NCBI GenBank assembly: GCA_964577145.1
Contig: CAZNXM010000004.1
Coordinates: forward strand, 1,747 to 65,746
Length of the DNA: 64,000 bases
Source of the DNA: an uncultured Candidatus Poseidoniales archaeon
GTDB taxonomy: Archaea; Thermoplasmatota; Poseidoniia; Poseidoniales; Poseidoniaceae
Reading direction: 5' to 3'
In this document: positions 1 to 64,000 of the stretch, in pieces
Layout: each line of letters starts with the position of its first letter
How positions within the stretch are numbered: the stretch's first letter is position 1
Notes under the pieces: model-generated
The model's input: only the letters and a program-made list of their open reading frames with translations
What the model was told of the DNA's origin: nothing
Database searches by the model: none
Position numbers and translations under genes: made by a program

Positions 1-245
1 TCCAGCCCGATGGACCTCGATTAGAACCTCACCAGTTGCAGGACTCGGAGTAGGAGATTCTGCGATGTCAATCGCATCCATTCCACCACGTTTTGTGTAT
101 ACTACGCTACGCATTTCTGGCCCCTCTTTTCCTCTATGAGAGATTATGATATAACAATTCAAAGGAATCTGAGTTTCGAATCAGATGAAATTTACAAAAG
201 TGAGAATAAGAATGTTGAATACATGTCATAGATGGCAAGAAGGTA

Positions 246-1718
246 ATGGAAGACATCTTGGCATTGCTATCCCAGATGAGGGATGCCAGCGGGCTCCGTG
301 AAACCGTAGGTCTTCCAGATGATGTAATTCTCGACTTTTCTAGTCGTGATTCGTCTTTGATACAAGCCATTAATGAGGCTTCAGAGAAGCAATCGCAATT
401 TTCTAGCGATGAATTAATGATGAGTGAGAGTGACCTTGTAGCGCATTTACAATCAGATTTCATCAATTTCTACGCACCCGCTACAGTCAATCCCTACGTC
501 GCTATTTCTGGTCGTGGTCCATGGGTAGTAACCAGTCATGGGGCCGTTTTGCACGATAATGGCGGCTATGGGATGTTAGGTATTGGACATGGACCAGATG
601 CGATTATCGAAGCGATGGCTGAAAACCATGTGATGGCGAATGTCATGACACCATCTTTCAGTCAAGCTCGACTTGCAAACGCATTGAAACGCGAGTTAGG
701 ACACACAAGAGGTTCTTGCCCGTTTTCAAAATTCATCTGTGTGAATTCGGGTTCTGAATCCGTTACCGTCGCTCTACGTATTTCCGATGTTAATTCGAAG
801 TTGATGACAGGCCCGGGAGGCCGTCATGAAGGAAAACCAGTCAAACTACTCGCGATTGAAAGGGCATTCCACGGCAGGACAGATCGACCAGCACAAATTA
901 GCCATTCGTGCATGGAATCTTACGACAAAAACCTCAGGACATTCGCAGTTCGTGACACGCTTATCCTTGTTCCAAGCAATGATACTGCGGCTCTTCGCAA
1001 AGCATTTGCCGATGCTGATGCTAAAGGTTACTTCATTGAGACCATGGCAATTGAACCGGTTCAGGGTGAAGGAAACCCCGGGCAATGTATCGAGCGTGAG
1101 TTCTATGATGAGGCACGTCGATTGACCAAAGAGCATGGCTCGATGCTACTAATCGATTCTATTCAAGCAGGTATTCGTGGACAAGGAACTCTATCAATAA
1201 TTGATTACGAAGGATTCCAAGATGCAGAAGCTCCAGATCTTGAAACATGGTCCAAGGCTCTTAATGCAGGACAATTCCCACTTTCGGTACTCGGTCTGAA
1301 TGAGAGAGCATCCAAACTCTATGTGGTCGGCATTTATGGAAATACCATGACTACCAATCCTCGTGCTCTTGAGACTGCAATCGCAGTTCTCGATAGAATC
1401 ACTCCTGAACTACGTCAGAACATTCGTGATAGGGGAGTTGAATTCGTTGAGAAACTCAATGCTTTGGCCGAGGAGAATCCTGGAACGATTACCAAAGTTC
1501 AGGGAACTGGCCTACTCATTTCAGCGGAACTTGACCCTGAGAGACTTGAGGTAGTTGGCTTCGATAAGGTCGAGGTCTGGTGCCGTAAGCATGGCCTTGG
1601 AGTCATTCATGGTGGAATCAACGCACTGCGCTACACACCACATTTCAATATCACCAGTGAGGAAATCGATTTGGTAATCGACATCACCCGAAGGGCGATA
1701 AAGCACTTCACAGAGTGA
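246..1718 (+). CDS. Class III (PLP-dependent) aminotransferase; acetylornithine/4-aminobutyrate aminotransferase family
   Basis: 490 aa ORF with class III aminotransferase signatures (GSESVTVALRI; FIETMAIEPVQGEGNPG; LLIDSIQAGIRGQG resembling the DEVQTG-GRTG region). The true start may be internal. Confidence 0.75.
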   Translation: MEDILALLSQMRDASGLRETVGLPDDVILDFSSRDSSLIQAINEASEKQSQFSSDELMMSESDLVAHLQSDFINFYAPATVNPYVAISGRGPWVVTSHGAVLHDNGGYGMLGIGHGPDAIIEAMAENHVMANVMTPSFSQARLANALKRELGHTRGSCPFSKFICVNSGSESVTVALRISDVNSKLMTGPGGRHEGKPVKLLAIERAFHGRTDRPAQISHSCMESYDKNLRTFAVRDTLILVPSNDTAALRKAFADADAKGYFIETMAIEPVQGEGNPGQCIEREFYDEARRLTKEHGSMLLIDSIQAGIRGQGTLSIIDYEGFQDAEAPDLETWSKALNAGQFPLSVLGLNERASKLYVVGIYGNTMTTNPRALETAIAVLDRITPELRQNIRDRGVEFVEKLNALAEENPGTITKVQGTGLLISAELDPERLEVVGFDKVEVWCRKHGLGVIHGGINALRYTPHFNITSEEIDLVIDITRRAIKHFTE

Positions 1719-3040
1719 TTGGTTCGATGCGCACCCTATTGGCAGCCCTGCTCCTTCTGCTTGTGGCTCCATTAGCGTCTGCTCAGAGTTTTAACGAGGC
1801 CCTCACCGAGTGCCCCGCTACCTTGACCGGTAGCAGTCAGCCCGAGCAGATTCACTTGCAACTGGCCGACTCTCACGATGAGATGATGGTGATGTGGGCG
1901 ACCGAAGTCAGAGGGAATGCTGAGGTCGAATGGTCATCCTCTGCTGGAGAGGCTTCAGCCAGCGGAGAATCATACTGCTACAATCACGACAAGGCGTTCC
2001 ATATGGCGCTGATGACAGGTCTTCCTGTAGGAGAGGAAATCACCTATCGAGTAGGTGATGGTAGCACTTGGTCTCCTGAACTTAGTTTCACAACTATCAA
2101 TCCCGATGCCGAGCATTTTGAGTGGATCTCAATCGCTGACCATGGGATTTCTGACGAAGGTCAGCAGGTAAGCGACGGCATCATCTCCGACCAGAATGCA
2201 CAGTTAGTCACCATCTCGGGAGATATCTCCTATGCCGATGGTGACCAGAATGTCTGGGATGACTGGTTCGACATACAACAGGCAAGTACGGTTAGAATTC
2301 CTTGGGTTACATCGGTCGGCAATCATGAGAATGAACCCGGACCCGGATTCACTCCTTACGAGCACAGATTTGACTCGGATGAGGTGAAGGAGAGCGAGGG
2401 ATTCTGGTACGCGAGGGATATGCCCGGTGTCCACATGGTCTTCATCAGCAGCGAGCATCCCTATGATGAGGGCAGCGCCCAGTACAACTGGATTAAGGCT
2501 GATCTTGAGGCTGCAAATAGTGAACAGGCCAGAGAGGAGAGGCCATTCATCATCATCTACGCGCACAAGCCGATGTATTCCTCCAACTCCTATCATGGCT
2601 CGGAGGTCGAACTGAGGGATGCGCTCGAGGCGCTCTATGTCGAGAACGGGGTCGACCTCATCGTAGCAGGACACGACCATTTCTACGAGCGTACCCACCC
2701 AGTAATCGCTGAGCAAGTGGTCGAAAACGGGCCGGTGCATCTTGTAATCGGTATGGGCGGTAGGTCGGCCTATGAGGAACTCGATGAGCCACAGCCGGAT
2801 TGGAGCGCGTTTCGCGAGAATAGTTCCTACGGCTGGACTAGGTTAGTCTATGATGGTGAGAGCAGGACCATCGACTTCACCCATCACAGAATCGATGGAA
2901 CCATCGGTGATAGTTTCACCTTATACGAAGGTGGAGAGATGGTAATGCCAGAGGGCAATGATTCGCTCGGAATAGCAGGGATTAACGCGGTCTTGACACT
3001 CACAGCCCTGCTCGGGGCAGCCCTACTCACTGACCAGTAA
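1715..3040 (+). CDS. Secreted calcineurin-like metallophosphoesterase (purple acid phosphatase-like) with C-terminal membrane anchor
   Basis: N-terminal signal peptide MRTLLAALLLLLVAPLASAQS. Metallophosphoesterase motifs GNHE and GHDH. C-terminal hydrophobic anchor GIAGINAVLTLTALLGAALL. Confidence 0.7.
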   Translation: MIGSMRTLLAALLLLLVAPLASAQSFNEALTECPATLTGSSQPEQIHLQLADSHDEMMVMWATEVRGNAEVEWSSSAGEASASGESYCYNHDKAFHMALMTGLPVGEEITYRVGDGSTWSPELSFTTINPDAEHFEWISIADHGISDEGQQVSDGIISDQNAQLVTISGDISYADGDQNVWDDWFDIQQASTVRIPWVTSVGNHENEPGPGFTPYEHRFDSDEVKESEGFWYARDMPGVHMVFISSEHPYDEGSAQYNWIKADLEAANSEQAREERPFIIIYAHKPMYSSNSYHGSEVELRDALEALYVENGVDLIVAGHDHFYERTHPVIAEQVVENGPVHLVIGMGGRSAYEELDEPQPDWSAFRENSSYGWTRLVYDGESRTIDFTHHRIDGTIGDSFTLYEGGEMVMPEGNDSLGIAGINAVLTLTALLGAALLTDQ

Positions 3041-4514
3041 TCAGATGATGCAAGGTTCTGACGTGAATTCCAGTTGCACCGTGCTTGACCAATTTGTTGG
3101 TCTTTGCACCCCATGCAGTTCCTGCAATATCGAGGTGAGCCCATGGAATCTGCTCTCCATCTCTCTCTGGAACGAATTGTTTGAGGAATGCTGCTGCGGT
3201 ATTTGAGCCGCCCCAACGTCCTGCACCGAGATTGCGAGTATCGGCGATCTTCGAATCGGTAATCTCCTTCTCGAATGCCTTGAACAAAGGCATTGGCCAA
3301 GCGATTTCTCCACAGTGTTCTCCAGCCGCTTTGATGTTGGCAAGGAGTTCATCATCATTCGACCACAGTCCTGTGGCCTCATGTCCAAGAGCGACGACAA
3401 TCGAACCGGTTAGAGTTGCGAGGTCGATGATGTAAGATGGGTTGAGGTGGGTTCCAGCATACCAGAGTCCGTCGGATAGAACCAGTCTTCCTTCAGCATC
3501 GGTGTTGAGAACTTCGACGGTCTTTCCAGAGTAGGTCTTGATGACATCTCCAGGGCGTTGAGCATTAGCAGATGGCATATTCTCAGCCATGCATGTTACC
3601 GCTACAACTCTCTCATCCCAGCCACTTTCTGCAAGGGCTGCAATTACTCCGAATGTTGTTGCAGAGCCATGCATGTCATACTTCATTTCGTCCATCGATG
3701 CTGACGGCTTTATCGAAATTCCACCGGTGTCGAAAGTGATTCCTTTTCCTACAATACACGGGGAAGGCCCGGGCTTGCCGCCATTGAGTTCGAAGATGAC
3801 CATGCAGGGTTTTCGCTCGCTACCCATGCCTACTCCAACCAATCCACCCATGCCCATGTCAATCGCTTGGTCGTATGAAATGACAGTGACTTCCAAGTTG
3901 TCATGCTTGTCAGCAAATTCAACAGCTTGCTTAGCAAATGCTTGAGGGTATAGGTCGTTAGGTGGGGCATTACCGAGGTCTCTTGCGAGGTGTACACCAG
4001 TCGCTACTGCGCTGGATAAACTTGCAGCAGTCTCAAGGTCAGCGACCTTGTCAGATTCACATGTAACATGGATTACTAGTTCACTTTCTTCCTCTTCATC
4101 CTCGTCCTTGGATTTGTAGTGGTCGTAGGAGTAATCACGTAGGCTCATTCCTTCAACGAATGATGCCATGTGAGAGCCTTCAAGACCATGGAATCGAATT
4201 GTGAGAGTTGTTCCGTGGATCTTTCCACGTGCTGCGATAACCTTTGCTCCAGCCTCACGCATCGATTGTTCAGTTGCCTCTTCTGGCTTGCCCAATCCAA
4301 TCAGGAGAGCTTTGCCTTCATCAAGTCCAGCAAGGGTCATAGAAGAGCCAGCCTTAGCCTTGAAATCTCCATTGGATAATACATTGTCAATTTGGTTTTT
4401 CAGATTGCGGTGCACTCCAGCCCCGCTACCTTCTGCCATTGCTTCACATCCTTGCCAAAGTGGAAGGACAAGGGTTCCGTTGATGTTATCGTTGGCGTCT
4501 ACGTTCAACTGCAT
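3027..4514 (-). CDS. pepA: Leucyl aminopeptidase, peptidase M17 family
   Basis: M17 catalytic signature NTDAEGRLVLSD and overall cytosol aminopeptidase layout. Start chosen at the internal Met MQLNV; the ORF extends to 4568. Confidence 0.85.
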   Translation of the reverse strand: MQLNVDANDNINGTLVLPLWQGCEAMAEGSGAGVHRNLKNQIDNVLSNGDFKAKAGSSMTLAGLDEGKALLIGLGKPEEATEQSMREAGAKVIAARGKIHGTTLTIRFHGLEGSHMASFVEGMSLRDYSYDHYKSKDEDEEEESELVIHVTCESDKVADLETAASLSSAVATGVHLARDLGNAPPNDLYPQAFAKQAVEFADKHDNLEVTVISYDQAIDMGMGGLVGVGMGSERKPCMVIFELNGGKPGPSPCIVGKGITFDTGGISIKPSASMDEMKYDMHGSATTFGVIAALAESGWDERVVAVTCMAENMPSANAQRPGDVIKTYSGKTVEVLNTDAEGRLVLSDGLWYAGTHLNPSYIIDLATLTGSIVVALGHEATGLWSNDDELLANIKAAGEHCGEIAWPMPLFKAFEKEITDSKIADTRNLGAGRWGGSNTAAAFLKQFVPERDGEQIPWAHLDIAGTAWGAKTNKLVKHGATGIHVRTLHHLITGQ

Positions 4515-4571
4515 GTGCGCACCTGAAGTCGGGGGAGGTGTCTGCCCTATTGAAGGTGAGGGCGGCAATAA

Positions 4572-5936
4572 TCAACCAATCAATTCTGCCTCAAGTATGG
4601 GTTCATCCATTGAGAATGGTTCTTCTTCTCTAGACCACCACCATGCTGCAAGTACAGCGAGAATGGTAATTCCCGACATTTGTAACACATAGAATGCATC
4701 ACCGAATAATCCCGATTGAGTCACAATAGTCGTATCTTCAGACGGCACGGATTCATTTACCCACATTGCTGCATCGATAATCCTCTTTTGATACGAAAGT
4801 CTCCATTCTCCACCTGAATCACTCCAACCTGATGATGTTACAGAAGTATGATTGGTAGCGTTAACGGTGAAGTTGTCTGATTGCCATAATATCGTCTCAC
4901 CCTTCATGTATTGTAGGGTTGCATTACGTGTTGTTGCCCTACCATGATTTGTAATGTCGAATGACACTTTGTCATCATCGATTCGAATTTCATCTACTAC
5001 CAAGCGTGCCCGCCAAAACCAGACATTGTCGATTAAGTAACGCATTACTTCCAGTTCTTCACCTAAGCGACTCGAGAGTGATTCGATTGAACCAAGAAGG
5101 AATTGTTCATCGTCGGTTTCGAAAGTGAATGTAGGGAATCCCATGACTCCGTATCCATAATCTCGGCTAGTACCACTATTGGGATAGAGGCCTTGATTGG
5201 CATTGCGAACAGGGATGTCCGAAATATTGGCGTGAATATCATCTCGGATTCCATGGAATAATTCCCAATCGATTGGTTGGTCTGGGATGTAACCCCATGG
5301 ATGTAGCATTATCCAGACACCTGTGTGCATGGTGACATAGAGGTCAGCATTAGGTACAACATTGTTCATGTAGGCTGCATTATTTGCAGTTTCAGCTTCA
5401 CTAAACGGACCAGAGCCGGGTTGGGTTTCATCCTGCTCGTTCCAGTGATGGTCGTAGTTTCGATTCAAATCGACTTGATTGATATTCCACCGGGTATCCA
5501 AGTCATTGCCATCTGCATTGAGCATGACCATAATGTGCAATTCAGTATTTTGCAGCACCCTGATTGCTTCTTCGTTTCCAGCAGCCCATCCCTCGATGTA
5601 ATACTGTGCCGTTAGGAAAGCCAATTCGGTTCCTAGGTGTTCATTACCATGATGTCCACCATCGATGTAAACTACATCTTTCTCGCTGCCATCAGCTTTG
5701 GTTTCATTACTCCAATCACTGATTTGTACAATCCATTGGTCCCTTCCCAATTCGGTTTCTCCCGCACTGGTCTTTTTGACGATATCAGGGTGGTCTGCAG
5801 CCCAAGCGTCGAGATCTACAGTGAGAGTAGCCCATGAGTGATACCAGTGTTCTTGGATGATTCCAGGTTGTTGCGCCGAGGTTGTTGGAGCCGATGCCAG
5901 CAGTAGGATACTAAGCATCAGTATTGCCCGGCGCAT
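4572..5936 (-). CDS. Secreted zinc carboxypeptidase (peptidase M14-like) with C-terminal membrane anchor
   Basis: Signal peptide MRRAILMLSILLLASAPTTSAQQ. HGNEHLGTE zinc-binding motif (HxxE) typical of M14 carboxypeptidases. C-terminal TM ITILAVLAAWWW. Confidence 0.65.
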   Translation of the reverse strand: MRRAILMLSILLLASAPTTSAQQPGIIQEHWYHSWATLTVDLDAWAADHPDIVKKTSAGETELGRDQWIVQISDWSNETKADGSEKDVVYIDGGHHGNEHLGTELAFLTAQYYIEGWAAGNEEAIRVLQNTELHIMVMLNADGNDLDTRWNINQVDLNRNYDHHWNEQDETQPGSGPFSEAETANNAAYMNNVVPNADLYVTMHTGVWIMLHPWGYIPDQPIDWELFHGIRDDIHANISDIPVRNANQGLYPNSGTSRDYGYGVMGFPTFTFETDDEQFLLGSIESLSSRLGEELEVMRYLIDNVWFWRARLVVDEIRIDDDKVSFDITNHGRATTRNATLQYMKGETILWQSDNFTVNATNHTSVTSSGWSDSGGEWRLSYQKRIIDAAMWVNESVPSEDTTIVTQSGLFGDAFYVLQMSGITILAVLAAWWWSREEEPFSMDEPILEAELIG

Positions 5937-5980
5937 GTTCTGCCATCCATAGGATGGCAATCAATTTGACTGTTTCAATT

Positions 5981-7297
5981 TCAGTCAAGAATGTATGAAA
6001 ATAAGATTGGAGCGACGATTGTAGCATCGCTTTCGATAATGTGCATTGGAGTATCCGGTGCGAGTTTGCCCCAACTGATTTTTTCGCTTGGAGGTGCACC
6101 AGAATAGCCGCCGTACGAAGTTGTCGATTCACTAATTTGTGCGAACCAACCCCACAGTGGTACATCTTCGCCGAGGTCTTGGCGCAGCATTGGCACTACA
6201 CAGATGGGGAAGTCTCCTGCAATGCCTCCACCGATCTGAAGGAAACCGATTGGGTGTTCTGCATTACGATACCATTCAGCCAAGTGCATCATGTAGTCGA
6301 TGCCGGTTTTGACAGCACTTCTCTCGACATCACCAGCAATGCAGTGTGCGGCAAAAATATTGCCAAGTGTGGAATCTTCCCATCCTGGAACATAAACGGG
6401 GATTGCAGCATCTCTCGCTGCGATAATCCAAGAATCAGCACGCGGTATATCAGCATCGAGATCATCGAGAATAGCCATCAGATGTTCATGTGGAAATGCG
6501 CTTTCATTTTTCCATTGTTCGAGAATTTTCCCTTCGATATGGCGGATGGCTTCATCCTCAGGAATGCAAGTATCAGTCACGCGATTGAAACCACTTTTCA
6601 GCAACTCAGCATCGTCTTCTTGTGATAAATTTCGCCAATCGGGTATTCTGTGAAAAGATGAGTTTGCAACTAGGTTGAAAACTTCCTCTTCGAGGTTTGC
6701 GCCGGTACAAGAGATGGCGTGAACTTTACCCGCCCTTATCATTGGTGCGAGTGATCGTCCAAGTTCGGCAGTACTCATTGCTCCAGATAGAGTAACCATT
6801 AGCCTTCCTCCATCATTGAGGAATGTATCCAAAGAGTGTGCACAATCACGCAGTGCTCCCGCATTGAAATGATTGAAATGACGGTCTACGAATCCACGTA
6901 CACCTCCATTTGTCGGTTGAGTAAGGAATCTTTCGACTCGCTTTCTACGATTGATTCTGATTTCGGGGAATGTTGCGGCCAATACCTTTTCCAATACTTC
7001 GATGATACGTGCAGGGTCGGTATCGCCACAGGTGAATGCATCGATTGCAAGCCAACCACGGTCGGAGTAAGTATGAGCGCTAACATGAGATTCGTCGAGC
7101 AATACAACTGCTGCAAATCCAAGTGGGGAAACACTGCCATCGAAATCTTCGACATGAGAATGTACCCTTCTTGCACCAGATGAATCTACTGCTTTTTCCA
7201 GAAGATTGAGCATCCATTCCCCCTCAATTCCGACCACTCCGGTACAATCGAGCATGATATGTGCGCCATGTGACAAATAATCAACTCCTGTTAGCAA
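5981..7297 (-). CDS. dys: Fusion protein: pyruvoyl-dependent SpeH-type decarboxylase (S-adenosylmethionine or arginine decarboxylase) + deoxyhypusine synthase
   Basis: N-terminal ~125 aa matches archaeal SpeH (VVLLDESHVSAHTYSDRGWLAIDAFTCG, with a conserved E-S self-cleavage site). The remainder matches deoxyhypusine synthase (LSGAMSTAELG...MIRAGKVHAISCTGANLEEEVF; GGGIAGDFPI; EKISWGKL). It is one continuous 438 aa ORF. Confidence 0.8.
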   Translation of the reverse strand: MLTGVDYLSHGAHIMLDCTGVVGIEGEWMLNLLEKAVDSSGARRVHSHVEDFDGSVSPLGFAAVVLLDESHVSAHTYSDRGWLAIDAFTCGDTDPARIIEVLEKVLAATFPEIRINRRKRVERFLTQPTNGGVRGFVDRHFNHFNAGALRDCAHSLDTFLNDGGRLMVTLSGAMSTAELGRSLAPMIRAGKVHAISCTGANLEEEVFNLVANSSFHRIPDWRNLSQEDDAELLKSGFNRVTDTCIPEDEAIRHIEGKILEQWKNESAFPHEHLMAILDDLDADIPRADSWIIAARDAAIPVYVPGWEDSTLGNIFAAHCIAGDVERSAVKTGIDYMMHLAEWYRNAEHPIGFLQIGGGIAGDFPICVVPMLRQDLGEDVPLWGWFAQISESTTSYGGYSGAPPSEKISWGKLAPDTPMHIIESDATIVAPILFSYILD

Positions 7298-8171
7298 TAT
7301 GTGCAGCTATGATTTTCGTGGCAAGCATCGCTGCAGTGAATTCGGTCAGAGGAGTATCCTCTTGTGGCACGATTTCGTTTACGTCGGCGCTGATGACTTC
7401 ACAGTTCTCGAAAACGGTCTCGATTGTTTGTACGGCATGCCAGAATGAGAGCCCTCCGGGAACAGGTGTTCCGGTGGCAGGAACAAGTGAACCATCCAAG
7501 CCATCAATGTCGATTGTGAGGTGGACGGGCCCTTCAATGCCAGATATTGATTCTAACCATTCAGCCCATGCTTTAGCACCGGTACAAGGGCTCATCACAT
7601 CACGTGCGAGAAATGTGTGAATCCTTTCATCAGATTCGAAGAGGTTTGCCTCTTGTCTACAATATGCTCTGATGCCAACCTGATGGACCCCTATTGCTCC
7701 TTCGTCGAGAGAACGGGCTATTGCACAAGCATGTGAATATGGCTCGCCATCGAGTTCGTCTCTTAGGTCAGCGTGAGCATCGATCTGTACTAGTGTGACC
7801 TTCTTATCACACCCTCTTAGGATGCCAGGAAGAATTCCATGTTCACCACCAAGGAATATTGGAAATGCTCCGGAATCATATTGCTCACGAGCGTATAATC
7901 CAATTCCATCGAGTTGTTCTTGGAGAGTGTTTCCCTCTCCATTCCATGGCTCAATAGTCTGAATTGACGCACCTGCTGGTAGTTCTTCATCGAGTAGGTC
8001 ATCAAAGAGTTCTACCTGTCCTGAAGCAATAATGCAGGCCGCAGGTCCGTTTGCAGTTCCTTGGCCAAAAGAAGTGGTTAATTCATATGGGACGGAAGCG
8101 ATGATGACATCAGCCGGTCCTACGGGTTCTGGTAACCCGAGGAAATTACCCTCCACAAAGTCGTCCTCCAC
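7281..8171 (-). CDS. speB: Agmatinase / arginase-family ureohydrolase
   Basis: Ureohydrolase Mn-binding motifs GGEHG, QIDAHADLRDE, SADVNE and DIDGLDGSLVP. It overlaps the downstream SpeH-DHS gene by 17 nt (same strand), which suggests an operon. Confidence 0.8.
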   Translation of the reverse strand: MEDDFVEGNFLGLPEPVGPADVIIASVPYELTTSFGQGTANGPAACIIASGQVELFDDLLDEELPAGASIQTIEPWNGEGNTLQEQLDGIGLYAREQYDSGAFPIFLGGEHGILPGILRGCDKKVTLVQIDAHADLRDELDGEPYSHACAIARSLDEGAIGVHQVGIRAYCRQEANLFESDERIHTFLARDVMSPCTGAKAWAEWLESISGIEGPVHLTIDIDGLDGSLVPATGTPVPGGLSFWHAVQTIETVFENCEVISADVNEIVPQEDTPLTEFTAAMLATKIIAAHIANRS

Positions 8172-8311
8172 GTAATGTTCCGGGGTGATTTTGCCTTTTA
8201 ACCATCCGAAAGGGCGTTTTTCGACGAAGTGTCTATTAGGGACTTCGACCTATACATATTATTGCGTGACGGAGCCGAAGGTGTCCCGCCAAGGCCCCCC
8301 GACCGCACAAG

Positions 8312-8740
8312 GTGATAATGATGGGAATGACAATGGCAGAACTAACTCAGGCGATTCAACAACATATCGACATGGAGATGGATTCAGAAGTAGCCTGTGG
8401 AATGGCAGAGCACGCTCTTGGCTTCTTTGGCTTCTACGACCGAATTATCGATAACGCTCTTGAGCCCACTGATAGGAACTTGTTTTACATGTTTCAAGAC
8501 TATGACCTTCTTACTACAGAATCAGAGGAGACCACCCTTTGGGATGGTCGAGAATGGAGGATTCACTATTGGCGCTTCAAGCCAGAACTGCGCGAGCGTG
8601 TAGAAGCATACATGTCTCGCAAGGTAAAGGAAGTCGAAATCGACCCATTTGGCGACATTTACACCGGTGGTGGCACGATTTGGACCCGAGAGGGCGACAA
8701 GCCTGTCAATCCCAATGCTTTCACCTCTGACCACTGGTGA
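8312..8740 (+). CDS. Hypothetical small cytoplasmic protein
   Basis: 142 aa ORF with no recognisable motif. Its stop overlaps the start region of the large surface-protein ORF. Confidence 0.4.
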   Translation: MIMMGMTMAELTQAIQQHIDMEMDSEVACGMAEHALGFFGFYDRIIDNALEPTDRNLFYMFQDYDLLTTESEETTLWDGREWRIHYWRFKPELRERVEAYMSRKVKEVEIDPFGDIYTGGGTIWTREGDKPVNPNAFTSDHW

Positions 8741-8793
8741 AACTGTACTTGGACCCACAAGTATTGAAATGGAGCAGCGCGAGCAATATCCAT

Positions 8794-11745
8794 ATGAAGA
8801 CGAGGAGCCTTATTCTCGCCGCGCTCTTTTTGACCTCGGTGGTTCCACTTTCCACCGCAGATGATCCAGTGGGAATTAGCATTCTCACCGATTGGGGAGA
8901 TGACCATGCTTACATAATCACAGGCGATGTGAATCTCTCTGATGTCAATGTCACACATTCACGTGATGGTTCATCTCTTGATATCGGTTTGATTTACGAT
9001 ACTACAGGAGCTGACCTTCGCCTAGAACTCAACTCCACTTTGGAATATGAGGACGTCATTACAGTCTCAGTAGGAGAATTTTCGCGAACAATAACTGTGG
9101 GATTGTGGAGCCAACCTTTGGCAGACCACGAGGTTACAACCACTACGCAATGGACGATGGACCAGCAATGGACAAATGAGTATGGTCAACAGAAATACAT
9201 CTTGACTTTCGATGGCAATGGTTGGCAAGCAAGAGAGGGGAATATCCTCGAAGCTTGGGAAATGGGTGATGGTGCTTTACAAATTACCAGCAATACTGAC
9301 GATGGTGGTATAATCCTAAATTTAATTCTTGAATCGGTTTGGAAGAACGAGACAATTGTAGATGGAATTCTTACCGGGCAGGTTTTCGATGCACGTGGTG
9401 CTGGTACTATCGGTGTCGAAAACAATGGCACAGATGGAGAGGTAACAATCGAGGGTCTAGTGAGTGATGCGTGGATTAATCGTTCTCTAATCAATGGAAT
9501 TGTCGATGAAAAATTCAGACTTGAGGCCAATGGCTCAATCGAGGTATTGAATAACGAAAGCGAAGAAGGAAATTTTTCTTTGACAGGAGTTCTCGCTGTA
9601 TTATTAGTCGAGACTCACGATATCAATGGCACTAGAGTTCTCGACCATCAAGAATTTGAGGCAACTGCAGATCTAGTAATCGAGGATAACGATACTAGAA
9701 TCGATATTTCGCTTGAAGTATTCCAGCAATTAGAGCGCTGGGAAAATGGAGTGATGGTCAATGCCTATAGTAATCTAGAGGGCCATGGCTCATTTGGATT
9801 AACCAGTTCAGATGAAAATTCAAGTGTAAATATCAATGGCACAATTTATGATTTCCACCAAGCCAGTGAAGATGGTTTGACGACAATCGACGACTTCCAT
9901 CTCGATGGAACGATTAGTGGAGATGCATCGGGAACCTTTGGAGTCGTGAGAAATATCGAAGCCGATGGACAACAAGCAAGTTGGAATGGTACAACATATG
10001 ATGTAATCGTCATTCACCAGGAAGATTGGTTCAATCTAACTGGGATTGCTGGACTACCTAATTCTGAGATTGGAGCAGGAGCGCATCACAACGAATCATG
10101 GGATTACATGGTTCCCCAAGAACACTGGGACAATCGTTCTATTCGCACCGTTTGGCAACAAACCGGCAATGACCCAAGTAGCGGCGATGAGGTTCACAAC
10201 AATTCCCCAATAGAGAAGCCACTAGAGCAACCAGATGTTGAAGAAATGCTTGGCGATGTAAATGTAGGGAGAGAGATGGGCTTTGTCCCTCTTGATGCAA
10301 AAGAAGGTGATGTATTCACTCTTGACCACCAAAACGGAATGGCTCTAACAGTAACATGTGGAATTCCAGAAGTTAAACCGATTGATGGTCACATGGTAGA
10401 TACTCTCGCTTGGACGGGAGTATATTCTTCAGGCGTAGATGGTAATGCAAGTGGTAATATCATCGTAGATGGGCCGTTATCTGGACTCAATGTTGAAATT
10501 GAAAGGATAATCATTGCACCATTTGGTGAAGACAACCAAACAGTAATTGTAACTGAGAATAAACAGATAGATCGTGTACTATCACCATCAATAATTTCAA
10601 TTCACGACAATACTCCACCAACGATAGTTAGCGCTACGCTCAGAGAGGGTGTAGTCACAGGTGAAGGTGGGCCAATAGCTCATCTTGAAGTCGTGGTTTC
10701 AGATCCCGATTTCAATGTTGAGAGCGTAACAGCTAACCTCTCTGGAATAGGCGGAGGAGTTGTGGAACTCTCAGATAAGGGGATGCAAGGAGATACAGAA
10801 ATTGGCGACGATATCTGGACCACTCAAGTTGTTGTAATGGGCTTAGAATTAGGAAATATTTCTATCATCATTTCTGCAGATGATACCTTTGAGTCGGCTG
10901 TAAACCTCAATACTACAATAGAAGTGAGAAATCAACCACCACGTCTTGCAGAAATCACAATAGTTCCTCATAAAATTGCACGCGGTGATATGCTCATTAT
11001 CAATGCAGAGGTAATTGATGGTCATGGAGTTGCAAGTGTGCAAATTGATTTACGCGATAAAGGAGGATCGCTCCAAGACCTTGAACGAATTGGTGAATTT
11101 TGGATTGGTGAAGTGGTAATTCCCGATGGAATGTCACCTGGAGACCATCTTCTAAAGGTCAGGATGGAAGATGACCTTGGTTCTTCAATTATCGTTACTA
11201 GAACTAAGTTTTCAGGCCTCCACCATGTCGAACTTTCCGAGGATGAGGATGTAAAGGTAGAGGTGCTAAACACCCCTCCACAAATCGATGTTGGAGAAAC
11301 AAGAGTGATTACTGTTGGCGATGAAGATAAGGTGTATACATTTACTGTAACCATAACCGATCACGATAATCTTGCATCTGCGAAAATAAAACTTGGAGCA
11401 TTCGCACCACCCGGCGATGAAGGCAAATGGCTCGTGTTAGAACCAAATGGCGATGATACATATTCAATCACGGTTTCAATTCGTTCAACTATCGTAATAG
11501 GAACCCACGAAGTTCTGGTTAGAGCCACTGATATCTATGGTGCCCAATCATCTGATGAATCACTAGCAGTAATTATTCAAGAAGAAGACAATTCTGTAAT
11601 CTCTGGTGATGGACCCGATACCAAATTAATTACCTATGCAGCTGTTGGAGGAATGATAATTCTTGCAATTGCTGGGGCTACGATTTACATCCGCCGCGGT
11701 AGTGATGGTGAAGGTGGCGGATTAGGCGGATTCGGTGAAGTCTGA
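8794..11745 (+). CDS. Very large secreted cell-surface protein (~980 aa) with C-terminal transmembrane anchor
   Basis: Signal peptide MKTRSLILAALFLTSVVPLSTADD (ORF opens at 8737). A long acidic, Thr/Asn/Gly-rich extracellular region. C-terminal TM LITYAAVGGMIILAIAGATIYIRRG followed by a Gly-rich tail. Confidence 0.7.
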   Translation: MKTRSLILAALFLTSVVPLSTADDPVGISILTDWGDDHAYIITGDVNLSDVNVTHSRDGSSLDIGLIYDTTGADLRLELNSTLEYEDVITVSVGEFSRTITVGLWSQPLADHEVTTTTQWTMDQQWTNEYGQQKYILTFDGNGWQAREGNILEAWEMGDGALQITSNTDDGGIILNLILESVWKNETIVDGILTGQVFDARGAGTIGVENNGTDGEVTIEGLVSDAWINRSLINGIVDEKFRLEANGSIEVLNNESEEGNFSLTGVLAVLLVETHDINGTRVLDHQEFEATADLVIEDNDTRIDISLEVFQQLERWENGVMVNAYSNLEGHGSFGLTSSDENSSVNINGTIYDFHQASEDGLTTIDDFHLDGTISGDASGTFGVVRNIEADGQQASWNGTTYDVIVIHQEDWFNLTGIAGLPNSEIGAGAHHNESWDYMVPQEHWDNRSIRTVWQQTGNDPSSGDEVHNNSPIEKPLEQPDVEEMLGDVNVGREMGFVPLDAKEGDVFTLDHQNGMALTVTCGIPEVKPIDGHMVDTLAWTGVYSSGVDGNASGNIIVDGPLSGLNVEIERIIIAPFGEDNQTVIVTENKQIDRVLSPSIISIHDNTPPTIVSATLREGVVTGEGGPIAHLEVVVSDPDFNVESVTANLSGIGGGVVELSDKGMQGDTEIGDDIWTTQVVVMGLELGNISIIISADDTFESAVNLNTTIEVRNQPPRLAEITIVPHKIARGDMLIINAEVIDGHGVASVQIDLRDKGGSLQDLERIGEFWIGEVVIPDGMSPGDHLLKVRMEDDLGSSIIVTRTKFSGLHHVELSEDEDVKVEVLNTPPQIDVGETRVITVGDEDKVYTFTVTITDHDNLASAKIKLGAFAPPGDEGKWLVLEPNGDDTYSITVSIRSTIVIGTHEVLVRATDIYGAQSSDESLAVIIQEEDNSVISGDGPDTKLITYAAVGGMIILAIAGATIYIRRGSDGEGGGLGGFGEV

Positions 11746-11817
11746 AGTTTCATAACTCAAGTTGAAGATAGTACTTGCAGGCGTGGTATTTATCCACTGT
11801 ACAATTGTGGGAAATTT

Positions 11818-13488
11818 ATGCGGATAGGACCTATCCATATTCCGTTTACAAAAAAGGTTGATACTCCTTTCATATGGCTGAATAATCCAGATGCCATCAA
11901 AGTCGATGCAATGCCATCGAAGATTTCTTTCACTCCTGACCGGCCCTTTTCTATTGTTGGTTCCATTTTCACTATGGGATTCATTATTTTTGGACTAATA
12001 TTAGCGGGCATCCCTATAGGAATTATTGCAGCAGAAACCATTTACCCAATGCTCGATGAGGATAGTGATGAACCATGCTGGCCAGACCAAGATTCCGCGA
12101 TAATATTGTCAGACGGAATGGTATATTGTGACTTGGGGGGGTCGACTGAGGAATACACCGATTATCAGATTGCAGATGGCCATTACAGAATGACGATGTA
12201 TGGAGAAGAAGTCTACGAATACAGATGGTCAGAAGAAAATGGCACAATCACCTATGCATGGTTAGATGGAGATTACAATTACTATGAATGCTGGCAATAC
12301 ATTAGAGCCTCAGCCTTGCCAGAGAACTTTACAGGCGATGACCTCATTGTGAAATATGGCACAGAGGATGAATCTTATCCAGAATGGTGCAACGAGAGTC
12401 CGGATAATTCTAATATCGTGTATAGCGATACCAATTCAACCCCATTTGATGGTGAGTTATTGTACAATATTTATCCCAGTGACATGGCATATAGCATTGA
12501 AACAACTCAATTCATGGATGAAGGCAATATCCGTCACACATATCACGAGTTGGATTGGGACAATCAGATTTATTTTGAAGAAGTAGCTTTTCTTTCAATC
12601 TTTATGTTCGTTGGATTAGCAATAATGTTGGCCCCCCTGCTCACAAGAAAACGGATTTTAACCTTCGATACTATTGCCAACCAAGTGACTGAAGAATTCG
12701 CCAAATGGCCTAGGTTCGGCACCCACCGTGCAACAATACAGACGCCTCTGTCTGTGGACATTGTAAGAAATACTAGGGAAGTTCATCATAGTGAGAGTGG
12801 AGATGAACATTCTTCAGGAAGGACATGGACTACCTATCATGATGGAATCGACATCACTGTCGATTTAGTTGGCCAAGGTCCACAACCAGTCCTCTTCTTG
12901 GAGGGTAATGATGCAAGAAAGGAATACGAATCGATTCTTGGTCAACTATTCTTTGTATTGGGGCTCGATCTTTCTTCAGCAGAAGAGGCGATAGATAGCA
13001 CTGAAGAATTTGAAGAAGAAGCAATTTTGGGAGAACCTCGTCAAATAGAGTCGAAAGAAAACTTCCCTGGAATCATATTTATCGGAGGAGATGTGCCATA
13101 TACAGTTGGCCAAACTATTGCATATACTGCCGCTTGGATTCTAGGTATCTGGGTCATTTCAGGACTTGGTTACACCTTCCTTTCACCATTCTGTGGATTA
13201 GCAGCTTTAGTGACCATCTTACAATTCCGAGGGATAATGAAGACATTACGAGGGGAATCGATAATGGTAAAAAATGGTGAAACTATGACTTTCAGGGATA
13301 CAAAGGACCCCACTCGGTATGATGGAAAGATGGCCGAGATGATAGATGGCCTTGAACAGGCGGATTCTAAGTTTGAAGAAGCCACTACTGTGAAAATGGA
13401 TTGGATGCCATTTGAGAATCTGAAGATGGTTAGGCTTGGTCCGATTATCGGTGGAATAATCGCTCTTGTAATCTTCGTCTTATGGTGA
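11818..13488 (+). CDS. Polytopic membrane protein, function unknown
   Basis: 556 aa with several hydrophobic helices (FIIFGLILAGIPIGIIAA, IFMFVGLAIMLAPLL, AAWILGIWVISGLGYTFL, IIGGIIALVIFVLW). It lies directly downstream of the large surface protein. Confidence 0.5.
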   Translation: MRIGPIHIPFTKKVDTPFIWLNNPDAIKVDAMPSKISFTPDRPFSIVGSIFTMGFIIFGLILAGIPIGIIAAETIYPMLDEDSDEPCWPDQDSAIILSDGMVYCDLGGSTEEYTDYQIADGHYRMTMYGEEVYEYRWSEENGTITYAWLDGDYNYYECWQYIRASALPENFTGDDLIVKYGTEDESYPEWCNESPDNSNIVYSDTNSTPFDGELLYNIYPSDMAYSIETTQFMDEGNIRHTYHELDWDNQIYFEEVAFLSIFMFVGLAIMLAPLLTRKRILTFDTIANQVTEEFAKWPRFGTHRATIQTPLSVDIVRNTREVHHSESGDEHSSGRTWTTYHDGIDITVDLVGQGPQPVLFLEGNDARKEYESILGQLFFVLGLDLSSAEEAIDSTEEFEEEAILGEPRQIESKENFPGIIFIGGDVPYTVGQTIAYTAAWILGIWVISGLGYTFLSPFCGLAALVTILQFRGIMKTLRGESIMVKNGETMTFRDTKDPTRYDGKMAEMIDGLEQADSKFEEATTVKMDWMPFENLKMVRLGPIIGGIIALVIFVLW

Positions 13489-13520
13489 ATTTACTTGATT
13501 CAAATTTGGAATCTATTGGA

Positions 13521-13880
13521 TTAGAAGGTCAGGACCTTTTCGCTGGTCCTTACCCACTCTGAACACTCGGCCATTGTTGAGAATTGGGCTTGCTCGTAAT
13601 ACGGCTGGCCTTTGGCAATTCCACACCTTTGTTGACATGTTCCGCAGACCTTTACCGGCACACCGTTGGCGATCAAATCCTTGGTCATCTGTACCATATC
13701 ATCCACACCAGGTGGTGGCTCAATTCCATCTCTAGCAAGGTCCACTGAATCGTTCATGAGAAAAATTCGTACCTCTTCACCATCAGAATTCAATTGACGA
13801 GCCAATCTTAGTGCATTCCAAGTTACATCAGTTCCATCATATGGTTGGTGGTTTAGGATAATCAGTATTGCCATGTACAA
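13521..13880 (-). CDS. DsrE/DsrF-like family protein
   Basis: 119 aa with a DsrE/DsrF-like layout (MAILIILNHQPYDG...VRIFLMNDSVDLARDG...VKVCGTC). Confidence 0.55.
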   Translation of the reverse strand: MYMAILIILNHQPYDGTDVTWNALRLARQLNSDGEEVRIFLMNDSVDLARDGIEPPPGVDDMVQMTKDLIANGVPVKVCGTCQQRCGIAKGQPYYEQAQFSTMAECSEWVRTSEKVLTF

Positions 13881-13967
13881 CGGTCAGAGGCCAATTATTT
13901 CAACCATCCGAAACAATTTCACGCCTCTGTTCTACTACATAGAAAATTGACAACAACGTAGAACAGA

Positions 13968-13982
13968 GTGCGAGAGCCGGGA
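13968..13982 (-). repeat. 15-bp direct repeat copying the 3' end of the adjacent tRNA-Gly (tgcgagagccgggac)
   Basis: An identical 15-mer occurs at 13968-13982 and at 14049-14063 (the tRNA acceptor/T-stem end), 66 bp apart. It could be an att-site remnant. Confidence 0.4.
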
Positions 13983-14048
13983 CCCGTAGGTTGGGATGTG
14001 CGAAGCGAAGGAACCGAGGGTAAGGCTAACGCATTGAGCGAAGGGAGA

Positions 14049-14120
14049 TGCGAGAGCCGGGACTCGAACCCGGGTTCAAGCGTTGGCAACGCTCGGTGAT
14101 AACCACTACACCACTCTCGC
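14049..14120 (-). tRNA. tRNA-Gly (anticodon GCC)
   Basis: The minus-strand sequence GCGAGAGUGGUGUAGUGGUUAUCACCGAGCGUUGCCAACGCUUGAACCCGGGUUCGAGUCCCGGCUCUCGCA folds as a cloverleaf: 7-bp acceptor stem, U8, D-loop with GG, anticodon loop UUGCCAA, T-stem CCGGG/CCCGG with loop UUCGAGU, discriminator A. No encoded CCA. Confidence 0.8.
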
Positions 14121-14201
14121 AAGTGCAACCATCGGATTGGACGGGGGTATAAACCGTTGTCGATGTAGCAGAATAGGTTCAAAGTTGGGAGTCTCAAATG
14201 G

Positions 14202-14567
14202 TTAAAGTGACTCAAGTCCTCTAATCTTATCTTCAATAATCGAAGCACATTTCTCGAATACCTCAAGTGTTTGACCAAATGGGTCTTCGATTCCCCAATC
14301 TTGGTCGATTCGAATTGCGGGACAATCTACTCCACATCCCATTGAAATTACCATTTCAAAGGATTGCCAATCGATGCTGTTGACCTGCTTTGGGCTCAGT
14401 CCCTCTGTGCTAAATCCTCTTTTCTCAAGTGCTTTCAGAGCATTCAAACTGACATTGGATTCGGGATGGGTTCCTGCCGAGGATGCTTCATGTCCTAAAC
14501 CGCGAGCAATAGCTTCAGCCATTTGAGACCTGCAGGAGTTACCAACACATACGAAGAGGAGGCGCAC
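14202..14567 (-). CDS. Low-molecular-weight protein tyrosine phosphatase / ArsC-type arsenate reductase family protein
   Basis: CX5R P-loop VCVGNSCRSQMAEA near the N-terminus. The ORF extends to 14672, but the conserved domain begins near a GTG; the start is uncertain. Confidence 0.7.
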   Translation of the reverse strand: MRLLFVCVGNSCRSQMAEAIARGLGHEASSAGTHPESNVSLNALKALEKRGFSTEGLSPKQVNSIDWQSFEMVISMGCGVDCPAIRIDQDWGIEDPFGQTLEVFEKCASIIEDKIRGLESL

Positions 14568-14596
14568 GTAAGTGCGGTGATGCTTCTTGTCTATGA

Positions 14597-14959
14597 ATGA
14601 TGACTTTGTGGACTCGAATAATGTGGAAGCCAATTCTATGGTATGCGGCGATATATTCTGCATTTTTTGCAATTCATATTATTGCTGCAGCAAATGACTT
14701 AGATATGCTGTTCAAGATTGTTGCAATCATCATTACTGGTCAAACAATGTTGGCTGGATTATGTATTCATTTTCTAAATGGGGATGTGAGACACACACGA
14801 ATACCAGTAGTGTTTTTGGCAGCAGGACTTGGATGGGCATATGCAGGCATGAATGAGAGTTGGACAATTGCATTATGGGTATTAGGGGCGGTATTTTTGC
14901 AAATTGGAACTGAAAAAGGATTGAAGTACAGTGCGCCCGCCGAGTCAATCAATGTCTGA
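14597..14959 (+). CDS. Small hydrophobic membrane protein, unknown function
   Basis: 120 aa with 3-4 predicted TM helices. Confidence 0.4.
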
Positions 14960-15956
14960 CTCTCCTGTCAAGGTAAATACTCCTGGTGCAGCTCCAGCAG
15001 AGCCATCTCCTGAAGACCAGAAGAAGATGGAGCAAGCCTACAACCAGATGAAAAGAAAGATGTCTATTGCTGAGATGGGTAAATCGATCAAACACAAGTT
15101 GATGGTATTATCTGGAAAGGGCGGAGTCGGAAAATCCACTGTGGCTACAGGGCTTGCTCTTTCATTGGCTCAGCAGGGCCTCAAAGTTGGATTATTGGAT
15201 ATCGATATCACAGGTCCGAACGTACCTAAAATGATGGGTCTGAGTAATCACAGGTTACATGTTGAGGCAGGTAGGATTCATCCAGCGGTAGGACATCTTG
15301 GTGTGAAAGTAATCTCGATGGCTTTCTTGCTTGAGGATGAGGATACTCCTGTTGTCTGGCGTGGCCCTATCAAACTGGGAGCAATCCAGCAATTCATCGG
15401 AGATGTAGAATGGGGCGAACTCGATTATCTAGTAATTGACTTCCCACCCGGTACAAGCGATGAACCCCTTACGGTAGCACAAAACTTGCCAGATATCGAT
15501 GGAATGGTCATCGTTACTACTCCGCAATCAGTAGCCCTTCTTGACTCACGCAAGTCGATAACATTCGCAAAGTCCCTCAAGGTTCCAGTTACAGGAGTTA
15601 TCGAAAATATGAGCGGATATACTGTGCGCGGTAAAGCAGCAGCAGATTCCGAAATAGAGGTTGCAGGTCCTGGAGGTATTACGATTCCAGTCCAAGTTGA
15701 CTCAAATGGCGATTGGCATGTTACATTGGATATTTTCAAATCTGGAGGCGGGCAGAAAACCGCTGAGGAATTCGGAGTACCATTCCTTGGAAAGGTACCA
15801 TTCGACCCCGGTTTCGTACGTGGTGGAGACGATGGAGTTCACCGTATTGTTTCCGATCCCGATGGTTTGTCTTCAATTGCATTTGCAAATGTTGTTTCCA
15901 GCATACAGAGTGAGGTAGAAGGAGCATCATCATCTTCTACACTCGAAATAATCTGA
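14952..15956 (+). CDS. apbC: Mrp/NBP35 (ApbC) family iron-sulfur cluster carrier ATPase
   Basis: Deviant Walker [12 protein letters not shown] and MinD/Mrp-like architecture. A C-terminal extension is present. Confidence 0.85.
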
Positions 15957-15965
15957 GGGACGCAT

Positions 15966-16313
15966 ATGGCAATTCCCACTTTGACACGACTCGAGCGCAG
16001 AGATGTAGACATGCATCTCACATGGGATGATGGAACTATTCACGAAATACGCTACGATGATTTGCGCCATGCTTGTCCATGTGCAAATTGCTCTCCTCAA
16101 CGAAATTCTGATGACTCTTCCTTTGTGTTGAGACAATCCGTTGATGCATTACTTGCAGAAAAGCCAACTGTTCGACCTACAGGGAATTACGCGTTGACCT
16201 TTGAATGGACAACGGGATGCTCTTCGGGGATTTATCGCTTTGAGCGAATTTGGCGAATTGGACAGAATGAGGACCCCGACCAAGGCAAGCAGTATGTTCA
16301 CGGTGCATGGTGA
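15966..16313 (+). CDS. DUF971 family protein (commonly partnered with Mrp/NBP35)
   Basis: 115 aa. The CPC...C cysteine pattern (HACPCANCSP) and its position immediately downstream of Mrp are typical of DUF971. Confidence 0.55.
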   Translation: MAIPTLTRLERRDVDMHLTWDDGTIHEIRYDDLRHACPCANCSPQRNSDDSSFVLRQSVDALLAEKPTVRPTGNYALTFEWTTGCSSGIYRFERIWRIGQNEDPDQGKQYVHGAW

Positions 16314-16331
16314 AACGCCCTTTAGGGCGTT
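16314..16331 (+). terminator. GC-rich hairpin immediately after the DUF971 stop (aaacgccc-ttta-gggcgtt)
   Basis: Perfect 7-bp inverted repeat starting 1 nt after the TGA stop. Confidence 0.4.
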
Positions 16332-16388
16332 GTCGAAGGGACAAGCCACATGAATACGGTTTAATCACGCTATGTTGGAGGGATTTGA

Positions 16389-18455
16389 TTGGACGGCGTT
16401 TATCTGACCTGGTTAATCAGTGCCCTAACCATTGGCGTTTTGCTAATGCCGCTGATAAAACCACCATGGGCAACCATCACACTGCACGGCTTTATCGACT
16501 TCCTCCGTCGTTATTGGATGCACATAGCAATCGTTCTATTCATTTACAATGCAAAGGATTTCTTGGACGAAATAGATAGATTGCTAATGGCAAATACTGG
16601 CTTGGATATGACTCCATGGATATATGCTATTGAAGGGGACATGGTATTGTGGGTGCAGCAGACCTTTGAAGCTCAATGGCTTACCACTTTCCTCACTCAC
16701 TTTTACGTTGTTGGGTTCATGGTAATCTGTTATGTTTCAATCTTCTATTTCGCATATTTCGACGACCGTTGGATGGCTGACCGGATTTCATTAACCATAT
16801 TTTGGGTCTACATAATAGCGATTCCATTCTATCTATTTTTCAATGTCCGCGTCACCGGAGATCATATTCCAGAAATGGAAACCCTCGCATATAATTTAAC
16901 ACCTGAAATCAATGATTGGTTCACACGAATAGACCCGTTCACAAACGGTATGCCGAGTCTTCACATTGGTTTTCCCTTTGCAGTGTGGTTATGCTTGTTA
17001 CGCCATGATGCCGATGGACGTTGGATTGTTTATCGACGTCTAGTCTTTGGATATTTCATGCTCACAGCATTCTGTATCCTATACCTAGGAATACATTGGT
17101 TCCTCGATATTGTTGGAGGAATGGCGGTTGCTGCGATGGCAGTCAATTTATCTGATCGTACTTCAGGTCCGATTTGGCGTATACTCGATGAAAGGACAAT
17201 CAATGCACGTCTTGCTACAGTTTTGACGAACCCTAAGAGGGCGTGGAACATTATTTCGGCACAGGTGAAGGGTACACTAAATCGATATTCACGGCCTAGT
17301 AGTAATGAAACCGGAGTGATGATAACAGTTGTAATCATTTTAGTTGCTGGAATTATTACTTGGGACCTTACCCATCAAACACTACCTGCAGGTGGAGTTG
17401 AAGCGCCAGTAGAAGTAACCGCAGCTGATGGATGGCTCGTTACCCTTGACGATAGGGAAACAGGAGCATTAGTAGTGGTTCATAATCTATCAGATTTGGA
17501 ACTTGAAATCGCAGTTGCGCAGCCAATAATGGATGAAAATTCGTCATATGATGTTAGTGGGAATTACTTGGTAATGTCAAATTCAACGGTTCTGTACGTA
17601 ATTGATATTCTCGACCCGGGTACGATTATTTTGCAAAAGGAAGTGTACCAACTGAACAATGTGGTAATGCTTCCAAGAGGGACCTTCGCGTTATTTGATG
17701 CTGATGGCTTGTCATATTGGGACCTTGATGGCCTTGAGGTTTCAGGGCCAAATGTTCCAGAGGGTGACGAGATAAAATTATTCGAGTCATCGGGAGATGA
17801 AATTGCAATGGTATTTGCAAGCAATCCAAATGAAGTGAATATTGGAATGATGGGTGCTGAAGGTTTGATTTCAATCCAACTCAATGTTACTGCTCCTGAA
17901 TTGGAAGACCTTGTGTTAGAAGAGCAATGGGGCTTGGTTGTTGATGAAGAAAATGCTTCGATAGTTGATCTTAGTTTCAATAGGGACTATCTTGCTGCCA
18001 CAGTAAATGTCACTGCTACAACACGACTAGTATTACTCGACCGCTCTACGGGCGATTCATTCATGCCAAGCGACCCCAAATACCCTACTTTTGACCCAGA
18101 TGTCGGACATGGCATATTGGTGTGGGCATCTCAGCAGCACCTCAATCCAACAAATCCCCAAGATAAGTACCTCGATAGAGAGATTCTATTGCTGGATTTA
18201 GAAACTAATCATACTGAGGTATTGACTGCTGACGAAGAAGACCAATGGGGTCCAATGGCGCTTGAGAACCATATCGTATATCGCCAAGAAGATGCAGATG
18301 GAGTACTCAGCGTTGAAATCCATCAGCGCGAAGCAACTCTCAAACCATATGCTTCTAGCACATTGCAGATTGGAGTAATCATTGCAATCAGTTTGCTCCT
18401 AATCCATTTGATGCAACGTCAAATGGAAACAAAGGGCAAGAATCAGCCGCCGTGA
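16389..18455 (+). CDS. Membrane protein: N-terminal PAP2-like polytopic domain + large extracytoplasmic domain + C-terminal TM
   Basis: N-terminal six-helix region with PAP2-like motifs (NGMPSLHIG; YLGIHWFLDIVGG). About 350 aa of acidic extracellular sequence. C-terminal TM IGVIIAISLLLIHL. Confidence 0.45.
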   Translation: MDGVYLTWLISALTIGVLLMPLIKPPWATITLHGFIDFLRRYWMHIAIVLFIYNAKDFLDEIDRLLMANTGLDMTPWIYAIEGDMVLWVQQTFEAQWLTTFLTHFYVVGFMVICYVSIFYFAYFDDRWMADRISLTIFWVYIIAIPFYLFFNVRVTGDHIPEMETLAYNLTPEINDWFTRIDPFTNGMPSLHIGFPFAVWLCLLRHDADGRWIVYRRLVFGYFMLTAFCILYLGIHWFLDIVGGMAVAAMAVNLSDRTSGPIWRILDERTINARLATVLTNPKRAWNIISAQVKGTLNRYSRPSSNETGVMITVVIILVAGIITWDLTHQTLPAGGVEAPVEVTAADGWLVTLDDRETGALVVVHNLSDLELEIAVAQPIMDENSSYDVSGNYLVMSNSTVLYVIDILDPGTIILQKEVYQLNNVVMLPRGTFALFDADGLSYWDLDGLEVSGPNVPEGDEIKLFESSGDEIAMVFASNPNEVNIGMMGAEGLISIQLNVTAPELEDLVLEEQWGLVVDEENASIVDLSFNRDYLAATVNVTATTRLVLLDRSTGDSFMPSDPKYPTFDPDVGHGILVWASQQHLNPTNPQDKYLDREILLLDLETNHTEVLTADEEDQWGPMALENHIVYRQEDADGVLSVEIHQREATLKPYASSTLQIGVIIAISLLLIHLMQRQMETKGKNQPP

Positions 18456-19120
18456 TATCGCACTCGCGTTTTAATTTCGTCAAGTCGTTTGAGGATGTCC
18501 TTGGCCGACGGGACTTCACCGCCTGGGGCTTTTGGAGCGGGCCCTAATTTTTCATCAAGGGATGAATAACCGTCCAATACCATTTCCATTGCACCTTTTA
18601 CATCAGGATGTGAGGCACCGAGAATTTCGTGTAGTACATGTAAATCAATACCGTATCCCTCGAGTTCATATTCCATATTTGCAAGCCCGAGGTCGATTAG
18701 ACGTGATTCTCCGCTAGGAGTAATTAGAATGTTATTGGTCGAGAGGTCGCCGTGAGTTACTCCGTTGCGATGGAGAGAACGAATCGCTGCACCAACACCA
18801 TGCAATAGGCTATCACTAGCCCCTCCTTCTTGGAGCACATCTATCAGTTGTCGACTTTCAATGTATGCCATGATGATACGGCCCTCTTCAAAGTCAACAT
18901 CCCAAATTGGAGGAATAGGCACTCCTTTTGCATGAAGCCAAATCATTAGTTTGACCTCATTAGTCATTCTTCGACGAGTCAAAGTACGGTCTAGGTCAGG
19001 GTGCCGCCAAGTGCGTGGTCGGCGTGTTTTTTGGACTGCTGGTCTGCCATGCCAAGTGCCTGAAACCACCTCGGCTTCGGCACCGAGATGCATGATTTCG
19101 CCTGCAACCCACGCCGCCAT
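18443..19120 (-). CDS. bud32: Bud32/Kae1-associated Ser/Thr protein kinase (KEOPS subunit)
   Basis: Small atypical kinase: HLGAEAEV glycine-loop region, VQKTRRPRTWRHPDLDRTL, catalytic HGDLSTNNILI, DLGLA. The ORF extends to 19213; start chosen at an internal Met. Confidence 0.75.
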   Translation of the reverse strand: MAAWVAGEIMHLGAEAEVVSGTWHGRPAVQKTRRPRTWRHPDLDRTLTRRRMTNEVKLMIWLHAKGVPIPPIWDVDFEEGRIIMAYIESRQLIDVLQEGGASDSLLHGVGAAIRSLHRNGVTHGDLSTNNILITPSGESRLIDLGLANMEYELEGYGIDLHVLHEILGASHPDVKGAMEMVLDGYSSLDEKLGPAPKAPGGEVPSAKDILKRLDEIKTRVRYHGG

Positions 19121-19160
19121 GTCTTGAATGGCTGAAGACCATGGTTCAAAAAGGAGGCGC

Positions 19161-19175
19161 CACCCCGTAGGGGTG
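19161..19175 (+). promoter_or_regulatory. Palindrome caccccgtaggggtg in the divergent bud32/nadA intergenic region
   Basis: Perfect 6-bp stems around a gta centre. It belongs to the recurring CCCC-(R)TA-GGGG hairpin family seen elsewhere in the window. Confidence 0.3.
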
Positions 19176-19232
19176 GGTGTAACCTTGACTTTGTCATTAC
19201 CCATGTGTGCCATCGACTTTACTCAGGACGCG

Positions 19233-20315
19233 ATGGGTCCAGATGAGCAAGCGATTGCTGACCGTATTTCTGAACTCAAGGAAATACTTGGAGACGACCT
19301 CCTCATCCTTGGACATCACTATCAGCGAGACCAGATTGTCATGCATGCTGATTTACTAGGTGATTCCTTCTTATTGTCAGAACTTGCAGCCAAATCAAAA
19401 GCTCGATACATCGTTTTCTGCGGTGTGCATTTTATGGCTGAGGGTGCAGACATTCTTACCAGTGATGAGCAGAGTGTTATTCTTCCAAATATGAGAGCAG
19501 GTTGCTCAATGGCAGATATGGCGGTTCTACACGATGTGGAGAAAGCATGGGGAGAAATTCTTGAACAAACAGGCTTGTGTGATCCTGCTGAGCCAGAAAG
19601 CGGAGAGAATTTCCTCATCCCAGTAACCTACATGAATAGCGCTGCTGAACTCAAAGACTTCTGTGGCCGTCATGGAGGAATTGTCTGCACATCATCGAAT
19701 GCTAGTGGCATTCTAGATTGGGCATATGAGAGAGCAGGTCCAAATGGTGCAGTCTTATTTTTCCCAGATCAACACCTTGGAAGGAATACTGGACTATCTA
19801 TGGGCATTCCTGAATCAAGGATGGCGGTTTGGACTCCTGGAGAGGAGAATCAGATTCCCTCTGATGTGAAGATAGTCCTCTGGCATGGTTTCTGTTCAGT
19901 CCATAAGCGCTTCACCACTACACAAGTAGATGATTTTCGAAAGAGAAACCCAACCGGTGTTGTTGTAGTTCATCCCGAATGCCCAAGAGAAGTAGTAGAT
20001 GCTGCAGATGCAAATGGTAGCACTGAATTCATTCGCAGGTTCGTAGCTAAACAAGAACCGGGAACTCATATTGCAGTGGGCACTGAAATCAATATGGTTG
20101 CCCGTTTAGACAAACAGCACCCAGAATTACATGTCGAATGTCTCGAGCCCACAATATGCCCTTGTTCTACGATGTATATGATTCATCCAGCATATCTCAT
20201 GGACGTGTTAGAGAAGATTGTAGATGGGGAAATCCCCAATCAAGTCACCGTAGAAAAGAGTGTGCAAGAGGGAGCAAAGGTCGCCTTAGAACGTATGCTT
20301 TCAATCAAGCAGTGA
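19233..20315 (+). CDS. nadA: Quinolinate synthase
   Basis: NadA motifs ILGHHYQRDQI, IVFCGVHFMAEGADIL and the three-repeat architecture. Start chosen at the internal Met MGPDE; the ORF opens at 19128. Confidence 0.85.
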   Translation: MGPDEQAIADRISELKEILGDDLLILGHHYQRDQIVMHADLLGDSFLLSELAAKSKARYIVFCGVHFMAEGADILTSDEQSVILPNMRAGCSMADMAVLHDVEKAWGEILEQTGLCDPAEPESGENFLIPVTYMNSAAELKDFCGRHGGIVCTSSNASGILDWAYERAGPNGAVLFFPDQHLGRNTGLSMGIPESRMAVWTPGEENQIPSDVKIVLWHGFCSVHKRFTTTQVDDFRKRNPTGVVVVHPECPREVVDAADANGSTEFIRRFVAKQEPGTHIAVGTEINMVARLDKQHPELHVECLEPTICPCSTMYMIHPAYLMDVLEKIVDGEIPNQVTVEKSVQEGAKVALERMLSIKQ

Positions 20316-20688
20316 GTTCGTACCCCTTCCAGCCAGCAAGTGCAAGTAGTGGGCAAAGTACGATTGTTAACACAGCATAACCCACTGCATGCGAAGGAGT
20401 GGCTTCCCACAATTCAATGGTCTCTACCGAGAAGGTAGACATTGTAGTGAATGCTCCAAGTATTCCAGTGCCGAGTAGTAATGCAACATCTTTGGAAATC
20501 ATTTCACTTGCAAGTGCGGCCATACAAATTCCAAGCAATAGCGAACCTAGTGCATTCACAGTTAGTGTTCCCCATGGAGTTTCCATAGTTTGGCTAATTG
20601 CAAAGCGTAGCACAGCACCAAGAGCCCCTCCTGCGGCGACAAGAATGTAGGAATTCACAAATGGCTCTCCGTAGGCCCATCCTATCAA
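20305..20688 (-). CDS. crcB: Fluoride ion channel CrcB/Fluc
   Basis: 127 aa with four TM helices and CrcB signatures (GTLTVNALGSLLLG; GILGAFTTMSTFSVE). Confidence 0.8.
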   Translation of the reverse strand: MIGWAYGEPFVNSYILVAAGGALGAVLRFAISQTMETPWGTLTVNALGSLLLGICMAALASEMISKDVALLLGTGILGAFTTMSTFSVETIELWEATPSHAVGYAVLTIVLCPLLALAGWKGYELTA

Positions 20689-20723
20689 TCATACTCAAGA
20701 GCCCGGACCTTCAGCGGATTTCC

Positions 20724-21368
20724 ATGACCCTGTGGTTCATGACCGGAAATGCCGGTAAAGTTGCTGAAGCAGCTGAACATTTTTCACAACATGGAATCGA
20801 AGTAAAACAGTTTGAATTCGATGCGATTGAACCACAAGCAGACGATTTAGAAACTGTAGCCCTTGCTAAGATAGAGCAAGCAATACCACATCTTCCAGGC
20901 CCAGATGATATGTTATTGGTAGAGGATGCAGGCTTGTTTATCGCTCCACTCAATGGATTTCCTGGTGTATATTCTGCCAACGCACTTGAAACAATAGGCA
21001 ATCATGGTGTTCTTCGTTTGCTTGAGCATTTACAAAGTGAAGACCCAATAATGGATAGTCGTTTACGCGGTGCCGAATTTATGGCTGTAGCAGTATTGTA
21101 CTACAAAGGACAGACAATAGTAGCCGAAGGAATATGCCCTGGGCGCATTTCTCATAGCGAACAAGGAGAAAACGGCTTCGGCTTCGACCCGATTTTCATT
21201 CCATGCGATCTCGATGAATCTGGCACAGCATTAGAAAGAGGAGAAATCGGAACCGTTTCGACCCACGGAAAGGCCTTTGGTGCTATTTCTTTAGCAGAGA
21301 AGCAACTCTATTCTCATCGCCGTAGGGCCCTCGCAGGAATCCTCGCTGCACTCGACAGTCTGGAGTGA
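20724..21368 (+). CDS. Non-canonical purine NTP pyrophosphatase (Ham1/RdgB/ITPase family)
   Basis: N-terminus MTLWFMTGNAGKVAEA followed by the conserved FGFDPIF region. Start chosen at an internal Met; the ORF opens at 20598. Confidence 0.8.
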   Translation: MTLWFMTGNAGKVAEAAEHFSQHGIEVKQFEFDAIEPQADDLETVALAKIEQAIPHLPGPDDMLLVEDAGLFIAPLNGFPGVYSANALETIGNHGVLRLLEHLQSEDPIMDSRLRGAEFMAVAVLYYKGQTIVAEGICPGRISHSEQGENGFGFDPIFIPCDLDESGTALERGEIGTVSTHGKAFGAISLAEKQLYSHRRRALAGILAALDSLE

Positions 21369-21408
21369 CATTCTTGAAGAATGCCTGATTGGCTAGAGGT
21401 GGGCTCCC

Positions 21409-22293
21409 ATGAATAAAGTACGACTAATCGTCGCATTAGCCTTCGTCGGGCAATTGCTTGTCTTCCTCACAATGCAGGCTGAGTTTGATGCAAATGGGCA
21501 ATGGGGTCTAGTTGGTGGAATGGTAATCTGCGCAATTATTTGGACAATTCTTGGAGATAAGGCAGCGGCTCCTGTACCTAAGCGCATGATTACTAAATCC
21601 CAGCCCGAAGAGAAGACCACAGAAGAGGTTGATATTCCTGAACCCGTTAAGGATGAACTCGATGGTGCAACATTGAGGGAGCGAAAAATGGCGAAGGTAA
21701 AGGCAGCCGCAGAAGAGGAAACTGCAAATGAAATTACAGTTGAGTCAGATGACGACGATGGTCTTGATGAGGTCGAAGTCACTGTCGAAGAAGTCCATGT
21801 TGCAGATGAATTTGTCGTGGAGGTAAGCGCCCAATCGATTGAAGATGCGGCAATTCAGAGGCACATTGTCGATAAGCGTGACCGCCACGACCGCATTCGG
21901 GCCCGTATTGCTGAGCGACGTAGAGGTCAGATGGCAGATATTCGAGCATCTACTGCAAAAATGTGGGAGGACCATTCAAGTGGCGAAGATTTGGTCACAG
22001 TTATCCAAACCGAAGGGCATGGAAACCAGATAATAGAGGAACCTGCAGAAGCAGCACCTGGTCATGTTTACGGTGCAAGTCTAGTAAGAATTGATGAATC
22101 AAAAATCCTCAAACTTCGCGTACCTCTTGACAAGGGATTCCGACCTGTCGATGAAAGTAAGTCAAGTAATGCAATGGCATTTGCCTTGCCAGAAGGTATG
22201 CCGAGTCCAGCCGACCTTGGTCTACCATTACCTCCGCCTCCGGGTGCATCTGGAGCACTCGCAGCATTGCGGGATGAGATAGCTGATGATTGA
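21409..22293 (+). CDS. Hypothetical highly acidic protein with N-terminal membrane helices
   Basis: 294 aa. Two N-terminal TM segments, then a D/E-rich low-complexity region and a Pro-rich C-terminus. Confidence 0.45.
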   Translation: MNKVRLIVALAFVGQLLVFLTMQAEFDANGQWGLVGGMVICAIIWTILGDKAAAPVPKRMITKSQPEEKTTEEVDIPEPVKDELDGATLRERKMAKVKAAAEEETANEITVESDDDDGLDEVEVTVEEVHVADEFVVEVSAQSIEDAAIQRHIVDKRDRHDRIRARIAERRRGQMADIRASTAKMWEDHSSGEDLVTVIQTEGHGNQIIEEPAEAAPGHVYGASLVRIDESKILKLRVPLDKGFRPVDESKSSNAMAFALPEGMPSPADLGLPLPPPPGASGALAALRDEIADD

Positions 22294-23118
22294 TCAACGG
22301 TGCTTCCATTCGGGGTTTTCCCGAGAGAGGAATGCTTGAACACCGATTTCCTTGTCTTCAGTATCAAATAGATCTGCAAAAGCCTCAGCCTCAATTGCAA
22401 CACCTTCGCTAATTCCGTTCTCAAGTGCGGAACGAATTGTTTTCTTTGCCACTTTCAAGGTGCTCATACTTTTGGAAGCGATTGACTGAGCAATACCCAT
22501 TGTTCTCTTTTCGAGTTCTTCAGGAGAAACAACATGGTTGGCTAAACCGATTGCTAATGCTTCATCAGCACTGATAGTTTCGCCACTCATGACCATTTCC
22601 ATAGTTTTTCCAAGTCCTACGATATTGACTAGGCGTTGAGTTCCTCCCCCGCCAGGAATTAATCCCAATTTGATTTCAGGAGTTCCAAATACCGCTCTAG
22701 TACTTGCAATTCGAATATCACATGAGCATGCAATTTCACAACCCCCGCCAAGAGCAAATCCATCTACCATGGCGATGGTTGGCTTAGAAAGATTCCAGAT
22801 TGCATCCCAGCCATTATCTTTGAACAAAGAACGGATGTCATCACTATTCTTGCCAACGAATTCGGTAATGTCTGCACCGGCAACGAAAGCATTGGGTTTC
22901 GCTCGCTTACCCTCTGGTGGAGGATTGGGTTTTGCACCGGTAATAACGATGCAACGGATATCGTCGTTTTCTTCCGCCCAGCGACACATTTCTTTAATCT
23001 CTACCATCACTTCTTGGTTGAGTGCATTCAGTTTATCTGGACGGTTGATTGTAACCATTGCAATAGTGCCATCGCCACTTTCGCATGGCATCTCCTCGAT
23101 GAGAAGAACATCGCTCAT
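22294..23118 (-). CDS. Enoyl-CoA hydratase/isomerase (crotonase) family protein
   Basis: Crotonase signature ALGGGCEIACSCDIRIAS and the oxyanion-hole region. The ORF extends to 23163. Confidence 0.8.
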   Translation of the reverse strand: MSDVLLIEEMPCESGDGTIAMVTINRPDKLNALNQEVMVEIKEMCRWAEENDDIRCIVITGAKPNPPPEGKRAKPNAFVAGADITEFVGKNSDDIRSLFKDNGWDAIWNLSKPTIAMVDGFALGGGCEIACSCDIRIASTRAVFGTPEIKLGLIPGGGGTQRLVNIVGLGKTMEMVMSGETISADEALAIGLANHVVSPEELEKRTMGIAQSIASKSMSTLKVAKKTIRSALENGISEGVAIEAEAFADLFDTEDKEIGVQAFLSRENPEWKHR

Positions 23119-23184
23119 GTAGGTGCGAGGGGGAATGAGCAAATCAACTTTACAAGGACACATTGATGACTAAGCCATGCGCCC

Positions 23185-23973
23185 ATGCCGCTTATGTCAG
23201 ATGCTGAGGATGCACTTGTGGTTGCAAAAGACCTCGGTAAAAGGTACGGAGAATTCATTGCTTTGCATCCTTTGGATGTGAAGGTATCTTCAGGAGAATT
23301 TTTTGGCGTTTTTGGTCCAAACGGCGCTGGCAAATCGACCTTTATCAAACTTCTAACAGGGCAACTAAGACCAAGTATTGGCGGTGTAGAAGTATTGGGC
23401 ATCAATGCTGCAAGAAACCCTCAGAAATTAAAAGCCAATATTGGAATTGTGCCAGAATCAGAATCCCCTCCATCCTATCTTACCCCAACCGAATTCCTTC
23501 ATTTTGTGTGTAAATTACGTGCTGTGGAAGACCTTGAGGCTAAGGTAGAGCACTGGATGGACTGGTTTGGCCTCGATGAGAAGAAAGACACGATGTGTAA
23601 GGACCTTTCAAAGGGCCAGCGACAGAAGGTAATGCTCGCCGCAGCATTCATCCATGAACCTCGTCTATTATTCCTCGATGAACCATTCGCGAATCTCGAT
23701 CCAATCTACCAACGAAAATGCAGACAATGGCTCCTCGATCACGTAGCAAATGGTGGGACAATTTTCCTATGTTCTCATGTACTTGAAATGGCAGAAAGAA
23801 TGTGCAATAGAATGGCTATTATCAATAACGGGAAGGTTCTTGCTGCAGGAACCGTAATCGATATGAAATTGAATAGCGAAGAAACCCTCGAGGATGTATT
23901 CATCCGCTTAGTTGGACATTCGATTGAAGAAGCAGAACGCCGAAGCGATGAGGGACTAAACGAGGAGGAGTGA
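23185..23973 (+). CDS. ABC transporter ATP-binding protein
   Basis: Walker A GPNGAGKST, ABC signature LSKGQRQKV, Walker B LLFLDEPFANLD. Confidence 0.85.
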   Translation: MPLMSDAEDALVVAKDLGKRYGEFIALHPLDVKVSSGEFFGVFGPNGAGKSTFIKLLTGQLRPSIGGVEVLGINAARNPQKLKANIGIVPESESPPSYLTPTEFLHFVCKLRAVEDLEAKVEHWMDWFGLDEKKDTMCKDLSKGQRQKVMLAAAFIHEPRLLFLDEPFANLDPIYQRKCRQWLLDHVANGGTIFLCSHVLEMAERMCNRMAIINNGKVLAAGTVIDMKLNSEETLEDVFIRLVGHSIEEAERRSDEGLNEEE

Positions 23974-25673
23974 TTATGTCAATCAGCTTCTCCAGCCGTG
24001 ACTGGTCTGAGGCAGAAGCCTCGACAGTAGCGGTGACCTTCGATAGTGCAGGCGGTGGAAAACACCTCCATAATCCGCTAACGGGATGGGCTGCTTTCAG
24101 TGCTACATTCAAGGTAATGTTCATCGAAGAATATCGTGAGAATCTTGACTTTGCAAAAAAACGCCGTATCATGATGTTTCCACTCATGGTTGCATTAGTG
24201 ACGATGGTTGCGACAATTGGACTGCAATTTTTGGTAGGAGAAGGTGCTGCTCAAGACACCGAATCAATATCAAATTCCAAAGCCTTCACTTGGCAAGAGA
24301 TGCGATTTGCCCTCCATTTGCCTCTATTGATGTTCAGTCTTGGAATGGGTTCGTTCGCATTCCTTGGAAGGGAGAGAGTACTTGCACGTACCGGGACAAA
24401 GAACTACCTTCTTGCAAGTCCAGCCTTGCAACCATTAACCAACTCAACCGCACATTTCGCATATTATTGTAAGGATTTATCATATTACGTAATGCTAATT
24501 CTAACTCCAGTAATTGGTGGAATGGCAGTAGGGATTTCTCTAGAGTGGTGGACCGATGTTAGTACACCTCTTGAGTGGTCCAGTCTTCCACGCACTTGGA
24601 TTGCTATGACGGTAACTCTTGCCGAAGGATTGGCCCTATCTTTCATTGCCTCATCATTATGGCTTCTTGGAGGGTGGGTAAGTCGTATTACTCCAATAGC
24701 GATAATCGGACTTGGAACAATCGTAGGCCTTGGATATGTACCTAGACAAACTCTCTTGTGGGGTATGGCAACACAAGCACCAGGTGGTGAAATCTGGGCA
24801 ATTCCAGCAGTCGTACTTTCGCTTTGTGCAGCGTATTTTGCAGCGCAATTAGTTCGAGATGATTTTGAAGTAAAGGTCGTTGCAAAGAAAGAATTATTCA
24901 TGCCAATTTGGAACAAATTACGCTTCCTTGGAAAGGGAACAACGCGCCTTCTAGTTGCTAAGGAAGCGGTTGATTTAGTTCGTTCAGGCTCACTAAAGAA
25001 AATGACTGTGAGTTATTCAGTTCCTCTAATAGTACTCTTATTGATGGCCTGGTTGGTCGATTTTGCAGAAGCACCAATCCCAATCAATCTACTCAGTTAT
25101 GCGCCCTTCCTCGGCTTTTTCGGATTCAATTTTTACTCATGGCTTACGGCCCTTGATTCACCTGAGCACATGAATGGTCTTCCGTTATCAGTTCCACAAT
25201 TGATCAGGGCGAAAGTTGTGGTTTATTTCCTCGCAACATCATGGATTTCTATTCTCTTCGTTTGCCTCATGGCATGGAAACTCGACGAATGGGCAGTCCT
25301 TCCAATCGCACTGATAGTAATGATTGCTAACAGTATCTACATTGTTTCATTGACTGCATTCTTGATGGGACTAGCTCCCAATAAGGCGATATTTGATGCA
25401 AAAATAATGACATGGTTTTGGATTGGTACGGTCATACCTCTTCTAGCACTATTCCTTCTATCCTTCACTCAAGGTGATGTTTCATTCTATGAGAATTGGA
25501 TGAGTGCGGTACAAGACGGTGGATTGGATGCGGAAGCGGTTGAATTTACTAGCGAAAAGATGGAATCAGGATTCAAGGGTATTCTTGGCGTCAGCGTAGG
25601 ACTGGTGGCGGCTTCAATTCTATTGATGAAACTACTCGACCGCAAATGGGGAAGGGCAGAATTCAACAACTGA
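23970..25673 (+). CDS. Large polytopic membrane protein, probable ABC-2-type permease partner
   Basis: 567 aa with at least 10 hydrophobic helices. It overlaps the ABC ATPase stop by 4 nt. Confidence 0.5.
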   Translation: MIMSISFSSRDWSEAEASTVAVTFDSAGGGKHLHNPLTGWAAFSATFKVMFIEEYRENLDFAKKRRIMMFPLMVALVTMVATIGLQFLVGEGAAQDTESISNSKAFTWQEMRFALHLPLLMFSLGMGSFAFLGRERVLARTGTKNYLLASPALQPLTNSTAHFAYYCKDLSYYVMLILTPVIGGMAVGISLEWWTDVSTPLEWSSLPRTWIAMTVTLAEGLALSFIASSLWLLGGWVSRITPIAIIGLGTIVGLGYVPRQTLLWGMATQAPGGEIWAIPAVVLSLCAAYFAAQLVRDDFEVKVVAKKELFMPIWNKLRFLGKGTTRLLVAKEAVDLVRSGSLKKMTVSYSVPLIVLLLMAWLVDFAEAPIPINLLSYAPFLGFFGFNFYSWLTALDSPEHMNGLPLSVPQLIRAKVVVYFLATSWISILFVCLMAWKLDEWAVLPIALIVMIANSIYIVSLTAFLMGLAPNKAIFDAKIMTWFWIGTVIPLLALFLLSFTQGDVSFYENWMSAVQDGGLDAEAVEFTSEKMESGFKGILGVSVGLVAASILLMKLLDRKWGRAEFNN

Positions 25674-25691
25674 ACCCAACAGCCGAGTAGC

Positions 25692-26237
25692 ATGGGGCTG
25701 GTAATCGCAGTTTGCGGAATGCCAGCAAGTGGCAAAGGAGAGTTTGCTTCCATACTTGCTTCCAAAGGGATACCTGTTCGCTCCATGGGTGATATGGTGA
25801 GGGCCGAAGTTGCCTCACTTGGAATCGAGGAAGGGCCAAATGTGTTTGGCGAAATAGCAACTGCTCTGCGTGCAGAGCACGGTGATGACATACTTGCAGT
25901 TCGTTTGACTTCAGCCGTTGATTCATTATTGGAGGATCATCCTATCGTACTAATCGAAGGAATGAGAGGTACTGCAGAGAAAGCAGTATTCGTTGAACAT
26001 TGGGGGTCTTCATTCATTTCAGTGGCGATAACCGCGGATACCGAAACAAGATTTCAAAGAGTAATTTCCCGCGGTCGTTCTGAAGATGGAGACAGGTCAA
26101 CTTTCCAACTTAGAGATGAGAGAGAAAATGGATGGGGTTTGGAACAAATAATTTCTGAAGCGGAATTCACATTCCAAAATAACCGAGATGTAGCCGAACT
26201 CACACTTCTTGCTTCGGATTGGCTAACATCCCTGTGA
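25692..26237 (+). CDS. P-loop nucleotide kinase-like protein (adenylate/dephospho-CoA kinase fold; resembles archaeal UPF0200 family)
   Basis: N-terminal P-loop VIAVCGMPASGKGEF and a kinase-like ~180 aa length. Confidence 0.5.
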   Translation: MGLVIAVCGMPASGKGEFASILASKGIPVRSMGDMVRAEVASLGIEEGPNVFGEIATALRAEHGDDILAVRLTSAVDSLLEDHPIVLIEGMRGTAEKAVFVEHWGSSFISVAITADTETRFQRVISRGRSEDGDRSTFQLRDERENGWGLEQIISEAEFTFQNNRDVAELTLLASDWLTSL

Positions 26238-26260
26238 GTGGGCCCGTAGGGCCCCTCACA
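26233..26260 (+). terminator. GC-rich hairpin overlapping the stop codon (tgtgagtgggccc-gta-gggcccctcaca)
   Basis: ~12-bp stem with one bulge around a gta centre. The TGA stop of the upstream gene lies within the 5' arm. Confidence 0.45.
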
Positions 26261-26315
26261 CATAGACAAGGTCATAACCGGCGATTGACCGTGAAGAGGA
26301 TGCTACGGGGGTGTC

Positions 26316-27845
26316 GTGTACATGGCGAGAAAGGGAGGAGGAGGCCAGAAGCGCCAACGAGGCCAGCAACGAGCGCAATATGATGAGCTAGACAAATACC
26401 CTGTCATGCCCCCTCATGCCTTTGCGCGAATCGTTCGTGACAAGCGCTCTCTAAACATCGTATACCAAATTATTGAACCCCCCCTCAATAAGAAAGAAAT
26501 GGAGTGGCGAGATGAATTACTAGATATTTTCATCCGTTCACTAACCGCAAATATCGAGGAGATAGATGCCGACCCCATCGCCTACCTTAGAACAGCAATG
26601 GACAAGGTCATCAAAGCCTATGGTATGAAGATAAATAAGAAATCCAAGTCCAAACTATTCTATTATCTTAGAAGAGACATGGTAGGCTATGGAAAGATGG
26701 ACGTTCTGATGAACGATGCTAACGTTGAAGACGTATCGTGCGATGGAACGGGAGTACCGATTTTCGCTTATCATAGGAAATTTGAGTCTGTTGAAACTAC
26801 ATGTTCTTGGGATACTGATGAAGAACTCGAAAGTTACGTGATTAAATTGGCGCAGCGGTGTGGTAAACACATTTCAGTTGCAGACCCTCTGCTCGATGCT
26901 ACATTGATGGATGGTTCGCGAATTGTCATGAAGCTCGGCCGAGAGGTTTCTACTAGAGGTTCAGCATTTTGTATTCGACGATTCAAGGACGATCCGTTCT
27001 CACCTTGTGATATTATTGCATTCCGAACCCTTTCTTCTTTGATGGGCGCATACCTGTGGATTTCATTCCAGAATGAAGTTCCAATGCTATTCGTAGGCGG
27101 TACTGCATCAGGTAAGACTACCACGCTTAACGCAATGTGTATTTTCATACCTTGGCAGATGAAGATTGTTAGTATCGAGTCAACTCGTGAAGTAAACATT
27201 CCACAACCAAACTGGGTCCCAGGACTAACCCGGCAAGGATTCGGTGGAGAATCATCTGAGGGTGAAATCGGTGAGTTCGAACTTCTAAAGGCAGCTCTTC
27301 GTGAGCGACCTGAGTACATTATCGTGGGAGAGATTCGTGGTGCAGAAGCATATGTTCTATTCCAAGCAATGGCAACAGGTCACTGTGCTTATTCGACAGT
27401 TCACGCCGACTCAGTACCTTCTCTAGTCCACCGCCTAGAGAACAAACCGATTGATATCCCACGTGTTCTTCTTCCTGCACTGGAAGCCTGTGTGATTCAA
27501 ATTCAGACCAGAATTAATGGACGACGTGTTCGACGTTCAAAGCAAATTGTCGAAATTGTAGGTATAGATCCAAACTCAATGGAAGTCATTACGAACGAAG
27601 TTTTCCGATGGAATGTTGCAAATGATGATTTCATATTCTCTGGAAAGTCATATGTTTTGGAGAAGATTATGGTTAAGATCAATTATAGTCAAGAGGACAT
27701 GAGAAGGGAACTTAGAACCCGTAAGCGTATTCTCGAATGGATGGTGCTCAATGACATTCGCAAGGCCGATCAGGTCAGCCAAATTATCACAGAGTACTAT
27801 GTTAGGCCACACGAGATTCTCGCAAGAGTTGATGGAATGCGCTGA
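26316..27845 (+). CDS. FlaI/ArlI-like type IV filament assembly ATPase (archaeal secretion ATPase superfamily)
   Basis: Walker A VGGTASGKTTTLNAMCIF, Walker B/Asp box region, FlaI-like N-terminal domain (IVYQIIEPPL). Length 509 aa. Confidence 0.85.
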   Translation: MYMARKGGGGQKRQRGQQRAQYDELDKYPVMPPHAFARIVRDKRSLNIVYQIIEPPLNKKEMEWRDELLDIFIRSLTANIEEIDADPIAYLRTAMDKVIKAYGMKINKKSKSKLFYYLRRDMVGYGKMDVLMNDANVEDVSCDGTGVPIFAYHRKFESVETTCSWDTDEELESYVIKLAQRCGKHISVADPLLDATLMDGSRIVMKLGREVSTRGSAFCIRRFKDDPFSPCDIIAFRTLSSLMGAYLWISFQNEVPMLFVGGTASGKTTTLNAMCIFIPWQMKIVSIESTREVNIPQPNWVPGLTRQGFGGESSEGEIGEFELLKAALRERPEYIIVGEIRGAEAYVLFQAMATGHCAYSTVHADSVPSLVHRLENKPIDIPRVLLPALEACVIQIQTRINGRRVRRSKQIVEIVGIDPNSMEVITNEVFRWNVANDDFIFSGKSYVLEKIMVKINYSQEDMRRELRTRKRILEWMVLNDIRKADQVSQIITEYYVRPHEILARVDGMR

Positions 27846-27884
27846 AAATGAGTTCTAGATTTGATGTTTGGGAAGGGATAATGG

Positions 27885-28904
27885 ATGGAGTTAACCGCTT
27901 GGCAGAAAATTTGTCACCGCTTATTAGGTGGCCTTTTCAAGAAGCGAGCTCGTGAAGACACAGAACTTGGTGACAACCTAGTAAAGGGGAATATGCCAAT
28001 AATGCCAGAGGTATTTTTGGCTCAAAATTTCATGGTCACTATTCTAGTACTGATTTTTTGTATCCTAATCAATTTAGCATTCTTTTTCCCCGTTATCGGA
28101 TTCATAGATTATTATGAGTCATTACCTGACGAATCCACGGCAGAAGCCTGTTTCGTTTGGGAATATTGGAATGAGGACTTAGTTGATACCACATTACCTG
28201 CAAATGGATGTCCATACTTTGCCTACCTTGAATTTCCTGATTGGGTAGAAACACTGATTCCGATAATTTTCGGTCCGGTTATTCCATATTTTGTTTTCAA
28301 ATATTTGAAGAAAGGGGCTTCAAGGTCAGCACATGCAAGAGGGGTAGCTCTTGAGAAATACTTGCCTTATGCAGCATCATATACTGCAGCGATGGCTGCT
28401 GCAAATGCAACCCCGCACAAGATTTTCAGGTCACTAGCAATGAATGGAGATATCTATGGCGAGATTGCTTATGATTCAGCTATGATTTATCGCGACGTGA
28501 GCCTACTAGGATTTGATTTGCTTACTGCGATGAAAATGTCGGTTGACCGTGCAGCATCCCCTTGGATGACAGAATTCTTCCAGGGTATGGTTGGAACGCT
28601 AACAGCCGGAGGCTCGCTAAAGTTGTATTTCCTAAATCGTGCTGAGCACTATATGCGTGAGAACCGAACCAGATTGCATGAATTCTTAGAATCTTTAGCA
28701 ATGTTGGCTGAATCTTATGTTGTGGTTGCAGTTGCAATGCCTCTTTTCCTAATTGTCATGCTCGTGATTATGTTCTGGGTTAGCGGTGCTGGAGCACAAA
28801 TGAGTGAGGGTACATTGTATCTGGTTGTGATGTTGGTATTACCATTAATCCACGTGATGTTTGCATTCTTAGTATGGTCGTCCAGTGAAGAACAAAAAAT
28901 GTGA
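27885..28904 (+). CDS. FlaJ/ArlJ-like (TadB/C, T2SSF-domain) membrane platform protein, N-terminal half
   Basis: One T2SSF-like cytoplasmic domain (LPYAASYTAAMAAANATP...LLGFDLLTAMKMSVDRAASPW...LKLYFLNRAEHYMRE) flanked by TM helices. Confidence 0.65.
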   Translation: MELTAWQKICHRLLGGLFKKRAREDTELGDNLVKGNMPIMPEVFLAQNFMVTILVLIFCILINLAFFFPVIGFIDYYESLPDESTAEACFVWEYWNEDLVDTTLPANGCPYFAYLEFPDWVETLIPIIFGPVIPYFVFKYLKKGASRSAHARGVALEKYLPYAASYTAAMAAANATPHKIFRSLAMNGDIYGEIAYDSAMIYRDVSLLGFDLLTAMKMSVDRAASPWMTEFFQGMVGTLTAGGSLKLYFLNRAEHYMRENRTRLHEFLESLAMLAESYVVVAVAMPLFLIVMLVIMFWVSGAGAQMSEGTLYLVVMLVLPLIHVMFAFLVWSSSEEQKM

Positions 28905-28916
28905 GGAGGTGAGGAT

Positions 28917-30434
28917 ATGGCGCGCAAGAAGAAGAACAAAATCATCGTCGATCTCGATCTTCCAAAGGATGATTCAACAATGACAAAACTCTATGCGATT
29001 TTGATGGTTACAGGCTTCATCGGCTTGGGTTGTTTTGGATTTTGGCTAACTAATTCTCACTTTACAACTTCACCAAATGGTCAACCATTATTCGTTAATC
29101 TAGCCTGTGGTTTTGATTCAACTGTAGAACTAACTCCGACATTAAATGAAACCTGCCCCATGTTGGAGGATACTCCAACTCCAATTATCTATGAAACTGA
29201 AGAGCCATGGCTTGAGTTTAAAGAGCAGGGTCAGTATTTCGATGTACCTGGACGTAATATTTCTGAATTAAATGGCGCCCCTCCTCCAGTCCAACCATTT
29301 ACGGGCACATGCAATATCGATTCATCTCTACCGGCTGATTATTCATTTAGAATCTACCACACCGATGGCCAAATAGTCGCAAGGCATGATGGTAATAGCC
29401 ACGATGAGAATGACAAGTGTTACCTCCATGTAGAGAATATGGAAGTGGCGAATATGTATTCAGTTGTAATTGTTTCAAATGAAGAAATTAATTCTGCAAC
29501 ATATCGCTTTGAGATGGATTACTTTGATGGCACTCCGGAATATATCAATAACAAATCACTTTGGATTGGTCCAGAAGTAAATCTGGGTGGAATGAGTTTG
29601 AGGCCTACTATTTTCCTCAACTTCTTTGGTTTTGGATTCTTCATGTGTTTCTGGCCGGCTTCTTTCTATTGGGACCGTGTAAAAACAAGAATTAATGATA
29701 TGGAAGAGAAATTCCCTGATTTCTTACGAGATCTTGCAGAGTATTGGAAGGGGGGTTTGTCAATGACTGTAGCGGTTCAAACGTTGGCGAAATCTGAATA
29801 CGGTGCCTTGAACCATGAAGTAAAGAAAATGAGTGACCAATTAAGTTGGGGTGTTGCATTTTCCGATGTCATTCACATGTTTGCAGAACGTGTCGGTACT
29901 CCTCTTGTCAGGCGTGCAATCTCTTTGATTTCTGAGGCTAACCGTGCTGGAGGAAAGATTTCTGATATTCTTGTTACTGCAGCAAATGATAGCCGTGAAA
30001 TTAAGTTCCTTGAGGGCGAACGAGTACGCTCTATTTCATCATACATTTCAGTTATCTGGACTTCATATGGTGTATTCTTAGGAGTTATTGTCGTTCTTGC
30101 TAAGGTTTTCATTCCTGCGATTGCGGGTTCAAATTCTGAACCTAGTGATGAAGGAGATGGTGGCGGTCAAGCTATTGGAAACATGGTTATCAGAAATATC
30201 GAGCCTCTGTTTTTCCTGACGATTTTCTATTATGGTGTTACGATGCAAGCATTGGGTAATGGAAATATGGCTGGACTGATGGCTACTGGAAGATTTAGCA
30301 GTGGAATGAAGCATGCTGGGCTGATGATTCTTCTTTCCTTACTATGTTTCAATTTCATCGTTTACACCCCCGACCTCATAGGAATTACAACTTTGCCAGG
30401 CTTCAATGTCTCAGCTGGTGTTTTCAGACCATGA
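28917..30434 (+). CDS. FlaJ/ArlJ-like membrane platform protein, C-terminal half with ~200 aa extracytoplasmic insertion
   Basis: Preceded by RBS GGAGGTGAGGAT. N-terminal TM, then a Cys-containing hydrophilic insert, then a T2SSF-like domain (LRDLAEYWKGGLSMTVAVQTLAKSEYGALNHEVKKM...LISEANRAGGKISDIL) and C-terminal TM helices. Confidence 0.65.
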   Translation: MARKKKNKIIVDLDLPKDDSTMTKLYAILMVTGFIGLGCFGFWLTNSHFTTSPNGQPLFVNLACGFDSTVELTPTLNETCPMLEDTPTPIIYETEEPWLEFKEQGQYFDVPGRNISELNGAPPPVQPFTGTCNIDSSLPADYSFRIYHTDGQIVARHDGNSHDENDKCYLHVENMEVANMYSVVIVSNEEINSATYRFEMDYFDGTPEYINNKSLWIGPEVNLGGMSLRPTIFLNFFGFGFFMCFWPASFYWDRVKTRINDMEEKFPDFLRDLAEYWKGGLSMTVAVQTLAKSEYGALNHEVKKMSDQLSWGVAFSDVIHMFAERVGTPLVRRAISLISEANRAGGKISDILVTAANDSREIKFLEGERVRSISSYISVIWTSYGVFLGVIVVLAKVFIPAIAGSNSEPSDEGDGGGQAIGNMVIRNIEPLFFLTIFYYGVTMQALGNGNMAGLMATGRFSSGMKHAGLMILLSLLCFNFIVYTPDLIGITTLPGFNVSAGVFRP

Positions 30435-30447
30435 GGTGGCAGAGTTG

Positions 30448-30888
30448 TACGATGACGACTCAGGACAGATTCACATCCTTGAGATGTTGACATTATTCTG
30501 GCTCTTTTTCATGTCAGCAACTTTTCTAATTCAAATCCAGGTGCCAGATTCTCCATCACAGTCTATTGATGCAAGTATGGAGTTCGCAGGACAAGATGCC
30601 ATCCGATATGGCCTTGGTATTGACTCTCAGGGAGGCGAATATGACTCTAGACTTGCTGAATTACTTTCCAGTGGTAACGAGGACGCAGCATGCGAACTAA
30701 TCCAAGGAGCGATAACAAGTGGTTACGAAGGAAATTGTTGGCTAGCCCGTGATTCAGGAACTAGTCACCCTGCAGGAGAAGTAGGGACTCCTGCTGGCCG
30801 TACAATCACTACACATTCACTAGTTGCAGTCGATGACCATCTGTGGACGGTCTCACTTGATGTGTGGACTCGAGGAGGTGGCGAGTGA
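30448..30888 (+). CDS. Small pilin-like protein with class-III-like signal peptide (acidic leader + GQ + hydrophobic helix)
   Basis: ...YDDDSGQIHILEMLTLFWLFFMSATFLIQ. RBS-like gaggtgg at 30436-30442. The ORF opens at 30406 overlapping the upstream gene; a GTG/TTG start is likely, so coordinates are approximate. Confidence 0.35.
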   Translation, partial: YDDDSGQIHILEMLTLFWLFFMSATFLIQIQVPDSPSQSIDASMEFAGQDAIRYGLGIDSQGGEYDSRLAELLSSGNEDAACELIQGAITSGYEGNCWLARDSGTSHPAGEVGTPAGRTITTHSLVAVDDHLWTVSLDVWTRGGGE

Positions 30889-31319
30889 TGCTATCTGAAA
30901 GGGATGAAGAGGGTCAAATGCTCTTGGCAACAGGCATAGTACTGATGATGTCACTTCTTTCGATGGCCATTTTTGGAGTAAAGATGGCAGGAATTGCAAT
31001 GCCACACGACCCTGCGGGTGATACTACAATCACCGCTTCAGGAGAAGTGGTGGAATCATTGCCTGCATTGACTTACGATAGAGCCCAAATCTGGTATGAT
31101 GGTGGCTTATCTGAGTTAGAGAGTGTAGAGAAAGCGATGGCCTCGTTACACGACGACATCTTACACCATGGTGAGATTAGAGGAGTAGAACTCAAATTAC
31201 TCGACATTACAGTAAGTGAGTTGGACGGTATTATCACTGTAAATTGTGAATTGGGGGCTGCTGATAGAAATGCAATGCTTGCAAATCCAATCGAGTTTAC
31301 TATTGATCTCGATGTTTAA
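30888..31319 (+). CDS. Small pilin-like / FlaF-FlaG-like protein with class-III-like signal peptide
   Basis: MLSERDEEGQMLLATGIVLMMSLLSMAIFG, then a ~110 aa soluble domain. Its start ATG overlaps the upstream stop (TGATG), and an RBS gaggaggtg lies 8 nt upstream. Confidence 0.45.
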   Translation: MLSERDEEGQMLLATGIVLMMSLLSMAIFGVKMAGIAMPHDPAGDTTITASGEVVESLPALTYDRAQIWYDGGLSELESVEKAMASLHDDILHHGEIRGVELKLLDITVSELDGIITVNCELGAADRNAMLANPIEFTIDLDV

Positions 31320-31982
31320 TCAATGTGCTTTACGCCATTCATTCCAAGCGAGGTCCATCCAGTGATGAATTCTCTCAAGAGAATCGTCGACCCTTGTTGG
31401 GTCCAAAGTATTCCAATCTGCAATCTTTGCTTTTTCGAGCAATGATTCCTGAATTGCTCGTATCCTTGGCAATGCAGAGATGTATCTCTCAGCATTACGG
31501 AATGAATGACTTTCTCTTTGCTTGAGGAAAGAGGTATGCTGCTTTTCATCATCTACATGCATTACCACTCCAATAGCAATACCTCCCGCTTCAGTCCAAG
31601 ACCTCAGTAATCTCGCACTTGGCTCAAGATGAACTCCTTCGAGAACAAGGTCAATTCCTTCCCTTCGAGCTCGTTCAATAGTGGCTAGAACACCTGCTTC
31701 AACAGCGGTACAGGTATCTTGCCAGTCAAGAACAGCATCACCTGCTTCACCTCTACTGAACGAAGACCGGTGAAGTGGACCATGGCCATCTTCGTCCATT
31801 ACTCGCATTACCTCTCTGACCGCATCGGTTGAGAGCAAGCGTGAGAATGAACGTGAATGTGCGAGTTTGACTGCAGTGGTTGATTTCCCCACTCCAGTAG
31901 CCCCAGAGATTAGCACCAGTATTGGCGGTTTACCGGTTACAGTAGTAGTGGTCGCCTCAGCGATGCCAATGCGCTGCGCCAT
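31320..31982 (-). CDS. 2-phosphoglycerate kinase-like P-loop ATPase
   Basis: P-loop ILVLISGATGVGKSTTAVKLA followed by LLSTDAVREVMR, resembling archaeal 2-phosphoglycerate kinase. Confidence 0.55.
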   Translation of the reverse strand: MAQRIGIAEATTTTVTGKPPILVLISGATGVGKSTTAVKLAHSRSFSRLLSTDAVREVMRVMDEDGHGPLHRSSFSRGEAGDAVLDWQDTCTAVEAGVLATIERARREGIDLVLEGVHLEPSARLLRSWTEAGGIAIGVVMHVDDEKQHTSFLKQRESHSFRNAERYISALPRIRAIQESLLEKAKIADWNTLDPTRVDDSLERIHHWMDLAWNEWRKAH

Positions 31983-32062
31983 GAGAGGGTGCTATGCACC
32001 CTCGCTAATCAACACCTCCCTCGATGCGAGAGGCTTTGAGCAGGTTCCTCTTCGCCTCAAGC

Positions 32063-33499
32063 ATGGCGAGCGAGCAGATGCTAATCGCAGGAGAATGGTG
32101 CGATGCTGAGGATGGAGGAACAGGAGATGTACTCAACCCAGCTACAGGAGAGATAATTGCAACGGTTCCTAAGGCTACAATTGCAGATGTTGATCGCTGC
32201 GTTGCCGCGTCGAGAGAAGCCCTCAAGAGCAAAGATTGGGCATTGATAGACCCAGCACAACGCGGACGTATTTTGAATAAAATGGCCGCAGCAACCTATG
32301 CAAACGCCAAGTCGCTTGCAGCCCTTGAGTCATCCAATAATGGTAAGACATTCAGAGAAGCTCTCAGTGAAATTCGTTACGGTGCATGGACCCTAGAGTA
32401 CTTTGCTGGCCTATCCGATAAAATCGAAGGTAGTACAATTCCAGTTCCAGGTAACCGCTTGAATTACACATTGCGCCAACCACTTGGCGTAACGGCACAC
32501 ATCGTACCATGGAATTTCCCACTACAATTGGCAATTCGTTCAATTGCACCCGCTCTTGCGGCAGGTTGTACAGTTATTTCCAAGCCGGCCTCGTGGACGC
32601 CGCTCTCATTGCTCGCTTGGGCGAAGGCAATGGAAGAGGCTGAAGTTGGGTTGCCTACTGGTGTACTTCAGGTAATCACTGGGTCAGGAGGACTGATTGG
32701 AGATGCTTTAGCAGGTCATTCAGGTGTTGATGGAATCATTCTTACCGGTGGGGTGCCAACCGGACAAGCGGTAATGGCAAAGGCAAGTGAGAATCTCACT
32801 CCAGTAACTCTGGAACTTGGAGGTAAAGGCGCAAATATTGTATTCCCTGATGCTAATCTACGCCATTGTGCCAAAGCGATTTGCTTTGGAATATTCATGA
32901 ATGCAGGACAGATGTGTTGGGCTGGTTCCCGGCTGATTGTCCATGAGGACGTACATGATGAATTGGTTGAAGCGATTGTTGCTGAAATCAGCAAGTGGCC
33001 AGTAGGTCCCGGTATGGAAGAGGGAGTTCGTATGGGAAGTATGGTCCATACATCTCATCGTGATGATGTGCTCGACATGTTGGCTAAAGGCCTAACCGAA
33101 GGCGGTGAGGTTGTGTGTGGAGGAAATGCCCTCGACCGTGAGGGCGCGTTTATGGAAGCAACAGTGGTCACAGGAGTTTCAAGTGATAATCTACTATTCC
33201 AAGAGGAATTATTCGGGCCGGTTCTAGCAGTTACTACATTTACAGATGATTCGGAGGCTCTTGCTTTGGCAAATGATACTCCATTTGGATTACTAAATGG
33301 AATCTGGACCAACAACTTGTCCAGAGCTCATCGCTTTGCCCATGATGTCGAAAGTGGAATGGTATCGATAAATGAATATCCAATCACCTTCCCACAGACA
33401 GCCTTCACCGGGTGGAAGCAATCAGGTATTGGGGTAGAGCAAAGTCAAGATGCACTTCGTTTCTATACCAAGGTAAAGAATGTCAACGTTAAGTTGTGA
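32063..33499 (+). CDS. NAD(P)+-dependent aldehyde dehydrogenase
   Basis: ALDH motifs ELGGKGANIVF, catalytic Cys region NAGQMCWAGSRL, EELFGPV. The ORF opens at 32024. Confidence 0.85.
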   Translation: MASEQMLIAGEWCDAEDGGTGDVLNPATGEIIATVPKATIADVDRCVAASREALKSKDWALIDPAQRGRILNKMAAATYANAKSLAALESSNNGKTFREALSEIRYGAWTLEYFAGLSDKIEGSTIPVPGNRLNYTLRQPLGVTAHIVPWNFPLQLAIRSIAPALAAGCTVISKPASWTPLSLLAWAKAMEEAEVGLPTGVLQVITGSGGLIGDALAGHSGVDGIILTGGVPTGQAVMAKASENLTPVTLELGGKGANIVFPDANLRHCAKAICFGIFMNAGQMCWAGSRLIVHEDVHDELVEAIVAEISKWPVGPGMEEGVRMGSMVHTSHRDDVLDMLAKGLTEGGEVVCGGNALDREGAFMEATVVTGVSSDNLLFQEELFGPVLAVTTFTDDSEALALANDTPFGLLNGIWTNNLSRAHRFAHDVESGMVSINEYPITFPQTAFTGWKQSGIGVEQSQDALRFYTKVKNVNVKL

Positions 33500-34269
33500 T
33501 TCTCATGAACATCGAAGATGTGGATGGAGTCAAGGTTCTCCACCTAACTGGTGGTAGTGCAGCCAAGTCGTTCAGCAGGGAATTTTTACCCAAGATTGCA
33601 GATGCAGTGAACTCACTCATGGGTGAGAAAGCAGTAGTCATCACTGGTGAGGGTAAGTTCTTCTCAGCAGGCGCAGATATCAATGCCTTTCAGAAATCAA
33701 TAGATGAAGGCGATAGCGTTGATCTCATCAGAGAACTTACTGGAATCCTTCACCCCTTACTATTGAAAATGAGAACATCGCCAACAATCTTTGTCGCTGC
33801 TCTCAATGGAGCATCTGCTGGAGGCGGACTTGGGCTTGCACTTGCTTGTGATGCAAGAATCGCTTCGCCCGATGGAAAGATGGCAGCATCTTATGCTGGC
33901 ATGGGACTTTCTCCTGATGGCGGAACAACTTGGCTTCTACCACGTCTAGTTGGAGAGCAAGCAGCGCGTAGTTTCTTCCTCGGGAATAAGGTCTGGGATG
34001 CGCAGGAAGCATGTCGTTTAGGCGCAATCGACCAAGTTGTCGCTGCTGACAATTTATTGGCGCGTGCAATCCATGTCGCAAGGACTTGGTCCCAGTGGGG
34101 AAATCATACCAAAGAAGCGACCAAGCATCTTTTGCTAACTCAGAATATCAATGACTTCGAAACCCATCTTACACATGAGAGGACCCTCATAGAAGCCGCA
34201 GGTACTACTGGAGAATTTGCCGAAGGTGTCAGGGCATTCTTAGAGAAAAGAAAGCCAGATTTTTCCTAA
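33496..34269 (+). CDS. Enoyl-CoA hydratase/isomerase (crotonase) family protein
   Basis: ALNGASAGGGLGLALACDARIAS. Confidence 0.8.
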   Translation: MILMNIEDVDGVKVLHLTGGSAAKSFSREFLPKIADAVNSLMGEKAVVITGEGKFFSAGADINAFQKSIDEGDSVDLIRELTGILHPLLLKMRTSPTIFVAALNGASAGGGLGLALACDARIASPDGKMAASYAGMGLSPDGGTTWLLPRLVGEQAARSFFLGNKVWDAQEACRLGAIDQVVAADNLLARAIHVARTWSQWGNHTKEATKHLLLTQNINDFETHLTHERTLIEAAGTTGEFAEGVRAFLEKRKPDFS

Positions 34270-34300
34270 TGTTAATAGCCCGTCGGGTTTCAGATTACGA

Positions 34301-34321
34301 AGGTAATGCCGGGCATTACCT
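34301..34321 (+). promoter_or_regulatory. 21-bp perfect palindrome aggtaatgcc-g-ggcattacct between the crotonase gene and the next ORF
   Basis: 10-bp perfect inverted repeat, 14 nt upstream of the ATG at 34335. It could be a terminator hairpin or a dimeric regulator site. Confidence 0.35.
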
Positions 34322-34334
34322 GAGGTGAACCGGA

Positions 34335-34853
34335 ATGGATGAAGACAGCTATAACAAGATAATGAAGGCACAATACGAGGACTTATCGAATAACTGCAAT
34401 GCAATAATTTCCTTTGAAGATTATGCATGCAAAGTAGACTGTCAATATCGATGTGATTTCGGACTCCCTCCTCAAATCGATGAGAAGGCGGCGTTTCGCT
34501 TGAAGAGTGCTGCTGTCAAAGTAGGAAGGGAGTTTATCGATAATGATGAGGAAGTACAATGGGAAGCAGAGAAAGAGAATCGTCTGCAATATATGAAGGA
34601 TAGACTACAAGCGGCAATTGAAGATTATCTGGATTACAAAACAATACGTCTTGAAGCACCATTTCCGTTAAATCGTCGATTCAAAAGAAAGGATATCACA
34701 ATGCTAGAGGGAGCCCATCTTGAGCCGGAGGAAGTAGATGAGTTTGGAGGCTTTGGCGAGGCTTTTGAAACTCTTTTCAAGGAAGGTTACTACAGAGTGG
34801 TAGAAGAAGGTGGTCATTCCAAACACGATGTGTTTCAAGCTCTAGCGGTTTGA
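34335..34853 (+). CDS. Hypothetical acidic protein
   Basis: 172 aa with no recognisable motif; contains a CxxxC...C cluster near the N-terminus. Confidence 0.4.
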   Translation: MDEDSYNKIMKAQYEDLSNNCNAIISFEDYACKVDCQYRCDFGLPPQIDEKAAFRLKSAAVKVGREFIDNDEEVQWEAEKENRLQYMKDRLQAAIEDYLDYKTIRLEAPFPLNRRFKRKDITMLEGAHLEPEEVDEFGGFGEAFETLFKEGYYRVVEEGGHSKHDVFQALAV

Positions 34854-35039
34854 GAACTTGACAAAAATTTCACATGTAGAATAAGTAGATCCCCAATCCA
34901 ATTATTGGGCCATAGAAAAGAATTGAAATCAGGATACGCCCTTTTCGACTCTTTTCAATATTCTCGATGAGTTCACCGATTGGTTCGGCGAGTTCAAGGG
35001 GGTCTACCATGGGTGATGTTTGGAAACCGACCCTGTAAA

Positions 35040-35936
35040 TTATTCGCCGGTATCTGGCAATTCAGTTTCTTCGGCAGAACCTGATGACCAGTCATAGATA
35101 CCCTTTCCACTCTTTTTACCAAGTCTGCCCTCTGCTACTAATTTCTCGAGTAGCGGGTGCGGGGCATAGGACTCATCATCGAATGATTCCATGAGATTGA
35201 GAAGGATATCCCGACGTACATCAAGACCTACTAGGTCGGTAAGCGCTAGCGGCCCCATCGGGTGTTTGTATCCTAGAACCATCGCGGTATCGATATCCTT
35301 AGCAGAAGCAACACCATCTGCAAGCATACGAATTGCCTCATTGCCGAGTACAACTCCAAGGCGACTGGTAGCGAAACCAGGGACGTCTTTGACAAGAATA
35401 GTAGTTTTTCCCATCGCTTCACCAGCAGCTTTGGCAAATGCCACAGTTTCGTTTGAGCACGAGTCGTGCGCAACAAGTTCGAGGAGTTTCATTATCGGAA
35501 CCGGATTGAAGAAATGCATACCGATCACTTTGGCAGGTCTTCCAGAAGCCGCAGCAATATCGGCAATAGATAGAGATGAAGTATTGGTTCCAAGAATACA
35601 ATCTTCTGTGGTCATTGCTCCTAGGTCCGCAAAAATTTCGTGTTTGAGTGAAGGAATCTCCGGAACTGCTTCAATCACCATATCAACATCTGCAACAGCC
35701 TGTGCCATGTCATCATATGGTGTCAACAGAGTGGACCAGGCCGCCTTCTGTTCTGGTGTGGTTTTGCCACGGGCAATCCCCTTGTCCCAGAATGCATCAA
35801 TATTGGCCATGCCACGTGCTAATCCTTCGGGAAATGCATCGAAAAGATTGGTCTTCCAGCCAGCCTGAGCGCAGACTTGAGCAATTCCTGCACCCATAGT
35901 ACCGGCGCCGATAACCGCAACCGACTTGACCGCCAT
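35040..35936 (-). CDS. 3-hydroxyacyl-CoA (3-hydroxybutyryl-CoA) dehydrogenase
   Basis: N-terminal Rossmann VAVIGAGTMGAGIAQVCAQAG and a 3HCDH-type C-terminal domain. Confidence 0.85.
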   Translation of the reverse strand: MAVKSVAVIGAGTMGAGIAQVCAQAGWKTNLFDAFPEGLARGMANIDAFWDKGIARGKTTPEQKAAWSTLLTPYDDMAQAVADVDMVIEAVPEIPSLKHEIFADLGAMTTEDCILGTNTSSLSIADIAAASGRPAKVIGMHFFNPVPIMKLLELVAHDSCSNETVAFAKAAGEAMGKTTILVKDVPGFATSRLGVVLGNEAIRMLADGVASAKDIDTAMVLGYKHPMGPLALTDLVGLDVRRDILLNLMESFDDESYAPHPLLEKLVAEGRLGKKSGKGIYDWSSGSAEETELPDTGE

Positions 35937-35959
35937 GACCTATCCTAACAGGCCTTGGT

Positions 35960-36853
35960 TCATGACGATTCCTTGGATTGAGCGTAAGCCACTCCGCCTA
36001 CAATGAGCGCAAATGATGCTACAAGTGACCACCCCAGCATCTCATCGATGAGCGCCCAACCCGATAGTATTCCAAATAATGGAACGAGATAGACATAGAG
36101 AGCAGCTCTACCTGCGCCTATGGTTTTGATTCCATCAGCAAACCAAACATAACTCATCACAGTTGAGGCGATGGCGAGGAATGCAAGCCATCCCCAAGCC
36201 TCCATTGAAGCATGGGGCCAGCCATAATCACTCATCTCCCACAATGCAGTAGGCGTTTGGATTAGTAAGCCAACCGAACTTGCCCAAACCGTGAGGTGGA
36301 GCGGTGACAGAGCATCATCGCCACTCATCGCCTTTTTCATCAAAATAGTTGCCCCAGCCCAAGAGAGCGCGGCCAGTCCGATCAGCGCATCTCCAAGAAG
36401 TCGCTCATCAACTGGGAGATTGACATTTGGAGAGTACCATGCTATCACAATAACACCACTTACCGCTGCTAATAGACCAATTACCAGCCTTCGGTCCAAC
36501 TTCTCCCCGAGGAATGGTATTGCTAACAAGGCGGTAAAAAGTGGATTGAAAGTGATCATCAGCGATGCATCTCCTGCGGCAGTCCATTTCATTCCATACA
36601 TGAAGAATGCTTGATAGACGAAGGTAGACAGAAAGCCGATCATGGCAATGTTTCGCCATTGTTCTCTCTTTGGAAACACCCATTTTCCAGATATTTTTAG
36701 ATAGATTAGGAAACAGAATACCGCAAGAATATAGCGCAACCATCCAGCGGTAAAGGGAGGTATTTCCAGAGCAACTACTCGACCAGCAACCCAACCTACT
36801 CCCCAAATAATTGCTACAACGAGCAACTTGACGTGGGTCGTTGCATTCTTCAT
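35960..36853 (-). CDS. EamA/DMT-family transporter
   Basis: 297 aa with ten TM helices and a duplicated EamA-like layout. Confidence 0.7.
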   Translation of the reverse strand: MKNATTHVKLLVVAIIWGVGWVAGRVVALEIPPFTAGWLRYILAVFCFLIYLKISGKWVFPKREQWRNIAMIGFLSTFVYQAFFMYGMKWTAAGDASLMITFNPLFTALLAIPFLGEKLDRRLVIGLLAAVSGVIVIAWYSPNVNLPVDERLLGDALIGLAALSWAGATILMKKAMSGDDALSPLHLTVWASSVGLLIQTPTALWEMSDYGWPHASMEAWGWLAFLAIASTVMSYVWFADGIKTIGAGRAALYVYLVPLFGILSGWALIDEMLGWSLVASFALIVGGVAYAQSKESS

Positions 36854-37413
36854 TTGAATCGCTCCAAACCAAGTTGCAGAATTCTGGCTCTTGGAAGCCC
36901 GATTTCAGGCATACCTGCAGCAGGGGCGTGTAGTTTCAGACCTTCAATTCGCGTCACATACAATCCGTATGATGCGATGTCATCTGTCTTGAATGGAGTT
37001 GGCAGACCCATACTATCGAGAGTTTGGCATGCTTGCTGACTGTAAATAGGATAGATATTTGTCGAGAAATGCATCCAAGTTGAGATTCTCTTCACATCGA
37101 CATTGTCCAAAGTGAGAAGATGTTCGAGCATACCAACATCTGGGTACTTCACGGTTTGAAGAGCCATACTCACTTCCATAGCAACATCTTCAGTAAGGGC
37201 TAATGGAGAGTTTGCTGCCCACATATCAGCATGTGAAAGATGTTCCATTACATCGTCACCAGTAATGGAGAACAAGGCTTTCTGGTATTCTCGGTCGGTA
37301 TATACATCTTCTACCAAGGAGGGTAACTCTAGGTAAAATTGCTCGAGCCTTTCCTCATCGACGCCATAGAGCGAAACGGGAATCAATTGAATCAACTCAA
37401 GCCGTTGCGCCAA
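36850..37413 (-). CDS. Hypothetical protein downstream of and overlapping the PaaA/BoxB-like gene
   Basis: 187 aa with no motif. A 17-nt overlap with the upstream ORF in another frame could reflect coupling or a frameshifted single gene. Confidence 0.35.
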   Translation of the reverse strand: MAQRLELIQLIPVSLYGVDEERLEQFYLELPSLVEDVYTDREYQKALFSITGDDVMEHLSHADMWAANSPLALTEDVAMEVSMALQTVKYPDVGMLEHLLTLDNVDVKRISTWMHFSTNIYPIYSQQACQTLDSMGLPTPFKTDDIASYGLYVTRIEGLKLHAPAAGMPEIGLPRARILQLGLERFK

Positions 37414-38560
37414 TACCGCTAGCGGTCTGCCGAGGGGTCAATGGTTTGTCCTCAACCCATTGTTGTGTGAAGAGTTCCTTCAGTGCCTCTTCATCTTCTG
37501 GTGTAGGGAGTACGGTCAGAAGGTATTCATCGTATTCTTCGTCACTGCCTTCCCATAGTGCGCCATCAGTAGTACACTTGCGGCCGCCGAAATCTCCGAT
37601 TTCTCGGTTGAAGTTTTCATGAGGAACAAATAGGGTTACTCCGCAATCTTCGGGGAGATATCCATTGAGTTTCTCAACTTCCTTAACGATCTCATCGTGG
37701 TAATGTCCGCGGCTTTCTTCGTTGAGGACTTCTTTGTCGACATCGATGCCCGCTTCGAGTTTCTTGCGCTCATCCCAGCGTCCCTTTACTCCCCAGACAT
37801 ATGCCCAGGTAGCACTGGTGGAAGAATCGGTTCCGAATAGGTCGTGCGCTGTTGCCACCCACTTGTTCATGTAGCGTTGAAGCATATCCAAAGGAATCAC
37901 TCCAGCCTTGATGATTCTTCGTAGTCCATTGGAACCAGTTCCAAGATGGAATGACTCTTCTTTGAGCATCGGTCCCATGGATGCAGCCAGTGGTTTGAAA
38001 GAAGAAGTTGACAACATTCCAAGTTGGAATTTGCCATCGCGGTCAACGAACATTGTGTAGCAGAAGAAATCGAGCCAGTGGGGCATTGGGCGATTGAATG
38101 CGCCAAGTAGACGGTCACCATCTTGCGCATTTCGCTCCAATAATTTCTGAGCTTCACGCCGTCCTTGCTGTCCAAAGTAAGTCATTAGCAGGTATGCCAT
38201 TTGCCATCCATGACGTTGTTCCTCTGCCATGATACGTGCTGCTGCATAGCGGTCATAATCGGTAGGAGCGCTTGCTAGAAGATGGCGCTGCTGTTCGACA
38301 GAAGCGAATTCAGTATCGCCTTGAACGGTGATCATTGCAATCAATGCATCACGGATATTCTGATGCGGAACTTGTAGTGCTCTTTCCCATTTGGTACGTC
38401 CAGCGTAATCGCCAAACTCGATAGTATCTCCAGCACGGTCCCAATCGAATAGAATAGAGAGGTCAAAATCCCCAAGCCATTCTCGGTTGAATCCGACTCT
38501 ATCTTGCCACTCGCTGAAGTTAGCGACCCATTCTTCCCAAGTTTTGGGTAGTTCTGCCAT
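37397..38560 (-). CDS. Ferritin-like diiron oxygenase of the phenylacetyl-CoA (PaaA) / benzoyl-CoA (BoxB) oxygenase family
   Basis: Diiron ligand motifs EEQRHGW and KEESFHLGTG (compare PaaA DEAGHG / EESFH). Confidence 0.5.
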   Translation of the reverse strand: MAELPKTWEEWVANFSEWQDRVGFNREWLGDFDLSILFDWDRAGDTIEFGDYAGRTKWERALQVPHQNIRDALIAMITVQGDTEFASVEQQRHLLASAPTDYDRYAAARIMAEEQRHGWQMAYLLMTYFGQQGRREAQKLLERNAQDGDRLLGAFNRPMPHWLDFFCYTMFVDRDGKFQLGMLSTSSFKPLAASMGPMLKEESFHLGTGSNGLRRIIKAGVIPLDMLQRYMNKWVATAHDLFGTDSSTSATWAYVWGVKGRWDERKKLEAGIDVDKEVLNEESRGHYHDEIVKEVEKLNGYLPEDCGVTLFVPHENFNREIGDFGGRKCTTDGALWEGSDEEYDEYLLTVLPTPEDEEALKELFTQQWVEDKPLTPRQTASGIGATA

Positions 38561-38619
38561 GCTACGGGGAGGAGGCCCCTCCTATTCATTAATTTGCGAA
38601 CATGTTCGTGCGAACATGT

Positions 38620-39246
38620 TCAAGGGGAGCGCTTGCGTACATCGTCGGCGTATGTATTGAACACCGTACCCTCTATCCGGTGCAACTGGACCGATAATGT
38701 GGATTTAGATACGCCGATATTTTCAGCGAGATTCGTAAGTGTAATTCTGCGAGGAGTTTCCCAGTATCCCTCGTGCATTGCCGCATCGAAAACAATCCGC
38801 TGACGTGGCGTTAGAAGTCTTGCACCTGCTGCTCTAGTCGAGACTACGCGGTAAGGGATCTCTTCTTCACGAAGTAATTGAACAAGGCGGCGACTATTTT
38901 CTGCTGAGCATTCAATAATCCAATCGACCCATCCATCTCTAACTTCGAAAGGAGAATGAGGAATCACTCCTACTTCTCGAATTGGTTTGATGAATCCTCC
39001 ACCACCTTGTGCGATATCAACTGCATATCTCCCCTCGCCCAATTTGCGTACTTCATCGACTCCACTATGATTGGACAGTTCACTTTCAATTTCAACCGTA
39101 GATGAAATTCTAGCAGCACCTCTGCCCCGTCCAAGAGGCATCGTTTCTTCGATTCTAAGAACTGCTTCTGGGCGCTGTCGTGAAACATCACCGGACCAGT
39201 GCCCTTCAGGCAGTCGGACCTCGATGCGTAGATGTTGAGCCATTGT
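38620..39246 (-). CDS. HTH_10 (bacterio-opsin activator-type) transcriptional regulator
   Basis: C-terminal HTH_10-like segment RRITLTNLAENIGVSKSTLSVQLHRIEGTVF. The ORF extends to 39297. Confidence 0.55.
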   Translation of the reverse strand, partial: TMAQHLRIEVRLPEGHWSGDVSRQRPEAVLRIEETMPLGRGRGAARISSTVEIESELSNHSGVDEVRKLGEGRYAVDIAQGGGGFIKPIREVGVIPHSPFEVRDGWVDWIIECSAENSRRLVQLLREEEIPYRVVSTRAAGARLLTPRQRIVFDAAMHEGYWETPRRITLTNLAENIGVSKSTLSVQLHRIEGTVFNTYADDVRKRSP

Positions 39247-39247
39247 A

Positions 39248-40228
39248 TCACAAAGTATGGGTTCTATCGTGGCGAGTGACTTCACCAGTTTTGACATCGA
39301 TTAGTTCAGCAAAGGTCTGCACTTCACTCTCACCGACAACCACGCCTGGTAGATAGCCATCGCATACGCCGGATGCAGCAAAGATTGCATCATCGGATTT
39401 GCAAAGGTCAGTAGCATCCCAAAGGCGAGTCAAATCATCATTGACCATATTTTCAGCACGCTTTTCCTCTTCCTCACTTCGGAACACGAGTCTCCCTTCG
39501 AAAACCCCTCCGATTCCACGAAGTGCAGTAGCGGTAATCACGCCTTCTGGAGCAGCACCAATCCCGAGAAGCATGTCGAAGGGACCGTCATGGCGAGCAG
39601 CCCAAATTGCTGCGGAAACATCTCCATCACCCATCAGGTGTAGTTCGGCCCCAGCCCCTCGAATTTCTTTGAATAACTGCGAATGGCGCTCTCTATCAAG
39701 AGCGACTACTTTGACTTCGCTCATCGGCTTATCGAGAACCGATGCTGCTTGCTCAAGGTTGTAAGCAACACTACCATCGAGGCTGATATGACCAGCGAGT
39801 TCTGGCCCGGCTGCTATCTTATCCATGTAACAATCAGGAGCGTGTAATAAGGTTCCACGCGGTGCTGCTGCAAGTACTGCAATTGAGTTTGGAGTATTGT
39901 CGGCACAGTTGTTAGTACATTCTAGAGGGTCGACTGCAATGTCGATTTGAAGTGCGCCTTCTACTCCTACCTGATTTCCGAGTTCTTCACCGATGAATAG
40001 CATAGGAGCTTCATCACGTTCACCCTCTCCAATGGCGACACGTCCATCGAATGGAACTTTGTCAAAGGTCCGCCTCATCGCTTCAACTGCTGCAGCGTCA
40101 GCCGCATTTTTATCACCAAGGCCACGCCATGCAGCGGATGCAATCGCTGCCTGATCGACCGCTTCGAGGAAGTGGTGTGCGAGGTCGGCGGTCCTGGCCA
40201 TATTGTGGTCCAGACGCGACCCCTCCAT
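39248..40228 (-). CDS. glpX: Fructose-1,6-bisphosphatase class II (GlpX)
   Basis: GlpX-like N-terminus MARTADLAHHFLEAVDQAAIASAAWRGLGDKNAADAAAVEAMR and conserved metal-site regions. Confidence 0.85.
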   Translation of the reverse strand: MEGSRLDHNMARTADLAHHFLEAVDQAAIASAAWRGLGDKNAADAAAVEAMRRTFDKVPFDGRVAIGEGERDEAPMLFIGEELGNQVGVEGALQIDIAVDPLECTNNCADNTPNSIAVLAAAPRGTLLHAPDCYMDKIAAGPELAGHISLDGSVAYNLEQAASVLDKPMSEVKVVALDRERHSQLFKEIRGAGAELHLMGDGDVSAAIWAARHDGPFDMLLGIGAAPEGVITATALRGIGGVFEGRLVFRSEEEEKRAENMVNDDLTRLWDATDLCKSDDAIFAASGVCDGYLPGVVVGESEVQTFAELIDVKTGEVTRHDRTHTL

Positions 40229-40240
40229 GAATGAAACGGG

Positions 40241-40690
40241 TCAGTTACCCTTGTGTTTTTCGAGGACTACAATATCGGTAATCCGTGTTTCTGGGTATTG
40301 GCCCTCGGAATTTTTCTCATATGATTTCACCATATCTAGGGCGCAAAGTAGACCTGCCGATGCTCCTGTAAGTGCTTCCATTTCTATGCCGGTTCGGTAA
40401 TGGGCATTGACTTCAACAGTACAACGTAGAGCATTTCCTTCCCAAGCCCAATCCACTCTACAACCTTCAAGTGGAATTGGATGGCAATGAGGAATAATTC
40501 TTGGAGTATCTTTGACTGCTTGAATCGCAGCAATAGTAGATGCTTCAAGCACATCTCCTTTCTCTACTGAGCCAGAAGTAATCGCCTGTTTTGACGCACT
40601 GGATAAGTGAACTAAGCCGGTGGCACTGGCTCGACGCTCCACGATTGGCTTGTCTCCAATATCAACAACTCCCTGAATGCTTTTGTCCAT
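40241..40690 (-). CDS. moaC: Cyclic pyranopterin monophosphate synthase MoaC
   Basis: MoaC motifs KGDVLEASTIAAIQAVK, IPHCHPIPL and TGIEMEALTGASAGLL. Start chosen at MDKSIQ; the ORF opens at 40774. Confidence 0.8.
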   Translation of the reverse strand: MDKSIQGVVDIGDKPIVERRASATGLVHLSSASKQAITSGSVEKGDVLEASTIAAIQAVKDTPRIIPHCHPIPLEGCRVDWAWEGNALRCTVEVNAHYRTGIEMEALTGASAGLLCALDMVKSYEKNSEGQYPETRITDIVVLEKHKGN

Positions 40691-40694
40691 AACA

Positions 40695-41126
40695 TCACCC
40701 AAGTCCGGCCTTCCAAGTCTCGCCCGATGGCTTGACTTCTTTCTTCCACAGAGGGGCTTGTCGTTTGAGTTCATCGATTAGCCAAGAGCAGCTTTCGAAA
40801 GCCTCCTTTCGGTGAGGGCTTGCAACATGAATTGCGACAATATTTTCACCTGGCCCTACCGAACCGGTACGGTGAGACATTGCAACAGAATGAATTGAAA
40901 ATTGCTCAATCGCTTGTTCTGCAAGTTGGTTGAGCGTAGAAGATAATTGATCTTGCCAAGCATCAAATTCCAGACGAAGCACCTCTTCGCCATCATCATT
41001 ACCGCGAGTAATTCCAATAAAGGAGACTATTGCACCGCATCCCTCGCTTTGGAGTCGCTCTCGTAATGCATCTGGGTCGAGGGCAGATGGGGCCTCTTCG
41101 ATGATGATTCGCCCCTCCATGGCCAA
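40695..41126 (-). CDS. moaE: Molybdopterin synthase catalytic subunit MoaE
   Basis: GAIVSFIGITR and HRTGSVGPGENIVAIHVASPHRKEAF. It lies immediately upstream of moaC. Confidence 0.8.
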   Translation of the reverse strand: MAMEGRIIIEEAPSALDPDALRERLQSEGCGAIVSFIGITRGNDDGEEVLRLEFDAWQDQLSSTLNQLAEQAIEQFSIHSVAMSHRTGSVGPGENIVAIHVASPHRKEAFESCSWLIDELKRQAPLWKKEVKPSGETWKAGLG

Positions 41127-41158
41127 GCCAAGTTGGCCGCATCCTTGAAACCATCTTT

Positions 41159-42427
41159 GTGAGTGAGACCCCCATGGACGAGCACAAACCCATCCATATC
41201 ATGGGAGCAGGGCTCTCTGGTTTGGCTGCGGCTATCACTCTTGCAAGGGGTGGGCGAGAAGTCCATGTTCATGATATCAGAGAAGATTCAGGTGCGCGTT
41301 TTGATGGCGATTTCCAGGCTTTAGAAAATTGGTCTCAGCCTTTTGATTTCTTTGACCAACTGCGAGATTGGGGTTTCGACCCTGCAGAATTCAAGGCTAC
41401 AGAATTCAGTGTCATCGATTTGATTCATCCCGACGATGAGATTACTCAACCCTATACCGATGGGGTTGCTTATCGCATAGTAGAACGAGGTACCTCCTCG
41501 CATACAATAGATCAGGGATTCAAGAGAATGGCGCTTGAGGCCGGGGCTCAAATACACTACAAGAATCGTGTGAAGGAAGAGGATTGCGATATTATTGCAT
41601 GCGGTCCTAAGGGAACAAGTGCTGTAGCCTATGGCGAAATTTTTGAGACCAGTCATCCAAACCATATCGGATTTCAATTGAATGATAAATTAGCGCCCGG
41701 TGCCTATTCCTATCTAATTGTAATAGATGGTGTTGGCCTAATTTGCACTTGCTTATGGCGCAAGCAGAAAAAAAGCGAGCGATTCCTCAACGAGACAATA
41801 GCTTGGTATGAGGCCAAGTATCCCGATTTGGATAGAAAACCAATCAAGCGAGTAGGTGGTAAAGGTGATTTTACAATTAATGCTCGATACAAGCAGAATG
41901 GTCGTTATTACATCGGTGAATCTGGTGGTCTTCAGGATTTCATGTGGGGATTCGGAATGAGGATGGCTGTGTGGTCGGGCCATCTTGCTGCTAAGGATAT
42001 CCTTGGTGAGTGTGACTATGAAAAGGAAGTTCGACGCCAACTCCTACCTTATGTTCGTACTTCAGTAACCAATCGTTTCTTAATGAATAGAGTCGGTGAT
42101 GGAATGTTCAAGCGAATGTGCAATAATTGGATGCGTAATCAGAAGCGCAATGATGACGGCTTAGTGTGGGTTGCTAAATTGTTCAGACCTACTTGGTGGA
42201 AAACTCTGATCTATCACATGGTCAGCCCTTTCATGCTCGAGAAGGACTCCAAAGCGATGGGCCGTGGTGTTCGTCGAATGCCTTTCCGCAAGGCTCTCAA
42301 GCGCGATGTCTGGGAACAATCCGCTGAAGCACAGGAAGTAGGTAATAGATGGAATGAAGCACGAAAAGGAGGAGGCAAGACTTCCTTCGCTGAAGACTCG
42401 GATTCCCCTTCAGTTCCAGATTCTTGA
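41159..42427 (+). CDS. FAD-dependent oxidoreductase (geranylgeranyl reductase-like family), with basic C-terminal tail
   Basis: N-terminal dinucleotide-binding IHIMGAGLSGLAAAITLARGG...VHVHDIRED. Confidence 0.5.
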   Translation: MSETPMDEHKPIHIMGAGLSGLAAAITLARGGREVHVHDIREDSGARFDGDFQALENWSQPFDFFDQLRDWGFDPAEFKATEFSVIDLIHPDDEITQPYTDGVAYRIVERGTSSHTIDQGFKRMALEAGAQIHYKNRVKEEDCDIIACGPKGTSAVAYGEIFETSHPNHIGFQLNDKLAPGAYSYLIVIDGVGLICTCLWRKQKKSERFLNETIAWYEAKYPDLDRKPIKRVGGKGDFTINARYKQNGRYYIGESGGLQDFMWGFGMRMAVWSGHLAAKDILGECDYEKEVRRQLLPYVRTSVTNRFLMNRVGDGMFKRMCNNWMRNQKRNDDGLVWVAKLFRPTWWKTLIYHMVSPFMLEKDSKAMGRGVRRMPFRKALKRDVWEQSAEAQEVGNRWNEARKGGGKTSFAEDSDSPSVPDS

Positions 42428-42468
42428 GCGGCGATATACTCATCTAGCGAACCCTTGTCCGAGGAGAC

Positions 42469-43332
42469 ATGAGCGACCTACACGGACTCGTGCTTGAGCC
42501 AATGCCCAACAATCTCGTCAACTACGGAACCACCACAAATGGTATCGCAGTTATCGAATTAGCATCCAACTCTGCAGGTGCACCTCTCACTGATGGTGAA
42601 GTTGGACCAAATACATACACTCATGGAATGATGTGTGATATCGATACCGCTGTAATTAAGGCACGATTTGATGACAATGTCACAGTCATCGTCATCACAG
42701 GTAATGGTCACAAGTTCTTTTCCGCAGGCGCTTCAATCCAGATGCTAAACAGTGTTACTCCAGGATTCAAGTACAATTTCTGTCTTCACGCAAACGAGAC
42801 ACTTTCTCGCTTCGAACAGACCTCCAAGTTGGTTATCTGTGCAATGAATGGTCACGCTGTTGGTGGCGGTCTTGAGATCGCTATGGCTGCAGACATTCGT
42901 ATCGCCCGCAAGAATTCCGGTAAGGTCGGACTTCCTGAGATCAACCTTGGAGTGCTTGCAGGTACCGGTGGTACTGCTCGCCTAACTCGTTTAATCGGTA
43001 AGGCAAAGGCGCTAGAGATGATGGTCACTGGCGAATTAATGTCTTTTGAAGATGCAAAGGATTGCAGCCTCATCAACCACATTTGGGAAGGTGATGCAGA
43101 TGAGTTCCGCAGAGACATTCTAGATTGGGCTAGCCAATTCACCCTACCTAACAAGGCAACTAAGGCTGTTGGAAACATCAAGCGTTCTTGCCAGACCGGA
43201 CCAGAGATTCCATTCGAGTACCACTTGGCACTCGAGCGTGAGTTGCAAGCTGCACTCTTCGGAAGCAGCGATGCTAAGGAAGGCATTGCGGCATATGTTG
43301 AGAAGCGCGTACCTTCCTTCGAAGGTAACTGA
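42469..43332 (+). CDS. Enoyl-CoA hydratase/isomerase (crotonase) family protein
   Basis: AMNGHAVGGGLEIAMAADIRIA. Confidence 0.8.
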   Translation: MSDLHGLVLEPMPNNLVNYGTTTNGIAVIELASNSAGAPLTDGEVGPNTYTHGMMCDIDTAVIKARFDDNVTVIVITGNGHKFFSAGASIQMLNSVTPGFKYNFCLHANETLSRFEQTSKLVICAMNGHAVGGGLEIAMAADIRIARKNSGKVGLPEINLGVLAGTGGTARLTRLIGKAKALEMMVTGELMSFEDAKDCSLINHIWEGDADEFRRDILDWASQFTLPNKATKAVGNIKRSCQTGPEIPFEYHLALERELQAALFGSSDAKEGIAAYVEKRVPSFEGN

Positions 43333-43338
43333 GTACCT

Positions 43339-44013
43339 TCAAAGCGGACAAGTCCGCTTATTGTGAGACATACTGTCACAAATTCCACAACGGCGGAGTG
43401 CTTTGTTACGTGAGTTTCGGGCGACCCTTGCTTTTGCTGCGAATGGATTCAGATCCGGACAGGTTCTGAGGTTATGTCCAATCTGATTGCAGTTTGAACA
43501 TAATCTTCTCCCACTTGAGCGGAGCCTTGCTACTCTGGCTTTCTCTGGATGTAGGGTATAGCAAGTCCTAGAGTTGTGGCCTGGTTTGTTGCAAGCTCCG
43601 CAACGCCGCTTCCCATCGGTTTGACGTGCCAAGGCCCTTTCTGGATTGATTTCAGGACAAGTTCTGGTATTATGGCCAGCAGCGAAACATTTCGAACAAC
43701 GTCTTCGCCCATCGCGTCTTTGAATAAGAGGGCGATTTGGATTTAATACGGAGCATGTCCTAGTGTTGTGTCCTCGGATTCCACAATAGGAACAAGTGCG
43801 TGAACCACGAGATGCTTTTCTGGCTGCGCGCTGAATCGCCTTCTTTGGGTATAGTTTCGGACAAGTTCGAGAATTGTGCCCACTCTCTTTACAATTCGCG
43901 CAAGCCCTGAGTTCCATCCCTCTTCGGGTTGAATAATATTTACCAGAATTAGTAAGAGGGCATGTTTTCTTATTATGGCCACTGGCGCCACAAGTGCTAC
44001 ATGTGCGCCTCAT
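43339..44013 (-). CDS. Protein composed of seven tandem CCHC zinc knuckles (C-X2-C-X4-H-X4-C); CNBP-like nucleic-acid-binding protein
   Basis: Seven ~30 aa repeats: CSTCGASGHNKKTC, CANCKESGHNSRTC, CSYCGIRGHNTRTC, CSKCFAAGHNTRTC, CGACNKPGHNSRTC, CSNCNQIGHNLRTC, CGICDSMSHNKRTC. It is a basic protein with an AT-rich promoter region upstream. Confidence 0.75.
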   Translation of the reverse strand: MRRTCSTCGASGHNKKTCPLTNSGKYYSTRRGMELRACANCKESGHNSRTCPKLYPKKAIQRAARKASRGSRTCSYCGIRGHNTRTCSVLNPNRPLIQRRDGRRRCSKCFAAGHNTRTCPEINPERALARQTDGKRRCGACNKPGHNSRTCYTLHPEKARVARLRSSGRRLCSNCNQIGHNLRTCPDLNPFAAKARVARNSRNKALRRCGICDSMSHNKRTCPL

Positions 44014-44163
44014 AGCCCATAATACTGAGACTTGGATATAATATATCTCATCATTATTTGAAGATTAATTAATTATTGAGATTATTAATCTTCCAATATT
44101 GGCATATTTTTGATTATTTATTCGTCGATGCGTTGAAGTCCTCGACATGGGTGGGCGAGTCAC

Positions 44164-45090
44164 ATGGCCACCTACCATGTCCCCGCTGACGTGCCCGATG
44201 AGTTGATTGAGACTTTCATCGCCAATATGGATGCTGCAACTTGCGGCACTGGAAAGATGAACCTCTTTGCGTGTGATCAAAAGATTGAGCATCTAAATGA
44301 TGACTTCTATGATGGCGGAGAAAAAATCCCACTGAGTTCTAATGACCCGGCACATCTTTTCGAGATTGGTGCACGTTCTCATAAGCAAGGTACTATCGGA
44401 GTTTTGGCAGGACAACTTGGATTGATTTCTCAATATGCTAGAGATTTTCCTGATGTGCCATACCTGGTAAAACTCAATTCGAAGTCCCACCTGATTGGTA
44501 CTTCACAGCGAGACCCCGTTTCTCAGGCAATGTGGGATCTTGATGATGTTATGGCATTGGCTCATAATGGAATAAATGTCGTTGGTATCGGTTACACAAT
44601 CTATCTCGGTTCTGAATTTGAACATGATATGCTTACTGAAGCCGCGAGTATGATTCGCCAGGCCCACGAACTTGGAATGATTTCAGTTGTCTGGATGTAT
44701 CCACGTGGAAAAGCGGTAACCGATGAGAAATCTCCACAATTAATCTCTGGGGCTGCAGGAGTAGCAGCCTGTATCGGTGCTGATTTCGCTAAGGTCAATT
44801 ATCCAAGAGCATTTGATGGAATGACTCAGCCAGAGAGCCTGGCAATTGCTTGCGAAGCTGCTGGTCGAACCGGAATCATATGTTCTGGTGGAGGTTCATT
44901 GCCTCCTGAAGATTTCTTGAGCCGTCTACATGAGCAAATGAATATCTCAGGATGCAGAGGTGCTGCAACTGGGAGGAATATTCACCAGAAGACAACTGAG
45001 GATGCAGTTAGAATGTCCGCCGCTTGCAAAGCGATAATCTGTGATGGAGCAACTCTTGAAGAAGGATTGTCGATTTACAACGGACAGTAA
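44164..45090 (+). CDS. fbaB: Class I fructose-bisphosphate aldolase, DhnA/FbaB type
   Basis: Strong similarity to the E. coli FbaB region (LVKLNSKSH; VVGIGYTIYLGSEFE; QAHELGMISVVWMYPRG; GADFAKVNYP). Confidence 0.8.
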   Translation: MATYHVPADVPDELIETFIANMDAATCGTGKMNLFACDQKIEHLNDDFYDGGEKIPLSSNDPAHLFEIGARSHKQGTIGVLAGQLGLISQYARDFPDVPYLVKLNSKSHLIGTSQRDPVSQAMWDLDDVMALAHNGINVVGIGYTIYLGSEFEHDMLTEAASMIRQAHELGMISVVWMYPRGKAVTDEKSPQLISGAAGVAACIGADFAKVNYPRAFDGMTQPESLAIACEAAGRTGIICSGGGSLPPEDFLSRLHEQMNISGCRGAATGRNIHQKTTEDAVRMSAACKAIICDGATLEEGLSIYNGQ

Positions 45091-45182
45091 TCATTGTACC
45101 ATTCCACAAGATGTGCAGAACCCACCAACTACTAGCCCTCCGCAAAATATGCAGAGGCCTTCACTGGTGCAAGTAATGGATT

Positions 45183-45554
45183 TCATGAACGGCGGATTAG
45201 ATCAGACGAGGTCTGAATTTGTCCATTGATGTCGAGGAGCAGTGGTTGTCCTTCTTCCCAGTCAGGGCAGTTGTCTGAAACCCAGATTCGTGTAGCCCAT
45301 TCGCAAATGTCATATCCGCCAGATAGGATTCCGGAGCGCTTGATGTATCCGACCTTGACAATATCTTTGTCTTTAGAGAGAACATTGCCTAGTTGTTGGC
45401 TAGTTGTACCATGGCGCATGGTACTATTGATGTGCTCCAAAATCTCAGCTGTATTGCGCGGACGCTCAGCTAGGAATTTCTTGATTTTTTCTCGAATGCG
45501 TACTGTTTTCATCATCTCTCCTCCTGTCATTTTGGCTCCCATATACTCTGCCAT
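45183..45554 (-). CDS. Hypothetical small protein with winged-helix-like segment
   Basis: 123 aa (ERPRNTAEILEHIN...QQLGNVLSKDKDIVKVG). The overlapping plus-strand ORF 45226..45663 looks non-protein-like and was not called. Confidence 0.4.
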   Translation of the reverse strand: MAEYMGAKMTGGEMMKTVRIREKIKKFLAERPRNTAEILEHINSTMRHGTTSQQLGNVLSKDKDIVKVGYIKRSGILSGGYDICEWATRIWVSDNCPDWEEGQPLLLDINGQIQTSSDLIRRS

Positions 45555-45774
45555 GGTTGCCGTTGGAACCGAGGAGCGAAGCAGCCCATATAACCATTAT
45601 CCCGACAGAGGGGTTCCAAGTTACATTAAGACCCCCCAAAATGTAGCAAAGATAGCGGTTTAATTCTGGAACCGAGTTTAGTAAGTTGTTCTCCACTGGA
45701 AATGTGTAACTAAATGTAACAACCAAATAGATAGTAAGTGAAAATATTGATATGCAGGGCGCTAGTGGAGTAAA

Positions 45775-48084
45775 TTGGTGACAATGGTGTCTGGGACTCG
45801 TATTCGTTCAATTCATCAGAGGAGGATCCTCGATTGGTTAGCGGACGGAGGAGGCACTGTTTCAGAAGTTTCTAATGCACTATCGATGCGAATGCCACAT
45901 GCTTCAGCCGCATTGAAAAAGTTGAGGGAATCGGGCGACGTCGTACGTGACGACCTAAATATTCGAGGCTCGAGATTGCGTCTTTCATCACAAGGCCTGG
46001 CTAGACTTGAGTCCGATGGACTCGATCGTCTAGAGGCGTCAGTTCGCTGGCCCCCACCTCCCGGAGCGGCCGGAATTGTTCTTGCGAGAGATGGCTCTAT
46101 GCTGTTACTTGGTTATGCATCAAAGCCTCAAGGACCCTTGATTGGGCTCCCAGATAGACCAATGGACGATGATTCTGGAGTGGTCGAAAATTCCAATGGA
46201 AACAAAGGGGGCGGGGAGTATTGGCGTTGGGGCGTCATCAGAGGAGATGGCCCTGTTTGGTGGGATTTAGAAAATGGACGCCGTGCAGAAGCTCCCGAAG
46301 ACACCTCTCCCTTGACCTTGGCAGCGTGGATGGAGCGACCAAAAATAATGGGTGTTGTCAGAGTTCGTCTCTTAGATGATACGAGAGAATGGCCCTTAGG
46401 TGTAGGAAGTTGGTTCTCTTCTCTACCTCAAGGAATTTGGCCAGACTTACCTCAGCAATTATGCGATGGCGATGTAGCATTTGGCCGAGCGGGTAATTCC
46501 GGTCCTTTAGTAAGGCCGAGGGATGGAGTTCATGCATTATTGGGCAAAAGAGATGATCAAGCTCTCGTGTTAAGAGCGGTAGCAAAAGGTGCATTGTGTA
46601 TTGCAGATTTCGATTTGCTTGGGCGTGAAGGTGCCCCTATAGCATTTGCAATTCTCAAGTATTGGCTTCGAGAAGTCCATCCCCGCCTTTCTAATGAGAC
46701 AATTTCAGAGAGAATGGCCAAGATAAAGTCAGACCTCATCGAGGGAATATCTACAGCGTCAACTCGTCGTTTATTAGCCGACTTCCCCGGCAGAGAATGG
46801 GCCGAAGAAGGTGTAATGGATACACGTTCACTCTCACTAAGAGCAGCACGCGCAATGTTGGCTTATGCTCTAGAGTCATCCAATCAACCGATTGTTGTCC
46901 ATTGGCGCTGGCCTATTGAACGAGGTGTATTGGACCAACTCGTATCAGATAGCCGTTGCCGAATGGTAATCTGTGAGGGGACTGCACTTGAATTGCCAAT
47001 GCGCTTGACATCGATGGGGGTCCATGGAAAGTTCAACCTAGAATTACCAGATAGAGTACAGATTCCAGTAAGTCTTGATGGAGATCTCTCTAGTGAGATG
47101 CCAGAGAATTGGGAAATGCCTGCAAATCCATCCGAAATAGTGCGAGGGGATTTGACCCCTCCGAGAAGTAAACCCCTCAATCAAAGAGAAGCGATGTGGG
47201 TTGCTTGCAACCTTACTTCAGATGGTAATGATACTTGGGCTGACATGGTAGAGGAGGAATATCCGCTTGCTGCATGGATTGCTACTTCACCTGAACAGAG
47301 AGGTTCGAGATGGAGGCGTATTTCCAAAAAGATTGATTCGATTTGGGCTAGCCTTGCAAATCTAGAATCTTTTGATATTGAACAATTATGTGATTTAGCT
47401 CTTGATAATACTGATGCATATGAATCACTTGTGGAGCGAGTTCGCTCTAGTCCGATGATAATGCTTGATCAAGTACACCTCATTCCTCATCCTGCAATGG
47501 CTAGTGCGTTATTATCTTCTACACATTGGCTTTCAGCATCCACAATGGAGTCAGTAGATGTTGCTTGTTCAGCATTTCTTGAAGACCCCATTGATATCGA
47601 TGGAGTAATGATGGCATGTTGGGATTCAGAACTCAAAGAGAAGGTTGCTTTAGCATGCCCTCATCACCATGCGCTTTCAGTTGGAGTACAAGACAGAGAT
47701 GCGATTATGGGAATAATTACTGCTGTTAATCATTCACTATGGAAAGAGAATGCTCTGGAATGGGTCCGCTTATTTCTCTCTTCATCTCAAGGAAGAACGA
47801 TGCTAAGCGAACTGGAGATACCATGGGCTGTATTATTATGTGATTCTGTACTATTGAGCGAGGACCTGAAATTAACTCATCACATGAAGAGTGGGCCTGG
47901 TCACGACTCATTGCTGGATGTACTCGATGCATTAGATGCTAGAGAAAGAGGAATTGCACCACCAAAAGGTAGAACTCATCCAATGGTGGGTTGGCTATTC
48001 CAAACAACTGTACCTCATGTCCCAATTCATTGTGAAGGCAACATGGAGATACACATTGCTCTACACCGACGCCTTCATGCATGA
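45775..48084 (+). CDS. Large (769 aa) hypothetical protein with N-terminal winged-helix DNA-binding-like domain
   Basis: N-terminal RRILDWLADGGGTVSEVSNALSMRMPHASAALKKLRESGDVVRD (MarR/ArsR-like wHTH). The remaining ~650 aa carry no recognisable motif. Confidence 0.55.
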   Translation: MVTMVSGTRIRSIHQRRILDWLADGGGTVSEVSNALSMRMPHASAALKKLRESGDVVRDDLNIRGSRLRLSSQGLARLESDGLDRLEASVRWPPPPGAAGIVLARDGSMLLLGYASKPQGPLIGLPDRPMDDDSGVVENSNGNKGGGEYWRWGVIRGDGPVWWDLENGRRAEAPEDTSPLTLAAWMERPKIMGVVRVRLLDDTREWPLGVGSWFSSLPQGIWPDLPQQLCDGDVAFGRAGNSGPLVRPRDGVHALLGKRDDQALVLRAVAKGALCIADFDLLGREGAPIAFAILKYWLREVHPRLSNETISERMAKIKSDLIEGISTASTRRLLADFPGREWAEEGVMDTRSLSLRAARAMLAYALESSNQPIVVHWRWPIERGVLDQLVSDSRCRMVICEGTALELPMRLTSMGVHGKFNLELPDRVQIPVSLDGDLSSEMPENWEMPANPSEIVRGDLTPPRSKPLNQREAMWVACNLTSDGNDTWADMVEEEYPLAAWIATSPEQRGSRWRRISKKIDSIWASLANLESFDIEQLCDLALDNTDAYESLVERVRSSPMIMLDQVHLIPHPAMASALLSSTHWLSASTMESVDVACSAFLEDPIDIDGVMMACWDSELKEKVALACPHHHALSVGVQDRDAIMGIITAVNHSLWKENALEWVRLFLSSSQGRTMLSELEIPWAVLLCDSVLLSEDLKLTHHMKSGPGHDSLLDVLDALDARERGIAPPKGRTHPMVGWLFQTTVPHVPIHCEGNMEIHIALHRRLHA

Positions 48085-48410
48085 GAGGCCGGTCGCGTAG
48101 TTTGGCTGCACATGCAACATCGGCTGGAGGGCGTGCTGCCCGATGAAAGCCGATACCAATGATGCGGCCATGTGCCATCGACGAAGACCAGGGTGACCTT
48201 CGGGTATGACCTCTGATGCAAACCGATGGACTATGTGGTCGGTAATGGGTCCTCGCCGGACGAAAGGATGAGTGTGAGACAACCAATCGGCCGCACAGAC
48301 GCCCTGACCCTGGGTCAAGCCTCCGAGGAGACGATGATAGGGGCTGTTACGGGTCGGGGCACAGCTTCTCTAACAATACCTTCAACTGTTGTCGAAGTAC
48401 AGTATACTAC

Positions 48411-49397
48411 ATGGTGAGGTTAGGGCGTTGCCTAGTCGGCGGTACTTTTGACCGATTTCATGCCGGCCATATCGCACTATTAGAAGCGGCTCTTGCCGAA
48501 GCCGAACTTGTTGAAGTTTGGATCGCAGGAGATGAAATGTCTGCAAGTAAATCTCCATTGATACAGTCTTTCGATGAGCGAAGAGGAGCAATTCTCGATT
48601 GGTGTGGTGAGAGAATTTCAACTCATGAACTCAAAGATGAATTGGGACCTGCACCACATAGAGCAGATTGCGATTCGATAATCTGCACACCTGAAACATT
48701 ACCCAATTGCAATTCAATAAATGAAAAGAGATTACATGCAGGCCTAATTCCTTTGGAAATCATTGAGGCCGAACATGTTCTAGATGAAACTGGAAGTATT
48801 ATCTCTAGTACAAGAATTCGAGCTGGGATAATCGATAGGGATGGAAAGGCGTGGTTGGCCAATAAGGATAGAGAAGTTACTCATTATTTCCAACCAGCAC
48901 TCGATTCTGAATTGAAAGAAGCGATGGGAGATTTGCATCTTGGCCCAGAGAATGCACCTGAAGTGGCAATGTCGTCGGCGATTGAAGATTTGACTTTTGG
49001 AATACTGGTGTCTGTAGGAGACGTATGTACCGCTACATTGCTCGATATGGACATCATTCCTGACATCGCTTTAGTTGATGGATTCACAAAGAGAACCGAA
49101 TTGGAAGATAAAGTGGACCTTTCACCATTCGATGTTCTAATCGATGCGAATAATCCGCCGGGACAAATTACCCCTTCTCTAATTGATTCTATCGAAGCAG
49201 CATTGCACAATGACCAAACCACATGTATTGAAGTGTCAGGAGAGGAAGACCTTGCTCCAATCATTATTCACCTTCTCGCACCACTTGGAACTAATGTAGT
49301 ATATGGGCAACCCGGAAAAGGGGTGGTCATACGTCATACCGATAATCAAGCTAAGCAGGAATGCCGTTCGATACTTGATCGCTTTGAGGTGAGATAA
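48411..49397 (+). CDS. coaD: Bifunctional CoA-biosynthesis fusion: archaeal phosphopantetheine adenylyltransferase + DUF359 (GTP-dependent dephospho-CoA kinase-like) domain
   Basis: N-terminal cytidylyltransferase/PPAT motif VGGTFDRFHAGHIALL. C-terminal ~170 aa with DUF359-like motifs VSVGDVCT, ALVDGFTKR, VSGEEDLAPIIIH, VVYGQPGKGVV. Confidence 0.65.
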   Translation: MVRLGRCLVGGTFDRFHAGHIALLEAALAEAELVEVWIAGDEMSASKSPLIQSFDERRGAILDWCGERISTHELKDELGPAPHRADCDSIICTPETLPNCNSINEKRLHAGLIPLEIIEAEHVLDETGSIISSTRIRAGIIDRDGKAWLANKDREVTHYFQPALDSELKEAMGDLHLGPENAPEVAMSSAIEDLTFGILVSVGDVCTATLLDMDIIPDIALVDGFTKRTELEDKVDLSPFDVLIDANNPPGQITPSLIDSIEAALHNDQTTCIEVSGEEDLAPIIIHLLAPLGTNVVYGQPGKGVVIRHTDNQAKQECRSILDRFEVR

Positions 49398-50431
49398 TGA
49401 CTCTAGTTTCAATCACCGTTTGCGTCAGAAATAGCAATGATTGGATTGATGATTGTATGGAATCATTGGTTAACCAAACCCACCGTCCACTAGAGATTAT
49501 TATTGTCGATGATGGTTCAAATGATGGTTCAACAGAGAAGGTAAAAAAATGGGGAGAGGAAGAATTTGTTACTGCAATTACTCAGAAAGCATTGGGGTTA
49601 TCTGCAGGTAGAATGGCTGCACTTGAAGTAGCGCGTGGAGAATGGGTTGCAATTACCGACATCGATGTTCGGCCCGAACCGGATTGGATTGAACAATTAC
49701 TCTTGGCTTCCCCTTCACAAGAGGAAGAAGAGGTCGTTGCAGTAACTGGTAGAACTGTATTCGGTCAGTCAAATGATGTGGTCTCAATTATCAGATCGAT
49801 TGAAATCCAAGCAAAATATCGTTCTAGGCCCAGAAGAACAAGTCTCGCAAATGGTCCATGTTCAATGTTCAACAGGGAGAAATTACTCGAGGTAGGGGGA
49901 TTTAATCCAACTTGGTATCATGCTGAAGACATGGAGGTATCTTTGAAGTTAATAGCTGAAGGAGGGGTAATCATCTATGCTCCTGACGCTGTTGTCAACC
50001 ATATTCCTGAAACCGGGCTCACTCGATTCCTTAGCAAGAGAAAAAGAGATTCAAGAGCTCACGTCAGGATTGTACGAAATTATTCAGCGCGTAATCGAAG
50101 AGGTTTAGGTTTTGATTTCATAGGTTCCTCGTGGATTATTCTCGCACTATTACCAGCATGTCTCTCAATGATTGCTGGCTTTGTATTATTATTGAAAGAT
50201 GGATACGATTTCGGCAATATGAAAAATGAGTTTATCACATTTGGTGAACCCGTTTGGCTATTATTGCCAATTCTGATTTGGTTGATTCTCTCCTTGCGTA
50301 CAACATTATTCATTGCGGCTAAAAAGAGCCCGCTCAAAGCCCCATTGATATTCATAGCGTGGTCGTTAGCACTATGGCTAGGAATCATTCTTGGTTACCT
50401 TGACGCCCTATTCGGGCGTAATGGGCACTGA
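49397..50431 (+). CDS. Family 2 glycosyltransferase with C-terminal membrane helices
   Basis: GT2 motifs VSITVCVRN...EIIIVDDGSNDGS and a DxD region. Its start overlaps the upstream stop (TAATG). Confidence 0.8.
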   Translation: MTLVSITVCVRNSNDWIDDCMESLVNQTHRPLEIIIVDDGSNDGSTEKVKKWGEEEFVTAITQKALGLSAGRMAALEVARGEWVAITDIDVRPEPDWIEQLLLASPSQEEEEVVAVTGRTVFGQSNDVVSIIRSIEIQAKYRSRPRRTSLANGPCSMFNREKLLEVGGFNPTWYHAEDMEVSLKLIAEGGVIIYAPDAVVNHIPETGLTRFLSKRKRDSRAHVRIVRNYSARNRRGLGFDFIGSSWIILALLPACLSMIAGFVLLLKDGYDFGNMKNEFITFGEPVWLLLPILIWLILSLRTTLFIAAKKSPLKAPLIFIAWSLALWLGIILGYLDALFGRNGH

Positions 50432-50995
50432 TCATTCCTCGGTTTCAGTTTCAACTAGCATCCTCATGACAAGTCCACTAGCAATCAAAGCCACACATAC
50501 CGAATATACTCCGGGGTCAATCCAATTCGTGAATAGTATTCCACGGATGATGTAGAAAATCAAGCCGATGGTAATCAACCATCCACCAATAGGTGTTGCC
50601 AATCCTTTGTCGAAGGAAAAGAGGGAAAGGACGAATCCGACTTCATGCTCAAAAGTAGATTTCAAATGCTCTTCCATTGTACCATCGCCAATCTGTGTTC
50701 GCATACCTAAGAATAATGCAGCACAACAAATTGCCATGAAAACAATGTCACCCAAAACAATCGAGAAACCATCAGCAACATCAAATGCAGCGTTGGTCAT
50801 CTCAAAGGTGAGTAGGCCACCCCAAGAGATTCTATGGTGAGGGTGAACAATTCCAAGGCAGTTCATGACTGCGAGGAAAAGTCCCCAAATTCCTAACGCA
50901 ACATACCAGTCAGCAAGTCCCTTTGAAGGGAGTATGAAGGTCTCGAGAAGGCTGCGCTCTCCATTCTCATTGCTGTTGCTCATGGCGACTGCCAC
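50432..50995 (-). CDS. Hypothetical polytopic membrane protein
   Basis: 187 aa with 4-5 TM helices. Confidence 0.5.
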   Translation of the reverse strand: MAVAMSNSNENGERSLLETFILPSKGLADWYVALGIWGLFLAVMNCLGIVHPHHRISWGGLLTFEMTNAAFDVADGFSIVLGDIVFMAICCAALFLGMRTQIGDGTMEEHLKSTFEHEVGFVLSLFSFDKGLATPIGGWLITIGLIFYIIRGILFTNWIDPGVYSVCVALIASGLVMRMLVETETEE

Positions 50996-51021
50996 CTTGG
51001 TCGCGGTTATGAGTGTTTAGG

Positions 51022-51040
51022 AGAGCCCCTACGGGGCTTT
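51022..51040 (-). terminator. GC-rich hairpin (agagcccc-tac-ggggcttt) immediately downstream of the orc1/cdc6 stop
   Basis: Inverted repeat with a tac centre starting 2 nt after the stop. It belongs to the recurring hairpin family. Confidence 0.4.
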
Positions 51041-51041
51041 C

Positions 51042-52283
51042 TCAAAGGCGGCTTTGGTGCCGGAACCTATTTGCAAAGATTTCCGAGAATACTGGTTCGG
51101 CCTTTGCCATCACATCGATTGGGTCGATGTTATTGGGGATACAGGAATTAATCTCCTTGGATCTACCATGCCTTCCTCTTGAAATTACTTTAGCTGTAAT
51201 TAAGCCTAGCATGTCGAGATTATTGATAATGCCAGAGATTCTTCTTGCAGTTAGGAATTGCTGGCCAACTAAATTGCAAGCCTGTTTGTAAATGTGATAA
51301 ACTTCACCAGTCTGAATATTGCGAAGTCCATTACTCTCATTGATGAGAACAGATGCAAGAACCATCTTCTGTTGTGTGGGAAGAGTACGAATCACTGGTG
51401 TAACTTGGTCGGATTCAATTTGAGCCTGAGCAATCCTAACATGTTGTTGCTCTACAATGCCAACACCTTCTTGCTCAGCCTTTTCGGTAGAAACACGAAG
51501 TAAATCAAGTGCGCAACGGGCATCTCCGTTTTCTTGTGCTGCAAGTGCAGCGCACAATTCTATGACACCGTCTCCAATCGCATCTGGAGTGATTGCATTT
51601 TGTGCCCTTCCTCTAAGAATATCTTGAAGTTGCTCAGCATTATATGGATTGAATATGATATCTTCCTGGCCAAGCCTACTTCTTACTCGTGGATCGAGGA
51701 AGTCAGTAAATTTGAGATCGTTTGAGATGCCGATAACACATGCCCTAGCATTTTTTAATTCAGCATTCAAGTTTGTCAAATTGTAAAGAAGGTCATCTCC
51801 AGCCTTCTTTACAAGGTGGTCGATTTCGTCAAGTACGATGACATAAACTCCCCCGCGTTCATCCATCCGTCTCACTAATTCTGAAAACACCCGGTCAGTT
51901 GGCCAGCCAGTAAATGGGATATCAGCCTCTTCATGAGCTTCAAGAAGTGTGTTTCCAAGATGGGATAATACTCGGTATTGAGTATCGATTTGTCGGCAGT
52001 TAACCAAAACTGGATGAACAACTCTTCCAATTTGTTCACCCTTTCGCAGGAGTTGGTCACAAACATATCTGGTGACAGCGGTTTTACCGGCTCCGGTCAC
52101 GCCGTAGAGAATCATATTCGAAGGAATGTGGCCCTTAAGGGCCTCGACTAAATTGAAACTTAAAGTCTCAACTTCTGCATCACGATGAGGCAGTCTTTCA
52201 GGGGTGTGAGTGTGGCGCAGTGTCTCCTTTTGGATGAAAAGCGTCCTTTGTGTGAGAATGCCATCGAAAATATTTGACGACAT
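51042..52283 (-). CDS. orc1: Orc1/Cdc6 replication initiator (AAA+ with C-terminal winged helix)
   Basis: Walker A LYGVTGAGKTAVTRYV, Walker B VIVLDEIDHL, sensor regions, and a C-terminal wH domain. RBS GAGGAG upstream. Confidence 0.9.
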   Translation of the reverse strand: MSSNIFDGILTQRTLFIQKETLRHTHTPERLPHRDAEVETLSFNLVEALKGHIPSNMILYGVTGAGKTAVTRYVCDQLLRKGEQIGRVVHPVLVNCRQIDTQYRVLSHLGNTLLEAHEEADIPFTGWPTDRVFSELVRRMDERGGVYVIVLDEIDHLVKKAGDDLLYNLTNLNAELKNARACVIGISNDLKFTDFLDPRVRSRLGQEDIIFNPYNAEQLQDILRGRAQNAITPDAIGDGVIELCAALAAQENGDARCALDLLRVSTEKAEQEGVGIVEQQHVRIAQAQIESDQVTPVIRTLPTQQKMVLASVLINESNGLRNIQTGEVYHIYKQACNLVGQQFLTARRISGIINNLDMLGLITAKVISRGRHGRSKEINSCIPNNIDPIDVMAKAEPVFSEIFANRFRHQSRL

Positions 52284-52694
52284 TTTATTACACTTCTCCT
52301 CATATCATTCAAGGTTGTCCGGCTGGCAGACACAATGCATGATGACTTACGTGAGTCCGAGTCCGCCATATAAATTTGTTTGCTGATGAAGAATTAAAGT
52401 GAGGAATAGCCGACTTATTCAACTTCAATTGGAGTTCATAAAGGGGAGGGCGTTTTCAGCATGATTATTGAAAAAAACAGCATACTGTCGGTCTGAATCC
52501 GGAAACTTTTCCGTAGGGAACTTTTTTTCCAAAGCGATAGAGCTGTCAAATCCGACTCTCTATTTGGAAAGCCAAAGTCAATTCGAAAACAATCGTAACA
52601 AGCTAAGATCAAATTTTGTATATAACCTCCAATTGGAGAATTCAAGATTAAGTGTGAAAATTACACTCCCGTGAGTTATTTTTTGATGTTATTA
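52284..52694. promoter_or_regulatory. Candidate replication origin (oriC) upstream of orc1/cdc6
   Basis: A 411-bp non-coding region with AT-rich tracts. A perfect 12-bp palindrome CTCCAATTGGAG at 52627-52638 and a near-copy CTTCAATTGGAG at 52423-52434 bracket the AT-rich core. An inverted repeat tttccaaa...tttggaaa lies at 52527-52572. Confidence 0.4.
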
Positions 52695-53462
52695 TTATAT
52701 CAAACCTATAGAATTCGGCAATAACTCTAACGTCATTTCATCATTTCCGTGAATGACATTGGATGGGAAATCTGGCACCTGCGTGGTGATAATTTCATAA
52801 TCAGCGTCAATAAATGTATGAGTTATTAATATCGTAGTATCTTGGTTTTCATTTGCAAGTTTCTTGATATCATCTGGTTTATGGTGGTGCTCAGTGGGTA
52901 CCCATTGCGGAACTCCCATTTCTACAATAGCAAGATCAACACTACCAACTCGACTCCACAATTCTTCACAAGGGCCACTATCTCCAGAGTGGAGAAGAGA
53001 AATTCCGTTTTCGTGTTCGAGCCTCCAACCATGCGGGTCTACTTCAGGGTCATGAAGAACTTCAAATCGCTCAAAAGACCAATTTTCAACTTTTGGAATA
53101 TCAACCCATTTTATTGATTCCAGAATTGAATCGAGTGAGCCAGGATATGCAAGATGGCAAAGATGCACGAGCCGTTCTTTGACTCCAGAAGAACCTGCTA
53201 CTGTAAGTGGTCTAAGGCCATCTCTATCTGAAATGTATTTCCGTTCTAACAAGATAAATGGAAATCCAAACACATGGTCTCCATGAACATGAGTGATTAG
53301 AATAGTATCGATATCTGCTACCGAAATACCTGCTCTCCGAAGGCTTGCTAAGCATGTTGGAGGTGCATCTATTATCATGTGACGGTCAATACAAGTGAAA
53401 GAGTGATGGCGTCCTGAAGGCAAGAATGCATTACCGCTCCCGAGTAATTCGACCTTCACCAT
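52695..53462 (-). CDS. Metallo-beta-lactamase-fold hydrolase (possibly RNase Z-like)
   Basis: Motif II ILITHVHGDHVFG and an N-terminal LLGSGNAF-type strand. The ORF extends to 53588. Confidence 0.7.
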   Translation of the reverse strand: MVKVELLGSGNAFLPSGRHHSFTCIDRHMIIDAPPTCLASLRRAGISVADIDTILITHVHGDHVFGFPFILLERKYISDRDGLRPLTVAGSSGVKERLVHLCHLAYPGSLDSILESIKWVDIPKVENWSFERFEVLHDPEVDPHGWRLEHENGISLLHSGDSGPCEELWSRVGSVDLAIVEMGVPQWVPTEHHHKPDDIKKLANENQDTTILITHTFIDADYEIITTQVPDFPSNVIHGNDEMTLELLPNSIGLI

Positions 53463-53551
53463 GGAGGGGGTGACGCCCTTCGGGCCTAAGACATCATCGC
53501 ACCAACATTCATGAACAGTAGTCCGGTGGGCTGGTTCATTCGGTGGTTGCA

Positions 53552-54814
53552 ATGTCGAAATGGAGTGCAAAGAGCCCTTACCAATCAAAGGTTACTGAGT
53601 GCTATGTTCTCAATGGACCAGGTTCCAAAAAGGAAACCTGCCATATCGTATTCGATTTGGGTGATTCCGGCATGGATTACAAAGTAGGTGACGCATTAGG
53701 TGTGCTTGCAGAAAATCCACCTCATACCGTCGATGAATTAATTGAAGTCACTGGTTGGGATAGTAAACAAATTGTGAGCACGCATAATGGTGAGCGCACT
53801 CTTCGCGACGCATTAAAGATGGATTTTGAAATTCATCGCGTTAACAAGAAATTCGTAAATTCACTTGTTCAAAAGGTGACTTCAACAGGTATGCGAATCA
53901 CAGTTTCACTAGTGGAACGCTATCGTGAGGCTGTGGCTGGAGGTGGCTCTGAATGGATGGGAGGAGATTCATCTCTTGTCGTAGAACCTAACCCTTCTAT
54001 TCCGGGCGATGACCCTGTGGCAAAGGTCGCTAATCTCGTCTCTGATGGCGATGCAATGGAGGACTATATCTGGTCACGTGATTATATCGATGTGATTAGG
54101 GATTTTGATGTTCAGTATGATGCAGAAGAATTCCTTGAACTAATTGACAAATTAAAGCCACGCCTCTATTCTATTGCTTCAAGCCACGATGCCCATCCTG
54201 GTTTGGTTGAGTTGACAGTTGGAATCGTTCGATATTCTCATCACGATAGAGATAGAGGTGGTTTGTGTACTGTTTACTTAGCTGACGAAGTTGAAATTGG
54301 GAAAACCGATGTTGGTGTATTCATGAGCCCTACCAAGTCTTTCGTTTTGCCAGAAGACAAATCTACTGATATTATCATGGTTGGTCCGGGAACAGGAATC
54401 GCACCTTTCCGTGCTTTCATGGAACAGCGTGTCTTTGATGGCGGGGATGGAAAGAATTGGTTATTCTTTGGCGATCAATCTGAGAAAACAGAATTTTACT
54501 ACAAGGATTCGATTGAGGGTTGGCTCGATGAAGGTCACCTCTACCGATTTACCACTGCTTGGTCAAGAGATCAGGAAGAGAAAATCTATGTTCAACACAG
54601 ACTCAAAGAGTATGGTGCTGAGGTTTGGGAATGGTTTGAGAGAGGAGCATATTTCTACATCTGCGGCGATAAGAAATACATGGCAAAGGATGTACATCGA
54701 GCCCTAATCGAAATCGCAATAGAGCACGGTGGAATGTCAGAAGAAGATGCAACCTTCTTCATCGAGAAAACGATGATGAGGGAGCAAAAGCGCTACTTGC
54801 GCGATGTGTACTGA
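53552..54814 (+). CDS. FAD/NAD(P)-binding flavoprotein reductase of the ferredoxin-NADP reductase family (CysJ C-terminal-domain-like), without flavodoxin domain
   Basis: RLYSIASS FAD motif, GPGTGIAPFRAF NADPH motif, YICGDKKYMAKDV. The N-terminal region aligns with the CysJ connecting domain. Confidence 0.75.
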   Translation: MSKWSAKSPYQSKVTECYVLNGPGSKKETCHIVFDLGDSGMDYKVGDALGVLAENPPHTVDELIEVTGWDSKQIVSTHNGERTLRDALKMDFEIHRVNKKFVNSLVQKVTSTGMRITVSLVERYREAVAGGGSEWMGGDSSLVVEPNPSIPGDDPVAKVANLVSDGDAMEDYIWSRDYIDVIRDFDVQYDAEEFLELIDKLKPRLYSIASSHDAHPGLVELTVGIVRYSHHDRDRGGLCTVYLADEVEIGKTDVGVFMSPTKSFVLPEDKSTDIIMVGPGTGIAPFRAFMEQRVFDGGDGKNWLFFGDQSEKTEFYYKDSIEGWLDEGHLYRFTTAWSRDQEEKIYVQHRLKEYGAEVWEWFERGAYFYICGDKKYMAKDVHRALIEIAIEHGGMSEEDATFFIEKTMMREQKRYLRDVY

Positions 54815-54821
54815 TACTGGA

Positions 54822-55400
54822 TTATGAATCGAGCGGAGTAGGTATTTCCACCGCTGGAATACCTCGTTCACGCGCCCGTTTTATCATGATAGATGTCCAC
54901 TTGGATTTCGGACCAGGGAAAGCGATAACATGTGTCGCATGGTTAAGCATATCATCGACAAGTGTAGGTGCTGCTTCTGGCCTACCATCGTCTTGTAATC
55001 CGCTCCGTGGTGCATTCCATGCTTCATTGTAAATCGCCATCGGAATGGCATGATTATCACACCATCTCTCCGCTAAATAATCGACTCCTGATGCGCCTCC
55101 AATGATTATCAAGTCAGGATATTCATGCCATTTCATCCATTGATCGAGTTGCTCTTCTAACCACTGAAAATCATAGAATCTAGAATTGCCACAAATTACC
55201 AAATTCACAACTTTACCGCTCTTATTCAGATCCCTTCCCGCCAAACGCTCGGCAGTGGCCGCTCCGGTGTTTTCATCTGCATCCATAGACGCGAGTATGT
55301 TTGCTATCCTATAAGCCTCATCCCGCCGCTTCCCATACAGCGCGAGAAAGCGGGTCAGAGTTGCCGGAATCCGGCGACAATATTGGCTTGAAAACATCAC
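54822..55400 (-). CDS. SLOG-family Rossmann protein (DUF2493/DprA-like)
   Basis: LIIIGGASGVDYLAERWC and HATHVIAFPGPKSKWT, resembling GGAxGxDxxAxxWA of SLOG/DprA-like domains. Confidence 0.4.
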   Translation of the reverse strand: MMFSSQYCRRIPATLTRFLALYGKRRDEAYRIANILASMDADENTGAATAERLAGRDLNKSGKVVNLVICGNSRFYDFQWLEEQLDQWMKWHEYPDLIIIGGASGVDYLAERWCDNHAIPMAIYNEAWNAPRSGLQDDGRPEAAPTLVDDMLNHATHVIAFPGPKSKWTSIMIKRARERGIPAVEIPTPLDS

Positions 55401-55456
55401 ATGAGTGTAATTGTTGAACCGCTTTCATCATAGAGCAGGTGTGTCTGGCAACACTC

Positions 55457-56797
55457 ATGGGATTCAAACGTGTGCTTATTGCCAACCGTGGTGAAATCGC
55501 ATTAAGGATTCTGAGAGCATTGCGTGATATGGGTATTGAGGCAGCCGTTATTCACGGCCGTGAAGACCGATTATCACTACCTGTACGTATGGCAGATGTC
55601 GCATATCCTATCATGCGAGCAAACCCTTTGGATTCTTACCTTGATATCGAGGCGATAGTAAATGCCGCTAAAGAATTGAATTGTGATGCAGTACATCCAG
55701 GATATGGATTTCTTGCCGAGAATGCTCAATTCGTAAAGCGCCTAGAAGAAGAAGGAATCACTTTCATTGGTCCTGCTGCGAATGTTATCACTTTACTTGG
55801 TGACAAAATCGAGGCAAGAGCTGCGATGGAAGCAGCAGGTCTTCCAACTGCTAAAGGCAGTAGTGAACCCATCTCCAGTGCAGACGTTGCGAGTGAACTG
55901 GCTTCAGAAATTGGTTATCCAGTTATCATCAAAGCTGCAGCAGGTGGTGGAGGTATTGGTATGCAAATTGTGCACGCTTCAGATGAATTTGAAGGGGCTC
56001 TCAAGTTGTGCCAAAGCCGGGCAAAATCCGCATTTGGTGATGATAGGGTATTCGTAGAGAAATATATCGAAGGTGCCCAACACGTAGAATTTCAAGTTCT
56101 TGGTGATGGCAAAAATGCTATTCATTTCGGTGAGAGATTTTGCTCTATTCAACGTCGTCACCAGAAACTTGTCGAGGAAGGTCCTTGGTTGACCGATGAG
56201 AAGCGTGCGGAGATAGGTGCTCTTGTTTGCGCTGGTGCTGAAAGCGTCGGGTACAAGGGCTTAGCAACATTCGAATTTTTGCGTGATAAGAATGGAGATT
56301 TTTACTTTCTCGAAGTCAATCCCCGGGTTCAGGTAGAGCATACGGTCACCGAATTGATCACAGGATACAACCTTGTCCAACTTGGAATCAGAGTTGCTCA
56401 AGGTGAAAGTCTACCTCTCTCTCAGGGGGATGTGAAGATTAGAGGTCATGCGATTCAATGTCGACTAAATGCTGAAGATACTACCAACTTCGTACCTTCA
56501 CCTGGTAGACTTTGGGAATGTCATTTCCCCAGTGGATTTGGAGTACGATGTGATACTCATGCCCATCCTGGTTATGAGATGCCAGGATGTTTTGATAGTC
56601 TGTTGGCAAAACTACTGACTTGGGGACCAACTCGTGAAGATGCAATCGCTCGAATGAGAACCGCTCTAGATGAGACAATCATTACTGGAGTAGAGCATTT
56701 AATTCCGCTACATCGTAGAATTATGGATGAGAAAGATTTCCTAAACCGAGACGTTACAATCCAATATATCGATATGCACCAGGATTTACTCGGGTGA
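55457..56797 (+). CDS. accC: Biotin carboxylase subunit of a biotin-dependent acyl-CoA/pyruvate carboxylase
   Basis: MGFKRVLIANRGEIALRILRA, ATP-grasp motifs, EVNPRVQVEHTVTE. Confidence 0.85.
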   Translation: MGFKRVLIANRGEIALRILRALRDMGIEAAVIHGREDRLSLPVRMADVAYPIMRANPLDSYLDIEAIVNAAKELNCDAVHPGYGFLAENAQFVKRLEEEGITFIGPAANVITLLGDKIEARAAMEAAGLPTAKGSSEPISSADVASELASEIGYPVIIKAAAGGGGIGMQIVHASDEFEGALKLCQSRAKSAFGDDRVFVEKYIEGAQHVEFQVLGDGKNAIHFGERFCSIQRRHQKLVEEGPWLTDEKRAEIGALVCAGAESVGYKGLATFEFLRDKNGDFYFLEVNPRVQVEHTVTELITGYNLVQLGIRVAQGESLPLSQGDVKIRGHAIQCRLNAEDTTNFVPSPGRLWECHFPSGFGVRCDTHAHPGYEMPGCFDSLLAKLLTWGPTREDAIARMRTALDETIITGVEHLIPLHRRIMDEKDFLNRDVTIQYIDMHQDLLG

Positions 56798-56801
56798 TTA
56801 G

Positions 56802-57728
56802 ATGGATGTTCTAATCGTCGGCAGTCTTGCCTATGATTCACTGGAATCCCCAGAGGGAATTGCAACAGAAGAATTGGGAGGTTCAGCATCCTACAGTGGA
56901 TTCTCCACCTCATTTCATTTGAATCGAATGTCTGGTGGCAAAGCAGCATTAGTAGGGGTGGTCGGACATGACTTCCTCACTGAAGATATGGCTGCATATG
57001 TCGATGCAGGCCTCGATGTCACAGGAATAGAAACTGCACAGGGCTTGACTTTCCGCTGGAAGGGGTCATATCACGGAAATATGTCTGAAGCAGAAACTCA
57101 TGAAACTCATCTCAATGTGTTCGAGCACTTCGAACCAAAAGTTCCAGTTCATTCTATTCATCCAAGTGTGGTGTTTTGCGCAAATTTGCACCCCGCACTA
57201 CAACTTTCGGTTATCGAACAAACTTCACCCACCAGAATTACGATGCTTGATTCTATGAATTTGTGGATTAACATTGCAAAAGATAGTTTGATTGAAGCTA
57301 TGCAGAAGGTCGACCTTGTAGTACTGAATGATGGTGAAATTAGGATGCTAGCCAATGATGATAATTTGGTCCGAGCATCCTTTGCAGTTCAGGAATTGGC
57401 CGGCGGTGGAATCCTTGTCGTAAAGCGAGGAGAACATGGAGTTCTTGCTCTTCACCCCGATGGATTGCTATCTATGCCGGCATTTCCGACAAAGAAAATC
57501 GTAGATCCAACAGGTTGTGGCGATGCTTTTGCAGGAGCGATGGCAGCTTTCCTTTCACAAAATGAAGGAAAGATAGAGCGTGAAGAACTTGCAGAGGCTC
57601 TTGTTCATGCTACAGTTACCGCATCATTTACTTTAGAGAGGTTCGGAACAAATAAAATCAGAAATCTTTCGCAGGAAGAATACGACTTACGACTAATCGA
57701 CTACCGAGCGATAACCAGTACCCGCTGA
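56802..57728 (+). CDS. PfkB-family carbohydrate kinase (ribokinase-like)
   Basis: C-terminal PfkB signature VDPTGCGDAFAGAMAAFL. Confidence 0.8.
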   Translation: MDVLIVGSLAYDSLESPEGIATEELGGSASYSGFSTSFHLNRMSGGKAALVGVVGHDFLTEDMAAYVDAGLDVTGIETAQGLTFRWKGSYHGNMSEAETHETHLNVFEHFEPKVPVHSIHPSVVFCANLHPALQLSVIEQTSPTRITMLDSMNLWINIAKDSLIEAMQKVDLVVLNDGEIRMLANDDNLVRASFAVQELAGGGILVVKRGEHGVLALHPDGLLSMPAFPTKKIVDPTGCGDAFAGAMAAFLSQNEGKIEREELAEALVHATVTASFTLERFGTNKIRNLSQEEYDLRLIDYRAITSTR

Positions 57729-57769
57729 GTCTACAACAGACTCAAGAAAGGTCCGCCGGTCGCCGGTAT

Positions 57770-58789
57770 ATGACCGTCCTCAATATCGCCATGGTCGGAA
57801 GTGACGAATTGGCGAAAGAGATTGCGAAGGCAACCGACCAACGCGATGTCCATACCTATGTTCACAAAGAGGTCGGAGCCAATGGTCCTCGGATTCTATC
57901 TATCATAAGGCCCGCTAAACTTCCAGATAGAATACGCCCTCTGTTCAATGCATTGTGCGCGGCCCGTGTTGGATTGATTGAGGTAACAGGTGTCAATGCA
58001 GAATTCGGAGAAGTTCTGGTCGCTTTTGCTTCAGCGGGAATTGACAAGGGCCTCATCGTAATCAACGCCGCAGAGGGAGGATGGGTTGACGAAGACCAAG
58101 TAATGGGTCTCTTCAAACAGGCTGGACTAAGTGGATGGACTCAATGTAGTAGTGATGGAATCGAACTTCGTGGGGAATTATACAAGTTAATGGATTTGAT
58201 TTCTACTGACCTCGAGGCGGCAAAGTCTGCTCCACTCGTTGTCCCAATCGACCAACATTTCAATGTCAAAGGCATTGGTCTTGTTGCAATTGGCTATGTT
58301 CAATCTGGTACCTTGAAGGTACATGATGAATTGAGATTAATGCCAGCTGATGGCCCTGGGACAGTGAAGTCATTACAGGTAATGGATGATGATGTGAATG
58401 AGGCTGTAGCAGGCGATAGAGTAGGAATCGCTCTACGAAATACCAAGGAAGAACATCTCTCTGGTGGAAGCCTTGTGATACATCCTGAAGTAGAAGATAA
58501 GAACAAAGGGATCAGTATTCCACTTGCACTTGAGAAGCACGAACGTAGCCGAATAGAATTAACACAATCTCCGTTCCAAAAAAGAATCCTAAATCCCGGA
58601 GATGTTGTTCATGCTGCGGTCGATTTGCAATTCGCTGTTGGAAGAATTGAATCGATAGATGATGGAATGATAGTTTCTTGGGATTCGCCATTATTCATCA
58701 GGTGCGATGAAGCACCACAGGTTTTGGTTGCCCAACTCGATTCTAAACCACGAATAATGGGTTCAGCAAGCGTATACCGGCTGGATTGA
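57770..58789 (+). CDS. EF-Tu/SelB-like translation-factor paralog lacking the GTP-binding P-loop
   Basis: A degenerate N-terminal G-domain (NIAMVGSDELAKE replaces GHVDHGKST). A clear EF-Tu domain II beta-barrel (PLVVPIDQHFNVKGIGLVAIGYVQSGTLKVHDELRLMP...AVAGDRVGIALRN) and a domain III-like C-terminus. Confidence 0.6.
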   Translation: MTVLNIAMVGSDELAKEIAKATDQRDVHTYVHKEVGANGPRILSIIRPAKLPDRIRPLFNALCAARVGLIEVTGVNAEFGEVLVAFASAGIDKGLIVINAAEGGWVDEDQVMGLFKQAGLSGWTQCSSDGIELRGELYKLMDLISTDLEAAKSAPLVVPIDQHFNVKGIGLVAIGYVQSGTLKVHDELRLMPADGPGTVKSLQVMDDDVNEAVAGDRVGIALRNTKEEHLSGGSLVIHPEVEDKNKGISIPLALEKHERSRIELTQSPFQKRILNPGDVVHAAVDLQFAVGRIESIDDGMIVSWDSPLFIRCDEAPQVLVAQLDSKPRIMGSASVYRLD

Positions 58790-58806
58790 GAGGGTCGCCA
58801 ATACGC

Positions 58807-58821
58807 AACCCCATAGGGGTT
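58807..58821 (+). terminator. Hairpin aacccc-ata-ggggtt downstream of the EF-Tu-like gene
   Basis: Perfect 6-bp inverted repeat with an ata centre, 18 nt after the stop. Confidence 0.4.
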
Positions 58822-58868
58822 CACCTACGGTGCATTGATAACCTCAACTTCAAGTTCGCAGGTTCGGG

Positions 58869-60401
58869 ATGTACTCAGACACCAGGGCAGAGAGCCCCAG
58901 TGTTGGCGAGCCGGTGGAAGTTTTCCGCTCGCTAAATCTGGGGGGTGTACGCGGTAGGGTGAGGGCAACCCTTTCCGATACTCAACTCTGTTTCGAATCA
59001 CGTACTGGTCAAGCATTGGATATGAAACTTGAAGCGGTTCAGAGGGTTCAACACCATCATACTACTTTGATTCCTGCTTGGCTTGGATTCGTTGGCTTGC
59101 TTCTATGTTGGCTTTCATGGAGAGGTCTAGAAGGTAAATTACAATCGTTGACAGGTGCAGTAGGAATTGTGCTTGCAGTATCACATTTCATCACACGCCG
59201 TCAGACATTAACCATCGATACATCTGCGGGGGATTGCCATTCGGTTTTCGGGAATGATGATTCATTAATACGATTATGTGCAATGGTAAATAGGATGCAA
59301 GATGGACTAAGTTTGGAAGAGGCAAGGGAGAGTCTATCTTCTCTAATCAGAGATTCTGATTATCCTAGGCACCGTAATTTTGAGGAAATTCTTTCCGTTC
59401 CTGAGATAATAGAATTAGAACCCGCTCCAGTATTGACCAGTTTCCTAGATTCGATGTCATTTGATGAGCAGGAACCACTTGATGCGACAATTATCGATGA
59501 GCCAATCACTATGGTTGCAGACCTCGACCTTCCAACATGGGCGGATGAAATTATACAAGAACCCGAGCAGGAAGTACCAGCGAGTCTACTTTCTCGTGCC
59601 AGAGATAACCTACACACTCAGAGGAATAATGTGATTCAGAATGGTTGGCATCCGCAAATGCAACAACCTCATCCCCATTCCATCCATCGTAATCAGCCAG
59701 TTGAGTCTTCATCATATGGTATGATGCAATTTAATGGAGCGATTCCGTCTGAACATGTTCCAATGCAAGCAGCTCCACCACCTTCTCAATTCCTACCATC
59801 ATTCTTTGGTGCTGAAGGGGCCCATATTCCTGGTGCAATGGTTGAAGAGTTCCAATCACCTGATACTCCATTGATCGATTCACAACTCGAGGAGCCAACC
59901 CAGTCACTTGTCGCATCTGCGCGTAAAGAGGAGAGTCAATTGGCTTCTGAAAGTGAAAATACAGAGGCAGCCGAGGGTCCTGCCGAAAGATATCCCTCGA
60001 TGTCTAGACTTTCAGCCAAGGGCAATAATCGGCGACGAATTTCAACCGGAGGCCGTAGGGGAACTAGGCTTCGAGGCAGTTCAGTCGTAAGGGAATTAGT
60101 TGGACCTTCCCTTGAAAGAGTTGGAAATATTTCGCGTAGTTTGCTAAGAAGGTCACGAACTACAGACGCATTGAGGATTCAAGCCGATCATGCAAGACAA
60201 GCTGAAGTGACAGCAGAGTCAATTCAGAATCTTGCCCAAAGTAGAGGTGGCGTTGTAAATGATGGAAAGGTAGAGGAGATGTTGAGTCATATCAGGACTG
60301 AGGTTGCAATACCATCTTCATTCGGTGAGATGATGAGCACCGAAGAAAAGCAACAACTCGAGGCAGAAGGCGTTTCAGCGCTTCCTAGACTAGATTCGTA
60401 A
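58869..60401 (+). CDS. Hypothetical protein with two N-terminal TM helices and long low-complexity (Q/P/S/E-rich) cytoplasmic region
   Basis: 510 aa. TM helices TTLIPAWLGFVGLLLCWL and LTGAVGIVLAVSHFI. The rest appears disordered. Confidence 0.45.
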   Translation: MYSDTRAESPSVGEPVEVFRSLNLGGVRGRVRATLSDTQLCFESRTGQALDMKLEAVQRVQHHHTTLIPAWLGFVGLLLCWLSWRGLEGKLQSLTGAVGIVLAVSHFITRRQTLTIDTSAGDCHSVFGNDDSLIRLCAMVNRMQDGLSLEEARESLSSLIRDSDYPRHRNFEEILSVPEIIELEPAPVLTSFLDSMSFDEQEPLDATIIDEPITMVADLDLPTWADEIIQEPEQEVPASLLSRARDNLHTQRNNVIQNGWHPQMQQPHPHSIHRNQPVESSSYGMMQFNGAIPSEHVPMQAAPPPSQFLPSFFGAEGAHIPGAMVEEFQSPDTPLIDSQLEEPTQSLVASARKEESQLASESENTEAAEGPAERYPSMSRLSAKGNNRRRISTGGRRGTRLRGSSVVRELVGPSLERVGNISRSLLRRSRTTDALRIQADHARQAEVTAESIQNLAQSRGGVVNDGKVEEMLSHIRTEVAIPSSFGEMMSTEEKQQLEAEGVSALPRLDS

Positions 60402-60863
60402 TTACTTGTTCTTTTGGGCGAGCATGTGTTCTCGAATGCTAAGTGCTTGATCCCAGTCTGCTTGTTCTGATTCATCTTCTACAACGAATTGTGGGATTGG
60501 TATTGGACGCATCATAGAGTCGATTGCCACAAAGAAAAAGAATCCTTCACAAATTTTCTTTTTCTCCCAAGTAGCTTTGTCAACAGCAACTGCAGTAACC
60601 TTTGTACAAGCAGTATGACTACTTGTGAAAACAACCTTTCCTGTAACTTCTAACAGATCACCCTGTCGTGCAGGTGCCATGAAAGTCAGTGTGTCGATGG
60701 AAATAGTTACAAATTCGCGATGAGCAAACTTTGCGCAAGCAATCCCTCCAGCTTTATCCATCAATGATAGTAATCTTCCTCCAAAAAGAGTATCATAGGC
60801 ATTTGTATCCCCTGGGAATACGTGTTCAATCAGTGTTGCTGCCTCTTTTGAGTAAGGCTCCAT
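60402..60863 (-). CDS. Acyl-CoA thioesterase (hotdog fold, YciA-like)
   Basis: GDTNAYDTLFGGRLLSLMD...FVTISIDTLTF, typical of acyl-CoA thioester hydrolases. Confidence 0.8.
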   Translation of the reverse strand: MEPYSKEAATLIEHVFPGDTNAYDTLFGGRLLSLMDKAGGIACAKFAHREFVTISIDTLTFMAPARQGDLLEVTGKVVFTSSHTACTKVTAVAVDKATWEKKKICEGFFFFVAIDSMMRPIPIPQFVVEDESEQADWDQALSIREHMLAQKNK

Positions 60864-60952
60864 GCTGTTGCGAGAAGGCCCTCCCTCAAGAAGTCAGTGG
60901 GGAATGCATACTCAAGGGGTGGTTTCTTGACCTACAAGACGTGCCACATGAC

Positions 60953-61624
60953 ATGGACGATAGTAAAGTCTGTGTCGCTTTGGTTTCAGGTGGAATAGAT
61001 TCCCCTGTTGCAGTGGCAAGGATGTTAGCGGAAGGATGGGATATTATCCCGGTTCACGCAAGCCAAGAGCCGATTACTGGTCCAGAAGCGGAACTCAAAA
61101 CCATAGCATCGTTGCAACATTTGCTAGAAATGGATGGACCACTTGGTGATGCGGCGAGAAGTCATCTTCGCCGTGAGTTGATCGTAGTTCCAGTTGCTGA
61201 AGTTCTTGCATTATTTACTGAAAAATGGTGCCATTCTGAGTATTTTATTCATATGAAGAGGCTATTCAATTCGTTAGCAACTTTGTGTGGTGAGGAAGTA
61301 GAAGCGAGCCATGTTTTGACAGGAGAAAATCTAGGCCAAGTATCTAGCCAAACTTTAGGGAATTTAGGCGGAGTTGAAATCGCCACTCCATTATTGCCAC
61401 TAAGGCCTCTGTTGGCCTTTGATAAGGTTGATATTATGGCGATGGCAAGAACGATTGGAACCTTATCAATAAGTGAAGGACCAGAAGTATGTGATGCGCT
61501 TGGACCTGATAAGCCTACAACAGTTGCAAATAAGGAATGGTTGGAGAAATCTGAGGAACGATTGGGAGGGATTTCATCACTCGCAATGAGATGTTGGGAA
61601 GATAGGCGCCCAGTCCCCCTTTGA
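60953..61624 (+). CDS. PP-loop ATP pyrophosphatase, ThiI-like tRNA sulfurtransferase domain protein (no THUMP domain)
   Basis: PP-loop VALVSGGIDSPVA. Start chosen at the internal ATG at 60953; the ORF opens at 60731 and overlaps the thioesterase on the other strand. Confidence 0.6.
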   Translation: MDDSKVCVALVSGGIDSPVAVARMLAEGWDIIPVHASQEPITGPEAELKTIASLQHLLEMDGPLGDAARSHLRRELIVVPVAEVLALFTEKWCHSEYFIHMKRLFNSLATLCGEEVEASHVLTGENLGQVSSQTLGNLGGVEIATPLLPLRPLLAFDKVDIMAMARTIGTLSISEGPEVCDALGPDKPTTVANKEWLEKSEERLGGISSLAMRCWEDRRPVPL

Positions 61625-61631
61625 AACTCAT

Positions 61632-61659
61632 TCGGGTCCCCCCCATAGGGGGGAACCCG
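61632..61659 (+). terminator. Strong GC hairpin cgggtccccccc-ata-ggggggaacccg
   Basis: ~12-bp stem with an ata centre, 8 nt after the stop of the ThiI-like gene. Confidence 0.45.
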
Positions 61660-61725
61660 TAGGTTACATCTTCCCGTCGGGCTTTTATGTCGGACATTAG
61701 TGGAGGGAGAAGAGGAGTAACTCAT

Positions 61726-64000
61726 ATGACCGACAATAAGAATTCAAGAACCGCTTTGTTGTTCACCTTCTTGATGCTAATTTCGCCACTCGCGACAGCT
61801 GCATCAGTGACAACTTTCAGCAATGGCGACAGTGAGATTTTAATTGAAGTCAGAGACGAATCTGATTTTGTGAATACTGTTGATGGAACCATTACACTTC
61901 CTGCCGGTGGAACCGTTACCGATGCATCGGTCGAACTATCTACTGGAATGGCTACTCATCAAATCCAAAGCACCATCAATGGTGAAACCCAACAGTTCGT
62001 ATGGGACCCAACATACAATAATCAGCAAACCGAGTATTCGAATATCGATGATTTCACTTATCACGAAGATAGTGTCAGACTTGTCAGTGGAGGATACTCC
62101 ACCGATTTTGAGCGAAACCATGGTAATTTCCAAGACCATTCACAGCCACCAGTATCTTCTGGAATGGGTTGGCAGCATGGCTCTCTCACAGGAGCAACAA
62201 CGCTGAATGATAATTGTAATACCGGCATGGATTGCTGGGGTACCAATATGTACGATTCAGATAATGATTACACAAATGATGACGATGGCTCTAGTTTCTC
62301 ATACAGCATGATTTCTCCTGCAGTATCAGTAGACCCAGCATCATATATTGCTCGGTTCTCAAGTTGGCATGGCATGCATTGGACAGAGACAAACCCTGGT
62401 GCAAACCCTACTAAGACATACTGGGATTGTGGCTATGTAATGGTTAGAAACAGTTCTTCTCCAAGCTTCCCGCCACCCGACCAAGGCTGGTCTTACATCC
62501 CATTTGATACTGGAAACACTTCGGGAATTAGTTATGCTAACGGACTTTATCCAATTGGAAATGGAAATGGAAAGATCCAGACCTGTGATGGCCTTACTGG
62601 CAATGATTACGCTATTGGTGGCGAATCAACAAGTGCATCACAGAATCCTACGGGTTGGGCTACCCTCGCAGTGAATCTGGACCAGCATATCACAAAATAT
62701 GTGCAACTTAAGTTTGTACTTTCTTTCAACGCTGGAAGTGGTACTCCGTATAATTCAACCATGCCTGGATGGTTTATCGATGATTTCCGTATCGGCGACC
62801 CACTACCTCAAAATGGCTGGATGACAGTCAAAGGTTTCACGCCACGCCAAGCCCCAATGGCTGGATTCCCAGATGGCTATGGAGTTCTTCAGATAGAGCA
62901 GGAAATCTCTCCTACCAATTCTTTGAAAGTAGAAATCCTACGTGGTTCAACAACCGAGATAGTTGTTGACAATAATGGAAATCAGATGACTGGATTGATT
63001 GGACCTATCGTTGAATTATGGGATATTGATGCAAGTGAATATCCGGTTATTGATATTAAATTCCTATATGATACTGGGCAGTATCGATTGTCGACTGCAG
63101 TATTGCATGGTTTATCTCTCGGTACAAGAGTAGGTAGCGGATTAAATGACACGAGTGTCGTTTTTGATCCATTTATTATTGATGGAGTATGGATGTCACC
63201 TGGTGGCGCTCAGCCGTTGATGTACGCGCCAACGATTATCGATCAATCCTTCAACCCACCAATTCAGCGTACCAGATTTAGTCAGCCAATTGTGGGGATT
63301 ACTCCGGTAATTGTCGATGATTGTATGGATGACCCAAGCATTCAGATTAACATGAGAAATAATAATCTCGTTAATCTCACTCCGAATACCAAGTATGAAC
63401 CTTTAATTCCAGCATTTGGTTTCTCTTCTATCATATCATATGCCAACCCATGTGGGCTTTCCGAAATCTGGTTTGATTTGGAATTTGGACATAGTGCATC
63501 TGGTGTTAGCATCGATATCGCAAATGACGGTGATATCGAATGGGCAATGAACGAACCAGCCTTTGGTGCATTTGGCCGTCAAACTACATTGTGGACGGGA
63601 TTAGTAGATGGCGAGAATCAAGGAGGAACTCAGTCTACTATTGTTCTAAACGCTGCAGGAAAAGGTGTTGGCGGTAGTTTCATGATACCACGTGGAGCCA
63701 CAGTGACAAATGCAGATGTGATATTAACCGATAACACAATCAGTTCTCTTTCGGACCCAAGCGTTGGGTTTGACCTAAGTTTGATGAGTAGTTATCAGGA
63801 AGAATTCCTAGGTAGCATGGACAATGTTTCAATGTTCTCCCACGAAATTCTTGAAACTCCATTAGATCTTGTATCTGCGATAAACAATCTACTTCAGAAT
63901 CCATTGGTTGCATCAAGTCATATTGACGCATATGGAAATGAGTGGTTCACTCTACACTTTGTTGCAGAAAATACCGATGCTTTGACTTCCTCATCAATCA
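61726..64000 (+). CDS. Large secreted protein, 5'-partial view (continues beyond window end)
   Basis: An open reading frame of more than 2270 nt with no stop in frame to the window end. The ORF track does not list it because no stop falls inside the window. N-terminal signal peptide MTDNKNSRTALLFTFLMLISPLATAAS (alternative in-frame ATG at 61687). RBS-like ggaggg at 61702-61707. Confidence 0.6.
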   Translation, partial: MTDNKNSRTALLFTFLMLISPLATAASVTTFSNGDSEILIEVRDESDFVNTVDGTITLPAGGTVTDASVELSTGMATHQIQSTINGETQQFVWDPTYNNQQTEYSNIDDFTYHEDSVRLVSGGYSTDFERNHGNFQDHSQPPVSSGMGWQHGSLTGATTLNDNCNTGMDCWGTNMYDSDNDYTNDDDGSSFSYSMISPAVSVDPASYIARFSSWHGMHWTETNPGANPTKTYWDCGYVMVRNSSSPSFPPPDQGWSYIPFDTGNTSGISYANGLYPIGNGNGKIQTCDGLTGNDYAIGGESTSASQNPTGWATLAVNLDQHITKYVQLKFVLSFNAGSGTPYNSTMPGWFIDDFRIGDPLPQNGWMTVKGFTPRQAPMAGFPDGYGVLQIEQEISPTNSLKVEILRGSTTEIVVDNNGNQMTGLIGPIVELWDIDASEYPVIDIKFLYDTGQYRLSTAVLHGLSLGTRVGSGLNDTSVVFDPFIIDGVWMSPGGAQPLMYAPTIIDQSFNPPIQRTRFSQPIVGITPVIVDDCMDDPSIQINMRNNNLVNLTPNTKYEPLIPAFGFSSIISYANPCGLSEIWFDLEFGHSASGVSIDIANDGDIEWAMNEPAFGAFGRQTTLWTGLVDGENQGGTQSTIVLNAAGKGVGGSFMIPRGATVTNADVILTDNTISSLSDPSVGFDLSLMSSYQEEFLGSMDNVSMFSHEILETPLDLVSAINNLLQNPLVASSHIDAYGNEWFTLHFVAENTDALTSSSI

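Follow-up and report, generated by a model that had tools for sequence, protein, structure and literature searches.

Two Adjoining Polyamine Genes, for a Predicted Arginine Decarboxylase and a Deoxyhypusine Synthase Homolog, Merged into One Poseidoniales Protein That Most Likely Helps Make Homospermidine

Introduction

The closest described relatives of the locus reported here are the unfused speDA-speB-speY gene clusters of Marine Group II (Candidatus Poseidoniales) archaea (Li et al., J Biol Chem 2023, PMC10407285). Two stand-alone SpeD homologs from Poseidoniales, AIF02979 and DAC51064, decarboxylate L-arginine only and fail to complement an E. coli speD mutant; S-adenosylmethionine (AdoMet) decarboxylase (AdoMetDC) activity is absent from the assayed stand-alone members of this Poseidoniales family (PMC10407285). 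The SpeDA class, with a Poseidoniales/Gimesia/stramenopile clade, is defined by action on L-arginine and none on AdoMet, ornithine, or lysine. A proline that follows the histidine (HTWPE) is completely conserved in true AdoMetDC and is not conserved in SpeDA (PMC10407285).

Clusters of the speDA-speB-speY type have been characterized as homospermidine clusters (PMC13625781). Agmatine is coupled by every bacterial SpeY tested, the tested clades being non-identical to the one described below. The SpeY-associated SpeB homologs that were assayed kinetically are active on N1,N9-bis(guanidino)homospermidine (diagmatine, G44G) and inactive on agmatine (PMC13625781). Here we describe a Poseidoniales locus in which a SpeD homolog and a homolog of deoxyhypusine synthase (DHS) form a single polypeptide.

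Results

The window analyzed is a 64,000-nucleotide (64 kb) stretch of contig CAZNXM010000004.1 from an uncultured Candidatus Poseidoniales archaeon. The fusion gene (5981..7276, minus strand) encodes 431 aa, with a predicted SpeDA-type arginine decarboxylase followed by a SpeY-like DHS-fold (DS) domain. Its longest open reading frame (5981..7297, minus strand) begins at the first TTG, at 7297, and encodes 438 aa; residues are numbered on this version. Pfam matches within it are PF02675 (AdoMet_dc) at residues 27–117, with 62.6 bits, and PF01916 (DS) at residues 144–435, with 129.5 bits. The start is likely to be the TTG at 7276, judged by an AGGAG sequence 8 nt upstream. Independent gene callers also give 431 aa, and this length matches relatives in which the frame is closed further upstream of the fusion start. 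A start at 7276 leaves a probable 4-nt gap after the TGA of the ureohydrolase gene (7283–7281). The first-pass annotation had an agmatinase homolog overlapping the fusion by 17 nt; an arginase-family gene does lie immediately upstream, but the overlap is an effect of taking the longest reading frame.

The two domains meet at a junction of about seven residues (LTQPTNG; 6905..6925, minus strand), located by alignment of fused with split loci. It coincides with the end of the stand-alone SpeD proteins (after RFL) and precedes the conserved DS N terminus FVDRHFNHFNAG. An AlphaFold2 model of the fusion had a mean pLDDT of 90.1 and a pTM of 0.84. Uninterrupted fusion frames of 431–456 aa, 65–95% identical, were found in 36 species-representative Poseidoniales genomes; these are 36 of the 41 species genomes that have a scorable junction. 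Fused forms group together in one clade, with 92–100% support. Because the frame is unbroken in the 36 genomes, a missed stop, a frameshift, or a sequencing artefact does not account for the fusion. The first two had been named in the first-pass annotation as ways in which the gene might be spurious; whether related lineages share the fusion, a question raised there too, is answered by the same genomes.

The N-terminal domain (6926..7276, minus strand; residues 8–124) belongs to the class 1b pyruvoyl SpeD/SpeH superfamily. Its PF02675 score compares with a cutoff of 25 bits, and the residues for processing and catalysis are present. The self-cleavage site Glu69-Ser70 (LLDE/SHVS; 7088..7093, minus strand) is complete and aligns to the Glu-Ser pair in the AdoMetDC structures from A. 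aeolicus and T. maritima. His75 (7073–7075) and Cys90 (7028–7030) are conserved and match the solved structures as well. Ser70, His75, and Cys90 correspond to Ser63, His68, and Cys83 of T. maritima, and they carry these same numbers when counted from the probable start. The earlier description of a complete SpeH/SpeD-type proenzyme fused to a DHS-fold domain is upheld, and the catalytic Ser and Glu, which it had singled out for careful alignment, are in place. Cleavage would convert Ser70 to the pyruvoyl group, yielding a β chain of ~62 aa (predicted ~7 kDa) and a 369-aa α chain (predicted ~41 kDa) that runs on into the DS domain.

This domain is 53–64% identical to stand-alone Poseidoniales SpeD homologs. 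Its siblings include AIF20807 and DAC45585, whose source datasets also yielded the assayed AIF02979 and DAC51064. Where AdoMetDC has HTWPE, the domain has HTYSD, with Ser78 at the position of the diagnostic proline. The proline is present in both solved AdoMetDCs and missing from all aligned Poseidoniales, bacterial, and eukaryotic family members (23 of 23). On TIGR03330 the domain scored 69 bits, under the cutoff of 75.65. An identity as AdoMetDC was rejected on the missing proline and on the published assays of family members. These comparisons support assignment of the domain as a SpeDA-type L-arginine decarboxylase, for which the tie to AIF02979 and DAC51064 is one of family membership, not of measured identity. 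The first-pass annotation had offered two supplies for the DS domain; agmatine made from arginine is supported, whereas spermidine made from decarboxylated AdoMet is contradicted by the assays (PMC10407285) and by the missing proline.

The C-terminal DS domain (5984..6904, minus strand; residues 132–438) is a putative NAD-dependent, SpeY-like agmatine-coupling enzyme. It belongs to the DHS-fold superfamily (PF01916) by its Pfam match, its fold, the lysine of its SWGK motif, and its GGG loop. The catalytic Lys411 (6065–6067), Trp409, and Glu405 are kept, as is the GGG NAD loop at 356–358. Foldseek comparison with human and archaeal DHS gave target-normalized TM-scores of ~0.66–0.78 at 15–20% identity (E ~1e-15). 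On the NCBIfam equivalogs for DHS and SpeY, the domain scored 59–120 bits against cutoffs of 304–500. The DHS models (NF002294, NF002006, NF002630, NF003052, and TIGR00321) returned 59–100 bits against 304–434, and the SpeY-type models 119.6 against 450 (NF001980) and 75.4 against 500 (NF002699). Bacterial and split relatives of the domain likewise fall below the SpeY-type cutoffs; the genuine NF002699 member of T. variabilis scored 591.8 bits. The DS clade is equidistant from all the curated models. Judged by sequence, the domain is a DHS only as to fold and catalytic lysine. The "full deoxyhypusine synthase" of the first-pass annotation survives in those two features, but not in the equivalog scores or at four positions of the pocket (see below).

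We consider it likely that this gene pair is a compact module of three activities, by which arginine is turned into sym-homospermidine with no use of PLP or AdoMet. In the first step, the N-terminal domain would cleave itself between Glu69 and Ser70 to generate its pyruvoyl cofactor and then convert L-arginine to agmatine (SpeDA activity). The DS domain, still covalently attached to the pyruvoyl α chain, would use bound NAD and Lys411 to oxidize one agmatine, retain the 4-guanidinobutyl unit on the enzyme as an imine, and pass it to a second agmatine by SpeY-type chemistry. The product would be G44G, with release of ammonia. In the third step, the upstream arginase-family enzyme would take off both urea groups to give homospermidine. 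Coupling of agmatine by this DS clade is proposed by analogy with SpeY; we favor agmatine as the substrate because only then does the fusion of decarboxylase and DS domain join consecutive steps. The fusion may also favor the hand-over of agmatine between its two active sites.

The first gene of the module (7281..8171, minus strand) encodes a 296-aa arginase-family ureohydrolase, putatively acting on G44G, and lies beside the fusion in almost every fused Poseidoniales locus. It scored 168 bits on PF00491, and the metal-ligand motifs GGEH, DAHADL, and IDIDGLD are kept in the window protein and its relatives, as expected of the arginase/agmatinase family. On the agmatinase model TIGR01230 it reached 166.5 bits, just under the cutoff of 174.3. 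Its nearest solved structure is 3PZL, an agmatine ureohydrolase (E = 2.8e-25). With a score so close to the equivalog cutoff, the enzyme could be a plain agmatinase; to our knowledge, no sequence diagnostic that distinguishes diagmatine ureohydrolase from agmatinase has been published. By analogy with the assayed enzymes (PMC13625781), we infer that its substrate is G44G rather than agmatine.

Were the enzyme an ordinary agmatinase, agmatine from the N-terminal domain would be converted to putrescine, and the DS domain would condense two putrescines, or putrescine and another donor, into homospermidine. This route would suit the near-cutoff score, the structural match to 3PZL, and a DS pocket unlike that of the validated agmatine-coupling SpeY enzymes, but it would have the fusion link non-consecutive steps and would set a true agmatinase in competition with the DS domain for agmatine. 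It also runs counter to the use of agmatine by all bacterial SpeY tested so far and to the inactivity on agmatine of the SpeY-associated ureohydrolases with kinetic assays (PMC13625781), and we regard it as unlikely. Before 2024, SpeY itself was assumed to work in this manner.

The DS pocket carries the signature DNGDYY...EWK where true DHS has DxKHD(D/L)...EWK, a difference at four pocket positions. DNGDYYSEWK is essentially invariant over 80 archaeal and bacterial loci. Throughout the 80 loci of the clade, Gly-Asp stands in place of Lys287-His288 and Tyr in place of Asp313 (human numbering), two loci showing a minor change at Asp313; human, Sulfolobales, and Haloferax DHS all retain these three residues. 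The pocket also differs from the DFKNDL of the curated T. variabilis SpeY and from that reported for T. thermophilus CdmS. With Lys287-His288 replaced by Gly-Asp, the substrate or product of the DS domain could therefore differ.

In a tree of DS sequences, SpeY was represented by a plasmid-encoded T. variabilis protein, a curated member of NF002699; tree supports were computed as bipartitions over unrooted replicates. The DS domain of the fusion falls in a clade with bacterial proteins (98% bipartition support), apart from canonical DHS and curated SpeY. Its closest non-archaeal relatives, at 50–59% identity, come from Gemmatimonadota, Nitrospira, Verrucomicrobiota, and Planctomycetota and have the same pocket signature. 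On one clearly bacterial contig (L084), an AdoMet_dc-DS fusion (P0308) lies beside an arginase-family gene, and its neighbors include an RND efflux pump, UvrA, and ribosomal protein bL21. Decarboxylase or ureohydrolase clusters, expected around the Gemmatimonadota and Nitrospira homologs, were absent there. The neighbors of these homologs are unrelated genes, and the two groups therefore provide only a taxonomic argument. A split locus (L081) has the order arginase-family gene, SpeD homolog, DS homolog, the latter two genes lying 2 nt apart. In two split Poseidoniales lineages (L037 and L042), the place of the arginase-type gene is taken by a gene of the DDAH/arginine-deiminase superfamily, a guanidino-removing enzyme of another kind. 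A probably eukaryotic protein (P0307) has an amine N-methyltransferase-type domain inserted between the two fusion domains.

The DS domain may represent a third branch of the deoxyhypusine synthase superfamily, present in Poseidoniales and a number of bacterial phyla and probably also in some algae, whose chemistry or acceptor may differ from those of DHS and known SpeY; this is a tentative proposal in which we place little confidence. The Lys-His pair that has become Gly-Asp in this branch is regarded as important to DHS catalysis. If it is true, the fusion to an arginine decarboxylase would be a built-in clue to agmatine as the donor substrate, and the fusion would offer a ready single-protein system for agmatine-dependent DHS-type chemistry in archaea. 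The clade might even pass a 4-guanidinobutyl or aminobutyl unit to another amine, or to a lysine of a protein other than aIF5A, so that the product is neither diagmatine nor homospermidine. The essentially invariant pocket, with Gly-Asp for Lys-His and two Tyr for Asp, is unlike those of DHS and curated SpeY, the clade stands equally far from every curated model, and the insertion in P0307 suggests product tailoring. We nevertheless judge such a product distinctly unlikely: validated homospermidine clusters follow exactly this logic of arginine decarboxylase, DS domain, and ureohydrolase, the domain keeps its NAD loop as well as the catalytic Lys, Trp, and Glu, and the Poseidoniales gene has already been classed as speY (PMC10407285).

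The DS gene of the fusion is not the sole DHS-family gene of the lineage. In two genomes (L023 and L024), the contig that carries the fusion also encodes a canonical DHS, 6–7 kb from the fusion gene; in L023 it occupies 3954–4955. These proteins score 376 and 366 bits on NF002294 (cutoff 350) and are 46–47% identical to the archaeal DHS 8PUT. Canonical DHS is widespread in Poseidoniaceae, at 82–96% identity. The gene adjoins uvrB in this lineage. Within the 64 kb window, motif scanning and tblastn detected no aIF5A, no spermidine synthase, and no second (canonical) DS gene, and Pfam searches of ten mid-sized open reading frames returned nothing polyamine-related; an aIF5A gene was likewise absent from the neighborhood of the locus. 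The real DHS for aIF5A is a separate gene elsewhere in Poseidoniales genomes, and the fusion was rejected as the DHS of the organism on the presence of the canonical gene on fusion-bearing contigs. Bacteria have no aIF5A. The first-pass annotation suggested that the fusion could feed aIF5A modification, as the organism's DHS working with an agmatinase-like enzyme through agmatine, as proposed for Haloferax (PMC5178350), or through spermidine derived from decarboxylated AdoMet; the DHS fold, the catalytic lysine, and the open question of agmatine-dependent DHS proteins in archaea (PMC13625781) speak for this, but it is very improbable and already largely refuted by the separate canonical DHS, by a DS clade held in common with bacteria (one of which has the same fusion), by the lack of an aIF5A gene in the window and near the locus, and by stand-alone family members that have no AdoMetDC activity (PMC10407285).

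Discussion

If the route from arginine through agmatine and G44G is correct, most Poseidoniales make homospermidine with two genes and without PLP or AdoMet. The Poseidoniales (Marine Group II) are among the most abundant archaea of the surface ocean, and the module would bear on marine nitrogen and polyamine cycling, including the release of urea. That decarboxylase and DS domain are joined is an independent genetic argument for agmatine rather than putrescine as the substrate of the DHS-like clade. In databases, the fused proteins carry the name "deoxyhypusine synthase" and the decarboxylases that stand alone the name "adenosylmethionine decarboxylase"; either label would lead metabolic reconstructions of Poseidoniales astray, and the present reading would correct them. 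A SpeY-like paralog occurs alongside a canonical DHS in at least one archaeal lineage, a point of relevance to the question posed in the 2026 paper (PMC13625781).

Comparison with Known Systems

The published unfused cluster comes from the same lineage and has the same three families and gene order (compare L081). Its SpeD homologs have been assayed as L-arginine decarboxylases, and they share the motif DESHxxAH(C/T)YS with the N-terminal domain (PMC10407285). The difference is that the SpeD and DS homologs are here one polypeptide with a ~7-residue junction. No mention of a fusion between a SpeD homolog and a DS domain was found in a limited literature search. The unfused cluster of the lineage is already published; the novelty lies in the fusion and in the unusual DS pocket, both of them variations on a known type.

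SpeY has the same DHS fold, catalytic Lys, Trp, and Glu, and NAD loop, and it is likewise linked to arginine decarboxylase and ureohydrolase genes. As in SpeY, the DS domain lacks both Asp (positions 243 and 316) that bind spermidine in eukaryotic DHS. It differs in being only ~25% identical to the T. variabilis member, in its score on NF002699 (75 bits against 500), in having DNGDYY for DFKNDL, and in falling in a separate clade. Canonical archaeal DHS (PDB 8PUT and 7CMC; NF002294) also has the same fold (Foldseek TM-score ~0.74–0.76, target-normalized) and the SWGK motif, and NAD dependence is presumed to be shared. Identity is again ~25%, and the DS domain has Gly-Asp for Lys287-His288 and Tyr for Asp313.

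Self-cleaving SpeD-type domains are joined to other polyamine enzymes in the SpeD-SpeDC fusions of AdoMetDC with a pyruvoyl ornithine decarboxylase (PMC10407285) and in AdoMetDC-aminopropyltransferase fusions. In both, as predicted here, processing leaves one chain with two activities. A 2011 paper on polyamine gene fusions in diatoms reportedly dealt with aminopropyltransferases, not with DHS-like domains. The Poseidoniales protein differs from those fusions in that its partner has the DHS fold and its decarboxylase is predicted to act on arginine, not on AdoMet or ornithine.

The Two Domains Share One Uninterrupted Frame

The fusion ORF (5981..7297, minus strand; 438 aa counted from the first TTG) matches Pfam AdoMet_dc at aa 27-117 (62.6 bits) and Pfam DS at aa 144-435 (129.5 bits). 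A missed stop or frameshift between the domains was looked for and none was found. Among species-representative genomes, one scan yielded 40 loci from Poseidoniales, and in 36 of them both domains lie in a single uninterrupted frame of 431-456 aa, with 65-95% protein identity to the window. The same Pfam pair is present in more than 90 marine-metagenome protein clusters. This recurrence excludes an assembly or frameshift artefact, so the fused gene described in the first-pass annotation is real, and the fused form is the dominant one in Poseidoniales. The top genomic match to the window locus is a Candidatus Poseidoniaceae MAG (95% identity), and the close matches are all Poseidoniales, that is, Marine Group II.

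The arginase-family ORF (7281..8171, minus strand; 296 aa; Pfam Arginase family, 168 bits) had been described as overlapping the fusion by 17 nt. The likely start of the fusion is the TTG at 7276, which has AGGAG 8 nt 5' of it and would give a 431-aa product, the length of most database relatives. In several relatives a stop codon closes the frame just upstream of the equivalent TTG, and in an 83%-identical relative independent gene calls put the fusion start 4 nt past the stop of the upstream gene. With this start, the overlap gives way to a 4-nt gap. Whichever start applies, the two genes form a tight operon.

Downstream of the fusion, after gaps of 20 nt and then 3 nt, are an M14 carboxypeptidase and an M17 leucyl aminopeptidase (3027-5960, minus strand); the carboxypeptidase has a signal peptide and is anchored to the membrane at its C-terminus. 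A DUF6015 gene diverges upstream of the polyamine genes. Linkage of the peptidase pair and DUF6015 to the polyamine genes recurs in relatives (loci L081 and L085 among them), in varying orientation. If co-transcribed with the polyamine genes, the peptidases might supply arginine from peptides. In the 64 kb window neither an aIF5A or spermidine synthase motif nor a further DS gene was found, and ten mid-sized ORFs compared with Pfam are β-oxidation or housekeeping genes. A probable surface protein, acidic and 1002 aa long (8737-11745, plus strand), carries a signal-like segment at its N-terminus and a membrane anchor at its C-terminus; for its counterparts in L081 (1030 aa) and L085 (981 aa) no Pfam hit is recorded. 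The sole tRNA of the window is a tRNA-Gly (GCC; 14047-14121, minus strand).

The N-Terminal Domain Resembles Arginine Decarboxylases

When aligned with the solved A. aeolicus and T. maritima AdoMetDCs, the N-terminal domain has its Glu-Ser processing site, His and Cys in register; the Glu-Ser site is the one named in the first reading. Two stand-alone Poseidoniales SpeD homologs, AIF02979 and DAC51064 (the latter from a Poseidoniales MAG), have genes clustered with speB and speY (Li et al., PMC10407285). L-arginine was the sole substrate that they decarboxylated, and with neither of them did a speD mutant of E. coli regain the ability to make spermidine (PMC10407285). A diagnostic proline is completely conserved in true AdoMetDCs and not in these arginine decarboxylases (PMC10407285). 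The window has HTYSD at the position of HTWPE in the two solved AdoMetDCs, and the proline is absent from all 23 aligned Poseidoniales-family members, fused and stand-alone. The window domain shares 53-64% identity with stand-alone SpeD members from Poseidoniales, among them the siblings AIF20807 and DAC45585, which come from the datasets that also contain the assayed proteins. The missing proline and the published assays on family members both argue against an AdoMetDC. Judged from its sequence, the domain is instead most likely an arginine decarboxylase (SpeDA), tied to AIF02979 and DAC51064 by family membership rather than by measured identity.

A DHS-Fold C-Terminal Domain That Is Probably Not the Deoxyhypusine Synthase of the Organism

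A confident AlphaFold2 model of the fusion (pLDDT 90.1, pTM 0.84) gave target-normalised TM-scores of about 0.66-0.78 between the C-terminal domain and DHS structures, at only 15-20% identity. Of the full deoxyhypusine synthase in the first-pass annotation, the fold and the catalytic Lys stand; the assigned function is not supported, and four independent lines (models, pocket, relatives and a separate DHS) agree on this.

The DS domain scored 59-100 bits on DHS equivalogs (cutoffs 304-434) and 75-120 bits on two SpeY-type equivalogs (cutoffs 450-500); its bacterial and split relatives likewise fell under both sets of cutoffs. Ten active-site positions were mapped via alignment to human DHS (238, 243, 287, 288, 313, 316, 317, 323, 327 and 329, human numbering). 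They read DDKHDDSEWK in human DHS, D(T/N)KHDLSEWK in archaeal DHS (8PUT; position 243 varies with the alignment), DNKHDLSEWK in H. volcanii pHV3 DHS, which passes NF003052, and DFKNDLSEWK in T. variabilis SpeY, which passes NF002699 with 592 bits. The window and 80 related archaeal and bacterial loci have DNGDYYSEWK, with single-position exceptions in three bacterial loci. Here the catalytic Lys is retained, along with the Trp, Glu and NAD loop, but substitutions affect the Lys-His pair and two Asp. In a neighbour-joining tree the whole DNGDYY clade stands apart from canonical DHS and curated SpeY (98% bipartition support). The closest sequences outside Poseidoniales (50-59% identity) come from Gemmatimonadota, Nitrospira, Verrucomicrobiota and Planctomycetota, which have EF-P and are not known to have aIF5A.

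Two fusion-bearing Poseidoniales contigs, L023 and L024, carry a second DS-family gene 6-7 kb upstream of the fusion (3954-4955 and 3033-3953, plus strand). Its product shares 46-47% identity with 8PUT, scores above the cutoff of the NF002294 DHS equivalog (376 and 366 bits; cutoff 350) and has the canonical KH...D...L...E.W.K pocket. This makes the fusion very unlikely to be the deoxyhypusine synthase of the organism. The canonical gene, also found at 4001-5005 (plus strand) in L087-L089, is widespread: it is represented by at least 120 clusters among the matches listed, several named Ca. Poseidoniaceae, and at 82-96% identity is better conserved than the fusion. It usually adjoins uvrB, lying directly downstream of it in the loci seen. 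Human position 316 is Leu rather than Asp, as in other archaeal DHS.

In public records stand-alone SpeDA proteins are named AdoMetDC and fused proteins 'deoxyhypusine synthase'; both names are probably wrong. The stand-alone Poseidoniales SpeDA of L081 (4375-4758, plus strand) passes the TIGR03330 'adenosylmethionine decarboxylase' equivalog (78.8; cutoff 75.65).

Origin and Relatives of the Fusion

In L081, a split Poseidoniales locus, separate arginase-family, SpeD (127 aa) and DS (318 aa) genes follow one another in this order, with 2 nt between the last two. Stand-alone SpeDs terminate a few residues past a conserved RF(L/V); in alignment, the fused proteins continue past this RFL and reach the conserved DS N-terminus after about 7 residues. 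The fused DS domains of Poseidoniales all fall in one clade (support 92-100%; 92% by bipartition count), which points to one stop-codon loss, inherited by most of the order. There is no conserved internal Met at the junction, so a separate DS product is not expected.

A representative-level search returned P0308, an AdoMet_dc-DS fusion of 453 aa (46% identity) from a MAG labelled Pseudomonadota, on a 78 kb contig with an RND efflux system, UvrA and ribosomal protein bL21. The P0308 gene is directly adjoined by an arginase-family gene of 296 aa. Grouping of P0308 with the Poseidoniales fusions received 1% support in the DS tree, and its linked ureohydrolase is only 28% identical to that of the window; the fusion thus probably arose twice. 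A module that functions in a bacterium cannot have aIF5A as its target. Together with the separate canonical DHS and a DS clade common to bacteria, this argues against the proposal that the fusion serves aIF5A hypusination.

P0307 (756 aa; a 2.5 kb JGI metagenome contig) joins a SpeDA-type AdoMet_dc domain, an NNMT/PNMT/TEMT-type N-methyltransferase and a DS domain of the DNGDYY-type clade (51% identity), in that order. Its N-terminal extension resembles an organelle-targeting peptide, so it probably comes from a eukaryotic alga, and it may make N-methylated polyamines. In L049 (Gemmatimonadaceae) and L061 (Nitrospira), around 9950-11000, the DS gene, a member of the same clade, stands alone: neither a decarboxylase nor a ureohydrolase lies within 10 kb of it, and the genes around it encode a TPR protein, a TonB-dependent receptor and a DNA glycosylase.

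A Likely Route to Homospermidine

SpeY joins two agmatines to form N1,N9-bis(guanidino)homospermidine (G44G), a reaction demonstrated initially in T. thermophilus (PMC10981699) and later in six more bacterial species, drawn from five phyla (PMC13625781). Both purified SpeY-associated SpeB homologs hydrolysed G44G and not agmatine (PMC13625781). Homospermidine is the product of characterised clusters of this composition (PMC13625781). By analogy, the most likely order for the window module is arginine decarboxylase, DS, ureohydrolase. The N-terminal domain would self-process and then produce agmatine, the attached DS domain would link two agmatines by way of an NAD-dependent Lys411 imine, and the upstream ureohydrolase would free two urea and homospermidine. 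The fusion supports this order, since consecutive enzymes are joined only if the DS substrate is agmatine, not putrescine. We infer this chemistry for the DNGDYY clade, whose pocket is unlike those of validated SpeYs. Of the two substrate options raised earlier, arginine to agmatine is the one supported; the agmatine is likely destined for a free polyamine rather than for aIF5A.

SpeD and DS are separate genes in the split lineages L037 and L042, and no arginase-family gene was found nearby. Directly after DS is a 274 aa gene of the DDAH/arginine-deiminase (guanidino-modifying) superfamily (L037, 11390-12214; L042, 11432-12256; both plus strand), followed by an M28/M20-type peptidase-family gene. 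The DDAH-type gene may provide an alternative, deiminase-type removal of guanidino groups, and its replacement of the arginase type is consistent with a guanidino intermediate.

Comparison with Known Systems

The question has been raised whether agmatine-dependent and spermidine-dependent DHS proteins both occur in archaea (PMC13625781); the coexistence of canonical DHS and a SpeY-like paralog within one archaeal order bears on it. The result is also useful for gene annotation in this very abundant marine group, and the module offers a natural experiment on the order of substrates. The system is not new in kind: an unfused speDA-speB-speY cluster of Marine Group II has been published and its decarboxylase characterised (PMC10407285). 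That cluster consists of separate genes, whereas the window encodes a single SpeDA-SpeY-like polypeptide. A SpeDA-SpeY fusion is not mentioned in PMC10407285 or PMC13625781, though it may be elsewhere; the fusions named there are SpeD-SpeDC, a fused aguA-aguB gene and an artificial SpeY-ODC query. What appears to be new, as predicted from sequence, is a natural bifunctional arginine decarboxylase/SpeY-like protein built on a branch of the DHS superfamily with an unusual, essentially invariant pocket.

Follow-up and report, generated by a model that had tools for sequence, protein, structure and literature searches.

The five-gene block at positions 26316-31319 of the analysed DNA, a 64-kb stretch (the window) from a Poseidoniaceae (Marine Group IIa, MGIIa) archaeon, is read here, with a probability of about 0.55, as a self-contained operon encoding a type IV pilus-type machine that is not an archaellum, a reduced MGII form of the euryarchaeal clade 2 or PilB4 type. 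The locus is a real and new reduced variant of a type of pilus system that only genome comparisons have revealed. MGII archaea, which have not been cultured, are among the most abundant archaea of surface oceans. The MGIIa host, an ATPase that appears non-archaellar and small proteins related to predicted pilin families agree with the suggestion of an earlier note that the block is an uncharacterized pilus-type system of a marine planktonic archaeon.

The block is tightly packed, with 12- to 39-nt gaps or overlaps between genes, and translation recovered all five open reading frames (ORFs) on the + strand at the positions that the earlier note had given for them. The features of the locus are as follows.

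26268..26281, + strand: BRE/TATA-like promoter element AAGGTCATAACCGG, ~47 nt 5' of the ATPase ATG
26308-26314, + strand: G-rich Shine-Dalgarno-like GGGGGTG, 3' of the BRE/TATA-like element
26316-27845, + strand: ATPase ORF, 509 aa, opening at GTG 26316
26322..27845, + strand: secretion/assembly ATPase of the VirB11/FlaI/PilB superfamily (Pfam T2SSE, 1e-25)
27885-28904, + strand: platform half 1, 339 aa, T2SSF, predicted N-terminal half of FlaJ/TadC (Pfam T2SSF 8.8e-12, residues 166-292)
28917-30434, + strand: platform half 2, 505 aa, T2SSF, predicted C-terminal half of FlaJ/TadC (Pfam T2SSF 3.3e-12, residues 269-394)
~29049-29576, + strand: predicted extracellular insert of ~180 aa (residues ~45-220 of platform half 2), flanked by TM helices
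30406-30888, + strand: small protein 1 ORF, 160 aa, opening at ATG 30406
30445..30888, + strand: small protein 1, DUF7288-like and prepilin-like, 147 aa; leader MYDDDSG followed by QIHILEM
30864-31319, + strand: small protein 2 ORF, 151 aa, opening at GTG 30864
30888..31319, + strand: small protein 2, DUF7261-like and prepilin-like, 143 aa; leader MLSERDEEG followed by QMLLATG

The likely true starts are ATG 26322 for the ATPase (507 aa), TTG 30445 for small protein 1 and ATG 30888 for small protein 2, the last overlapping the stop codon of small protein 1 as TGATG. Shine-Dalgarno-like motifs also occur within the block. When 50 distinct MGIIa upstream regions are aligned, AAAG[GT]TTATAGTCGG / AAGGTCATAACCGA is the sole strongly conserved stretch upstream of the ATPase, and the BRE/TATA-like element is probably the promoter. 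Profile matches bear out the flanks as they had been described: upstream lie genes for an ABC ATPase, a membrane protein with 11 TM helices and a kinase-like protein (AAA_18), and downstream, in convergent orientation, a P-loop gene resembling 2-phosphoglycerate kinase. Because the ATPase gene has a promoter-like element of its own, the ABC genes are probably a unit separate from the pilus locus. A functional tie between the locus and its upstream neighbors, the ABC transporter and the kinase, was set aside in view of that element, the absence of the ABC pair from MGIII loci and its rearrangement in locus L030.

Across the 80 loci compared, gene order in the block is unchanged wherever an MGIIa or basal MGIIb locus is complete, which answers the proposed synteny check across related MAGs, and the recurrence of the block is far beyond chance. 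A relative is encoded by 587 pattern-matched stretches in species-level genomes. The locus is distributed over MGIIa plus MGIIb.9, 10 and 12-14, as are the archaellum and FlaK; 83 of the 92 MGIIa genomes in PMC6336850 have a FlaK annotation. Treatment of loci with 80-84% identity as “MGIIb-like” was rejected, as those MAGs are MGIIa.1 and MGIIb.9/10, with archaella (Table S3, PMC6336850), and persistence of the locus in MGIIb without archaellum and FlaK was dropped, the same table holding no FlaI/FlaJ calls for MGIIb.11 and 15-17.

The gene that opens the block encodes, as previously noted, an ATPase of the FlaI/ArlI superfamily. It is predicted to be a hexameric-type secretion ATPase, in which the Walker A motif (262), Asp box (285), Walker B motif (335) and His box (361) are all intact. 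FlaI is its top NCBIfam match and its JGI name, but it scores 399.4 bits on the FlaI model (NF058587), below the cutoff of 550, and control ATPases of known pilus loci score 395-413 bits on the same model. The best PDB match is Archaeoglobus fulgidus GspE (2OAP, 400 bits, versus 264 bits for Sulfolobus FlaI), with which the protein aligns end to end (residues 26-504 with GspE residues 32-506; 2OAP/2OAQ); Pfam adds a weak PilB3_C and a faint PilB3_N match. Because the FlaI-model score lies below the cutoff and equals that of the pilus controls, and the GspE match exceeds the FlaI match, the ATPase is, by sequence comparison, non-archaellar. Its homologues are 507-510 aa long, conservation across MGII is 80-96%, and identity to haloarchaeal ATPases of PilB4-type loci is 41-45%.

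The locus shares with the archaellum an ATPase and a platform of the same superfamilies but differs in its split platform, its predicted alpha/beta small proteins and its gene content. Pfam searches found no archaellin (FlaB/ArlB, PF01917), FlaH/ArlH or FlaF/G in the 64-kb window, no A24 prepilin peptidase was found there, and archaellin genes are absent from the ±10-kb flanks of related loci. The reported lack of FlaB and FlaH in the flanks thus extends to the whole window, and the flaB, flaH, flaF or flaG neighbors named as refuting evidence were likewise not found. In SP3054, EAC30, RS348 and SP338, the archaellum operon lies on contigs other than that of the locus (contig names versus Table S3, PMC6336850), for example, PBGS01000033 versus PBGS01000014 (locus L014) in SP3054 and NZRR01000031 versus NZRR01000042 (locus L059) in EAC30. 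In the MAGs compared, the locus is not the sole FlaI/FlaJ pair of the genome, and archaellum operons have their own FlaI and FlaJ.

Both genes following the ATPase carry a T2SSF domain, in keeping with their earlier description as FlaJ-family platform genes, but they are better described from model coverage as complementary halves of one split FlaJ/TadC platform: half 1 covers positions 66-239 of 555 and half 2 positions 225-449 of 465 of the ArlJ model. Platform half 1 is a separate gene in all loci compared, and since every one of them has the split, a sequencing frameshift was ruled out as its cause. The predicted extracellular insert, which carries four Cys, is the least conserved part of platform half 2 (19-54% identity versus 80-95% in the T2SSF domain), with a dN of 0.42-0.45 versus 0.12-0.15 in the T2SSF domain; this dN gradient was used alone because synonymous sites are saturated and dN/dS is unreliable. 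The homologue of platform half 2 is just 299-320 aa in loci L003-L005 and 393-427 aa in MGIII. The MGII locus has gained a fast-evolving, putatively extracellular platform insert.

The small proteins (~145 aa) each have a 7- to 9-residue leader, an invariant [G/A]/Q junction and one N-terminal hydrophobic TM helix, and no other ORF in the 64-kb window has this N-terminal [G/A]Q-plus-TM feature. The junction and helix uphold the earlier assignment of class-III-like signals, but K/R at -2 is absent from the MGII leaders and the signals are noncanonical. Archaeal prepilin peptidases usually prefer K/R at -2, and because the MGII leaders lack it, cleavage of the small proteins is put forward as a prediction. 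Both proteins are predicted to be alpha/beta, not beta-sandwich; the AF2 model of small protein 1 (pLDDT 71) has an N-terminal helix and an alpha/beta head.

Scanned directly against Pfam and NCBIfam, the small proteins gave no family match, and a DUF7333 match to a small-protein query (E 0.045) was dismissed as weak; the profile check proposed in the earlier note instead reached predicted-pilin families via chains of homologues. The haloarchaeal reference locus has the order ATPase-T2SSF-DUF7287-7288-7261-7266-7289, DUF7288 and DUF7261 being the second and third of the five pilin genes in PilB4-type loci, and Archaeoglobus has the same order (arCOG06117-04652-07777-03926-02911, annotated as predicted pilins). 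The MGII family of small protein 1 is linked by hhalign to MGIII/Thermoplasmata homologues (98%, E 1e-12), and these are linked to haloarchaeal DUF7288 (94%, E 1e-7; the other four DUFs, <2%); the L005 homologue matches Pfam DUF7288 (E 4e-4). G/A at -1, Q+1 and E+6 are invariant in 73/73 homologues, H+3 is present in 61/61 MGII copies and 10/12 distant homologues, and C96 and C111 are invariant. The haloarchaeal DUF7288 motif RA/QAHTLE is the Q-x-H-x-L-E of small protein 1. The transitive profile chain, the motif and gene order place small protein 1 as a DUF7288-like member of a predicted-pilin family. The chain from small protein 2 to DUF7261 is modest at the profile level (hhalign 70%, then 36%), with Pfam DUF7261 above the cutoff solely for the intermediate L005 homologue, and a deep HMM search of 1.84e9 representatives with the small protein 2 family retrieved 66 sequences, all of MGII type, and reached neither DUF7261 nor any other family outside MGII. 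Small protein 2 and DUF7261 nevertheless have Q-[ML]-L-L as a common motif and both come next after DUF7288 in gene order, and small protein 2 may be considered DUF7261-like from profile chain, motif and gene order, with a modest profile link.

In the proposed machine, the ATPase would dock on the cytoplasmic T2SSF domains of a heterodimeric platform, and an A24 prepilin peptidase encoded elsewhere (FlaK/PibD, co-occurring in these lineages) would cleave the small proteins after G/A. ATP-driven platform movements would pull the small proteins from the membrane and their N-terminal helices would stack into a filament core, the invariant E+6 of small protein 1 taking the role of the conserved Glu in bacterial pilins, while the variable ectodomain of platform half 2 may contact the cell envelope or the filament base. 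HMMs for DUF7266, DUF7289 and DUF7287 have no match in the window or the MGII flanks, and the same search finds the MGIII/Thermoplasmata copies; no major-type subunit, DUF7266 or PilA/Pilin_N, was found in the window either, nor in the 10 kb around any MGII locus. By gene order, DUF7266 (arCOG03926) is the predicted major pilin. From the absence of DUF7266 and DUF7289 in cis, small proteins 1 and 2 would most likely be low-abundance priming or minor pilins of a surface (adhesion) pilus, with the bulk subunit supplied in trans. Because the predicted major pilin is absent in cis, we infer rather than observe a pilus at the MGII locus; a literature search found no MGII expression data.

It seems unlikely that the locus is instead a minimal pseudopilus or surface-assembly machine whose two small proteins form a short piston or scaffold, exporting or positioning surface proteins in a bindosome- or T2SS-like manner. 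The Sulfolobus bindosome system (BasABC-BasE-BasF) does resemble the locus in having a compact ATPase and platform, only small pilin-like proteins and no known long filament. It is, however, crenarchaeal, and the Bas scores are far below cutoffs (BasE 189.8/1000; BasF 26.4 and 20.5/1300), the BasE score of the locus ATPase being the same as that of all control pilus ATPases. The promoter-like element of the ATPase, which probably makes the ABC genes a separate unit, the lack of linkage between the ABC pair and the locus in MGIII, and the full pilin sets of orthologous loci elsewhere also speak against such a minimal machine. A related proposal, which we hold to be rather unlikely, is an MGII type IV machine without any major pilin, in which two mini-pilins and the split platform form a short pseudopilus, an export or positioning piston or a retractable adhesin. 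It draws on the fast-evolving mini-pilins, the acidic or neutral -2 signal and the hypervariable extracellular platform domain. If true, such a pilin-poor pseudopilus would add a new functional class to the archaeal type IV filament devices, in archaea that are among the most abundant of the surface ocean.

The small proteins could also be uncleaved bitopic membrane assembly factors (PilN/PilO- or GspL/M-like) that stabilize the platform, all filament subunits being encoded elsewhere. Their genes always lie directly 3' of the platform genes while other pilin genes move or vanish, their MGII leaders have no K/R at -2, and structure prediction gives them a TM helix followed by further helices and a small beta-sheet; even so, this is judged quite improbable. 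A paralogous FlaI/FlaJ pair working in trans for the archaellum, whether as accessory or as alternative motor or assembly module, would fit the shared distribution with archaellum and FlaK and the FlaI annotations, but it is very unlikely given a subcutoff FlaI score equal to those of known pilus ATPases, an ATPase closer to A. fulgidus GspE than to FlaI, the lack of FlaH, FlaF/G and archaellin nearby, archaellum operons with their own FlaI and FlaJ, and orthologous loci that hold pilin sets rather than archaellins. Equally hard to credit is a DNA-uptake (competence) pilus: no ComEC annotation was found in the PMC6336850 supplement, the operon contains no DNA-binding or nuclease gene, and ComGA and ComGB scores are negligible.

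The locus bears on how MGII genomes are read. “Additional” flaJ, flaI and tadC genes in MGIIa have already been mentioned (PMC6864105), and “flagellar” gene counts have been used to argue for the supposed particle attachment of MGII (PMC6461757, PMC6336850). Earlier surveys probably counted the locus among “flagellar” genes, and several MAGs scored as having flaI and flaJ but 0 archaellins (e.g., NAT36, locus L073) probably reflect the pilus-type locus. FlaI/FlaJ-annotated MGII genes, as the locus shows, belong to two different machines, and gene-count inferences on motility versus adhesion must therefore separate them.

Among known systems, bacterial Tad/Flp is distant (TIGR03819 score 130 versus a cutoff of 373; CpaF structures, only 119 bits). 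The Sulfolobales Aap/Ups systems, which the earlier note considered closer than the archaellum, are archaeal type IV pili as well, likewise non-archaellar and with few genes, but UpsF model scores are 31.8 and 27.7 bits versus a cutoff of 400, the pilin families are unrelated, and the Aap/Ups ATPases belong to clade 4 (PMC4858521); the nearest relatives are instead PilB4-type loci and A. fulgidus GspE. The latter is the best solved ATPase homologue, yet it is a single protein from another order. Aciduliprofundum boonei has arCOG02911-FlaI-TadC-TadC, and two tadC genes are common in clade 2 (PMC4858521).

MGIII and other Thermoplasmata loci (L003-L005, L078-L085) share an ATPase of 56-60% identity, the split platform, and DUF7288-like and DUF7261-like genes directly 3', in the order DUF7289-like, DUF7266-like, ATPase, two T2SSF, DUF7288-like, DUF7261-like. 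Unlike MGII, they retain upstream a Pilin_N/DUF7289-like gene of ~340 aa and a DUF7266-like gene, and their signals are of the canonical K/R-G/A-Q kind. At 662-761 aa their ATPases exceed the MGII length, and some contain zinc ribbons; the insert in the platform is reduced or missing, and giant CARDB/CarboxypepD_reg surface proteins lie downstream of the locus in L003-L005.

The euryarchaeal clade 2 PilB4-type systems (Haloferax PilB4/PilC4; Archaeoglobus; Makarova, Koonin & Albers 2016, Fig. 4B), for which the literature yielded no experimentally defined function, share with the MGII locus a homologous ATPase (~400 bits on the FlaI model), a T2SSF platform and the absence of archaellins and FlaH. 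In both, a DUF7288-type gene precedes a gene that in MGII is putatively DUF7261-like, and the N-terminal motifs agree. The MGII form differs in lacking DUF7287, DUF7266 and DUF7289, in its loss of K/R at -2, in its split platform with a ~180-aa variable ectodomain and in its shorter ATPase (507 aa versus 833-989 aa in haloarchaea). It may serve as a natural minimal version of the widespread PilB4-type system, one that could show which of the five pilin families form the core, DUF7288 and the putative DUF7261 being the two that are never lost.

The ORF check bore out five genes where the earlier note had placed them, all on the forward strand:

26316-27845, + strand: secretion ATPase, T2SSE type (Pfam and NCBIfam)
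27885-28904, + strand: platform half 1
28917-30434, + strand: platform half 2
30445-30888, + strand: small protein 1 (small1)
30888-31319, + strand: small protein 2 (small2)

The proposed order of a FlaI/ArlI-family-like ATPase followed by FlaJ-family genes agrees with Pfam and NCBIfam, which assign T2SSE to the ATPase and then one T2SSF domain per gene. On full-length ArlJ/FlaJ models, platform half 1 maps to the N-terminal half (positions 66-239/555) and half 2 to the C-terminal half (positions 225-449/465), and these complementary matches indicate one platform split into two genes. Neither small1 nor small2 had a direct family match in Pfam and NCBIfam scans. In each, a [G/A]Q junction is followed by a single hydrophobic helix at the N-terminus, a combination confined to these two among all ORFs of the 64 kb.

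The flanks are also as first described: genes for an ABC ATPase, an 11-TM membrane protein and an AAA_18 kinase-like product lie upstream, and the downstream neighbor is a 2-phosphoglycerate-kinase-like gene in convergent orientation; the remainder of the window holds housekeeping genes only (precomputed and direct Pfam annotation). Pfam annotation of the 64-kb window found no archaellin, FlaH, FlaF/G or A24 peptidase. Intergenic spacing within the locus is 39 nt and 12 nt, followed by overlaps, and one element precedes it:

~47 nt 5' of the ATPase ATG, + strand: BRE/TATA-like block AAGGTCATAACCGG, conserved across 50 MGIIa sequences

In other genera the block reads AAAG[GT]TTATAGTCGG. It is the sole strongly conserved intergenic stretch in the 50 MGIIa sequences and has a G-rich SD-like motif on its 3' side. 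Given the tight spacing, the conserved block and the SD-like motif, the five genes most likely form their own operon, with the ABC and kinase genes most likely neighbors through synteny only. Just 5' of the promoter-like element, a stable GC-rich hairpin, GTGAGTGGGCCCGTAGGGCCCCTCAC (26234-26259; -22.5 kcal/mol in a 51-nt fold), overlaps the kinase-like gene's stop codon; the hairpin is kept in the closest genus-level relatives (e.g., L007-L014 among the 80 fetched loci), not in other MGIIa genera, and may be a terminator or insulator between the kinase-like gene and the pilus operon. The ABC ATPase and the 567-aa, ~11-TM protein, which has no Pfam or NCBIfam family, lie at 23185-25673, immediately 5' of the locus. 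The pair adjoins the locus in Marine Group II (MGII) relatives, including MGIIb.9/10, is missing from Marine Group III (MGIII) loci and is inverted in one relative (L030); it was treated as synteny, most likely outside the pilus-type system.

Elsewhere in the window, orc1/cdc6 (51042-52283, - strand) has an upstream intergenic region (52284-52694) with an 18-nt inverted pair, CTTCAATTGGAGTTCATA / TATAACCTCCAATTGGAG, around ~180 nt, and short GGAAACTTTT repeats. This region, with its ORB-like boxes, is a candidate origin of replication; the GC skew shows no inflection at this point. Four large ORFs, 8737-11745 (1002 aa), 11818-13488 (556 aa), 45775-48084 (769 aa) and 58869-60401 (510 aa), contain no Pfam domains and are conserved on related MGII contigs, including the 556-aa gene and homologs of 766 and 509 aa. 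The window has a single Rfam family match:

14049-14120, - strand: tRNA gene (RF00005, 61.8 bits)

We consider the locus a non-archaellar type IV machine, with a probability of about 0.9. On the NCBIfam archaellum-FlaI equivalog its ATPase reaches 399 bits, below the cutoff of 550. This model gives control ATPases, taken from bona fide pilus-type loci in haloarchaea, MGIII and Thermoplasmata, scores of 395-413, so that a value of 399 marks a non-archaellar paralog. Among solved structures the best match is GspE, the secretion ATPase of A. fulgidus (2OAP), aligned end to end at 400 bits; Sulfolobus FlaI reached 264 bits. In the same MAGs the archaellum operon, which has a FlaI/FlaJ pair of its own and as many as three archaellins, is on other contigs: in SP3054 on PBGS01000033, versus PBGS01000014 for the pilus-type locus (L014), and in EAC30 on NZRR01000031, versus NZRR01000042 (L059). 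The two are likewise apart in RS348 and SP338.

Relatives of the ATPase number in the hundreds at 80-96% identity and are named Candidatus Poseidoniaceae or Poseidoniales, i.e., Marine Group IIa, and a scan of species-representative genomes gave 587 pattern-matched stretches encoding one. The best 80 loci come from MGIIa, Thalassarchaeaceae (MGIIb), MGIII (56% identity) and another Thermoplasmata MAG, and among them every complete MGII locus keeps the order ATPase, platform half 1, platform half 2, small1, small2. A 90%-identical MGIIa-type locus (L019, NZEQ01000077.1) sits in a MAG titled “Verrucomicrobiales bacterium” and a 91%-identical one (L020, CAUYXQ010000070.1) in a “Thalassarchaeaceae” MAG; mis-binning is the likely explanation for both contigs. 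Matching of MAG names to Table S3 of PMC6336850 placed the more divergent MGII loci in MGIIa.1 and MGIIb.9/10 (EAC30, RS348, NAT36 and SP338). In that survey, FlaI/FlaJ calls are restricted to MGIIa and MGIIb.9, 10 and 12-14, and FlaK is annotated in 83/92 MGIIa genomes and just 26/158 MGIIb genomes (PMC6336850), indicating that the locus is co-distributed with the archaellum and FlaK. A ComEA-annotated gene belongs to the MGII core (135/158 and 84/92 genomes; PMC6336850 Supplementary Data 10). “Flagellar” FlaI/FlaJ counts in MGII surveys mix two machines. Several MAGs are scored as flaI/flaJ present with zero archaellins (PMC6336850, Table S3), among them NAT36, the source of L073, and such scores probably reflect the pilus-type locus, not an archaellum.

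Homolog lengths and junction sequences indicate the true starts of the small proteins. Small1 begins at TTG 30445 (147 aa, leader MYDDDSG|Q) and small2 at ATG 30888 (143 aa, leader MLSERDEEG|Q), the latter in a TGATG overlap with the small1 stop. All homologs (73 of small1, 75 of small2) have G or A at -1 and Q at +1; small1 also has E+6 (73/73) and H+3 (61/61 MGII and 10/12 distant copies). At -2, MGIII and Thermoplasmata homologs mostly show K or R, as in a textbook class III signal, and MGII copies have an acidic or neutral residue. In profile-profile comparison, the MGII small1 family matched MGIII/Thermoplasmata intermediates (98%, E 1e-12), and these matched haloarchaeal DUF7288 (94%, E 1e-7), with all other DUFs below 2%. 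The small2 chain was weaker (MGII to intermediates 70%, then DUF7261 36%), and a deep profile search of this family returned 66 representatives only, all MGII-sized. The link to DUF7261 is backed by a Pfam match above cutoff in the L005 homolog, the conserved 7288-7261 gene order and the N-terminal motifs (RA|QAHTLE in DUF7288; RA|QLLLVG / QMFLIGG in DUF7261). On these sequence comparisons, small1 and small2 are putative DUF7288-like and DUF7261-like proteins, respectively.

The ATPase has intact Walker A/B, Asp and His boxes, and as a hexamer would engage a heterodimeric platform at its two cytoplasmic T2SSF domains. After N-in insertion of small1 and small2, a FlaK/PibD-type peptidase from elsewhere in the genome would trim them behind G/A, and they would then be lifted from the membrane and stacked via their N-terminal helices. 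The locus never loses these two genes and lacks one for the predicted major pilin; together this favors small1 and small2 acting as priming or minor pilins in a pilus of the adhesion type, with the bulk subunit supplied in trans. The main alternative is that small1 and small2 by themselves form a short pseudopilus. Structure models were of moderate quality. We hold the full pilus scenario to be slightly better than an even bet.

The reference for the locus comes from annotated haloarchaeal megaplasmids, where the full order is ATPase, T2SSF, DUF7287, DUF7288, DUF7261, DUF7266, DUF7289. Such loci make up the “PilB4-type” branch within euryarchaeal clade 2 of Makarova et al. 2016 (PMC4858521), in which the system is already catalogued. 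Archaeoglobus loci of this branch read arCOG06117-04652-07777/06552-03926-02911, arCOG03926 being the predicted major pilin and arCOG02911 a minor pilin; clade-2 loci often have two tadC genes, and Aciduliprofundum is listed as arCOG02911-FlaI-TadC-TadC (PMC4858521). We infer the DUF-to-arCOG mapping from gene order and length only. The Haloferax PilB4-type member is expressed, with its function still undefined in the literature. For MGII, “additional” flaJ, flaI and tadC genes have been noted in one paper but not analyzed (PMC6864105); new here are the assignment of the MGII locus to the PilB4-type family, the identification of two orphan proteins and the description of a reduced, modified architecture.

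Loci of metagenomic Thermoplasmata (L003-L005) and MGIII (L079-L085), with ATPases 56-60% identical, share the core and have extra genes. The core is preceded by genes for a DUF7266-like protein of ~150 aa and for a ~340-aa protein whose N-terminus is that of a classical archaeal pilin (Pilin_N / DUF7289), and L003-L005 carry giant CARDB/CarboxypepD_reg surface proteins 3' of it. These directly follow the pilus genes (L003 13050-17831, L005 12946-17989; 1324-1428 aa, plus a second protein of >570 aa; CARDB, CarboxypepD_reg and SpaA-like), are missing from MGII and MGIII loci and are possible pilus-associated adhesins. HMMs for DUF7287, DUF7266, DUF7289 and the MGIII upstream genes gave no match in the window or in the 10-kb flanks of any MGII locus, and thus the MGII form retains only the platform-adjacent pilin-like pair. 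Its platform half 2 has a ~180-aa insert with four Cys between the first and second TM helices. Given a basic N-terminus and a T2SSF domain that has to be cytoplasmic, this insert is predicted to lie outside the cell. No other part of the operon is as poorly conserved: over one set of genome pairs, at which dS is saturated, dN reaches 0.42-0.45 in the insert, compared with 0.21-0.36 in the small proteins, 0.12-0.15 in the platform core and about 0.05 in the ATPase. Homologs of half 2 have 299-320 aa in L003-L005 and 393-427 aa in MGIII. ATPases encoded by the MGIII and Thermoplasmata loci (L003 7777-9831; L079 9821-12049) exceed those of MGII by 150-250 aa, the extra part in L003 including zinc-ribbon (DZR) domains, and haloarchaeal ATPases are longer still (833-989 aa), leaving the MGII form the shortest.

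Follow-up and report, generated by a model that had tools for sequence, protein, structure and literature searches.

Two adjacent genes in the window, by which we mean the whole 64,000-nucleotide stretch of DNA analysed here, encode the two halves of a FlaJ/TadC-type polytopic platform protein, each with one cytoplasmic T2SSF domain, and the split between them is genuine, old and fixed. The genes, ORF1 (27885..28904, plus strand; 339 aa from an ATG start) and ORF2 (28917..30434, plus strand; 505 aa, likewise from ATG), are part of a tightly packed cassette of five, comprising a secretion ATPase, the N-half platform, the C-half platform and two small prepilin-like genes, and this cassette is kept throughout Poseidoniaceae (marine group IIa archaea). 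Taken as a whole, we consider it probable that the locus represents a non-archaellar type IV pilus-like cassette with a two-gene, heterodimeric platform and lineage-specific enlarged outer tips.

The original prediction had placed a separate T2SSF domain in each ORF, and Pfam bears this out with one PF00482 match apiece above the gathering score of 25.2, by which we defined membership of the T2SSF (PilC/GspF/FlaJ/TadC) platform superfamily: residues 166-292 of ORF1 match at 45.5 bits and residues 269-394 of ORF2 at 46.9 bits. Among the NCBIfam ArlJ models, ORF1 aligns with the N-half (model positions 66-239 of 555) and ORF2 with the C-half (model positions 225-449 of 465). BLASTP detects no similarity between ORF1 and ORF2, as expected for an ancient internal duplication, and sequence searches of the PDB with either protein gave no matches. 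The comparison across species draws on 80 loci collected via a 20-sequence alignment, all of them from Poseidoniaceae or Poseidoniales, so that the taxonomic spread stops at the order; 78 species-level loci from these taxa hold both ORF1 and ORF2.

The cassette and the kind of machine it encodes

The first cassette gene (26316..27845, plus strand) encodes a FlaI/PilB-type secretion ATPase (Pfam T2SSE, 90.6 bits) and ends 39 nt before ORF1; the order ATPase, ORF1, ORF2 is kept in every locus long enough to cover the ATPase, which is 85-96% identical across the species-level loci holding its gene. The nearest solved structure is that of A. fulgidus GspE (2OAP, 400 bits), with S. acidocaldarius FlaI at 264 bits and CpaF at 120 bits, and several family models are matched below their cut-offs: NCBIfam ArlI at 399 bits against 550, TadA at 130 against 373 and, in Pfam, PilB3_C at 20.4 against 27.

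The last two cassette genes both show the pattern of class III signal peptides, that is, a short charged leader, [G/A] at position -1 and a hydrophobic helix of about 20 residues. The first of them, PA, occupies 30406..30888 on the plus strand when taken as the longest ORF and reads DDDSG followed by QIHILEMLTLFWLFFMSATFL; an alternative GTG start at 30436, just past the ORF2 stop, would leave a leader of 10 aa as in the orthologues. The second, PB (30888..31319, plus strand; 143 aa), whose start overlaps the PA stop, begins with MLSERDEEG and continues as QMLLATGIVLMMSLLSMAIFG. In PA, the [G/A]Q with a hydrophobic helix of 20 residues after it recurs in 78 of 79 loci, one of these being a doubtful S-Q match, and the [G/A]Q-MLL motif of PB is present in all 78. 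Pfam pilin families gave no significant match to either protein; PA has no Pfam match of any kind and PB has weak matches only, to archaeal DUF7333 and DUF7261.

Because the locus holds no archaellin or FlaH and contains two small genes with [G/A]Q prepilin-like signals, the machine is in all likelihood a type IV pilus-like system other than the archaellum, serving adhesion or uptake. Loci L001-L006 have no called gene for a PF01917 archaellin, FlaH/ArlH, FlaF or FlaG, and Pfam scans of the neighbours in the window gave no PF01917 archaellin, ArlH or ArlF/G; the locus also lacks any KaiC, FlaH or TadZ-like gene. The name FlaJ, which belongs to the archaellum platform and had been given to the protein at the outset, becomes doubtful on these grounds, the more so as the ArlJ and ArlI scores are far below their cut-offs (for the ArlJ equivalogs NF004703-5, ORF1 reaches 51.3 and ORF2 53.4 bits against 400-570) and the genes downstream of ORF2 encode small [G/A]Q prepilin-like proteins.

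A different function, to which we grant a real if minor chance, would be that of a short pseudopilus or bindosome-like structure, or of a DNA-uptake device, in place of a long adhesive pilus, in which case the outer jelly-roll would bind substrate or cargo and not a filament. The cassette contains two small pilin-like genes only and no adhesin, the fold matches of the ORF2 outer domain include carbohydrate-binding modules, lectins and collagen-binding domains, and a conserved ABC-transporter gene pair is found upstream; epdJ and epdK are reportedly mentioned in a transposon-based search for M. maripaludis transformation genes. The evidence fails, however, to separate the functions: the fold matches are generic, and the ABC genes, which may be unrelated, are parted from the cassette by a kinase-like gene.

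We regard it as unlikely that ORF1 and ORF2 are the platform of the MGII archaellum (FlaJ/ArlJ), with archaellins and FlaH encoded elsewhere and the cassette serving as the core of a swimming motor. Such a role would agree with the best NCBIfam matches, which are to ArlI (399 bits) and the ArlJ models, with the name 'flagellar protein FlaJ' given to several homologues by JGI, and with the ability of ATPase/TadC modules to work with pilins encoded in trans (PMC4858521). The same matches, however, amount to 51-53 bits against equivalog cut-offs of 400-550 for ArlJ and to 399 against 550 for ArlI, the ATPase is nearer to A. fulgidus GspE than to S. acidocaldarius FlaI, archaellin, FlaH, FlaF and FlaG are absent from the loci examined, and the cassette itself carries two prepilin-like genes. 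Furthermore, by published accounts, the MGII archaellum genes occur together in another operon, with FlaHIJ co-localised with flagellins (FlaAGHIJ with PF01917 flagellins; PMC6336850), and extra flaJ, flaI and tadC genes have been noted in MGIIa (PMC6864105). The pilus-like cassette is most likely distinct from the FlaAGHIJ archaellum operon known from the literature on MGIIa.

Outer parts of the two platform proteins

In both proteins, the N-terminal TM hairpin has an enlarged tip on the outside, formed by a loop of 48 residues in ORF1 and by a predicted jelly-roll domain of about 180 residues in ORF2. ORF1 consists of a TM hairpin, one cytoplasmic T2SSF domain and then two TM helices, and the acidic extracytoplasmic loop at the tip of its hairpin (residues 72-119; 28098..28241, plus strand) contains no K or R against 11 D+E; C89 and C109 within it are invariant in 120 aligned sequences. 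ORF2 runs from a conserved, basic N-terminus on the inside (6 K+R in 21 residues) through TM1, the outer domain, TM2, the cytoplasmic T2SSF domain and three TM helices to a C-terminus on the outside, and its AF2 model (mean pLDDT 73.6) has helices at residues 20-46, 236-264, 348-405, 430-456 and 460-482. The insert (residues 46-228; 29052..29600, plus strand) comprises a Cys-containing leader and a region that is modelled as a jelly-roll β-sandwich, and hydropathy analysis places the hydrophobic helices flanking it at approximately 22-45 and 229-255.

The insert had been proposed to be extracytoplasmic and to contain cysteines, and we arrive at the same view because it lies between two TM helices in a positive-inside charge pattern, is acidic (7 K+R against 28 D+E), carries four near-invariant cysteines (C64, C80, C132 and C168) and two conserved N-x-S/T sequons, and is predicted to form a β-sandwich that is not part of the T2SSF N-domain. 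The four cysteines could form two disulfides, and the insert is probably N-glycosylated. Most of the proteins matching its fold are secreted ones, surface proteins or capsid proteins; a Foldseek search with the full ORF2 model returned jelly-roll proteins only and matched no solved platform protein. The placement of the hydrophilic region upstream of the T2SSF domain is the sole point in favour of a cytoplasmic, elaborated N-terminal extension of that domain, and this reading we hold to be very improbable: the region has hydrophobic helices on both sides and a basic N-terminus before it, is all-β and not a helical bundle, combines strong acidity with the near-invariant cysteines and conserved sequons, and at the homologous position of a fused relative, P0355, is matched by a short loop of about 10 residues between two TM helices.

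What is lineage-specific is only the ORF2 jelly-roll, as modelled, and the smaller Cys loop at the equivalent position of ORF1, and both are apparently undescribed so far. In the more distant loci L090 and L091, the ATPase is followed by an N-half of 293 or 303 aa and then by a C-half; compared with ORF1, these N-halves show 31% and 39% identity, fall short by 36-46 residues and have no Cys at the loop position. The Cys-containing outer parts are absent from the relatives in L089, L090 and L091, and the ATPases of L089 and L091 are of PilB3_N or PilB3_C type.

The split and its known parallels

ORF1 ends with TGA at 28902-28904, and exactly 12 nt, GGAGGTGAGGAT, separate it from the ATG of ORF2; stop and spacer together take up 28902..28916 on the plus strand, and the spacer sequence is Shine-Dalgarno-like. 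A strong ribosome-binding site had been claimed 12 nt after the ORF1 stop, and while an SD-like element is indeed there, it is the 12-nt spacer itself. In the window, the two ORFs share a frame and are separated by a stop codon, not by a frameshift. A stop with a short spacer is found in all 78 species-level loci, with an SD-like motif in 70 of them, and the frame of ORF2 relative to ORF1 is 0 in 23 loci, 1 in 24 and 2 in 31. The exact ORF2 protein occurs on 15 independent metagenome contigs (ENA/JGI; differing samples and assemblers), with a 339-aa gene upstream of it in all 4 places shown of these 15, and homologues of ORF1 are nearly all exactly 339 aa in length. The T2SSF parts of both halves are strongly constrained, with column identities of 0.83-0.86. 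On this evidence, the suggestion of a genuine split stands, and the same split, which was to be sought in related genomes, is present throughout the species-level loci.

A single base error could create what is seen in the window, two in-frame ORFs with only TGA and 12 nt between them, but it is improbable in the extreme that an ordinary one-gene FlaJ was broken by a mistake in sequencing or assembly, or by a recent mutation on the way to a pseudogene, given the identical protein on independent contigs, the recurrence of stop and spacer across loci in which ORF2 takes every relative frame, the near-constant length of ORF1 homologues and the constraint on both halves, and the frame diversity of ORF2 excludes a systematic error common to all assemblies. 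Recoding or read-through of the in-frame TGA was also considered and is rejected, as ORF2 lies in other frames in other species.

Of the 149 cluster representatives (50% identity) nearest to ORF2, P0355 alone is fused. Its residues 98-301 align with ORF1 and its residues 367-615 with ORF2, both at 37% identity, and the two window proteins are colinear with this 9-TM chain; its short loop at the insert position includes WNLGGG, which aligns with the NLGG closing the ORF2 insert. The number of TM helices and the basic residues that P0355 carries in its linker lead us to infer that the break falls between TM helices four and five, in a linker on the cytoplasmic side. The idea that ORF2 gained an extra signal-anchor helix at the split was dropped, since comparison with P0355 showed the hairpin of TM1 and TM2 to be ancestral.

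The premise of a single chain as the norm for FlaJ/TadC proteins is too narrow, as a platform made of two single-domain genes is already known from bacterial TadB/TadC (PMC6668835), from EpdJ/EpdK of M. maripaludis, two paralogues that are both essential for piliation (PMC4371748), and from many euryarchaeal T4P loci, for which two tadC-like genes are reported (PMC4858521).

No Tad-type platform family is among the NCBIfam matches of ORF1 or ORF2, and the window ATPase differs from that of Tad systems in being much nearer to archaeal GspE and FlaI than to CpaF. In Tad loci, tadB precedes tadC. TadB is C-half-like (PMC6668835), whereas it is the N-half-like gene that leads the pair in the window. 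Like ORF1 and ORF2, TadB/TadC (CpaG/CpaH) are encoded by adjacent genes with one T2SSF each after the ATPase gene, and the heterodimer proposed for the two corresponds to a single PilC-type protein, with three copies of it for each ATPase hexamer (PMC6668835, PMC12019362). No large outer domain on TadB/TadC is known from these two papers. The Epd system, likened here by its published description, is also an archaeal T4P, and its pilins are cleaved before Gln (KGQV, KGQI and RAQI; PMC4371748), comparable to the [G/A]Q of PA and PB; its platform genes, however, precede the ATPase, with a FlaH-like second ATPase after it (PMC6668835), whereas the window has the ATPase first and no FlaH-like gene, and an outer jelly-roll is not reported for EpdJ/EpdK. 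Judged by scores and gene content, the cassette lacks the markers of the Epd/Tad clade, a TadA/CpaF-like ATPase and a TadZ/FlaH-like second ATPase.

The euryarchaeal 'Clade 2' T4P (H. volcanii PilB3/PilC3, A. fulgidus GspE) resemble the cassette in their minimal ATPase/TadC-like module with few pilins, and the window ATPase, closest to A. fulgidus GspE and with its weak PilB3_C match, shares this likeness by scores; the Poseidoniaceae differ in adding Cys-containing outer parts on both halves. Joined together, ORF1 and ORF2 would correspond to ArlJ/FlaJ, with the same T2SSF family, nine TM helices and two cytoplasmic domains, and the ArlJ models are their best NCBIfam matches; ArlJ, however, is a single polypeptide whose gene stands with those of archaellins and ArlH/F/G, whereas ORF1 and ORF2 are split and stand in a locus without archaellum partners.

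Proposed assembly and wider significance

By analogy with CpaG-CpaH (TadB/TadC), for which an AlphaFold3 model of the heterodimer and trimer exists (PMC12019362), and with the genetics of EpdJ/EpdK, ORF1 and ORF2 would pair into a heterodimer that corresponds to a single two-domain platform protein. Their strict co-occurrence in 78 of 78 loci is consistent with both halves being required as a heterodimer, and the SD-like spacer may restart translation and so yield similar amounts of the two proteins. Probably three such heterodimers would dock their six T2SSF bundles on the hexameric ATPase, and the docked platform would then pass pilins from the membrane into the filament.

The place of the outer parts in this scheme is speculative: they may surround the point where the filament leaves, making a collar or an adaptor to its base or to the cell envelope, and stand in for accessory proteins that are missing from the minimal locus. 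The outer domain might in this way contact the filament or the S-layer, as was suggested at the outset. In a more specific version, which we put forward tentatively and would sooner expect to fail than to hold, the ORF2 jelly-roll and the ORF1 Cys loop, in three copies each, would make an extracellular ring that guides or clamps the filament or ties the machine to the envelope, replacing accessory proteins of an ArlF/G-like or S-layer-associated kind. If this is true, the platform protein itself would extend through the membrane and work on the filament from the outer side.

Marine group II archaea, which are uncultured, rank with the most abundant archaea of the plankton, and ecological debates on motility versus particle attachment draw on their 'flagellar' genes. 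If the cassette genes annotated as FlaJ and FlaI belong, as we think probable, to a separate and universally conserved pilus-like system, this affects the reading of flaJ counts in metagenomes. For the type IV filament field, the cassette provides a natural split platform apparently outside the Epd/Tad clade with what appear to be folded outer domains on both halves, and it could be of use in testing how platform and filament make contact. Current views are not overturned by these findings.

From gene spacing alone, the cassette would be one transcription unit; a promoter and terminator scan gave hits at chance level, the models being of bacterial type and not applicable to archaea. Upstream of the cassette lies a gene of 181 aa that is AAA_18/adenylate-kinase-like, and the ABC-transporter gene pair, with a kinase-like gene in between, is a conserved neighbour whose genes may be unrelated to the cassette.

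A platform protein encoded by two genes

The N-half gene, ORF1 (27885-28904, forward strand, 339 aa), and the C-half gene, ORF2 (28917-30434, forward strand, 505 aa), each encode one Pfam T2SSF domain (residues 166-292, 45.5 bits, and residues 269-394, 46.9 bits, respectively; gathering score 25.2), and they align to the N-half (positions 66-239 of 555) and the C-half (positions 225-449 of 465) of NCBIfam ArlJ/FlaJ models. Exactly 12 nt, GGAGGTGAGGAT, lie between the TGA stop of ORF1 and the ATG of ORF2; this spacer is thus itself the Shine-Dalgarno-like element. As both ORFs lie in the same frame in the window, they are divided by one stop codon and not by a frameshift.

The split of the platform gene, which the original prediction had taken to be genuine, is indeed real. 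Independent contigs from ENA and JGI, 15 in all, encode the identical ORF2 protein, and a 339-aa T2SSF gene lies directly upstream in all four places shown. Homologues of ORF2 (n = 1052) are ~500-530 aa long, some near 620 aa, and those of ORF1 (n = 504) nearly all exactly 339 aa; the named ones are Poseidoniaceae or Poseidoniales proteins called "type II secretion system F family protein" or "flagellar protein FlaJ". The 80 loci from GTDB species representatives all belong to Poseidoniaceae, Poseidoniales or unclassified euryarchaeal MAGs, and each of the 78 holding both genes has the ORF1 stop, a short spacer and the ORF2 restart, with a Shine-Dalgarno-like GGAGG or GGTGA motif at 70 of these junctions. 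The relative frame of ORF2 is 0 in 23 loci, 1 in 24 and 2 in 31, and this diversity excludes stop-codon read-through, a recent pseudogene and a shared sequencing artefact alike. A complete Poseidoniaceae cassette, with an ORF2 61% identical, sits on a 5.7-kb contig that is assigned to a "Salipiger bermudensis" MAG (L047, CAXQWT010000002.1); the contig is probably archaeal and was binned in error with a bacterium.

The rarity of such an arrangement had been overstated, and a two-gene platform is of a known kind. Denise et al. (PMC6668835) show that in Tad (TadB/TadC) and in Epd-like systems of archaea the platform is encoded by two genes, each with one T2SSF domain; they ascribe this to gene fission, and find TadC similar to the N-half and TadB to the C-half. 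Among the euryarchaeal T4P loci of Clades 1 and 2, many contain two tadC-like genes, as do several loci of crenarchaea (Makarova et al., PMC4858521), and piliation needs both EpdJ and EpdK, each essential (PMC4371748). Among the 150 nearest ORF2 relatives listed from a search of 1.84 billion cluster representatives, 149 were screened for an N-half by phmmer with ORF1 and with an N-half profile, and P0355 only carried both halves in one protein; Pfam and NCBIfam scans of ~14 others showed one T2SSF domain per protein. Around more distant C-half proteins, two loci (L090 and L091) have the order ATPase, N-half, C-half, with N-halves 31% and 39% identical to ORF1. The fused P0355, in whose locus (L089) an ATPase of PilB3_N type and a protein with Pilin_N come first, aligns colinearly with ORF1 (98-301 to 131-336) and then ORF2 (367-615 to 222-483), both at 37% identity. 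Its pattern of 2+2+2+3 TM helices indicates that the break between the two genes falls in a predicted cytoplasmic linker, and it shows TM1 and TM2 of ORF2 to be the counterpart of an ancestral TM hairpin.

Domains on the outer face

The original prediction was also right in placing an insertion of ORF2 outside the cell. The insert (residues 46-228) is flanked by TM1 and TM2; the preceding N-terminus is conserved and basic (6 K+R in 21 residues) and the insert itself acidic (7 K+R against 28 D+E). Each of the four Cys (C64, C80, C132, C168) is kept in 97% or more of 116 sequences, and N-x-S/T sequons are found at N77 in 116 and at N212 in 115 of them. AF2 predicts a β-sandwich (mean pLDDT 73.6 for ORF2 and 87.1 for the insert alone), and no Pfam family matched it. 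Column identity is 0.41 in the insert versus 0.86 in the T2SSF domain, and in the search of cluster representatives the insert sequence was confined to the closest clusters. The homologous loop has ~10 residues in P0355, is a short acidic stretch in P0248 and is longer in P0242 and P0244.

At the analogous hairpin tip, ORF1 carries a 48-residue acidic loop with invariant C89 and C109; N-half homologues at greater distance are shorter by 36-46 residues and lack Cys at this position. Thus both repeats have grown at matching sites on the outer side in the Poseidoniaceae/Poseidoniales lineage. The outer jelly-roll with the paired Cys loop is a lineage-specific variant, of which we found no description in the literature.

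The cytoplasmic N-terminus of ORF2 (residues 1-21, window 28917-28979; MARKKKxKIxVxLDLPKDD) is well conserved, with a column identity of 0.77 versus 0.52 in TM1. This exceeds what one would expect of a simple signal-anchor leader, and the N-terminus may thus serve as a docking peptide, with ORF1 or the ATPase as its partner. Some deep-water Poseidoniales orthologues (P0098, P0108 and P0115, ~620 aa; L006 10001-11875; L069, L070) have an extra ~100-residue C-terminal extension after the last TM helix, without a Pfam match, which should also lie outside the cell; in P0254, a more distant C-half protein, the C-terminal region gives instead a match below threshold to the Ig-like Big_13. Many C-half relatives of ~600 aa (P0263, P0265, P0274, P0288 and similar; L090 2579-4429) lack a second T2SSF and have about nine extra TM helices before the single one, and are paired with a separate 293-aa N-half gene. 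Lineage-specific additions seem to be concentrated in the region before the C-half T2SSF.

The cassette and its probable filament system

Five tightly packed genes recur in all loci examined: a T2SSE ATPase (26316-27845), ORF1, ORF2 and the small ORFs PA (30406 or 30436 to 30888) and PB (30888-31319). In PA and PB alike, a short leader with charged residues precedes a conserved [G/A]-Q, after which comes a hydrophobic helix of ~20 residues, the motif being found in 78 of 79 loci for PA and 78 of 78 for PB. Judged by sequence, it is a class III (type IV prepilin-like) signal, although a Pfam search of both proteins gave no significant pilin match; the Epd pilins of M. maripaludis likewise have Gln at +1 (PMC4371748, Table 1). 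The ATPase of the window and of L009-L088 is exceptionally conserved: it keeps 85-96% amino-acid identity between species, against 55-75% for ORF2, only 55-81% for the platform halves and mostly 46-76% for the pilin-like genes.

The FlaJ label of the original prediction does not suit this system. Both platform halves score ~50 bits against the NCBIfam ArlJ/FlaJ models, far under the cut-offs of 400-570, and the ATPase reaches 399 bits against the ArlI equivalog with a cut-off of 550; among solved structures it comes closest to GspE of A. fulgidus (2OAP, 400 bits), followed by FlaI of S. acidocaldarius (264 bits) and CpaF (120 bits). The MGII archaellum operon was defined by co-localised FlaHIJ and PF01917 flagellins (Tully et al., PMC6336850), and no archaellin (PF01917), FlaH/KaiC-like, FlaF or FlaG gene was found at the locus. 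In MGIIa MAGs, loci with flaB/H/I/J plus "additional" flaJ, flaI and tadC genes have been described (Orellana et al., PMC6864105), and the cassette fits the latter. Most likely, it encodes a non-archaellar type IV pilus-like system.

The locus combines two co-located, conserved half-platform genes with an outer insert and prepilin-like partners. By analogy with the AlphaFold3 model of CpaG/CpaH (PMC12019362) and with Epd genetics, ORF1 would pair with ORF2 in a heterodimer that takes the place of one PilC/FlaJ. Such heterodimers, probably three to each ATPase hexamer, would build a filament from PA and PB or from pilins supplied in trans. More speculatively, the outer domains might ring the filament exit, as a collar or envelope adaptor.

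Directly upstream of the cassette, every Poseidoniales locus looked at has the block that lies at 23185-26237 in the window, consisting of an ABC ATPase gene (23185-23973), a gene for a 567-aa polytopic membrane protein without Pfam match (23970-25673) and an AAA_18/adenylate-kinase-like gene of 181 aa (25692-26237); the remaining neighbours are housekeeping genes. Two adjacent large ORFs with no significant Pfam match (8737-11745, 1002 aa, and 11818-13488, 556 aa) may encode lineage-specific surface proteins.
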